The notes below the pieces were generated by a model. The model ran no database searches, had not been told where the DNA came from, and saw only the letters and a list, made by a program, of their open reading frames with translations. Below are positions 1-64,000 of a stretch of DNA of 64,000 nucleotides, piece after piece (the stretch's first letter is position 1; the number at the start of each line of letters is the position of its first letter). The translations under genes were made by a program, and so were the position numbers. The stretch lies in contig NC_059438.1 of NCBI RefSeq assembly GCF_021028975.2, positions 15,376,001 to 15,440,000 on the forward strand, written 5' to 3'. The DNA comes from Sphaerodactylus townsendi. Lineage: Eukaryota.

Positions 1-735
1 AGAGTTCTGAGAGAACTGTGACTAGCCCAAGGTCACCCAGCAGGAATGTGAAAACGCCATCCATCAGATACCAAGGATACCAGTGTGCATTGAAAGTGGA
101 TTGAAGGTGCATTATTCTGCCTGTGCGGAAGGGGCCAGAGGGTCTCCGAGGACCAAATCCAACACCACTTCCCGCCGCTTCTCATGCAGATTTCTACAGC
201 CTCGGCTTCATTTCTTCTGGAAATACACCCAGTTTTAAATGGGTTGTTACTGTCCACTTGGACCTCAGCCCAGAGGGAGAGCGGGGCTCTCCTTGTTAAG
301 CTGAGGTGTATTTAACAAAGACTCCTTTCTCTGCTGGCCTTTCCCATTTCATTGGAGCTCTGCAGTTTTGGAGGCCTGCGTTCATTTTCATGTCCACAAA
401 GGATCTTACTAACATCGTAATGGTTTTGGGTCTTGAAAGATGTCCATTTCTTTCAAAGAGGGCAGAAAATATCCTCGTCCCTTTGTCCCCAAGAAACTTG
501 GCCCCGTTTTTCCTAGCGTCCCAAATAAGAATGCACCTGGAATAGCAAGTGCTAATTATTTGTTTGCCGCCTCCAAGAGTACAAATAAAAATTCCTCCTG
601 AATTTTATCAGCACTTTTCTAGGAGTGATTTGTGCATATACTCATTGCATGCCCTGCAGGCAACAAACTGGTTTGACAGATTCCCTCTTCACAAGGAATT
701 AAAGGATGTGGAGTTCCACCGGGAAACCTGTAAGA

Positions 736-1173
736 CAGTGATGGTGAACCTATGGCACGGGTACCAGAGGTGGCACTCGGAGCCCTCTCTATGGGCATGC
801 GCACACAGAGTTCGTCATGTGGGGGGCGGAAAATCACACACCCACACACACCCACATCTGGGCTGGCCTGGGCCACTGAGCACAACGGGCCTGGTGCTTG
901 TACTCCGGGTGACTGCTGCCCGAGGGGGGGGGGCGCGCAGAGGAGGCAGAGATGCTAGAGAGGCACAGAGCCGTGCGCGCAGGACTTGCTGGAGGCTAGA
1001 GCAGGCTGGCCCCTGCTCGAGCGGGTGGGACGGAGGAAGAGGGAGCCAACCGGTTTTTTCTAAACTAAAACCTCAGCATTCAGGTTAAATTGCCGAGTTG
1101 GCACTTTGAGATAAATAAGTGGGGTTTGGGTTGCAATTTGGGCACTCGGTCTCAAAAAGGTTCGCCATCACTG
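736..1173. mobile_element. Non-autonomous hAT DNA transposon (CAGTGATGG.GAACCT termini, OposCharlie-like)
   Basis: TIRs cagtgatggtgaacct / aggttcgccatcactg; perfect 8-bp TSD ctgtaaga (728-735, 1174-1181). Confidence 0.85.
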
Positions 1174-1483
1174 CTGTAAGATAACCCTCAAATAGGTTGC
1201 CAATTTCCAGGTAGCACCTGGAGTCCTGCTATTACAATTGCTCTCCTGACAACCTCAAGATCAGCTCCCCTGGCTGTTTCTATGGGTGGACTGTATGAAA
1301 TTATACCCTGGAAGTGTGATGCATAGCCGACAACTTTCTCCCCTGCTGTTGACTTGAGCAATTAATTTTGTCGCTAGAAAGCACAGTGGTATATATCGCC
1401 AGAGATTCATATTTATGAATATATAATTGTAACACACTTTACCTGGATGTTGTGACCAATGTTTTACAGGTGAGCCTGTGTTT

Positions 1484-1760
1484 AGAATGGATTTATACCC
1501 CACCTTTCTGTCATATAAGGAGACTCAAAGGGGCTTACAATCTCCCTTCCCCCCCCCCAACATCCTGTGAGGTAGGTGGGGCTTAGAGAGCTCTGAAGAG
1601 CTGTGACTCACCCAAGGTCACCCAGCTGCTGTGTGTTGGAGTGCACAAGCTAATCTAGTTCCCCAGATAAGCCTCCACAGCTCAAGTTGCAGAGTGGGGA
1701 ATCAAACCCAGTTCCTCCAGATTAGAGTACACCTGTTCTTAACCACTATGCCACTGCTGC
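1484..1760 (-). mobile_element. tRNA-derived squamate SINE (Squam3-like)
   Basis: Same sequence family as the copies at 15153, 23304, 24655, 47542 and 51797; tRNA-like head at the right end. Confidence 0.8.
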
Positions 1761-2312
1761 TTAGTGCAAAAAAATTTGTGCTGATCCTTTCAGAGCCATT
1801 TTTCTCCAGAGAAATGAATCTCTTGTCTGAAGACTAGCAGGTGTTCCAGGAAATCTCCAGCCTCTCCCTGGAGGTTGGCTACCCTTCAAAAAGGTGTTTC
1901 CAACTGAGAGCTGGCAGGCCCTTTCTGGCACTATGTTGGCGACCCCGGTGCTAGAGTCCTCAGAGGGGGTGCAGCCTGCACCTCTCAATGCGTAGAGTCA
2001 AAACAGGGTGGAGGGTGTAGTCTAGGCCGAGGGCCCTTATCTTTGTACTCGGTTTTTACCCAGCTCTGTTGCAGTTTTCCAGTGGAAAGGCCCTAATAGA
2101 GATAACGCTGGGTAGCAACAATGCGTTACACATAAAGCTGATTTAGAGCAGAAGGGTAAGAGCAAAGTATCCCTCATTTGGTAAGGAAGAGAGAAAACAC
2201 ACAGCGCCTTGTTTATATCCTTTTAATGAATGCGCAGGAAGCGGGAAATACAGAAAGGGGATTTTTTTGGGGGGGTTTGTTCTGTAAAAACCCTGTCTAC
2301 ATTGGGTTAGAC

Positions 2313-2420
2313 CAGGGGTCTGCAACCTGTGGCTCTCCAGATGTTCATGGACTACAATTCCCATCAGCTCCTGCCAGCATGGCCATGAACATCTGGAGAG
2401 CCACAGGTTGCAGACCCTTG
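2313..2420. mobile_element. Palindromic hAT MITE
   Basis: caggggtctgcaacc...ggttgcagacccttg, TSD ggttagac. Confidence 0.85.
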
Positions 2421-2428
2421 GGTTAGAC

Positions 2429-2694
2429 CAGTGGTTCTCAACCTGTGGGTCGCGACCCCTTTGGAGGTTGAATGTACCTTTCACAGGGGTCGCCTAAGAC
2501 ACTCTGCATCAGTGGCCCTTTCCCCACTCACTGTTTGCTGCGCGCTACTCTCGCAGAGTAGCGCGGGGTCCAACTGCACTCCCCACTACAGGGGCGGCTA
2601 CAACGCAGCCGCCCCGACTCTGCTGCTCTTGCATCCCCTCAGCGCGGGTCATTCTGGCGCTGCTCCATGGCAGCACAGTGGCCCAGCCTCCTAC

Positions 2695-2732
<38 letters not shown>

Positions 2733-2919
2733 GGAGGCCAGAACAGGACCCTCAGCTAAAAAGGTCCCTGGACCAGGCAAAGCAGGATGATCATTTTAAA
2801 AGTGGGGAAATGGCCAGAGTTCTCCATCTGTAAAATGGATAAATGTTAGGGTTGGGGGTCACCACCACATGAGGAACTGTATTAAAGGGGTGCAGCATTA
2901 GGGAGGTTGAGAACCACTG
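2429..2919. mobile_element. SPIN/URR1-like hAT MITE carrying a 305-bp internal extra segment
   Basis: TIRs cagtggttctcaacct / aggttgagaaccactg, TSD ggttagac; ends match the 186-bp copies at 13797 and 49295. Confidence 0.85.
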
Positions 2920-4024
2920 GGTTAGACTGAGATATGAGATTGAGCAGCTACAGGAAACGGGACAGGAAATCACCTGCAGAGCTGCTGAAATAGTCAACAG
3001 GCTCATTTCAAAAGAGGTGGGGGCTATTTACTGCTAATAAAAGGCTGAACCCCCACTGCATGACAGAATCCTTGGAACCAGAGAAGCTATTTTATTTCTT
3101 CTTGCAGATACCTGCTTGCTCATTTCCTACAGAGGCCTTGGCAGCCAAGAAAATGCAGGTGAGACATTTTACCGGAAGGGCGAAACCTTTTTAACAATAA
3201 GCACTTTCAGATCTGATTATTTTCATGTTATTTGTAATCTATGTTCTTCATACCCGATGGTAGCCTTTGTCTATGCATTTTCCCCTCACAACGTGCTGCA
3301 GCACATCTAGGTTGATTTGTTGATACCAAACATTGCGGGGGGGGGGGGGGGGGGGGGGGGAGGAGAGAAACTCCCAGGAATAATAAAATTTAAGAGGAGG
3401 GGGCGAAGCAATGAGGGGAGGGACCAAAAAAAGGGGCAGAGCAAATGCCAAAATTGAGGTTTGGCAACCGCACAAGGGGTATGGAAAGTAACATGTTTCA
3501 GTACGACCTGTGGGGAAAATAACATGTTTCAGTATGACCAGCCTGCGAGGGGGAAATCCACGGAGGAAACATTTCCAGCCTGAAAACATTACAAAGGGCA
3601 TATGTGGAATAGGCCAGCATTTACCTCTTGCTGGCATTGGAAAGATGGAATGTTGTAAAGCCTTAAACCCAGGTGGTAGTGCCTGTTCTGGGTAGGGCAA
3701 GTTGGATCCACAATTTCACCTACATAAACACCTGTAGACCCAGATGCCTTGCTTCCATTGCTCTGTTACCTGCTTCTCACCTTGGTGTAGTCAAGACCCT
3801 CACAAAGTCAAATTTCATTGTGTCCAAAGGTTGCAAGGACATATTGCATGCTCCTAAATTGGCTATCAGGGCATTAAGTTGGCTATTGGGAGAATTGTAC
3901 ATGTTTTTTTTCTCATTGTCATGATTATATGATGTCAGATGATCTGAAAATGGGAAGCAAAGAAAAGTGGAGGTGAAGAAATCGCATGTATTTTTAAAAA
4001 GAAAATAGATGTCAAGTGATAAAA

Positions 4025-6941
4025 ACTCTTTGTCTTGAAACATTTATTTTTATATATATTTCACAAAATTTTCACAAAAGAGTATCGAAACTCAAAGAAG
4101 GAATTAGACTTAAGTCAAATACAGAGATGAAATGTACAAGATCAATTGAGCAGGCAAAACTTAAAAAGGTCTTGAAAGTTTTGCTCGTTTTACTTCAGAT
4201 TGAAAAAAAAACGAACAGTTCAACTGTTCGGTTTAAATAAAGATTTGCAAGATATACAGTGTTTTTTTTAATTAATACAATGCTGGTCAGTTTGAGGCAG
4301 TGTAAATACCTCAATTTATTCCTTCATGCTTCTTCTCTCCAACCCCCCCTCCCCCCCACTTCTCATTAGAAAGATACTGTTTACCAAAATGAAACTTGAG
4401 CACAATCTCGGAAAAGCTATTTTTCCATTAAAATTTATGAAAACCATAAATTGAGGCAAACCTAAGATTCCCAATGGAATCAAGATTATCTTCCTGCTAC
4501 CACCACATTAAAAGAATCAACATGCTTAGTGGAACGCCAGTCTCTGCATCCAGACAGAACATCTGTTTCCAACAAAGAGGGAGATTCTCCAAAAAAAAAA
4601 AAAAAACGGAAAAGGAAAAAGTCAGCGTGGTTAAAGCGTAATATGGATCCACACATTACTTATCTGTAGCAGCTTTTTGCAAAGAGCGGCCAATGTAATT
4701 TAGAGTTTGTTCCCAAAAGGCAATGAAGGTAGGACTAGGGATTTATATCACCCTCCAAAATGAACTCCCAATATTTCATGTAATCTAACATGACATGCTC
4801 GTATTAAAGGCTGGGAACCAAAATCTGGTCGTTTAAAATAAAATTTAAAAATGATCTCAATAAAATATGGATCGAAAACTTAACATGTCATCAATTCCAC
4901 ATCCCTGTTTTTTCCCCTTCGAGCTGAATGTTTTCTTCGAGCGTAACGTTACTTATGGTGAAAATATGTAATCCCCTCCCCCACCCTCCCCGTTTCCATT
5001 TTTTAAAATAACAAGGCTTTTTACCAGGTTGAGTAATTTTTTTTTTATATTACGTATAAGTTTTCAGTCATGACAGATTTGGTCGAGTCGCATTATTTTT
5101 ATTTAAAAAGCTTGTGCACTGATCAGTGCTTATTAAAGGTCGGGTTGGTCTGCAGTAGATAAAAGAAACATCTAAAAGCTATTATCCCCCGATAAAAGGA
5201 TCATCGTCGTCGTCATCATTCTCCAAACTCAGCCTTCCATACTCAACACGCACGCGTCAGCACACAAACTTTCCTCTTCAAAGAAAAAGTTTACAGTAAA
5301 TGTCACTTTACATTCTAATAATTAAAGTGCTCCAAATCTTTTTTTTTCCTTTTCTTTTTCTGCAAAACAAACAAACAAACGACGCCAGTGGCTACAGCGC
5401 TACACATTCCCGTTTGCATTCATAGCAATGTATTTTTTTTTAGTGTCTTGTTAACGGCATGGCCCAACTAGGAAGCATCCACCCGTTTATGGATTCTCGG
5501 CGGGAGGGCGGTGTTTGCACGGAGGAGGGAGGGTGACGATTCAGCCAAAACAAATGGGATCTGAGAAAAATGTCAGCTCTTCAAGACAGCAAGACAAATT
5601 TATTTCCATTATTGAAGATGCGTTCTAATCCTTAAAGAGTAGATTTAAAATACTGCAAAGGGGAATGAGAGAATACTTGAGTTAACAAAAAAAAAACCCT
5701 ATTTTTTTAGACATTTTTCCCCCTAAAGGACTTTTTTTCTTTTTTAAAAATGAAGAAAAACGGGGGGGGGGGGGGAGAAAGAAGAAAGGGCAAAAATTTG
5801 AGAAGGCACAAAAAATCAAAAGAAAGGCAAAAGATTCAGCAGAGTTCTTGAAATGCAGATATTAACTCTTTGTTTTTTTGAATGCAACAAAACAGGACAA
5901 AGCTGTGGGGTCTCCTCCATCTCTTCCCCCCACCCCCCAAAAAAGTAGCTTTGTTTCCTTTGAGAAAAGAGGGCATTTTCCTTTGCATGGTATCCAGAAT
6001 ATCTCATTGCCGATGAGGATGCCACTTCAGACACAAGGTGAAAGTTCGTTCTTCTTCCCAACGAGGGACCGAGATCAGGGCTGACATCAGGTGTGAGAAA
6101 TACCCCTTTTACAAAAACAAATCCTCCCGCCCTGCCCCTCCCCTCCCACCCTCCGGAGAAGGGACTTGTGCGGACCCATGAATGTGCTGCTGCTTCAACG
6201 CTTGAGGAGGAGAAGAAGACGAAAACCCCGAGCTACTACGTTGGAGGCCAAGCTGACAAATTCAAATAATTTTCTTCTCTTCGAATGAAGCCTGGGAGGG
6301 AGGCCGAAAAAGGAACCGTTTCCTACCATTTAAACAGTAATGTTATGTAAAAAGTATTTCAACAAATGCCACTATTACAAATGTCAATTTTCCTTTCCTA
6401 CACGGTCGTCTATAGATACACAATAAAATGGTAAATATATGCAAAAATAATTTAGAAATTATCATGCGTGAATTTTGCTCTCTCCTCGGAAGGCTGGGCT
6501 TCACTCAAAACGCAGGCTTTTCCTTTCTCGCTTTTTGATCGTTTCTCCCGTTCTGAGCGGATGACGAACCCTCCCTGAATGCATCGAGTCCTATGCCCTC
6601 TAGAAGGTCATTATAAAAGCTGTTGGGAGATATTTATTTTACATTCAAGCTTTTATATCCTAAACAACCCTGTTGTAGCATACGACTTATCGGCAGCGGC
6701 CTTTTTCTCCTCTTCCCCTCCCTCTTTTTTGTTGTTGCTGTTATCAGTCTTCATGATCTGTTCCGTGGCAAGCTGGAAAAACTTAATGCACACTGCTAAT
6801 CAACGTTGTTGGGTCCCCCCTCCCCCAGCCCCCAACAGTCTTGGGAGAGTCCAGATGAGACCCGGGAGTCACTATCCAACTCATCCTTGTAGCTCGAGGC
6901 CATTGCACACAGAAGAACAGTCAACCGTCCAAATAGGAAAA
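4025..6941 (-). other. TENT4B: TENT4B 3'UTR (about 2.9 kb) with putative polyadenylation signal
   Basis: AT-rich stretch with no recognised interspersed repeats downstream of the stop codon; AATAAA on the minus strand at about 4043-4048 (plus strand tttatt). The end position is inferred. Confidence 0.6.
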
Positions 6942-19624
<12,683 letters not shown>

Positions 19625-21374
19625 TTATGCAACAGTAGTTCCAAAACCTAAGGCTCTACACATGCAGACGTTAACAGTCTGAGCTTACATTTGATTTCTA
19701 TAGAAGATTACTCAGGATTACACTTGAACTGAACATGCACAGTGTGGCCAACCTGGCAGCGTCATCATTGTATGCCAAGTTACCCCAGACTAAACCCTTG
19801 ACTTGACCTGTAGTAACTACACAGGATTGCACTGAGAAGGACGCATAAGGCTTTATAACACATCCCACGGAACATGAGCCACCACAGAAAAGGCCCTGAT
19901 TTTGCTTTTGAAAGAACAATCAGGGCAGAAACATCTGCAAACAACTATGCATGGCGCTTATATTTTGAGTTTCTTCGACAGCGGGAATATCTCATTCCAT
20001 GCTGTCGCTTTGAAGACTGGGGAATGGCAACTTGGGGAAGGAAATTAGTAAAACGGACACCTTCTTCACAGGTCTCCTGCATCATGTCTAGCTTGACTGG
20101 TTGTGATTTCAACCAACTGGGTCCAAAAATAGAGGGAAAAGCTGCTCCCAGAAAAGTTGTCAGCACCAGACACTTCACTAATCAGAAGGTACTCTGGCCA
20201 ATAGTGAACATGCATTTCCTAGCAAACCCAACTGGTTTTCATTTATGGCGTCAAATTCTGGTGAGCATATAACCGGCGAGACAGTTCTGGGCAGGATTCT
20301 CCATGGAAGAAGGAAAGGAAGAGGAATGCATCTCTGATCGCAGCAATTCCTCGTTTCATGACAGAGTGCTGTGGCACCTGAATGCCACCAGACCCTGGAA
20401 AAATAAGAAATTAAAGCACACGCTGCCTCCAAGGCATGGCCCAGTTCAAAATGGGGACCGACCACTACGTGGCTCGGTCTCTTTTAAATTCCCAAGTGTC
20501 TGTGATGCTCTGAGTGCTGCCCGCTTTGAATAAACTTTGAGTAAGGCAGAGAACCCAAAACCAACATTGAAAATACTAAATCAAAGTGACACTCTATTTT
20601 AGAACCAACACTGGAGCATCTAAGGTCACCCCACTGTAGGTAACAAAACCCTCTTGTTTCAATACAGTCAGAAGTCTACCCCCAGCAGCTAAGAAACACA
20701 AACACTGTGCAAAGGCTTTTATATGAAAAAAATGCATAAACAATTTATTAAAAGCGGAGAATGCATACCATGTGTTCTGATACCACAATAAAAGGGCTCA
20801 GTGGCCTACAAGGCATCCTTTTCCACACAAACCGGCCCTATTCTGAGATCGTTACCCAGCCCTTGGAGGGTAGGTTGGCAGCTACTGAAGGGGCAATGCC
20901 TTTTCTGTAATGGTTCCCCAATTCACTTGGCATCTACTTCATCATTGCTGGGCACAGGTGGGCACCACTTCAATCCTCTCAGCTTTTAGCTATATGCAAC
21001 TGCAGGTCTGCTGAGATTTTTTTAGTGGATCTATTATATGTCCGCTGGTGTTGATTTTAGCCTATTTGTCCTTCCGTTCTCGTATCATTTTTGCAAGTTA
21101 GTTATATAGGTAAGAGAGTGGGGGTAGAAAAGCAGGGCGGAATTACTTTTCCAAAGTAAGTTAAATAATTGATTTGGTGCCTAGAGGCTATTAAGTGTGG
21201 GGATGAGAGTTAACAAGATGAAGCTGAGACAGAACTGATGGCAACCAGAGGCCCTTGCAGATTGCAGGAGAGAACGCACAAGAGAATGCACGGATGGGGA
21301 GATCGGCTATGGGGGCTAGGGCCATCCTCTCTTTTTCCTATATGAATCCACCCTCCTATATGAATCACCCCACC

Positions 21375-21505
21375 TTCGGAACTCTCTCAGCTCCACCTAC
21401 CTCACAAGGTGCCTGTTGTGGGGAGAGGAGGGGAAAGGAGCTTGTAAGCCACCTTGAGTCTCCTTACAGGAGAGAAAGGTGGGGTATAAATCCAAAAATC
21501 TTCTC
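21375..21505 (+). mobile_element. SINE 3' fragment (Squam3-like)
   Basis: ctctctcagc...ggagcttgtaagccaccttgagtctccttacaggagagaaaggtggggtataaatcc. Confidence 0.75.
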
Positions 21506-21995
21506 TCTGCTTGCGTTCGGTATTTACACAGCGTTTTCCAAGCCCAGACGTGCTCCTAAGCTTCTATTAACATTCTCAAGGTAAACCTAGGAAGATAGCC
21601 AGGCTCATTTTAATCCAAACTGGCAATAGTAGCAGGTGGTGCTGAAACCAACTGAACTGTTGTCTGGTGGACAGGGAATGCAGCCCTGCAGCCCACTTCT
21701 GTTCCGGCTGCACGGTTCAAATGGCCACAACCCACGCCCAAGCAAAGCTGCAAGCCAGGCAATATGAGAGAGAGGGGGAGCACACGTGTGCCCTGCAATC
21801 TGCTGTACCCTGTGCTGCCTTTGCACATGTATCTCAGTCAAATTTTCCCAACGGGGAAGAATTCGCACCTCTACCGTACTGAAAGCCTGAAAACTTGCAA
21901 AGTGTTTTCATACTTCCTTCTGTAACAGAGTAGGCAGTGAACTATTTGTTATTCCATCACAAACACCTTGAGATTACCAACTGATACATGCAACT

Positions 21996-22129
21996 TAAAA
22001 AGATAAAGGTAGCCCTCTGTGCAAGCACTGGGCCACTACTGACCCACGGGGTGATGTCACATCACAATGTTTACAAAGCAGACTACATTTATGGGGTGGT
22101 TTGCCACTGCCTTCTTCAATCATCTACAC
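21996..22129 (-). mobile_element. Sauria-type SINE 3' part, cut off at the MITE
   Basis: Reverse-complement match to the 3' half of the SINE at 44302-44562; stops abruptly at 22129. Confidence 0.75.
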
Positions 22130-22277
22130 CAGGGGTAGGGAACCTGCGGCTCTCCAGATGTTCAGGAACTACAATTCCCATCAGCCTCTGTCAGCATGGC
22201 CAATTGGCCATGCTGGTAGGGGCTGATGGGAATTGTAGTTCCTGAACATCTGGAGAGCCGCAGGTTCCCTACCCCTG
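22130..22277. mobile_element. Young 148-bp palindromic hAT MITE with non-matching flanks
   Basis: Two 74-bp arms with 3 mismatches; left 8-mer atctacac, right 8-mer atctagtc. Confidence 0.9.
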
Positions 22278-22402
22278 ATCTAGTCCAAGACCTCCACCTG
22301 CCAGCCAGATACCTTTGAGAGCTCCAAGAAAGGCATCAGAGGGTGGGGTGGGTGTTCAGTTTTAGCAAACCTACACACGCCGTGAAAGGGAACAATTCCT
22401 AC

Positions 22403-25400
22403 TTTTTAATAAGTGGCTTCCAGGCCGGACTTTGTGTACAGATGTCAACAGCAGTACTGTTGGGGAAGGCCGTTTTTTCAAGTATCTGGAAAAAGAAGAG
22501 AGCTGTTAGGCTTTATCATGAAATCGACTATTCTCCGAGATGGGCACGTCCTAAAATTCTGCCTCACCAAAAACACAGAGAGGGCTGGATCCAGCCAACA
22601 TTTTCATTCAGCCTCTTGCCATTTCACTTCTAACTACAGCCATTGCCCTATTATCACGTTTCATGTTCCCCAACATAGCCATCAGGGAGGGGAGTGTCAA
22701 AGGAGCCCCTCCTTTCCATGTTCGCCAGGGGAAAAACTGGTTAGATTCAACCCAGTTAGCAAGGACGGGATATTCTGGTGGATTCTACCTTCTTTGGAAC
22801 CAGGTGGTTCATGAGAGCCGTGTGAACCTCAGCGGAAAGGCAAAGAGGGGACATTAGCTTCCCGCCTTCTTCGTAGGAATTTTCCAAGAAGGCATCACTT
22901 TCGTCACTACTGGATAGTTCTTCCCACTCATCGTCGGAGGGCTCTGAGAATACACAGAAAAAAAATACCAGATTTGGGAAATGGGAATCAGATCTGAAAT
23001 ACGAAAATCCAGAGGAAAATGGCAACACATTTTTACACACAGTTGATGCTTTCCTATTTCTCTCAAATTTAGGCAAAATGTAATGAAGTTGCTATATCAA
23101 ATGCATTTGACACCTCACAGAGTTTCCACTCTGTTTCTTCATTATTGTTCTAGTCCTGAAGTAGAAGAAAACCTTCTCAACAGGTTAGTTTAGATGCTCT
23201 CAGGAAGTCTCCAGGTGGTGGCAGCCGGTTACCAGAGTGCTTTCCAAGGAACCCTTGATCAAAGGAAAGTTGTCCAGCAAGGAAATGGACAGTTCCACCC
23301 CTTCCAGCATGGTGTAGTGGTTAAGAGCAGGTGCACTCTAATCTGGAGAACCAGGTTTGATTCCCCACTCTGTGACTTGAGGCTTATCTGGTGAACCAGA
23401 TTAGCTTGTGCACTCTCACATGCCAGTTGGTGACCTTGGGGTAGTCACAGTTCTTTCGGAGCTCTCTCAGCTGCACCTGCCTCACAGGGTGTTTGTTGTG
23501 TGGGATTGAGAAGGGAGAGAAAGGAGATTGTAAGCCCCTTTGAGTCTCCTTACAAGAGAGAAAGGGGGGTATAAATCCAAACTCCTCCACTTCTTCTTCT
23601 TTCATAATAGACTGCAATCCTGACACATCAACACATAGATCAACAAAAGACGTGCATTTATTGTCAAATGAAAAGTCACTTAAATAAGGCTGCTAAAGAC
23701 GTACCCTCACTACAGCACATATTCACGATGATTTCCAGAGCCGTCTGTTGAGCCAGGAGTAAAGAAGTTGCCTGTTTCAGCTCCTGCTTACTGCGCTGCA
23801 AAGCAAAGAGGAAAATCTGGGTGTTAAAGAGAATCTGGGCTGTGCATTTGGAAATGGGACTCAGGGGCAAACCTGCCAGTTCCCCTACAGCCGGAGGGTC
23901 AACCTCACAGAAATAGGAAGCCAGGTGGCCTGAAATCAAGAAGATATCCTGTTCATGTTTGTTTCCACGGTGAAAGCCCACATCCTCTCCTCACTTTACC
24001 CCAGGATAATTTTGCAGCATCACCTAGAACCTAGTCAACTAGGCCGCACTCACTGGGAGTAGATCCGAAATATCATTGTTTCCTTTAGTGTTTTTTGGAG
24101 GCGTTTCTTCCATCGCTTCATCCTCATTTACTTCCGAGCTGCCCCTGTCATCCACGCTGCCCTCCACTCCCAGCTCCGGTGAAGTTTTCAATCGTTCGGT
24201 TTCCTCCTCCTTCAACCGAATCACTGCCTCGCCGGCGTCCGGTTCTAAGCATTCTGACAGGGTCTTCAGGATAGCGTTAACGGTGCCTGCTTGGCTCCCG
24301 GAGGGTACTGTGCTCTTTATGTTCCAAATTATGCCTTGAGAAGGGGAAGAAAATGAGACTAGGCTAAAGACCCACAGTTGCCATGATGCTCAAACTGTGC
24401 AACGAAACCGAAGCTACAACACTGCTTTGGATCCAAAGAAGAAGAGTTTTGGATTTATACCCCACCTTTCTCTCCTGTAAGGAGACTCAAGGTGGCTTAT
24501 GAGTTCCTTTCCCTTCCCCTCCCCACAACAGACACCTTGTGAGGTGGGTGGGGCTGAGAGAGTCCTGAGAGTACTGTGACTAGCCCAAGGTCACCCAGCA
24601 GTTCATTCCACGAAATGAGCCGATATATGGGGGCTCATCTGTTTGCATTGATCAAAGAAGAAGAGGAGGAGTTTGGATTTATATCCCACCTTTCTCTCTC
24701 GTAAAGAGACTCCTTCCGGGATACTCCTTTCCCTTCCTCTCCTCACAACAGACACCTTGTGAGGTAGGTGGGGCTGAGAGAGTTCTGAGAGGACCAGCAC
24801 TAGCCTTGGAATGTCACCCAACAGGAGCGTAGGAGTGTGGAAGCTTATCTGAGTTCACCAGATGCAGCCTCTACCATTGGGTGGTGGAGGGTGGGGAATC
24901 AAACCCGGTTCTCCAGATTAGAATCCACCTGCTCTTAACCACTACACCACACTGGCTCGGATGGATCAGACCAACTGTCCATTTGGTCCAGGATCCTGCC
25001 TCACACTGTGGTCAACCAGCTCATCAATAGACGGAGGGCTTCATACTGCCACATACTGCCAACCCCCCCCTCCCCCCCCCCCCAAGTTGCAGATCAAGTT
25101 ATTATTTTTTTTCTTTTGGAACAGGAGAGGAAGGATTTGTTTTTAAAACTTCAAAAGTAAAAAACAAATCAACAAAGCATTCCATGACAGGTAGGAAATA
25201 CAGCATTCAGAATGTTTGGCTCGCACTTCAAAGAGTCATGTTACACATAGAACAGCATTGCTAGGATGCCACAATAATCTGCAGGAACTCTGACCAATAG
25301 TAATTCGTCGACAGAGGTTATTGTCCAATTAAAAAAATTCAACCTGCCACGAGCGTCCGTAGGAGAATGTGCTCCACAGTTTTGCCTGATGATACCATAG

Positions 25401-28400
25401 CCATTTCCAGCAATTGGTGTGCGGAAGAGTCAAAGGCCGAAAGCAGATCTGGGTTATCTTCTGTCACGGCCTGCAAGCAAGATGCTGTGGAAACAAAGAC
25501 ACATGGGAAACTTTTCACTTTCTCTGGCTCACTGATCCGATTCAGCTTCAGCCAGATTGCGTGACTGTGACATTTTAAAACCTAAATTATCCCTCTGAGT
25601 CACCATTTTCCTGCCACTTACCCACTGCCACAGCCAGGTCCACATTTGTCTGAAATCTCTTCAAATACTGGAGCACGACAGGCAGGCATCCTTCTCTGTT
25701 GAAGATGGAGACGGCTGTGCTGTTGCTTTCGCTAACAAGGAAACAAAGAGCTTGAGCAAACTTGCCTGCCTTATACTGAATCAGAAGAATTTCTATACCT
25801 TGGCTAAACTCTATTGAAATATCAAACTGGAAGTGCAAAATGACAATATATTAAATGTCTACATAAGCATGGACACAATGACAATTAGCCACAGAAGTCT
25901 TGCAAGAAGTCAGTACATATCCAATATTGGTGCTCAAATACAAAAACAGTTATCAGTGCAAACACATGAGGCCTCTGGTATCTACTTGTTTCATGGACCC
26001 AGTGTCTTCTGGTGAGCATCATGACCGACAACACGAATTTGAATCTTGGTCTCCCCCATCCCATCCAATCCCCCAATCATTACCAGACTGGGCCGCTATC
26101 ACTTATATCTATTCCGGAATAAGGCCAACATCAAGTATTCACTCATACAATAAAACAGACCCACAAACCGTGTTAACAATGCTTGCTCAAGCAAGACACA
26201 ACTTAAGAGTACAATCCTATGCAGAGTTACTCCAGTCCAAACCCACTGGAATTAAAGTAAACAAATTGCATGCCCCATTGGTACCGTTGTTTTCTCTGCT
26301 CAAGAAACAGAGCTGTTTGTTTCTTTGCAAGGACTAAACCTCGTCCCTCCATTTGGTTCTCAAAAGGGGTGAACACAAACGCACACATACGCAGCAGCTA
26401 TTTCCAACTGGCACTTACCACACATTCCACAACAAGTTCACGGCCTCATTGGCTATGTCTTCAGTATAATTCTTGTTTGTGTCTTTGGTGCCTTTCACAG
26501 AGCCGTTGCTCTCCTCCAGCCCTGACTGGCACTATTGTAATCAAGGCAGTCCAAATAAAATAAAATAAAAATAAGTTGAAACATACTTCACTGTCATTGG
26601 AGAAGTTATATTTGTTAAGTCCTAGAAAGAATGTTAAAACTAACTCTGCAGAGAGAAGAATGTCCTCTTTCCTAGCCACTGGCAGCAGGTAACAGCCAGC
26701 ATAATGATTAGAGTGTGAAACTAGAATCTGTAAGACCCAGGTTTGAATCTCAGTTCCGCCTTGGCAGTCACACGCTCTCAACCTAATCTACTTCACAGGG
26801 GTATTGCAAGTATGAAACGAAGAACAATGTAAGCAGCTTTAGGTCATCACTGAGGAAAAAGGTGGGATACAAATGAATCGTTGTCAGATCTAGAGACTGG
26901 AGACAATAATCGGACTTATGATATTGAATCAGAAGTCTTTATTGATCCCAGCAAATACCTGGCTTTCAGAAAGCCAGTTCTGCTGGACTAAGACAAAACA
27001 GACGCCTTTTCCCCCTCAGGTTTCCCGCCAGAATTCCTCCCTCCCGGATTCTCATGGAATGTGAGAAAGATACAATGGAAAGAGGTCTCAAGGCCAACGC
27101 GGCGATAGCTCTCTGTCACTTGCTGTAGTTAAGTACAGTTACAAGCATCAAAGGACAGAGAAATAGCAGAAACTAATATCCATTCACGTGTCAGAAAGTA
27201 AAGGCAATTGCTTCCCCCTCCCCGCTCAGGTGTGATTCTTCGCCCTGCCTCAAACCCCTTGGATAGCAGGAAGACAGCATCCTGACAATCATACGACTCC
27301 TGAAATTCCCCAAACACCCACAAATCTGGAGACAGCTGGATTAAATGGATCAATGCCCACCCTCAGTGTAAGGTTAAGTCTATTGTTGGGCTGTAGAGGA
27401 GAGCAATGCTGTTATTGTAATTGTATTTTCTTGTCCTTTAGTCCCCTGAGGGAGACACTTTACTTCATTTATGCTCCTCCTTTTGCCCCAATGAAAAAGC
27501 AGCATTCTCCCCACCTCCATTTTATCCAGCTGACAACCTTGTGAAATAGTTTAGCGTGAAAGCATGTGACTGGCCCAATGCCGCAACCACCCCCAGCTTC
27601 CACGGCAGAGCAGGAATTTGAACCTGGGTCTCCCAGATTCCTAGTTTGGCACTCGATCCCGCTAGCCCATGTTGACACAGCCCATTTTAATCCAGAAACT
27701 GGTGGAAACAAAGACCACAGCAAGTCTGCATACCTGCTTCAGTAGAGCTACGAGGGGCGTCATGACATCTTTCGTAACCATGTCGTCACAAACGTCAAAC
27801 CCTCCGCAGGCGCTGAGATTGCTGTAAACAAAAGCCAAAGCACAGAAATGTAGAGATGGAAGGGGTCTCAAGGGTCATCCAGTCCACCCCCCTGAACAGT
27901 GCAAGAAACTCACAACGGCCTCACCCAAGGGCCCCTGCTCTATCTCCAGACAAAGGCAAAAAACCTCCAGGATTCTTGGCCAATCTGGCCTGGAGGAAAA
28001 TTACTGCTTGACCCTGAAGCAGCGATCAGCATTTCCTTCGGAATGTAAGAAAAGGCCACAAGAGGCTGAGAACTGACTCGTCCCTCACCTCAAACACATA
28101 TTTTCCCCCCTTTGGAACAAATCAGGTTGATGGGTTTTTTAAGTTGAGTTGACCTATTCAAGATGAATGAGTCATTCAACCGTTACCAGCCAAGATGGCT
28201 GAATGGAACCTCTACGTTTACAGGCAAGCAATGCCACAAATATGGGATCCTGGTGACAAATATGGAAGGCTGCGATCTGGATTCCCCACAGTTGGGAACA
28301 GGACACATGAAAAGATGGCTCTTTGGTCTGAATCCAGGTGACGCTTTCCAGGTGAAAGGCAAAGCAGAAGAATCTACTGAAGCACCGTTACGTCTCCAAA

Positions 28401-29958
28401 AGCATCATCCCGCTCTCGTTTGCCTGTCCCACTCCACCAGACAAGATTCAGGACTCACCGAAGGGCTCCCGTAGCCGTCTCTCGGACCGCCAGGCTCTGA
28501 TCGAGCAGCATGGGCCCCAAACATCGGACGACATCTCTTTGGACAAAGGCCGGGATTGTCTGCTTCTGTTGCAGGAGTTTGGAAATGCTGGCACAAGCAA
28601 ATTCTCTCACATCGGCACTAGGGTCTTGCAGCTACAAAAAATATAGATATATGAACGAGCGAAGTTAGAAGCTTGCACAATCATGTGTACCCTGTTTTTC
28701 CCCTGCAGGGTCCAACTATACAACGACAGCCAGCTACGGTTGGGTCTTAACCCAGAATCTGGAGCCACAGTTCAGGTTTGTTTACACAGGAAGGTTTCCT
28801 TTCTCTCCATGGCATGAGTATATTCTGAACGTTTTGTTCTGTTTTCCTGAGAAGAACTGGAGGGAACTGTGCTAGTACCAGGAGTCGGAAAAGCGTTCTC
28901 CGTCTATGATCCAAGGGAAAGAGGGAATAAGAAATTGGGATTCCACCCCCCACGAGTTGTTGCGGGTCTTCCACTTATTTGTATGAAACTGTTTTGTTGA
29001 ACGCTGAAGTTGGTTCGAGGGGATCACCCCAAAGATCCACCAGCCCAAAATCTGGCAGAGCATTTATCTGGGCCAAGAAACACCTGTTAGTAAGTCAAAT
29101 ATCAGTTAAGTATTTTAGCTAATATTAATTAAGCATTTTTAAAAAAGCATTAACTGTATCAGATTACAACTGGAGAAACCTGATTTCAGAGGGCCACTCT
29201 ATCACCCAGTGGAGCGCTCACACTTCTTCAGCACCTACCTCGAAGGGCTGTGGTGATAACAGCGGAGGGAAGCCCCGTGCCTGAGGAGGATGCACAGGGC
29301 TTTGTAAAAATACGAGATAAAGCAAAAGAGGTGCAGTACAGTGTAAAAGCATAAACAGAAACAGATCACCGTACTGGCGGCTGCTAAAAAGACCAGTACT
29401 ACATACATACATAGGCCTTTACTGGGATTAAAAGTATAACCCAGTATAATAATTAAAAGGAGCCACAGTTTGATTCACGTTAAAAGTAATATAAAACAGA
29501 GCAGGAAACAACATTATAAAAAATGCATACGTTATAATTTCTCAGTACCTACAACTGGCACTTATTCCGAACAATTCCTAACGGCGCCCTGTAGGAAACC
29601 GGCTACCCTCTCACTGCAGAAGGACTAGGTCCAATTGGTTATAAAGTGCAGCTACTGGACCTCCGCAGAGCAACCCTACAAACCGTCATGCACAGGAGCC
29701 GGGTTTATGCCAGGGCGTTGGCAACCCCAGTTTGCAAGAGGGCATGCAAGACTTGCGGCTTTTGGACCCAGAAGAAGGAAGCAGGGAAGGAAGGAAGGAA
29801 GGAAGAGGGCCGGGCTGCTTGCTCTTCCCCACCTTCTCCAGCAGCTCCGCCGCCGCGGCCGCCTCCCCTCCTTCGGCCTCGCCGCTTCGGAGCGGCTTCG
29901 GAGCCCCGGCCGGCGAGAAGGGCGGCCGCCCGAACCGCTTGGCTTTGCTCTTGCCCAT
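22403..29958 (-). CDS. HEATR3: HEAT repeat-containing protein 3 (Syo1 homologue), exons 1-10 only; 3' exons absent
   Basis: Exons: 29958-29833 ([16 protein letters not shown]...AAELLEK), 28631-28459 ([14 protein letters not shown]...[11 protein letters not shown]), 27821-27734 ([29 protein letters not shown]), 26531-26419, 25731-25622, 25484-25344, 24334-24054, 23795-23705 ([17 protein letters not shown]), 22943-22789 ([18 protein letters not shown] acidic loop), 22485-22403 ([27 protein letters not shown]). All are GT-AG with consistent phases; 1361 nt total and no stop codon is reached. Confidence 0.96.
23304..23602 (+). mobile_element. tRNA-derived SINE (Squam3-like)
   Basis: Head cagcatggtgtagtggttaagagc...ggtttgattcccc (A/B-box-like); (TTC)n tail. 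Confidence 0.85.
24437..24957 (-). mobile_element. Two tandem Squam3-like SINE copies (24437-24601 partial, 24655-24957 full)
   Basis: Two successive gaagaagag-tttggatttata...cacctttctctc starts. Confidence 0.8.
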
Positions 29959-30185
29959 CAGCCCGGCCTGGGCAGCCGCCAGGAGGGGACCCCGATCCGC
30001 TCGGAAAGGTAGCCCGGCCCGCCTCCCCCACGTGGCCGCTGGGGCGCAGGCGCGGAGAGCACAGCCGGAGTCCGCCCAGGAGGGGGCTGGCCTGGCCTGG
30101 CCGGGAGGAGGAGGAAAGCTGGGTGCGTGGGTGGCTGAGCTCCCGGGCCTTGCAAACTTATATGGGGTGGGCGGCAGGGTCGGAT
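29790..30185 (-). promoter_or_regulatory. CpG island / HEATR3 promoter and first exon
   Basis: CpG-dense, GC-rich region around the HEATR3 ATG; E-box CACGTG at 30029-30034 and GC-box-like motifs. Confidence 0.75.
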
Positions 30186-30299
30186 TGAGACTCTTAAAAG
30201 GACCCAAGCACTGGAAAGAGTATGGAACTCCCCTACACTGTATGTGCAATTCGAAATAAAAACAATACTAAAATGTTCTATACATATACACGTAGACAC

Positions 30300-30347
<48 letters not shown>
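30300..30347. repeat. (ATTG)n microsatellite, at the tail of an L2-like fragment
   Basis: About 12 perfect ATTG units followed by tttataggccgcc...ggcggctcaca. Confidence 0.9.
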
Positions 30348-30350
<3 letters not shown>

Positions 30351-32209
30351 TTATAGGCCGCCTCACCGCCAAAGGGCTCCAGGCGGCTCACAGTACAACT
30401 GTTTCCAATAACAGCACATAAAATACATGAATAAAACTTAACCCCATTAAAACAAATTTCCAACCGCAGCAGTTACTTAAAATTTAAATAAAGTTAAGAG
30501 CAAGCAAATTAAAAATACTGTTTATATACATTTTAAAATGAAATAAAATGGGCTACGGAGAAGGAGGGAGGCAGGAGAGGACTATTTCCCTCCCCCCCCC
30601 CTTCGTTTTCCAAGCTCTGTGCCATGTGGGAAACAGGCACGAGGCCCCGATCCTCGCTGAGGACTGGGCTCTTTGGGTTGTATTTAAAATTGATGGGATT
30701 TTATTCAGGACATATTTTGGGTATCATATTTTTACAGCTATTAAAGCTGCCTTGAGCTGGGCTACAGGATGGGAAAGAACAGATCAAATAAGTAAATACA
30801 CTTGGCAAATACTAGGACCCATTCTATATTCAACACAAGGAGCTAGTCAAGGATTCTTAAAACATTTTGGCACAGTTTTATACTTTGGAAGGTGGGGTCA
30901 AAAAGAAAGTAACTTTCATGAAGTACTATTATATTTACCACTTTAAAAATTAGCAAATTTAGTTTCTGTTAGAACCACGGGAACCTTCATAATCACACTG
31001 GCTGTGGCAAACCATGCGTTCCTTCTCCTCCATGCGATTCTGTTATTCAGTATCAACAACATGTTTGTTATTTGAAATCAATAACATCCTTTTTTCACAC
31101 TGAGAAGCCAGAAACCTCTGCTATAACTTCCTGCCCCGTTTTGAATTCCCACTTTTGTAAGATACTACATCCACACTAACCCAAACCATTAGCCACCCTA
31201 AAGAATTTAAAGCTTCGTACCAGATTGTCCTCGTGAGCAGCCGCTGCTGGTCTTATAGAGATGGATAAAAGAGTCAGGAAATCTCTTCATTGTGTAGAGA
31301 GGCTGAAACGTCTTAAATATTCCAGTGTTGTTCCAGATAATTTCTGGATAGCATATCCCTCTTTCCACTGCAGCGCAGCGCAGCTCAGGGCATGTGTTTG
31401 CTGTTTCCAGTCCAAACCGTAAGGCTCCAGTGAAGACCAAGGAAGATGGGGCCTGTGATTTTGCCGGAGAGGGCGGCGTTTCTTTCCTGCTAAATAGACA
31501 TGTCGAGACAAGTCCCTGGGCCAATGACAGACCTGATCCAATTTATTGCCTCTCAGTACGGGCACCAAACGCCAGGACCAAAGCAATTAACTGAATACAG
31601 GTACACGATTTTTGCGTTTTACCCAATACGGGTTTGAGAGCTGACACTTTATCGGTGATCCACAGGCCATATTACAGAGGCGAAAGAGATGGCACCTTTT
31701 AAGATTTATAGCCACCGCTTTGCAAGATTCGGCAAATGATGTGTGCTGAATGTTCGTAAATTCAGGAAAGAGATTCTACGGATGTTCAGAATTCATTTGT
31801 TTTATTTTGTACATTTTAAAATTTCGTTTTCTCATGCAAAGAGCTTAAAGGAGCATCCATGGCCTCCTCTCCTCCATGTTATGCTCACAACCATCCTGTA
31901 AGGTAGGCCAGGTTGAGGGGCAAAGAGTTCCATAGTTACAATGCCCAGAAAGTCAATTCTTTATGGTATTCTCGGACTGGACTCTGTGGGTAATCTGCAT
32001 CCAAGCCTAGCCCTGCATACATATATCTGGATAGTTTGGGACCATCATGGGGTACGCCAACCCAATAATTTCAAATCCAACATTTATATACTCACAGTTG
32101 TAAAAAAATGCCAGCAAACATATTATTATAAAGTTATTTATTTTTATACATGTTTCCTACAAAAATGTACATTTAAAAGCAAAAAAAGGTGAGCATTTGT
32201 AGAACACTT

Positions 32210-33454
32210 CAAGAGCACAGTGTTTTATTGCTGCGGGTACATAATTTTGATACCAACATTGTTTCTGGTTTCACGTTCAGTGCCATGAAGTCTTGCTTGC
32301 AGACGATGTTCCTATGTGTCCAGCTTATATGCACTCTTTAAATGTTAGACTCTATTTAAAAAGAATTTGAAACAGGGTCTAAAAGGCATAGGGAGGGCTT
32401 AAAATTCAATCGCACATGGTCTCAAAATATACTGTGTGTAACAAGCCACGTCTCTTAACACTTTTTAATAAGGTCGGTTCAGATTGCGGAGTTGGCCGTA
32501 CAAATTAATTTCTTTCATCAGCCTCTGATGATACCACTGTGGAAGTTACTGGTGGAAGGATCCTGCGCTTGATTCAAGGGCCGCTGTCACTTTTAAAGCT
32601 TGTCCAAAAAGTGACTGTGGAACGTTCAAATGACCAAGTTCCATGCCATGGTGGGAAACGAAAGACACAAGGAAACCACATCATAGGACCACAACCACAT
32701 CTCCAGGGACATGGTGAGGCCAAAGGATTACCTGAACCATTCTGCCTTCAAAAGTTTGTGGCACTTTTTTATCAAGTAGTTTTGAATCTGAAGTTAAGCA
32801 ATACTCATTTCATGGCCAAAGCTATCACAGTGTAAATTGCACATACAATACATTGCTGTTATGCTTACAGAGGGTTTAATCATCATAATGATTAAACTAG
32901 TCCTACTGGAATTTGCTGAAAATATCAATGCGGGAAAGCCGAAGTGCTGTATCTAATGCAACAAAAGTTAAATGGAAGCAGATGCGAAAGAAAGAGCAAT
33001 TCACCATCAACAGAGAAGTTATTTTATGCAGACAGGAGGATGGATGCCTGCAAAAGACGGTCTTCATGAACGAAGGAGTGTGTTGGCAAAATGACGCACG
33101 ACTGGAGAATTAAATGTTTCTTTCAAATACTGGTTCTTGAGAGCAAATCCACACTGTGTTAATTTCTTTCAGCCTTTTTTGCATGGTGGAACCACCTTGC
33201 CAGTAGCATCGCTGAAGATGGAACCCTCTCAAGCAGAACATTAATACTGTGAGGGGGGGAAATTGAAAGCGCAGGCCACACAAAACAAAGAGACTGTGAA
33301 TAAATATACCAGCTGTTGCACGCTTCCCATCAGTGGTACAGACACAGACTAATGCTGTTCAGACCTGTTTGGCCTCACAGCCATGATGAAAAAGTCTCTT
33401 GCTTTTTTTTGTTTGTTTGTTTCTCTGGTGACAGAGTCTTTGGAAGATGGATGG
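32210..33454 (-). other. CNEP1R1: CNEP1R1 3'UTR, putative AATAAA at 32224-32229
   Basis: AT-rich sequence downstream of the stop; plus-strand tttatt at 32224-32229. The end is inferred. Confidence 0.5.
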
Positions 33455-36400
33455 TTACTGGACGTGAAGGCGGGGTTTCAATATTAGCTTTCCAGTCTGG
33501 GGAGGAAAGAAAAGAATCAAACTTCACACCAGCTTCAGCATTTTAGTTCCATTTCTGTATCGATTTACAAGTTTTAACTGCTCACATCAGCACGGCGTTA
33601 AACCACCAAATGCGGAATAACCGAGAAATCCCAAATACTGATAGTTTTAGATTAAACCTTGAATACCAAAGAGAGATTGGATTGTATCCTGCTTTCCTGC
33701 TCAATAAAATTCAAAGGCTTCCACCATCCTGAGTCAGTTTTCCAGAGAAATAATAATCACTTAAGCTAAAGAAGGCTTGTGTGTCTGGGGGGAGGGGGGG
33801 CATCTTCTTTGCACAGTGAAGCAACAGGGTAGAGACATCAAATGCATTTTGTACTGCTCAAAAAAATTGAATGTGTCCGATCCTCATCTTTCTCTGTTGC
33901 TAAAATCAACCTTTTGATTTTAGCACCTTTCTAACTGTAGGCTGCCTATGGGCCCAAGGTTTCAAATGAGGACCACCCAGTCTGTAGAAGACAAACAGAA
34001 AAAGGGATTTATGGATGCTCCTCTCTGATGGGAGGGAGAAACCAGGAGCAAGTAATGCAAAATGGCACAATGAAGGCCAAAGACAGGGGAAGTCACAGAG
34101 GACAGTTCAACACACAAGCCAAAAGATCTTGCTCTGTCCCACGTTATACTTCTGACTCCAGCTCCAAAACTCACAGATAAAGCCGGAACAACTTACATCA
34201 TCGCAAGACATATTGTACTCTGCCAGGACCGTCCGACATCGAGCGGCTATTCTGCACACAGTGTGTCAAAGAAATATGTCAGGCTTTAGACTCTGAATAA
34301 GTAAAGCAAGACTTTACTGATGCATTACTTGTATTCTCATAATCCATCATTTTAACCACTTCATTGCACTGGTGTGGTAAAGGCATAGGGAAATAATGAG
34401 AGCTTAAAATCTATAGGGAAGGATAAGGCAGGTTCCTCTAAGTGTTTTAATTCCAGAATGTTTGGCCAATTGACCTCTGCTTCATCTGCTAACAAGCCTT
34501 GTAGCAAAGGAACCAAAATTGGAAGAGCTCCTAGATAGATAAAAAGGGATAGGAAGGCCAAATTACACTTTCAACAGTTTCTCCCAGAAAAGATTATATT
34601 CACTTAAGTTTTGTGGGCATCTCTTGGAGTTCCCTGACTTTTTTATTCCTATAATTCCTTGCAAGCCTTTACAGACTGCATCCCCTCTAGATACTGAAAA
34701 CAGCTGCTTGCTGGAGAGAGAATTAGGTCATGTCTCTATGGTTAAGAGTGCCAGGCTGAGAAGAGACAGAGATGACCAGTGTAGTCGTGTCTCTATGGTA
34801 AAGAGTGCCAGGTGGGGAAGGGACAGAGGTGACCTGTTGTCACATCCAAATAGTTCCAGAAGTGAGAGTCCTTTGAAGCCAATGTGTTTGTGTTCTATGT
34901 TTTCACTTGCCATTCCAAGAAGACTTATTATTCCCAGAAGAAACAATACTTTAAAAAGAAAAAAAATCGAACACCAAGTAATTCTGCTTGAAAACTTGGT
35001 AAAATAAATGACCATTACTGTTTGGCATACATCTTGCTATTTCAACCAGGAAGTACTCTGAAAAGGATACATCGAGGGCGCCACAACTCTTTTATGTATT
35101 CCAGCAAAAAATAACCCTATCAGGGTAATACAGCTAATGGTGAAGAATGGGTGATTCCACAGTGATGTGAAAAAAGATACCTAGGAGAGAACCAAAAGAT
35201 TATTCTATTGAAATTCCCACTGATTTAAATGAATAGACTTGCAGTTAAAATACTACTACTTTTTTTTTTAATTCCAGAACACTTGCAGCCCAATCCAAAG
35301 GAATGGAGAGGGAGAAAAGTCCACAGTAAAAATTAGTTATGCTATCTTTTTTAGTGGCATAAGTCTGCACCACTGATGTGGAGTCTGAAAGTCCTTTGGG
35401 AGCCAACTAAAGTAGGTTCCACCCTGGGAAACCCCCCGGAACATTGGTGTGGGCATTTGCAGCAACAGCTAGCCACTTCAGGGGCCAGCTTCTAGGTTGG
35501 CGACTGTGGTGGTTGGCGGCCAAGGGAGGTCCCTTGGCGCCGGCGTCCATGCCAATTTGCATGCCACTGGTGGCATGGAAGCCGGCGCAACCCTTCTGCT
35601 TTTTCCAACACGGCTTCACACCCCGCCCCCTTTGGATTGCTCAATGAATGTTGCAGTAGACAGAAATAACACACAATCATTAATAGTTTCTGATGCTCCT
35701 ATTCACCATCAGCTTCATTCTACCAAAGTTATTTCACGCCACTGAAGTCATTCCCATGTGGAGTTACTCCTCTGATTTTGAAGGGCTCATGATGGAGTAA
35801 CCTAGCATCATTATCCCTCTCCAAACACTGTATTTAAAGCTAATTCAAAAAATGCAATAGGAACCTCACACAGTTGAAACCTCATGGGAAGATAACACCT
35901 ACTTTCTGGGTTTCTGGATCGATCAGCCAGTTCCAAGCACCAGTAGCTGTACATACAGACACCACTATAAGAATTACTAATGAAAAAAAGTGAAAAAATC
36001 AAAATAAGGTTATAAGAAAGCAATAGATAGTTCTTTGTTAGAGACATCCTGTCGAATACTTTCTGCATTATTTCAAACTTTTGCTCTCTTAGTCATATAG
36101 TATTGCTTATTAGATGTCCCCACTGACTACATTTCTACTAAAACAATAGGCCTGGTTTGTATAAAAAAGAGCACTACGAGTTAGATGGACAGTAGTACTA
36201 AAGACATGTTGCTGGTAATTTTCTTCATATAGATACTCTTTTTCTCTCCCTCAGTATAATAATACAGCATGCTTTAAAAAAAAGTTTGAAAGTATATTGG
36301 TATGATCTGATCCAAGTATTAATTGCCCATTTCCAACCCCATTGGAAAGCCACAGACTTACTTCTCCATCGCCCCGTAGCTGGTTGCAAACAAGCGATGT

Positions 36401-38597
36401 ATTCCGTAAGTCTCCTTTCAAAAGCCTTGAGATCTGGAACAGAGGAAACAAAAAGCTAAGTATGCTTGCCCTATTTAAGTTTGTGCTTGGGATTCCTGAG
36501 CTTTGTTTGCAAAATAACAACAATAATGTGCCTCAAAATACTGGGTAAGAACCCAAGGATTCTTACACATTCCACCACCACCACCCCCAATACTGAAAAC
36601 TAGTTTAAAAAATGGTAGTCGCCTGTTCTATTATTATTTTTTTCCTGTAGTAAGAAACAGGACGATATGGGGCTGCCTGAACAAAGCGATAACGTAGGAT
36701 TACTCTAGATCAGGGGTGTCAAACTCATTTGTTACAAGGACTGAATATGACACAAATGTGACTTGGATGGGCTGGGCTGGGGAGGGGGGTGGCTGCCTCA
36801 GTTGGTGAGCCTGAAGGGGCTGGCCATTCCAGAAGAGCACTGGAGGAAGCAGTCGGCACAGGGTGGGAGGGGTGACTGCCCCCGTTCATGAGCCCACAGA
36901 CTGCTTGCCAGCCCAACTGGCTCAGCAGGCCAAACCGGGGTGGGGGTGGGGTGGGCAGATTGAGAGTGGGGATCAGCTGGCTCACAGGCCCTCTCAAGGG
37001 GCCGGATCTGGACCCAGGCCACATGTTTGACACTCTTTCATCTAGGTCTGAGATGAAGACTGTTTATTATTCTCTGACATTTGATGTAAGACGCTCAGTT
37101 TTAAAAATACAAGTTTACACAATACACCACATATCCATTATTTGTTTGCAGCACGTTATAAAAGCAGGACTTTACTTGACCAGAACTTTGATTCTCTCCC
37201 ACACATTTAACTTCAGCACTTTTGTGTTCGATTTCTAAGTTTCATTTACTCTGAACAAACATCTAATAAAGGAGGTTAATCTAAAATGAGCAGTGAATGG
37301 TGTCTGCCGCTTGACCAGAAACACAAATACACGATTCCAGAAGGGTAGAGTTAGCCTGTTATAGCAAATGAGCCACTCTCCAATTCCTTGGAGAAAGCAT
37401 AAACTAAAAATATGCTAAATAAATCCACCCCCCCCCCCCCCCCCCACCCCCCCGGCTCGGGGGGTGACCTCAAAAAAGCAAGAATAAATACACTGCCTTG
37501 AGATTGCTGAACTGTGTGTGTTAAGTGCCATCATGTTGCTTCCAATTTATGACTACCCTATCAATTAATCTATTCCCAAACAACCTATGAACAAGGCTTA
37601 CTCAGGAGACACCAAACTAAGTGCTATATATGCTTCATTCTTTAGTGTGAAGTTTTAATTCAACATCTTGTTTCGATGTCTTCCTCTTTTCCTGCTGCCC
37701 TCAACTTTCCCCAGCATTATTGTCTTTTCCAGTGAGTTTTATCTTCTCACAATGTGAACAAAGTATAGTAGTCCAGTAATTTAAGCTTTTAAACTAGAAC
37801 CCACCAATTTGTCATTTTGGTGGTCCACAATATATGTGATTCTTAAGAGTGGGATCAAAATAATCTTAAAAAATAAACATATCTCTCTCTTACACACAAG
37901 CTAGCCCACCTCACAGGGCTATTGTGAGAATGAAAGGGAGGGGGCCAAACCATGCATGCTGACCAGAGTCTTTTGGGGGAAACAAAAACTATTTTTAAAA
38001 ATACAATCATAATAAAATAAACACCAGCAAAATTCATAGTAACCAGTAATATTAAACAGCAGCATAGAATTAAGCCCCCCCTTTTCCCAGGAAAGCAAAC
38101 CACTCAGGGGAAAATAAATGTAGTTTAAGCCAGTAGAAAGAAGAACTGCAGCTGTGGAGGAAGATTCCCATTTCAAGTAGTAAAAAAAGGTGCCAAGGAC
38201 TTCTGAAAGGAATTTATTGGGCTACCTGCTTCAGGCATTGAAACGACGCGTTTGTACCATTGTGCTTTCTGTGTTTTAAATGATCCTGAATTGTTGGCTG
38301 CCTGCTTGGAGCGCTTTGGCTAAGGCGGGGGTGAGTAAAACTTCCTTTCGGATGGAGAAACAAACGAATAAAGTGAAGGCGTAAATATGCCAGGAGGAAG
38401 AAAGGTGGCAGATAAAAGTTGCTACAATAAGGATACATGTTTACTTAAGACAGAATGATTAGGGGAAAGCAGAAACTTTTAGGAGAAACTGGAGAGAGGA
38501 AGAGCCGGCCAAAGGCCCCTTTCCAGTACCTCCCGCACGGTCCTTCTCCTCCCAGGGAGACCCCCCTCTTACCTTCCGCCTGTTCCAGCGAGTTCAT
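33455..38597 (-). CDS. CNEP1R1: CTD nuclear envelope phosphatase 1 regulatory subunit 1 (TMEM188), complete, 125 aa
   Basis: Exons 38597-38573 (MNSLEQAE), 36433-36362 ([24 protein letters not shown]), 35976-35903 ([24 protein letters not shown]), 35180-35071 ([36 protein letters not shown]), 34251-34197 ([18 protein letters not shown]), 33496-33455 ([13 protein letters not shown]). 378 nt = 125 aa plus stop, near-identical to the human protein. Confidence 0.98.
34252..35070 (-). other. U12-type (minor spliceosome) GT-AG intron in CNEP1R1
   Basis: Donor GTATCCTTTT; branch-point-like TTCTTTGAC at 34273-34265, about 15 nt from the CAG acceptor; no polypyrimidine tract. Confidence 0.88.
36711..37038. 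mobile_element. Older hAT MITE
   Basis: caggggtgtcaaac ... gtttgacac termini; inserted at a tctag-type target. Confidence 0.65.
37500..37830 (-). mobile_element. RTE LINE 3' fragment, degenerate
   Basis: Reverse-complement similarity to 16835-17140 (cttcctcttttcctgctgcc...cattattgtcttttccagtgag). Confidence 0.65.
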
Positions 38598-38599
38598 TT

Positions 38600-38880
38600 C
38601 GAGGGGGAGACAAGAGGGCGCCCCCAGGCACCCAACGTTCAGCCTCGCGGCCCCGAGCCCATAGCCAGTCCTGGGGTTTTCCACCTCCTCCCTTCCATCA
38701 GCTAGGCTCCCTCTCTGGCTTCACAACAAGGGAATCATCGCCTCTTGCCATTGGACCGACGATACAAGTGTGGGGCGGGTGCTAAGCAAGCTTCACCACT
38801 ATTGGGCAATTCCTATTGAGGGCAAGTAGCCGAAGAACCGTGGCGAAGGGAAAGGGCAAAGGAGGAAGCGCATGCGTGAT
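38600..38880 (-). promoter_or_regulatory. CNEP1R1 promoter / 5'UTR
   Basis: GC box (ggggcggg, about 38772), two CCAAT boxes (attgg, about 38750 and 38801) and an NRF1-type GCGCATGCG (about 38868) just upstream of exon 1. Confidence 0.65.
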
Positions 38881-40479
38881 GAAGGACCAGATCTCCATCA
38901 AATGATGTGTTCCCAGAAGCTAGGAGGGCCCTGACTCTGCTGCATCTTTTTTTTACTACCCAAATCTGAGGGCTGACAATATAAATCATTCTCAGCTATT
39001 GGTCGTTATTATTATCTCTATTTCCAATAAAGCAGCAACATGATACACCTTAGTGACCACTGAGTAATAAGGATGTTTTTCTTGGAATTCAAAGAATCTT
39101 GGTCCTTCAAGAACGAATTAAATTCCAGATCCGGTAATTTAGGAGAGTGGTATGGTTATTTTGGGCCCCATCGAATCACTGAATATGCCAGGAACAGCTA
39201 AAGCTTCATTAGCAGCGGTTGTAATTTGGGTCCACACACACACTCTGGCAGTGTGACCTTTTTGTTGGGTTTCCTGCAGGAAGCCAAATCATGCAATAGC
39301 TGCCAGGGAGATTTAATGTTTAGAAAAGGAAAAGCAAGGATTTTTAGGAGGCTGGTGTTACTTCTCTATTTGAGTTCCTAAAAGGAGCAGAGTTTTGTTT
39401 ATTTACAGTCCATCTTTCCGCCTGAAACTCAAGGCAGGTTTACAAAGGAAGAAAGCAATTCAATCAACGTTTTTAAAAATCCAGTAAACAACTCCAGTAG
39501 GATTATAGAATCAGAAAACAATGCAGATAAAACATCTACATCATCACATACCTTGATGCAGGAAGAGGATTACAAAGTTAGAGGATAATGAGGTAAAAGC
39601 GAAGTGATACATACAACCAATACTGCAGGAGATCACAAACCTATTCCTTTACAGATAAGTCCAGAGTTGTATCATTATACCATCATTTTAATCCCTTTAC
39701 AAACATGCATTATTATTTTGCTCATTTGGCAAAATGATTGGGGAAGGTGCCCCAATGTAGTTTAAATGAGGATCGGAGAATTAAAGAGCCTCAACATAGC
39801 TTTTAGACCAGTCCAAATCCAGCAGTCCAACCCTTTGTTTCTGTATGTCTCTTCCAGTTCTGTCTACAAGCCAAACACAAAGGTGTGAATAGCTTTGTAT
39901 TGGGGTTATCTGAAATCATATTTCTGAAATTAGGGTGGCAAGTCTTCAGGTGGGGCTGAAGTTCTCCCAGAATTACAGCGGATCTCCAAGCTGTGCAAAT
40001 CAGTTTGCCTGAAAAAAATGACAGATTTGAGGGGAAGGCTCTATGGTATACCATAGTATCTAGAAGAAGTTCTGGATAACAAGACATCCCTGCTGAGTTC
40101 TGTCCCCTCCCCAAACTTTACCTGCTCTGGATACTGTTCCCAAATCTCCAGGTGTTTCCCGACCTGGAAGTAGCAACCCTAGTTGGATCTCTAATGCAAT
40201 GTAATAGGTAAAGGTGCAATTTGTTTTTATTCTTTTTCTTATATATATATATATATATGTATACTCACACACACACACACCACTTATATATATAAGACGT
40301 TTTGGCAATTAGTGTGATTGGAGCTAAGACTAAGAGCGTGATCGCTAAAATTTCCAAACTGCCATGGTTTCCCAAATTTGAGATATTTTGCAGAATTACA
40401 CCTCGCAGCTTCTGATATGGATATAAGGACTGATGGGTCTTATTATTAATGTGCCTAAAAAACCGGCAACTCTGTACTG

Positions 40480-41200
40480 TCGGAAATTTTCTTGGCACCT
40501 AAAGCGCCACTGAACTCAGATATTGATCAATTAATACCTGGGAGGCCTTTGGCGTTGCCATGGCAGCCAGGTATGCCAGGCTAAGCCGCGCTTCCCCTCC
40601 GCCCAGCCGGCAGCGCTGTACGAGGAGGCCTGCCTGATGGATGGATTAATGGATCTCCGTTCTTATTTGGATCCACAGCATGGACTGGATTGGGGGGGAA
40701 AAAAAACTATACCGTTTGAAATGTTCTCGGCACATAAAATGCTACTGAACTCAAGGTATTGTTCCATTAAATAATGCCCGGGCGGCCTGGGCGTTGCCAT
40801 GGCAACCAGGTAGGCCAGGCTAGGCCGCGCTTCGCCTCAGGCCCAGCCGGCGGCGCTGTACGAGGAGGCCTTGCCGGACGGAGGATGAGCCCGTCCGCGC
40901 GGAAGAGGAGGAGCCGGGGAGGGGCGTCCGTGTTTGCCTTCCTCTCCCACAGCTCGGCCTCTCTACAATTGCGAACTGCCGCGGCCGTTCGGGAAGCGCG
41001 GAAAAGACCGCGGGGAAGGAAGCTCCGCGGAGCCGCGGCCTCGAGTGGCGAAGCTCGCTGGTGGACGACGGCGAACCGGGGAGGACGTCGCTTAGGTGAT
41101 CCGTATATTTGCGGTGGGGGGTCGGGGGGATAACGTCGGTGTGTAAAGTAGGGTCAGCTGCCAGGCGCCGTCGAAGGGGGGAGCGGCCTTCCTTTCCTCG
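40480..41200 (+). promoter_or_regulatory. CpG island, likely promoter and non-coding first exon of the NCOA5-like gene; two RFX X-boxes
   Basis: CpG-rich 40770-41200; GTTGCCATGGCAAC at 40793-40806 and GTTGCCATGGCAGC at 40554-40567; candidate donor ag|gtgatc at about 41096. Confidence 0.65.
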
Positions 41201-41502
41201 TGTCCCCCCCCCCTCCCAACCCTACAGCATTCCACGTTTATCTACTAGCAGTTTCCCTGTTTATACAAGTAATTTTCTTGGTTTGTTTTTGGTAATATAT
41301 TCATCCAGAAACAAAAGTGCAGAAACGTAACAGAGAAGGAACCACTCTGCCCGGGACATCCTAATATAATCGTGCAAAATCTCTGGATCCCAATGGGGCG
41401 TTCCTGATATGATCACAGCAACATCAGCAGTTCCTGTAGTTGCTGGGATATTGTAGAAGGGCGCAGCCTTAAAAATAGAGTCCCTGCCCTTGTTTTCCCT
41501 TA

Positions 41503-41630
41503 NNNNNNNNNNNNNNNNNNNNNNNNNNNNNNNNNNNNNNNNNNNNNNNNNNNNNNNNNNNNNNNNNNNNNNNNNNNNNNNNNNNNNNNNNNNNNNNNNN
41601 NNNNNNNNNNNNNNNNNNNNNNNNNNNNNN
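41503..41630. other. Assembly gap (128 N)
   Basis: Run of N. Confidence 1.
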
Positions 41631-41639
41631 TACCTCTTC

Positions 41640-42150
41640 CCCGAGGGGCTAAAGTGACTTCCAACAAGCTTTGTTCTCAAACCTTAGCTCCAACAACATA
41701 ACTTAACACATTTAAAATCCAGCGGCAATCGCCTTCAATTTAAACAGTAAGACGATAGACTAATGCAAAGCGGTAAAACGGGCAGGCTGATCCTAAGGCT
41801 AAAAGAGGGAGAAGTGAGTAATAGAAAAAAGAAAAAGGGAGGGAGCAGGCGGGCCCAGATGGAATCAACAGTGGGCCCGACCAAAATAACAAGGGATGGA
41901 GAATGGCAGCCTCAGTTTTGACTCCGATGTTTCAGTGGGGGGGCAATAAAACCGCGGCCAGCCTCTCCAAAGGCCCGGTGGAATATTCATTTTGCGAAGG
42001 CCCTGCGGAACTTCATGAAGGTCCCGCAGTTGAACTGCTGATGGGAGGTAGAGCATTCCACCAGGCAGGGGTAGAAACGTAAAGGCTGGCCAGCCCGGGT
42101 CGAGGCTCCAGCATCGATGATGGGGCCGGGGGTCACCAGCAGTTCTGCCA
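41640..42150 (-). mobile_element. L2-like LINE 3' fragment
   Basis: Shares motifs with 50195-50640 (aaaggcccggtggaa, gcattccaccaggc). Confidence 0.55.
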
Positions 42151-44301
42151 CCGCTGATGCATAACGGTGGGGGGGGGGGGGACCAGAAGTATTACAACAA
42201 TTGTTTAATGTATTCTCCTCTCCCCTCCCCTAACTTCTTAAGGGAAAACGTGCCCCACCTCTGAGACGTAATGGTGTGGGAATGGGTAGGCGAAGAGTTT
42301 TCATGGCATGGAGATAAATAAGATCAGAGCATCCCCGGTTGAATAACATGCCATTAAATTTTCTATCGTGGGAGCAGAAATTATTTCCCCTCTTGGTTGC
42401 CGGCAGCCCTGCCGCTTGTGTTTTCTAGCATCCTTTGCAAGTGGAAATGTTTTTCTAGCATTTCTAGAAGCAACGAAAAGGCATTTGTAGAAGCAACAAA
42501 AAAACCCTCCGCTGCTGCAACGTTTTCTCTCTCTGAAATGTACCCTGCGTGCCTTGTCATTTTTGTTCTTGAGTATCCTCCTCAGATGTGTAATTCTGAA
42601 ATAGTGGCTGTTTTATTCTGTCTCGCCACCCGTCACCAAATTGAACAGGAGCCCACTGGTACACTAAAGCTTGCCAAAATGTATTCTTAGCATAAGTTTG
42701 CCTGGATTTGAGCTCACTTCATCGGGCGCATGGATTATATTTCTGTGTAGAAGATACAGTTGTGGCTTTGTATGAAAAATAAGGTCGTTTCAGACTTTGG
42801 CAAAGGGCGAGAGAGAGTTAGAGTTGCTGAAATAGAAAGTGCCACCCCACATGGTAGTTGTTGTCCAGAAACCCCACCCCACTTGGGACCCTATACCCCT
42901 GAAATACTGCAGTATGCAGAATGGCCACTAGATCAAGTCTTTTTGTTATGACTCAGTAAAGTTCTCCATAGCCATCCATCTTCCAAGAAGTCCTCCCTTA
43001 AACCCACCCAAAGTTCAGACCCCAGTATTCCATAGGCCCAACAATATAACCAAGGGAAAACTCTGGCTTTCCCAACAACTGGCTCTTCCCTGATCTCTGG
43101 GGAATCTCAAACCATGATAATTTCTTCCTCCTATCAGATAGGCCAAGTATATTTTATATCCTCCATTTAATCTCCCTTAGATAGCAACATCCCACTCTCT
43201 TTAGAGTAGCTTTCCATAGGACTGGATAGCACACCAGCCTCCTTTGGATATACACAGTACTCTGCTGTTTAGTTTTCATTATGGTCTACCTTTCCCCATT
43301 TATGCTGTTTCTTTAAATAAAAAAAATTGAATTGACTGCTTTTTTGCCTCTTTCCATTTCTGAGAGATACAGGCTTAAAGTTCCAAACAGATAGGAGTTT
43401 GTAAGCGCAAAAAAAGAAGGCTACACCCATGTGCGGGAAACAGTTTGTGTAAAATGCTGTAGAGGTGCAGGATTTCTCTGTGTCTGTTCTTTTCTGTATA
43501 TTAGTAAATTAAGCAAATCGTTAAAAAAATGCTGTCCGTCTGCTGTGTTCTCAGCAGGAAACCAACCCATGTAAATTACAATCCCCAGAGGTTTTCACTG
43601 GTTTAAGAAGTGGAGCATGCATAACAGTATTTATTATTAGCAACCACACATTCTCAAACCGTTCTCTCTTTGCTTTGCCCATGCAGTTGAACGAAGTGAT
43701 AAATCGTACTGCACTGCTTCAGCGTGGACGCTTGAAATGTTTCTTTGCGTAAAAAGAGCTCCATGCAACTAGGTTTAGAAAGTAGCCATATTGATCTGTG
43801 GTAAAACAGCTGTTTTTGAACCCAGTACCACCTTAGAGACCAACAAATTTTTTGAGGTATGAGATGTTGAGAATCAAAGCTGACAAAGAGAGCTTTGACT
43901 GTGGGAAGCTCATGTCCTAATCTTGTTGGTCTCTGAGGTTCCACCGGACTCAGATATAACTGTTCTCCATGCCACTGGAAAGCCAGTGCATGGGGAAGAG
44001 AGGTTCTTTTGCCTCTCTGAGGTAACAGTTTCTCTACCTTAGGGTAGTGTACTTCATTCTCTAGTTATGTGTATGCCAGCTTGGACTGTCCTTGTTGAAC
44101 TGTCTTGCTCCCCCCCACCCCAGCTGTATGTCATCATGTTCAAAACAGCAGGTTGTGATTACATGTTGCGCTTTCTGGGATGTTCCCCTAAGAGACTGTG
44201 ATATTTCTATCTTGTTGGAATGGAAACTGCAAGCTGTTAGTTCCGACTGGATGTCTCTTCTGGATTTTTAACTGTTTGTGTGGCCCAAATTAGGAGTCTT
44301 G

Positions 44302-44562
44302 TGATACGGAGTGGTAAGCTGCAGTATCGCAGCAAAGCTCTGCTCACAACCTGAGTTTGATCCTGACAGAAGTCGGTTTCAAGGTTAACTCAGCTTTCCA
44401 TCTGTAGCCAACTGACATGGAGAAGGCAGTGGCTAACCAGAAGACTGGAGAAGGCAGTGGCTAACCAGCCTGTAAACATAGTCTGCCTAAATACATGTAG
44501 TGATGTGATGTCACCCCATAGGTCAGTAATGGCTTGCATAAGGAACTACATTTACATTTTTA
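44302..44562 (+). mobile_element. Sauria-type SINE
   Basis: tRNA-like head ggagtggtaagctgcagta...gagtttgatcc; tail acatttacatttt. Confidence 0.7.
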
Positions 44563-45772
44563 AGGCCCAAATTAGGTGGAAAGGTGGGGTTTTAATAAAT
44601 TACAGTGGGTCATGAGCAGAGAGGAAAGTAGTTCACTTCTAGGTGCATAAACTTAGCTTTGTACCACAGAGGCATGCAAAAATTAGCAAACAGCTCTAGA
44701 GGAAGAGTCCCTCATGACATGGAATATGATCAGTAGATTTACAGTAAAAATCAAGAGCATCTATTCTAGACTCTAGAGAATGTCTTCCAAGGAAGAACTC
44801 AGCTGGTTCCATTCATATGCTGACTTTGTTTTTGAAACATATACATAGGTACTGCAAGAAGAGACGGGGGTAAGAAGAAATTGTGAGTGAGGGGGAATTT
44901 CCTAGTTTAGGAAAACAGTGGGAGAAGATTTATGATATTACTAAGGGGTAGTTGAACAAAACTGCCTTCATTTTATTTCAGTAGTACAGTATGGACGGAA
45001 CAATGCTTCTGTTCTACTGGTAGCAGATACAGAATTTGCCTAAATAGCCAGGTCCCAAATCGCTAGACCTCAAAAGAGAAATTCACCTTTTCAGTCATCT
45101 CCTGGTAAAAATCATGGGAGATTTATTGAGACATGCCAGTGAAGTCCCTCTGGAACCTTTAATCATCTCTCTGTCTCCTTTTTTTAAAAAAAAAAAAACC
45201 TCTTCTGCAAAAAAGCTGTTCCAGGATGTACATGGACCAGGTCAGGATTTTTTGTGTGGGTGCCCAGTGACCAACCACAACAGCATCGGCTTTGCAAAAA
45301 GGAAAATTAATTTGAAGTCATTGATTACAAAAAGGGAAAAGATATATTAGAGCAAGCTGATATAACTGCAGAGCAACAGAAAAAAGAAAATAAGTGATAG
45401 AGGCACCCTCCTCTCCCAGATGTTAAGAGTTGGCCCATTACGAATAGTTCATTAAGAAAAGAAGCATAATCTTCGTTATCAGATTTTGATGTCCATCTTT
45501 TTGCTGTGTTCCTGGGGATTTTTTCTCCCCCCCCCCCCCATTCTTTTTGTCAGCTAGGCTATTCTTTCTCTCCCACTGCCCATCTCTGAGGGCTGCTCCC
45601 CTAGAAATCTTGGTATTCCGAGCAAGACAAAACATTCAGAGTTGCCTTCCTTTGCCATAACTGTGCAGATAATGACGCAGCAGGGCTCTTAAAACGACTG
45701 CATTTCGACAATACTTTCTCACTTTTATTTCAGCGTATAACGGGCTTTCTCTTTATTCTTTTAGAAATTAAA

Positions 45773-48700
45773 ATGGCTTCGTGGGTCAAGGTAACCACAG
45801 ATCAAGCACCTGCGCCTGTTGCAGAAAAGAGGTAAACGCATGTATTATTCACATTTGTTTTCCTCAGGTAATTTTTTTTAAATCTGGTTTTCGTTAGCAT
45901 TTTATTAACACCAGAAATGAGTTTCACATTGATTTCTACATAGTTCCACTTCTAATAGTTAGCGAAATGCATTTAATTCTTTATTCCCAATGTGGTGGGT
46001 CACTTCATTTAAAAAATAATGTAATGTGTTTATCTTGAATAGACTGAAATTTGTATTTAATGATATGGGGTATATGTCCGTTGGCATCATGGAGTCTGCA
46101 CATAATCCTTTTAAAATATAAATCTTTTATAAGTGGTGGTTTCGATGTACTTTGGCCCATCACTTTCATTGAGTTCTCTTTGTTTCAGCAAAGAGTTTTC
46201 ATTACTGTAAAAGCTTCGTTATGTTGAAACATTAGCACCACAACACATTACATTTGAGTGTTCACATAATATAATGATCCCTGTAAGTACACATACTGAT
46301 TCTAGAACGGCCTTTTCTCATCTGATCAACAACGCTTATAGCGTAATCCTATTCAAAGTTTCTCTGGCTTAATCCCATTGGTTTCATTTGGCTTAGTTTT
46401 GGGTGGGTAGCCATGTTGGTCTACAGCTGAAGATCAGAATCTAAGTTTAGTAGCACCTTAAAGGCCAGCATGATTTCCAGGGTATAAGCTTTTCAGTTCA
46501 GTCTGGGGGAGGGGGGCAGATCCCCCTCAGGAGGTGGCATAGGCTTATGCTGGCGGAAATGCCCTGGCCGGGGCACTCCCATGGAAATGCCCTCCCCAGA
46601 GGAGGGGCTTATCTGCTGGTGCCTGGCCACTGCTGCGCCCTGCAGAGCCCAGCCTCGATTTAGCACTCCCATGCTGCCCCCAGCTGCATCAGTGTGCGGG
46701 CGTTCCAGGGGGTGGGGCTGACCTTAATACGTCTCCAGAGCCTGATTAAGGTCAGCCCCACCCCATGGTCTCCAGAGCCCAATCGGCTCCCATTAACCAG
46801 AGGAATCGCCAGCAGAGATATGCCACAATTTTCATGCATACATATCTCTATTCGCCCCGACGGGGGTTGGGGTGATTTATTTTTTTTACATTTCCTGGTT
46901 TTCTGCACTGCAGGAAAGCCCTTTGGATCAGGAGGAGTGGTGCCGAAGCGGCTAGATTAGGCTGTTTGGGAGTCAAAAGTTCCCTTCACCAGAAAGCGTA
47001 TACCCTGGAAATCTTGCTAGTTTTTAAGGCACACAATCCTCCAGTCTTACTGTTCTTTTTTAAGAAACCTGAATGCCTGAAGCTTCTGGTCCAAGTGGAC
47101 TTTCAAAGCCAGGAAGGGGCTCTGCCTGGCCATTGTGGTCTTCTTCACAGGCCCAGCTTCGGGTTCCCGTGATTTCTGAGACTGGGTGGGTGGCAACTTC
47201 GGAGAGGGCCTTGTTGGACATTGTGCCAGAGCTCTGGAACTCGGTCTCCAGGGAGATTTGCCTGGCCCATTCGGATGCCATCGTCTGCCTTTTTTGTTGT
47301 TGTTTGGTTTTCCCTTCAGTGATTCCTCTTTCCTAACAAAGGTTTTTAAGTTTTGTATTTTAATGCTGTGTTTAATTCGTCTTTTTAATGGTGCATATTG
47401 GGGGGGGGATTGATCTTAATGGTTTTAAAATGTGATTTTATCATGTATGTTTTCAATTATTAACTGCCTCGGTGACCTCGGCTGAAAGGCAGGATGACAA
47501 CTTTTAAAAAAATTATTGATAATAATATGCTCTCTCCACTTCCAGCATGGTGTATATGTTAAGAGCAGGTGCACTCTAATCTGGAGAACTGGGGTTTTTC
47601 CCCCGCTCTGCCGCTTGAGCTGTGGAGGCTTATCTGGTGAACTAGATTAGCTTGTGCACTCCCACACATGCCAGCTGGGTGACCTTGGGCTAGTCACAGT
47701 TCTTTGGAGCTCTCTCAGCCCCACCCACCTCACAGGGTGTTTGTTGTGAAGGGGGAAGGGCAAGGAGATTGTAAGCCCCTTTGAGTCTCCTTACAGGAGA
47801 GAAAGGAGGGATATAAATCCAACTCTTCTTCTTCTCCCTTCTCCTTCTTCTCCTTGTTGAGAAACATCAGAGATAAATAGAAACTACTTCTCCATGAGCA
47901 AGGAAAGATCTCAATGTGCTGGGTTTCCCAAAGTAAAGAAGCTCAGAATAGCCTTCTCAGTTAGCTGCTAGCAACTGGTGTGTTGTGTGGTACCCTGACA
48001 GATTGCAAAGACAGATCTTTGTAAGTAGACTCCTTAAGCAGATTCCTTATCGACTCCCTGCTGCTGTCTAGCATTGGCATGTGGCAAATGACTGTCATTG
48101 TTGTGACATAATTGTTTGCAGCATTGTTTATTCCGATGGGAGTTTGTGTCTTGTTTCCTAGTTGACTTAAATCTCCAGCAAGATCACAGCCCAATTGAGC
48201 ACTTTGGCACTGCAAAGACAACTTGAGGAGGACTGGCTGAATCCCAAGTGGTTCAAGTTGATTGCCACGCTTCCTTCCAGTTCTGTGCTGGACTCCCCAT
48301 CCCCACGAACAGTGACCTTTTTTGGTCCCTGTGCCGCAATACAGAGCATGCCCGTTTGCGTTGTTGGAAGGGTCTGTTTTGGGATTTTTCAGATGTGTTC
48401 ACGACGCTGGTTCGACAGTAGCCTCTCGATGAGTAGGACTGAATCTCGTTTGTTCTTGAGGATAGTTCCGGCAAATGAAGCAAGACCTGGCAGCTGTCTT
48501 CCTTTCGCTGGCTCTGGTTTTTGGCTGATCTTTTCTGGGCTGCACATCTGTCGGCCTCCTTCTCCTCCCACACTTGTACATACCTCAAACCCAGCAGTTC
48601 AAGCAAAATGTACCGTGTTTCCCCGAAAATAAGACAGTGTCTTATATTTTTTGCTCCCAAAGATGCGCTATGTCTTATTTTCAGGGGATGTCTTATTTTT

Positions 48701-51700
48701 CCGCTCCACAGCTGCATGCCCTGGTGTTCTGTTCGACGGGCATGCTTCCAAACAAAAACTTTGCTACGACTTACTTTCGGGGGATGTTTTATATTTAGCA
48801 CTTCAGCAAAACCTCTACTACGTCTTATTTTCAGGGGATGTCTTATTTTCGGGGAAACAGGGTATGTCGAGTGACCTGACTGCCTAGTAGTGAACTTTGT
48901 GGGGAAGAAAGAAGTTAATAGGAACTGATCCCATTAATTTTTTCCCTACCCGTTTGCTTTGGCATGTAAAAAAAATTGCATATGAGTTAGTGGGAGTACA
49001 TCTAATAATTTGTTTACATGGTTTTAGGATACCAGTCCTTCCTGTTGCCTCTCCTTGGTCCTTACTGCTTCTTCTCTTTCTTTATGTGGCATAACGTCTT
49101 AGAGTGTGGTTGGTTTGCGCTCTTGAAAGTCTAGTGTTTTGGGGTTGTTATGTTCAGTTCATTAAGAACATCTGTTTATCTTCCGGGAAGACTGGGATTG
49201 TTTGGTGTTATCATTTCCATGTGCTGTTGTGAGTTCTGAAATGGCTTCCTTTCTCGATGAGCTTTCAAAATTTCATGTATCAAAGGATTTAGGTCAGTGG
49301 TTCTCAACCTGGGGGTCGTGACCCCTTTGGGGGTCAAATGACCCTTTCACAGGGGTCGCCTAAAACTCTCTGCATCAGTGTTCTCCATCTGTAAAATGGA
49401 TAAATGTTAGGGTTGGGGATCACCACAACATGAGGAACTATATTAAAGGGTCGTGGCATTTGGAAGGTTGAGAACCACTGATTTGGGTTTTCTCTGTTAA
49501 AAAAATAGTCCCATTTAAAAAAACAACAACAGTTGTTCAGGGAATTTCTCCTGTAAAGTGATCAGTGTTTAGCACATCATAGCCAGGTAAATTTAGAAGT
49601 TCGAGTACACTGAGGACTTTCATAGGCTAACTTTATCAGTGGTAGTTCTGAGGGGAAGAAAAATCTTTGATATGTTTAATATAGTGATATGTATAGAATT
49701 GTGCCATATATGTGCTGCTGAGTAATTACTTCTGAGCAATATGCCATAGCACAAACATTTACTATCACTATTATTAAATTTATATCCCACCTTTCTGCCT
49801 GCACAAGAATTCCCAAGACGTCTAAAGATTTAAAACACTTGTGATTAAAAAATGTATTTGTACACACTTCCCTGTCTGATAAGAATCTTCTTAGGCAATA
49901 AGTGGATCCTGTTCCGGTCACTTTTTCTGCATAACCAAAATATCTTCCTGGTTTATCCTTTCAGTCTATTATTCCCTCATAAAACATTGCTGACATCCGT
50001 AAGAAGCCAACCTGTAGCACTTTACCATCATATTGATATGGTGGCTGATGCTTGCAGGGCATCTTCTGCACAGAGTAACTGTTGCTTTTTCACTTTGGTT
50101 CCAGACAAAGACCCGGGTGGATTCCACGACTTCTGGAGTAAGTAAATCACAATAGATGCATTTCAGTGGTTAAATTCCTTTCGTTTGTTTGTTTGTTTGT
50201 TTATATATAACATTTAATATACTGCCCCACCCCCGAAGCGCTCTGGGCAGTGTAAAATCAACAATACAACATCATAAAAATGTTAAAACCACAACCCTAA
50301 CAGTTAAAACATCTCAGATGGCAAGCTCTACCTAACTCCCCAGAGGTGGCCACATCCTACTTTCGTATGCACACACATCAGTGGCTGTCTCCCCCAAAGG
50401 CCCGGTGGAACAACTCTCTTTTGCAGGCCCTGCAGAACTGTCCAAGGTCCTGCAGGGCCCAGATCGTCGGAGGCAGACCTTGGACAGTTCCACCAGGCTG
50501 GGGCCAAGGCACTAAAGGCCCTGGCCTGGGTAGAGGCCAGCCGCATCATAGAGGGGCCAGGGACCACCAGCAAATTGGCCTTTGCAGAGAGCAGAGGCCG
50601 TGTGAGGACATAGGGGGAAAGACGTTGCTGGAGTCTTCTTCTCATCTTGTACGTAATTGTTCCCTTCTGTATTCCTTTAGCAAACACAAAAATTATTTCA
50701 ACCTGTTTTTCTGGAAAAGTGTTGCCAAAAATAGCTTTTCACCAAAAAGGTTTATGTTCACAATAATTTTGAAAAATAACATAATCTTTACTTGCAAAAA
50801 AAGTGCCTTCTTCTGTGTTGAGTTATTTGTTGCTCAGAAATCGTTTTAAGTTCTTCAATGAATTCACACATGTGAAGAATTCGCAGTGGGCTGCTGACAA
50901 AAATGACGCCTGAAAAGGCTGACAGTGCAATCCTATGCAGTGTTACTCCAGCGTAACCCCATTGAAATGAACGGGCTTAGGAAGAGGGCAGTGTCTGGTG
51001 TCTTTTGTCTTAGGTTGATGACTGTCCTTCCCTCTGTGCCTCACACTTTCTCTTTCTCAGCGATCTCAAAAGAATTTTCTGCACCCAGTGTGAGGTGCGG
51101 AGAAAGGAGATCTCTTTCGGGTTGGCGAGCTTTGCTAATAGTGAGCAGAGCTGAGAAAACACGTCCCGAAGTCCTCTGTCACTGCTTTGCCAGTGGAAAG
51201 TGAAAGCCCCAGCCTGAACTACCTGAAACAGGATTTGAAATTCCCTGGGGAGAATGTTCTTTATATCATCAAATAAAGAGTTCTACTCTAGTCAAACATA
51301 AGTTCTCTTGGCAGTCATTCTGGTTTTTTTTCTTCTTTTAGTATAAATCCCTACAAAACTGTTCAGAAGAGCTCTTACCCTCCTCCAGACGGGTATTCAA
51401 AGGACTATGAAGATATTAACAGGTCAGAACAGTTTTCCTCAGTACCTATTTAAATTTCAACTTGTCCCCGCTTCCATGGCTCAGGGTAGGCAACTGTCGT
51501 TTGTTCCTTTGAAAGTTTCTGGTAACACCGGGCTTGCTTGGCATAGCCTCTGCTCCCCAAATCGAAACCCATTAAGTCTTGCATCTAAAGGTGGATTTAA
51601 CACACAGCTTGGAAAATTAACCCATGTATGACAGCCAACTCCTAGCAACATATAGCCCTAAATGGTTTCTATTTCATTAATTGTATAGATTCACTGATGA

Positions 51701-54700
51701 ATAGTTTTTCATTCCGTTGGTGAACTCTGCTTCCAACATTCATCAGTATTCTAGTGTCACTTCAGTTATCCCCCTCTCCTCTTCCTGTTTGTTGAGAGCC
51801 AGCTTGGTGTGGTGGTTAAGAGCAGGTCGATTCTAATTTGGAGAACTGGGTTTTTATTCCCTACTCTTCCACCTGAGTGGCAGAGGCTTATCTGGTGAAC
51901 CAGATGTGTTTCCGCACTCCTACATTCCTGCTGGGTGACCTTGGGCTAGTCGCAGTTCTCTGTGAACCCTCTCAGCCCCACCTACCTCACCAGGTGTCTG
52001 TTGTGGGGAGAGGAAGGGCAAGGAGCTTGTAAGCCACCTTGAGTCTCCTTACAGGAGAGAAAGGTGGTGTATCAATCCAAACTCTTCTTCTTAAATTTAC
52101 CATGTTCCTGAGGATAGTTGCGTCAGCCCTAGATAATCAGTAGGGTACCTTATTAAGACAACCAGAGTTAGTTACTATGGTTAATGTTGAAGTAAGATTC
52201 AGATGCCTCATTTGGCTGTGAGGTTCACTGGGTGATTTTTGGATCCGTCATTCTTCCTTAGTCTGATCTACCTCAGGTTTGTTGCTTGAGATTGGGACCA
52301 TTTGTGCTGCCTTGGCCACTTTGGAAGAATGGCAGGATAAAGTCATAATAGATAGAGCAAGGCTAATGATTATGCAGGTGTTTCAGGTCCTCCCCCAGAG
52401 CATTCTTGTAAGAAAATGTATGGTAGAGATCTTGTTCAACTGCAGGAAATTGTTATCTACCTGACTTGGTTGTGTTGTATGTGCTTAGCTTTGAAGAACT
52501 CTTTGGACAGCAGTATCACCCATCAACAGGGAATGAAGACAAGTACGAGAGATATCAGTATTCCCAAAAAGGTAAGAGATTATTTTTTTCTGGTGATTAA
52601 GCTATTCCCAACTCTTTTATCAAGGGGGCAATCTCAAAACAATTTTCTTTTATGGCATCCAGTTTTTCGCTTTTCACCTTGTGTCCTAAAATTGGTGTTC
52701 AATGGCAAGTCAGTTAGATTGCACTTCTAGGTCCTGACCAGACATTTGGGAGTTATTAAATGTGTTATGTTGCTTGTAGCGAACATTCTACTAATATGCG
52801 CAGAGAGGAAGCTGTGTATGTAGCCATACCTTGATATATAAATAAACTGGAAGAGAATATTGTTAGTCTTAAAGGTATAGGCTTCCCATTTACCCTGCAC
52901 CCATGGAGGATTATCATCTGCCAACACTGAATTTTGTCTTCCAAGGAACTGAGGAGCAAGAGAAAAATGACCTCTATGTAATGATACTCTAGGGATTTCT
53001 TATAGTGTTTGTGGTAAAGACCATAAAGACTATATGAGATGGCCTGGAACATCACCCGTAAGTGACATCACACCCTCTTCCAGACACCCACTCCCCCAAA
53101 TTTCCTAGCATTTGCCAAAAAACAACAACTGTTGGCAACCCTTTAAAGGTGCTACCAGACTCCTGCTTGTGAATGCATTTAAGTGTCATCCCTGCTCTGC
53201 TAACGACACTTACTACTTCAGTGTGTTTGGGTTTCTTTGTAGATGATGACTTCGCCAAGGATATTCATCGGGAAAAGCTGTACCTGCAGTTCTACCAACA
53301 GATAGAAAAGGAGTTTGATAAAGACAGACCTTCAGACTGTGTCATTGTTTCCATCAGCAAGGATCAAGCGTAGGTTTACTTTTAAAGATGCACGTAAAAG
53401 ATTCTGTCTGAGATAACATAGATGTTTAATTTTTTTGCCTTGAGTGAATGTCACAGGTGCTTGCAGGGTTCTTGCACTTTCTCACCTTAACATTTTCTAG
53501 AGCCGTATAGACCAGTGGGTGGTACCCAAGGCCCAGATTATAAGTGACAGCAACAGACCAGTTGTCATGTGTAAACCATGGTGGTGGGGATGATTTTCAA
53601 GGAGCGAGATCGAACCCTCTCCTGCCTATAGCTTCTTCTCCCCTTCTCACATGTTTCTAGTCCAAATCACTTCAGTGTCTGAGCCTGTTTGGGGAATACA
53701 CCTGGAGTGATGGAGTGGAGGTAGGCAGGTAAGCTTGGTGAGCGGGTTCAGAACCAGTCTTAATGAGAATGGGGCAGAAACACACCTGAAGACTTAACGA
53801 TTACTGCTGTCAAAATGCAGTTGGGACTTAATTCCCGTTGATCATGGTAAATCTTTACAACCAACCCTTGGTGTGATTTCTGCTTCTTGTGATCAGGTTT
53901 TTAATAGGAGGGTCTCTTTAAAGGAGCACTATACAATCTAGGCACAACTTCAGGCTCTTTCTTTGTTTAATTATGAAGCTGTGTATGAAATTGTCCCCAA
54001 TCTATACACCTGCTCCCCGAGCACTTCCTTGAATCTACAAAGTGTCTCCTATTAACTGAAGACTCTGTCCACGTTACATAATAATTACAAATCTCTCCAT
54101 TAAGTACGTTGCTACAGTGTTGAACTTCTTGGACAACTTTATAAGATGACTTTTCCTTGATTTCCCAAACTTTGTAACTTGGATGCATGGCGCTGTTAAG
54201 ATTTTTTTAAAAAGTCTCTTTTAAAACATTGTAAGATGTCAAAATAATGGTCTACAGTTAAATATTCCAAAATCCTGGTCTGGGTTGTTACACATCCGGG
54301 AATAAGGTGTAAAGGCGACGTTCTGGGAGCGCACTTCCATCAGCTAGGCCTTGCCGTCATTGATTAGTCATTGGATTTGTATCCAGACAGAATTGGCAGT
54401 TTCTGTGAGTTTTTGCTTCTGGCTGCAGACCCTGTTCATGACATCCCTTAGACTCCCAGGAGCAATATTTTGTGGAAATCAGGTGACTTTGGGTGGTGGG
54501 GGGTATTCTTGGAAAATGTAGTCTGGCTGCAACCCCATGTTTATATAGTAGACACGCTAAGAACTTCTATCCTAGCTAGGTTTCAGCATTTAACTTGCGC
54601 TCCACAGTGCCTCATAAATAGTTTTTATTTCCTTACAGTATTCCTAAAACAAAATGCATACTTGTAGTACACATACACAAAGCTCCTTATTTAAAGTTTT

Positions 54701-57700
54701 CCTATTTTAACTTCTTCTTTTTTTAAAAACAGCAGGATAACTTTGTTTTCCTTGATGATCTTACAATACAAAAATGCCCCCAGTTCAAGATAGATTTGAT
54801 ACTACTACTTTGGTTAAACAGTGAAAGTTTTGGGGGGAAAGTGACTCGGGCCCTTTTCGTTTTGTTGTTCCTCTCTGAATCTTCAGTCTGTGGTGGTGTT
54901 GGCTTTAACCGCAGCTTCTTAATTTGCATTCTCAAGTTGTTTCCTCCCGAAAGCTCTTACTGATTCTCAGGCTCAGTACCTTCTGTAGCACACGTTCTGT
55001 TGCTTGCAGTCTCGGCAAAAAACACTGTAATTTTTGCCCTGGGCCTTTGCTAACGAGTCGGCAACATAACCTGGACACGTGACGGTACACACACTTGATA
55101 TAAGCACAGTTGGTGTGTTCTTTTTACTGACTAGACCCCAGATTGCCACCACTAAAATAATGTTTTATTAGAATAAATATTTAGGTGGGCTTTTTTAAAG
55201 TAAAGGATTTCCACATTAATAACCTCTGGCAACTTTCTGTCTGATAAGAAGTGGTGGGCATGTTTCTGCCCCTTTTAGCCGTCTGCTCATCAGCATACCC
55301 TGATCTTGAGTGTACATTTAGAGCTAGATGCCCTGGAAATGCCACTCGGTTGGCCTGGTTTCTTCAGTCTTCTAAGATGTAGCCCCTGTTTGCCCCCTCT
55401 TTCTTTCTAGTTGTGCAACCACCTATGCTTTTTAATCTAAAACAGTCATTCCTGCCATAAATCCCATTAAATGCTTTAGTCCAAATGGTAATAAAACACC
55501 TTGCAGTCTCAACTATTCACCCTTCAGAACCAGGCGAGGTTAATGCATGTCTTTGAAGCCTTCTTGATCTTCAGAATGGGTATCTAGCGTGATACTTCAC
55601 AGACACGGGTTTTAGCATCTCAGAAGCAAAGTGGGAGATCTCTGTTAAATTGCATTAATATACTGTGGGGGGTTTTTGGGGGGGGGGGAAGTCCTGAAAG
55701 AAGTCAACTCTGCCAGTTATTTAATTTTATTCATTTAATTTATTTAAAACTGTTTAAAATTTATTTAAAACTCAGGGGCCGGGGGTACTTGTGGCAGAGA
55801 ACATCATCTTATAAGTTTAATGGCTGCTTTTGTGAGCCATCGAACACAACTAACTTGGGCATTTTTGCCCACCCAACTGTACCTTTTTATCTTTACAGGT
55901 TAAAAGGAAGCTTTTCAAATTGTATTTCTATTCATAGCTAGTGGTAGGATGACCCTGGAAGTGGAGTTTCTATGTTACAAGTCCATAACATGAAAAAAAA
56001 TCCATGCTTCAGTGCCGGGACCATAACCTCTAGCCAACATTTCCTTCGCTACCTTGAAATTTAATTCTTCCTGTCCAAAACCCTTCATTCATTATCTTTT
56101 GAATTTTTTTTTAGTTTGGTTTTTAAAATGCATGTTAAAATTCTAGAACAGAGAGGAAACTTGTATTTGTATACATGCTTTCACATGCCTGCTTCCTAGA
56201 AAACAACAACACAAAAATGTGTTCTTATATGAGCATCCACACTTTAAAGTGTTTCCTGTCTGTAGATAAACCTAACTGCAAAACTGTTGTTCACCAATAC
56301 ATATATGAGGCTTTATGCTGGCAGGAAGTTCTCTTGAAGTTACCTTTGAGATTAAAATAAGAATCGGTGTGTGCCGCTTAGCAATGGTTCTGTATGCAAA
56401 ACCTCCAGGAAAATAATACCTATCTAGCCGAATCCAGGATTCCATAAAATGCTGTTTCAAAGTAATCTCTAAAGCCAGCAAGGGCTTCACCATATGTTTT
56501 TGGTATGATGGTCACTTCTGGGGTTCCGCGTTTGGAAACACAAAAGGGGGTGGGTTCCTTTTTATTTTCAAAGTTCCTTCACCGTTTCCACGCCTGCGCT
56601 TCGGTTGGGGAAAACTCCGGCTTGCGTTGAAGCCATTCGTGTTCTGTGAAGCTCGTGTTCACATGCACAATTGCTGATTTAGTGCCAAGTCATGAAATCC
56701 TGCAAGCCTGACCCCATCACTCTTGCCGTTTTGAAGGGGACAGCTGAATTCCAAAGACACCCAGTTGTTAGACCTGTGCCACTTCATGTAACACAGCTAC
56801 CCTGGTACTCTGAAATCTCCTCGTGTCACTCAGAATGCCAGCAACGTAGAAGGTTGCACATCTCTCTCTCTCTCTCTTTAATTTGTAAAGTAACCTGCTT
56901 CTTTTTTTTCTCCTTCAAGGGAATACTCAACAGCCATAGGCCATCGGTTGCAGGATCATGGCCTTGTGGTGGAAATGATATACCTTACATCTGAATCAGG
57001 TCTCACACGTGCCCTCCAAGAAGTTAAAAATGATGGTTCCCCATTTTGCGTTCTTGTTGAGCCATCCAATGTAGCACTTTGCTCTTGCACCGTAATCATG
57101 CTTCATCAGTCTATCAAAAGTAAGTTTAGCTTCAAGCCACCTCCCCATTCATTAAAAAAAATGCTACCTAGATCTTTTTTCTCACCATCACGAAGATTAA
57201 AACTTGTCACAATTTGGGATAATATTTCTGGCCGAAAATTAAAATTCCCCGAAAATACATGGCTGCGACAGCAGAACCAACAAATGGCGTTTCATTAAAA
57301 GATTCATGCAATCGTTATTTTTCTACATGTAGGGAATTGGATTATTCACTGAGCTTAAAAAAAAAATTCCCAGTCTAACTTCCACTTTGAATTCTTAGCG
57401 ATATTCCTTTTCTCTTTGGGAACGATTTATAAAATTGTTCCAAGTATGAAATTAGCATTATAAACGAATGAGCACATGCAAGAGTGATCTCTTAAAGATT
57501 GTATATATTTTTTTCAAACTAAATCACATACTACACTTACCAGTATCAAATATATTTGTAGTGAACCACGAACATATAACATCCGCTTAAAACCGGAACG
57601 TCAACGTTAGAGGAGTTTGGTTTTTAACTTCACAGTAGAATGATGCAAAAACCACAGGGTTTATTTTTTTTCCTTTGCCTTGATATAACATTTTGAAAAG

Positions 57701-60130
57701 CAAAGTATCTCTCTTCTCCGTAGTACACCGTAATATGCCCATGGAGGATGCATTGGCTCTGATAGCTAAAGAGTTTGAGAAAATTTTTGTGGAGCGCGAA
57801 CAACAGGAACGCACAGAGATCTCACACAAAGCAGCTGATCTGGCGGATGACTACCTAGAACGGGAGCTCTTTGAGCGTTACCATGTGCCGCTAGGCATTA
57901 GACACCTCCTCTTTCTGATAAGTGAGGGCAAACATTTATTTCTGGAAGAATTGAATGCAATAAGTGACTACCTGAAGACCAGGAGAAATAAGCTTGAAGG
58001 TATTCGTGATTTTTCCCTCCAGTCTCTTCCCCCAGAACATGCCTTTTAATCCCACCATTTCAAACCCATGCTTGATATTTAAAAGTGGCAACATCTGTCA
58101 TGTGACAGTAAAAAACCTTGTTATCTGTCAAATGTCCTTTAAATATAAAACATTTCTTAAAATCAACTTAATTGAGGCTCGGACACGTAGTTCTCATGGG
58201 CAATATTTCCCATGGGTCTAACCTGGGTATGTGGCTTTTAGAGTGGAGCTGTGGACCACATACATATACATTCACTCACACACTTCTTTCAATGTGCTCA
58301 ACGCCACTTTCATGTGAACTGCTCATCTTTACCTGGTCATCCTTACTAGAGCTCTCTCCTATCAAAGAGGATACTAACTGATGTGTAGAATCATTGGCCC
58401 TGTTCACACAACCATGGAGTGGGGGGGAGGGAATCCCGTCCCTTTTTGCGTGATACATTTCATTGCAATTTGTGGGAGTGCAAACAGTTTCAGTCGCTGC
58501 AAAAAGCAGCGGCAGGACATTCCCACACTTCAGTGGCTCAGGGGAGCCATGACCCCACAGTGGGTTAGCGGGAAGCCATGATCCGCACACAGATCAGTAG
58601 ATGAAAACCCTTGGGGTGTCCCAACGTCCTGAAGAGAAACCACTTCCTCTTTCCCCTGCCTTTCCCCCTGATAACAATCATGCTACATACCAAAAGCCAC
58701 CACGGTCATATCTTAAAAAGTTAGATTAAGCAAAATCTCGCACTCGGGAAGGCAGTGGCCAATTTCGGCAGCTGCTTGTCGTATTTCTGCCAACCGGATA
58801 AAGGAAGCCAAGAAATCTTGGCTGCTTAAAACGAATCATATCCCTTCTGCCCATCAAACTAGAGTCCTATAAAAGGTAAAGTTTCCCCTTCAGTCGTGTC
58901 CGACCCTGGGGTACCACTGCGAGCATTGATTTCATAGGCAAGCCATTTTTGTGGGGTAGTTTGCCATTGCTTTCCCCGGCTATTCTTTACCCCCTAGCTA
59001 TGTGCTAGGTATTCATTTACCGACCAAGGAATGGATGGATGGCTGAGTTGACCATGAGCCAGCTGCCAGGATATCTGACCCACAGGGGGCTCGAACTCCT
59101 GACCATGTGAGTGGCAGTGCAAGCACTTAACCATTACACCACGTAGCTACTAAAACAAGATCTTAAAAATTGGCCTGGCCAAAGGAACCACGTGGCTTCA
59201 AAAAAGGACAGCACTCCGAAAAACTCCCGCAAAGCTACCGACCTTTGCCATTAGTTGGTTGTTCTCTGCTGAATTTATCCTGCTGGTTAATTCTAGCAGA
59301 GAATAAAAATGTTCAATGAAAAATTGCTGCAGGCTTTTGAATAATTTCCAAAAGGAAATCTTCCACTTTTACACAAAAGGAGAAATCTGGATTATCCAGC
59401 AAAGTAAAGTGATCTAAATAAGTCAGGGAGATCTGTAAAAAAATAAAAGGAGTAAGTCTCACATGCTTGGATCTGATGTCCTTGAATCTGGAGCAGTAAC
59501 AATAATTGGTGGGCCAAAGATTCAACCGAGCCCTGCTGGCTAATTCTCGGTTCTTCTAAACCAGGCTTCGTTCCAGAAACCATTCCTTTAGTACCTGCCG
59601 TCGAAGATGCCGTCTTCCCACCAAGTGCCAGGCCCAGCACTAGCGCCCTCCCGCCTACTCTGAGTAAACCTCCACCTCTTCTTCCAACGCCTGGCCGGAA
59701 TTCGGTGATGGGCCAGTCTGCCGTCGTACCTCCAGCTAAGTCTGCTTTGTTGGGTGAGAGGCCATTGGGGGGTCTTCTTCCAACACCAGGTTGGTAAACC
59801 TAGGTTTTGATTGATTGCTTTAAAAAAACCCCTATGAAACGGTGTGATGTTTGTTTTGTTGGAATGAGCCGTTCTCATTTTCAGTCCTTTAGGAGCAGCT
59901 TAGACTGCAAGGCTGTTGTTCACCTTTGCCGAACAATTCCAGCCTTGATTTAGCACCAACTAATTTCCCCTTTCTTTCTTTTTTCCTGGCCAGGTCCTAA
60001 AGGGAAGCCACCACCTCTTCTAACACAGTCTGCTAAGAGACCAGTTGTCTTGGGTCCTTCGTCACACCTGCCTGCAAAGCGGCCCCTGCTTGGGAGACCT
60101 GGTCTGCTGCCCACACCAGGTATGGTCTGA
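45773..60130 (+). CDS. Nuclear receptor coactivator 5-like protein (NCOA5 paralogue), about 406 aa
   Basis: Phase-consistent exons: 45773-45831 (MASWVKVTTDQAPAPVAEK), 50105-50137, 51342-51422, 52489-52571, 53243-53369 (REKLYLQFYQQIEKEFDKDRPSDCVIVSISK), 56920-57119 (EYSTAIGHRLQDHGLVVEMIYL...GSPFCVLV...SCTVIML), 57724-57999 (HRNMPMEDALALIAKEFE...ISDYLKTRRNKLE), 59565-59789, 59994-60130 (stop; may instead splice onward at 60119). The core aligns by eye with NCOA5 REELYRQYFEEIQRRFDAERPVDC...HRNMPQADAMVLVAR. The first four exons are supported only by splice signals and phase. Confidence 0.85.
47542..47850 (+). mobile_element. tRNA-derived SINE (Squam3-like)
   Basis: Close match to the 23304 copy. 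Confidence 0.85.
48613..48862. mobile_element. Tc1/mariner-superfamily MITE
   Basis: 24-bp TIR ccgtgtttccccgaaaataagaca (1 mismatch), TA flanks, internal repeats of tcttattttcaggggatgtcttatt. Confidence 0.85.
49295..49480. mobile_element. SPIN/URR1-like hAT MITE, 186 bp
   Basis: Close match to the 13797 copy; TSD atttaggt / atttgggt. Confidence 0.9.
50185..50640 (-). mobile_element. L2-like LINE 3' fragment
   Basis: (TTTG)n tail; minus strand translates ARAFSALAPAWWN, like the L2 ORF2 C-terminus. Confidence 0.7.
51797..52092 (+). mobile_element. tRNA-derived SINE (Squam3-like)
   Basis: gagccagcttggtgtggtggttaagagc head, ctcttcttct tail. Confidence 0.85.
58870..59146 (-). mobile_element. 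Sauria-type SINE
   Basis: aaaggtaaag tail on the left, tRNA-like head (ctcgaactc...ttaaccattacacc) on the right, central cattTaccgacc...ggctgagt motif. Confidence 0.75.
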
Positions 60131-60539
60131 TCAAGCAATCTGATCGGGGTGGTGGGCCCGTCTGGGTTTGCGCGTCACAAAGCAGTGCAACCACCCGTCC
60201 ACCAGCATATTTGCTCTCTCTTCCGGCATCGGTGGGCACAAGGCCACGCCGTTCCCACAACCCATTTCAACCCTCTTCCCTCTGGATTGGGTTGTAAGGG
60301 TCAAAGTCCTGTTCAGAACACGCTGACTTCATTTCTCTTTCACTGCTTCAGTTCTTTCTCCTCAGCGGAGACCCAAAGCAACGTTCCTGTGAGGTAGATT
60401 AGGCTGAGAGTACGCATGGTCTAATTTTACCTCGTGAACTTCCTTGCAGGAGTGGGGATTTGAACCTCGACAGACCCAGATTCATTTGGCCCCTCTAACT
60501 GGGACATGACAGAGTAGGCAGCTTATCAGCGGAAAGGTG

Positions 60540-60850
60540 CGTTACTAGAGTAAGATAAGCGCAGCTGTAGACGGCTTGGCACAGCACAAGAACAACTCCA
60601 CACCACACAGCAGTTTCACTTCAAAGAAGGTTTTAACTTGTTGGTGCAGGTTATATACAGTGAAACAAATGAACAATCCGGCAGCATGCCTCGCAGCAAC
60701 TAAGAAACCCTAACGGACACTGTACAATGAATGTGCTCTGTCTATATACTATCACTGACCAATCCACTGTAGAAGAGTCACTGTACTGGGATCAAACTGG
60801 TTTTGGTTCACAGTTGCATCAAGGTTTTACCTAACTGACTTTGGATGACA
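60540..60850 (-). mobile_element. Probable solo LTR
   Basis: Ends ...tgaca and is flanked by direct repeat ggtg(c) at 60536 and 60851; TATA-like and CCAAT motifs inside. Confidence 0.45.
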
Positions 60851-61379
60851 GGTGCTTGTCATTTAAGGAATTACCATGATCTAGTGCACAAGATGCAACA
60901 CCATATATTATTTTTTCTTTTCCCTAGACAGGACGGCATCCAACTTGACGCCAGAGAGTTGCGCACCCTTTCTGGAGTTTCTCAACGGGCTCAGATTTGG
61001 CCTTCTAACCCCATTAACTTTAGTGGACTTACAAGTGTGTAACTCTGCTTGGGGTGGCACCTATTTGAGATGAATCTGTTTGAGATGAATCTGTTTTGAG
61101 ATGAATCCCAGGAGCCAGTTGATTTCCTAAAGAAACCTTTATGAAACGTGTACTAGTTTGAGATCAAAAATCTACTGTCCTTTGACGGACGCTTTCCCTT
61201 GAGGTGGTCAGAGTGTTGGGATAGAGTGGCTTGATGGTCCAGGAAAAAGACTCTTGGACTGAGCCCTGTTGCCTGCCTGTTTTGAGCATTGTATTTGCAT
61301 CTGTCGGCCAGACTTTCGTACATCAGGGTCTCTCAGACATAACGGCACTAGAATCATCTAGGCCCGTAATTGCAACAGG

Positions 61380-63545
61380 GGGCAGGGCATGCGGTAAGCA
61401 CTCCAGAGAAGGGAGCCTACGTGTCCCTGGGTAGCCAAACGGCTGGCCTTACCACCTGGCAATTGGCGCGCTGATGCGGGTGGGCATTAAGGTGGAGCAA
61501 GCTACCTATATAAGGCAGCACGCAGTGGCATCGGCCTCTTTTGAGGCTCCTTTCCGAGGCAAACTAAGCATTGACCTAGTGGGCTAGTGTGCAGATGACG
61601 TGGAAAATGCGGGGTGGGCGTTTGGCCCGGCAAGTCGCTAGGAGTGTGGAGCAGGAGGCACCTTCCCTCATGCGGGGTGAGGATGACTCTTTGGCCCCCT
61701 TTGGAAGCAGCGTAGGGTATGATAGGCCCTCCGTTCTGGCGCGAGGGATCTCGCCCTGTTTGCCACAGAGTGAGATTCTACGGCTTGGGGACGGGTGCAA
61801 CTGGGCCCCTAGACTCCAGACAGAGTGGTTGCCCGTTGACGCTTCAGTTTCGAACCATCAGGGGCGAGAGGAGGTCTGGTTTGGGTGGTGGCCGGAGGCA
61901 GGATGCTCAATCGAGCCTTCCTCCTGAACCTTGGAGGCTCCCAGCCCAGATCAGGAGCACGGCTGTGCAGACCTGCTAGTCTCCGGATTACCCCTAACGG
62001 GGTACGAGGAACGTGGGCTTTTGTCGGCAGTCTCTCGCAGCAAGGTGCCCGCCATAATTGATGCGTTGGTGGGGACCTCCCTCTTCCCCTGCCACTTTGC
62101 CCAGAGCTATTGGAAACATCCCAGGACTCACGACATGGGTTAGTTGACTCGACAACCTTGGAGGGGATTGGGCCCAGTCCGGTTTTACCGCCTCGACCAG
62201 GGGAGCCACCTCCCGACCGGGAGTGTGGGACGGCACGCATCTTGGATTACTTTTTTCAACCAAGGGAGTTGCTTGTTCTGGCTCCGGTTTGCCCTTACAT
62301 GGTGCCGGCCCCCTTGAGTCGGTCGAGTTCCACCCCCCTCGCGGAGGGAGTGTCGTCCAGGCCAACAAAGGGGCAGTGGACGTGGGAAACCTTCCTACAC
62401 CCGGGGTTATGCCACAGCCTCGTTTTGATTGAGAGTCTGGGGAGCTGGTGGGCCGGGGCCAAATGGCTCCTGGACAGGGCGATGGGCCACCTGCCGATTG
62501 AACCGGTGGGACGAGTCCTTGGAGGTTAATCCGTGATCGGCAGCCCGCTGGGAAGTGTGTGCTGGCGAAACTAAGCTCAGCTTTGGCCGGGCATGGCTCC
62601 AGGCTGCCCAATCCCAGCACTTTCCCTGCTTTTGGTGAGGTACCTGCCTCACCAATCAGGGGTGTAGTTTGGGGCGTAAAGGCGAGCCCCGGGTGCACCG
62701 ATGGAAAGTGGGGATTCGGCTCCAATGGTGACTGTCCCCTCCTTAACGCTGTTGTACAAGGCCCGAGGATAGTTGAGGGGTTGGCGATTAGGACGCTGCC
62801 GGTTGGTCTGCATTCAGGGTGCGTGGATCGGTAGAGGTTTCTTTCTTGGGGTTCCCCCCTCCCCCTGTTTTTTTCTGGGGCCTCTTGGGGCAGACCGGGC
62901 AACGGGCTCAGATTTGGCCACGCACCTTACCCAAGAGCTGTGGCAAAAACTTAGTGCTGATAGTGTGTCTGCTTTGCATGTGGTTGGTCCCAGGTTCAAT
63001 CTCTGATGTCTCCAGTTAAGAAGACCAGGCAGTTTGGAGATTTGCTGCCTATCTGGGTTGACAGTACTAAGAAGTTTCATGCTGAATTTTCCCCCTTTTT
63101 AGCATGGGAGTTGAGCGTTGTTCGGGGGTAGTTAACGGGCACTGTGGCAGGGGCAGTGGGGAGTGGGTGCTCCCCCCCTCTACTTTCCCCTCCTACTTAG
63201 CGTCTCCGCCTTCTGGGCAGGTTGCGTACGCTCTCCACGGGGAAGCACAGAGGTTAGTACACGGGAGTTCATCAATTCGTCCCTTGGGGGTTTGGCATGG
63301 TTGTCGCCTACTGGCAGACCGGGGTCGGCAGGTCAGAGGCAGGCGGTGTGTGTTGAGGTTGGACCTGGCAAGGTGTGGCCGCTAGTTTTTCAGTGTGGGA
63401 TAGGGCCCCCCCTTGGACGAAGGCTGCCCGGCTGAGATTATGCGCTCCTCTTGATCGGTCAACTTCGTTTTAAGTATTTATGTAAATAAAAAGGGCTGCG
63501 GCCCTCTTCCAAATCCAAGTCATGTCTGTGATTATTCTGGTGGCC
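61380..63545 (+). mobile_element. GC-rich degenerate retroelement-like block (possibly non-autonomous DIRS-type or LTR)
   Basis: Abrupt GC/CpG rise; TATATAA at about 61507, AATAAA at about 63486; no recognisable protein domain; SINE fragment inserted at about 62935-63080. Confidence 0.35.
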
Positions 63546-63631
63546 TCTGCACATCTGGCCGCAATTGGATTTTTGAATGTAATGGTAGAAACTTTCATCA
63601 AGTTGCTGTCGAATTACTGCAGTCCGTAAGG

Positions 63632-63765
63632 CAGTGATGACGAACCTTTTCGAGACGGAGTGCCCAAATTGCAACCCCAAATCAACTTATTTATCGCAAA
63701 GTGCCCATACAGCAATTTAACCTGAATACTGAGGTTTTAGTTTAGAAGAAACGGTTGGCTCCGAG
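63632..63765. mobile_element. hAT MITE end, same family as 736-1173
   Basis: Reverse-complement match to about 1042-1173, starting cagtgatgacgaacctt. Confidence 0.75.
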
Positions 63766-64000
63766 GTGTGTGTTACTTGGGAGTAAGCTTGGTGGAGCAA
63801 CCGTGCCACGCTTCAAACAGGTGACTCACGACCCTAGGAGGGTTGACTCAGAAACAAGCCCCATTGCCAGCAACTGAGCTTATTCCCAGGTAAAGGATCT
63901 TGACTTCCCACAAAAATGCAACAGGGACAAAAAAATAAAAGCAGTTCTAGCAAAGACCTTGGTGTGCTTTTAAAAAAATCCTAAATGCATCTCGGTTCCT

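Follow-up and report, generated by a model that had tools for sequence, protein, structure and literature searches.

Both the collapse of repeats and deletion between repeats are well known. After a deletion of the Alu-Alu type, in which non-allelic copies recombine, a single chimeric element is left whose TSDs do not match and whose flanks stem from two loci. The element described here, from the gecko Sphaerodactylus townsendi, is alike in that its TSDs are also unmatched and its flanks likely come from two loci. The second group of comparable cases is that of false gene losses and repeat collapses in vertebrate assemblies built from short reads. In the available text of Kim et al. 2022 (PMC9516821), GC-rich first exons are typical false losses, and neighbouring exons of conserved genes are lost near repeats, which results in wrong gene models. 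The present locus resembles these cases in both respects: a probably GC-rich first exon is missing together with its promoter, and neighbouring exons are missing beside a repeat. It differs from them in having no N-gap and in a break that can be placed at one 148-bp palindrome.

The palindrome itself was compared with the non-autonomous Charlie/SPIN-related hAT families of Anolis (hAT-N1_AC, hAT-HT2N and hAT-N5_AC) in the accessible part of PMC3014272. Shared features are the YARNG motif, a 16-bp end of the CAG...AACCT type, an 8-bp TSD, a preference for NTCTAGAN/NYYTARRN, small size and high copy number. By eye, no listed anole TIR is identical to the terminal 16 nt of the gecko element, and, unlike the anole elements, the gecko element is palindromic over its whole length.

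Two genes are affected. HEATR3 is the Syo1 orthologue involved in 5S RNP/uL18 import, and TENT4B is the non-canonical poly(A) polymerase PAPD5. Both are full-length in other geckos, whereas in this assembly HEATR3 ends at residue 454 and the first exon of TENT4B is missing. Two sites have very probably been joined at one MITE. The join was probably made by genome assembly, and the HEATR3-TENT4B fusion is probably a misassembly.

The window is the whole stretch of DNA that we analysed, 64,000 nucleotides of contig NC_059438.1 (positions 15,376,001 to 15,440,000), and all positions below are counted from its first letter (Table 1). Logan contigs were compared for four of the nine sequencing runs that contain the stretch: X1 and X3 (samples of organism A), X4 (organism B) and X5 (organism C). 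No RNA run is listed among the nine, and the four compared runs are not on record as RNA.

An earlier note on this DNA had described a 148-bp palindrome with three mismatches between its arms. This holds for 22130-22277, with mismatched pairs at 22187/22220, 22190/22217 and 22191/22216. As DNA, the element folds into one hairpin of -91.5 kcal/mol, and none of 200 shuffles was equally stable. Both ends carry CAGGG..., in agreement with the YARNG terminal inverted repeat of hAT elements, a motif taken from the accessible part of PMC3014272. The family is short and high-copy, as expected of hAT MITEs. Summed contig depth over the MITE was in the millions in all four runs, compared to ~20-80 on the unique flanks, depth not being the same as copy number. 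Relatives of the MITE lie at 2313-2420 and 8900-8996 in the window; the latter is truncated and has no right terminus. At 7911-7959 there is a minimal element of 49 bp with a perfect TSD.

Table 1. Features at and around the HEATR3-TENT4B junction, in window coordinates.
Feature	Position	Strand	Evidence or remark
TENT4B, exon 2 to stop	6945..19601	-	tblastn, 4 gecko orthologues
TENT4B exon 2, first TENT4B exon present	19478..19601	-	acceptor phase in-frame with HEATR3 exon 10
5'-truncated high-copy SINE, unbridged, alternative junction candidate	21374..21500	+	contig breaks
Left host repeat, cut at MITE	21994..22129	+	72% to 44564-44439; continuation absent right of MITE
Left 8-mer ATCTACAC	22122..22129	+	one mismatch to NTCTAGAN
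hAT-type non-autonomous MITE, palindromic, 148 bp	22130..22277	.	likely two-copy merge
Right 8-mer ATCTAGTC	22278..22285	+	one mismatch to NTCTAGAN
Right host repeat, cut at MITE	22278..22324	-	aligns to 12642-12696; head absent left of MITE
HEATR3 exon 10, last HEATR3 exon present	22403..22485	-	phase 2 donor
HEATR3 exons 1-10 (residues 1-454)	22403..29958	-	tblastn, 3 gecko orthologues

The 8-mers on the two sides of the MITE, ATCTACAC and ATCTAGTC, differ at two positions. The earlier note was right to call them unmatched, although it did not stress that 6 of the 8 letters agree. A matched 8-bp TSD is missing at the 22130-22277 copy and present at the related copy at 2313-2420. All four TSDs quoted earlier were found: CTGTAAGA at 728/1174, GGTTAGAC at 2305/2421/2920, GACTAGAA at 7903/7960 and TTCTAGGG at 13789/13983. 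An element at 49295-49480, which that note had omitted, has a TSD with one mismatch. There are six pairs of termini less than 400 bp apart, of which three have no mismatch, one has a single mismatch, one has two (22130-22277) and one has five; this last pair (8900/9196) is probably not a true terminus pair. Two hAT-type elements stand in tandem at 2313-2919 with the common 8-mer GGTTAGAC at 2305, 2421 and 2920, the result of an insertion into an earlier TSD.

Each MITE flank is within a single mismatch of NTCTAGAN, which is the 8-bp target preferred by anole/lizard hAT families in Table 1 of PMC3014272, as far as that source was accessible. In X1, 72 contigs, and in X3, 71 contigs, have loose ends behind 22283; they continue from the MITE end as far as ATCTAG and part after it. 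ATCTAG is thus often found beside members of this family, in agreement with the NTCTAGAN target. Because both flanks fit NTCTAGAN and the contigs part after ATCTAG, the ATCTA present on both sides can be explained without a common TSD. An identical copy of ATCTAGTC lies inside the retroelement tail at 12642.

The left flank of the MITE is a repeat that we take to be a Sauria/Squam1-like SINE. Positions 21994-22125 align to 44564-44439 with 72% identity (E 4e-15; score 118, compared to a maximum of 36 in 500 shuffles). The repeat is dispersed, with copies in the window at 44250-44564 and ~58870-59060. The continuation of the repeat, taken from two other copies, was not found right of the MITE, where 99-498 of 500 shuffles gave an equal score. 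The right flank is presumably a CR1-like 3' end. Its alignment at 22278-22324 to 12642-12696 has a score of 42, which was reached by 0 of 2000 shuffles when aligned to that copy and by 0 of 60 when aligned to the whole masked window. The match is genuine, though short and gapped. Left of the MITE there was no sign of the head of the 12642-12696 copy, since 83 and 138 of 500 shuffles did equally well. The earlier note had stated that the left SINE ends at the MITE without resuming and that the right flank resembles 12642-12696 minus its left part, and both statements hold. A 75-aa frame in the 12590-13015 copy is presumably the end of CR1 ORF2; it matched 0 Pfam families and, in the protein atlas, fell among unnamed eukaryote clusters (0.96). 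Rfam gave 0 matches over 19000-24500. The accessible parts of PMC10702118 and PMC11303007 held no SINE or CR1 consensus sequence.

The HEATR3 and TENT4B exons that are present are ordinary orthologous exons. Residues 455-673 of the gecko HEATR3 orthologues are absent from the window, and tblastn past residue ~461 gave only hits of E 0.45 or worse. TENT4B exon 1 (~180 residues) is also absent from the window, the search with residues 1-180 giving only E 2.6 or worse. Both segments are present in other geckos. In the truncated HEATR3, the Pfam domain TPR_SYO1 is cut at profile position 43 of 259, with the loss of 216 of the 259 positions. TENT4B exon 1 is rich in Ala, Pro and Gly in other geckos and is therefore likely GC-rich. 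A 92-aa exon is 100% identical to a 454-aa HEATR3 record of Sphaerodactylus townsendi, while the HEATR3 records of other geckos among the 14 matches are all 640-673 aa long (6 of 6). Among 35 matches of short proteins to the HEATR3 C-terminus (455-673), none was named as coming from S. townsendi; this is compatible with discarded scaffolds and with a true deletion alike. The distance from the HEATR3 exon 10 donor to the MITE is 125 bp, exactly as given earlier. This phase 2 donor matches the acceptor of TENT4B exon 2 and would give an in-frame splice.

Gene models of the locus differ between databases. RefSeq has two separate truncated models, a 454-aa HEATR3 that ends with exon 10 and a 489-aa TENT4B whose start lies inside exon 2. 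UniRef holds a fused 904-aa model with HEATR3 exon 10 spliced to TENT4B exon 2. An annotation pipeline presumably wrote this fusion because the phases of the two exons match. The unfused RefSeq models suggest that no transcripts supporting the fusion were available to the RefSeq pipeline. The TENT4B model of Gekko kuhli begins at the same internal methionine, so a short TENT4B model is by itself nothing unusual in annotation. In Phrynocephalus forsythii, a 1025-aa model also joins HEATR3 to TENT4B, but there most of the HEATR3 C-terminus is retained, as is part of TENT4B exon 1; this model is an independent annotation merge of neighbours. Judged by titles and the openings of abstracts, the literature search found no report of a HEATR3-TENT4B fusion.

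X1 and X3 are samples of the same species, and the best one may be the source of the assembly, in which case it is not independent. Both gave contigs over 19300-21403, ~21470-22066 and from 22260 to beyond 23250. The third contig starts 18 letters inside the MITE and runs into HEATR3 exon 10. Both samples thus truly contain the MITE end beside ATCTAGTC and HEATR3 exon 10. Among the pieces listed for the four runs, none bridges the MITE, although contigs break in high-copy repeats anyway. None of the listed pieces bridges the SINE at 21374-21500 either, and all four runs break inside it. The left half-junction (SINE to MITE) and the reciprocal half-junctions were also not among the pieces listed. 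Contig joints from 21476/21496 to 22121-22202, as well as joints inside the MITE, were not counted, being attributed to other places in the genome where a SINE tail abuts a MITE.

A 1200-nt contig of organism B (X4) matches the window from 23250 down to 22283 and then continues for 166 letters. These 166 letters have no listed fit to the MITE or to the left flank. Eight X4 pieces are listed, as short as 79 letters, so a one-piece fit of the 166 letters would likely have been listed. We read this contig as an empty MITE site at which intron 10 would continue into DNA absent from the window. The flanks are not adjacent in this relative, the informative one of the two; this is equally expected of a young real deletion. 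The arrangement that would speak for one insertion site, an empty site with the SINE directly abutting ATCTAGTC, is not seen in this one informative contig. On the left, organism C and both organism A samples are collinear with the window to 22066-22068, whereas past 22031 an X4 contig continues for 60 letters that have no listed fit. Organism B may carry its own change near 22031. No X5 piece is listed at the MITE border.

Taken together, the unmatched 8-mers, the two cut repeats and the X4 contig without the MITE support the earlier proposal of two insertion sites, to which the two flanks likely belong. The MITE is then the likely junction at which the HEATR3 3' / TENT4B 5' segment is missing. 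This position is likely rather than proven, because the MITE is unbridged and a second unbridged repeat (21374-21500) lies between the genes. The location of the junction proposed in the earlier note is likely good; its suggestion of recombination in the animal as the cause fares less well. That note had put recombination and an assembler jump as equal, whereas the evidence leans to an assembly error.

For the misassembly we propose the following course. HEATR3 intron 10 would have carried one MITE copy, and a near-identical second copy likely lay in TENT4B intron 1. Short-read contigs presumably broke at both of these hairpin-forming, very high-copy MITEs. The intervening piece, with the probably GC-rich first exon of TENT4B, may then have stayed separate, and scaffolding or gap closing could have overlapped the two MITE ends. 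HEATR3 exons 11-15 and TENT4B exon 1 would have dropped out with the segment between the copies, and the small scaffolds would afterwards have been discarded.

Details of the assembly are compatible with such a course. In the accessible text of bioRxiv 10.1101/2021.08.13.456260, the assembly used SuperNova, Tigmint, ARCS, TGS-GapCloser, polishing and Hi-C; ~6.6 Gb of ONT data went into TGS-GapCloser, and scaffolds <10 kb were removed. This preprint describes assembly v2.2, and the version of the window may differ. According to the part of PMC7476103 available to us, TGS-GapCloser can collapse a gap by merging where a read suggests that the scaftigs overlap, and local misassemblies went up with ONT data in its own tests. 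A misassembly is favoured because the assembly relied on linked reads and on a gap closer able to merge contig ends, because the loss cuts the conserved SYO1 domain, because RefSeq left the genes unfused and because TENT4B exon 1 is likely GC-rich. Against a misassembly speak the join without an N-gap and the fact that no listed contig shows the missing segment in this species. Paired 150-bp reads usually span 148 bp, which also counts against it.

At 20253-20291, 1.9 kb away, the X1 and X3 contigs disagree with the window at 17 letters, most of which X4 has in common with them, and at 7 gap letters. No second copy of the segment 20245-20295 exists in the window. The discord is likely a local assembly error, a rare allele being possible, and it suggests that there was local assembly trouble nearby.

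A real deletion allele, counting all routes, is unlikely. Its main form, homologous recombination or single-strand annealing between two MITE copies, is quite unlikely. It would leave the same sequence signature as a misassembly, and the join without a gap, the matching exon phases and the lack of an S. townsendi C-terminal fragment in the 35 matches fit it as well, but only 148 bp of homology would have been available for it and the RefSeq models are unfused. The reference animal would probably have been heterozygous, with the deleted haplotype kept by the assembler, and an in-frame HEATR3(1-453)-TENT4B transcript from the HEATR3 promoter would be allowed. Such a deletion would have removed most of a conserved domain and a promoter, and assemblies based on short reads often show false losses of this kind, as described in the available text of PMC9516821. 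The single human HEATR3 C-terminal missense change Gly584Glu causes recessive Diamond-Blackfan anaemia, and yeast complementation fails with it (PMC9136880, accessible part). From its residue number, Gly584Glu would fall within the lost part of HEATR3. We infer that a fixed loss of the HEATR3 C-terminus is unlikely, because a conserved domain is cut, the protein is full-length in other geckos and Gly584Glu is harmful. It is highly doubtful that a MITE-mediated deletion, segregating or fixed, is transcribed as an in-frame HEATR3-TENT4B chimera. In such a chimera, the N-terminal import/armadillo half of a 5S RNP chaperone would replace the disordered TENT4B exon 1.

Very unlikely, too, is that the MITE was inserted only once, where two old repeat fragments meet, and that its TSD has since mutated twice. 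In that case the true junction would have to be sought in another place, the unbridged SINE at 21374-21500 being the most likely one. The agreement of 6 of the 8 TSD letters fits this explanation, as does the one-mismatch TSD of another element in the window, yet at an element divergence of 2-4% two changes within one TSD have a probability of only ~0.04. The contig breaks of all four runs inside the 21374-21500 SINE are also in its favour. The same can be said of the lack of a flanking direct repeat >5 nt at this SINE, although two other SINE copies have none either. The similarity of the right flank is short, as this explanation would have it, but both host repeats are cut at the element, and the X4 contig does not run on leftwards into 22129 as an empty single site would.

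Extremely improbable is a single MITE with an adjacent deletion made by transposase, one end being re-inserted at a second NTCTAGAN-like site: both flanks fit a hAT target, and maize hAT elements do delete by alternative transposition (PMC3744419, accessible part), but it requires a real deletion and meets the same objections as recombination, and the X4 contig shows only the right site to be empty there.

An assembly error behind wrong gene models is the most probable meaning of the MITE junction. If so, all three models of this species, the 904-aa one in UniRef and the RefSeq ones of 454 aa and 489 aa, are wrong, and HEATR3 should no longer be described as truncated or fused in this gecko. 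The case would also show that unmatched TSDs of a MITE can flag collapses that leave no gap. A real junction, in contrast, would mean a rare natural in-frame fusion of a ribosome-biogenesis chaperone with an RNA-tailing enzyme, the partner poly(A) polymerase being a trimmer and tailer of structured RNAs. The transposon breakpoint would then be datable and still readable, and a gene fusion would be seen at its birth.

Other features were noted elsewhere in the window. Exons at 35885-38520 (- strand), upstream of HEATR3, are presumably those of a CNEP1R1-like gene, which would fit the vertebrate order CNEP1R1-HEATR3-TENT4B. Exon-like open frames at 56894-60300 (+ strand) may be exons of an NCOA5-like gene. 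A gap of 128 N lies at 41503-41630. About 700 bp from it are two GC-rich copies, 40551-40604 and 40790-40843, which are 89% identical and 239 bp apart. The pair is either an old tandem duplication or a gap-side artefact.
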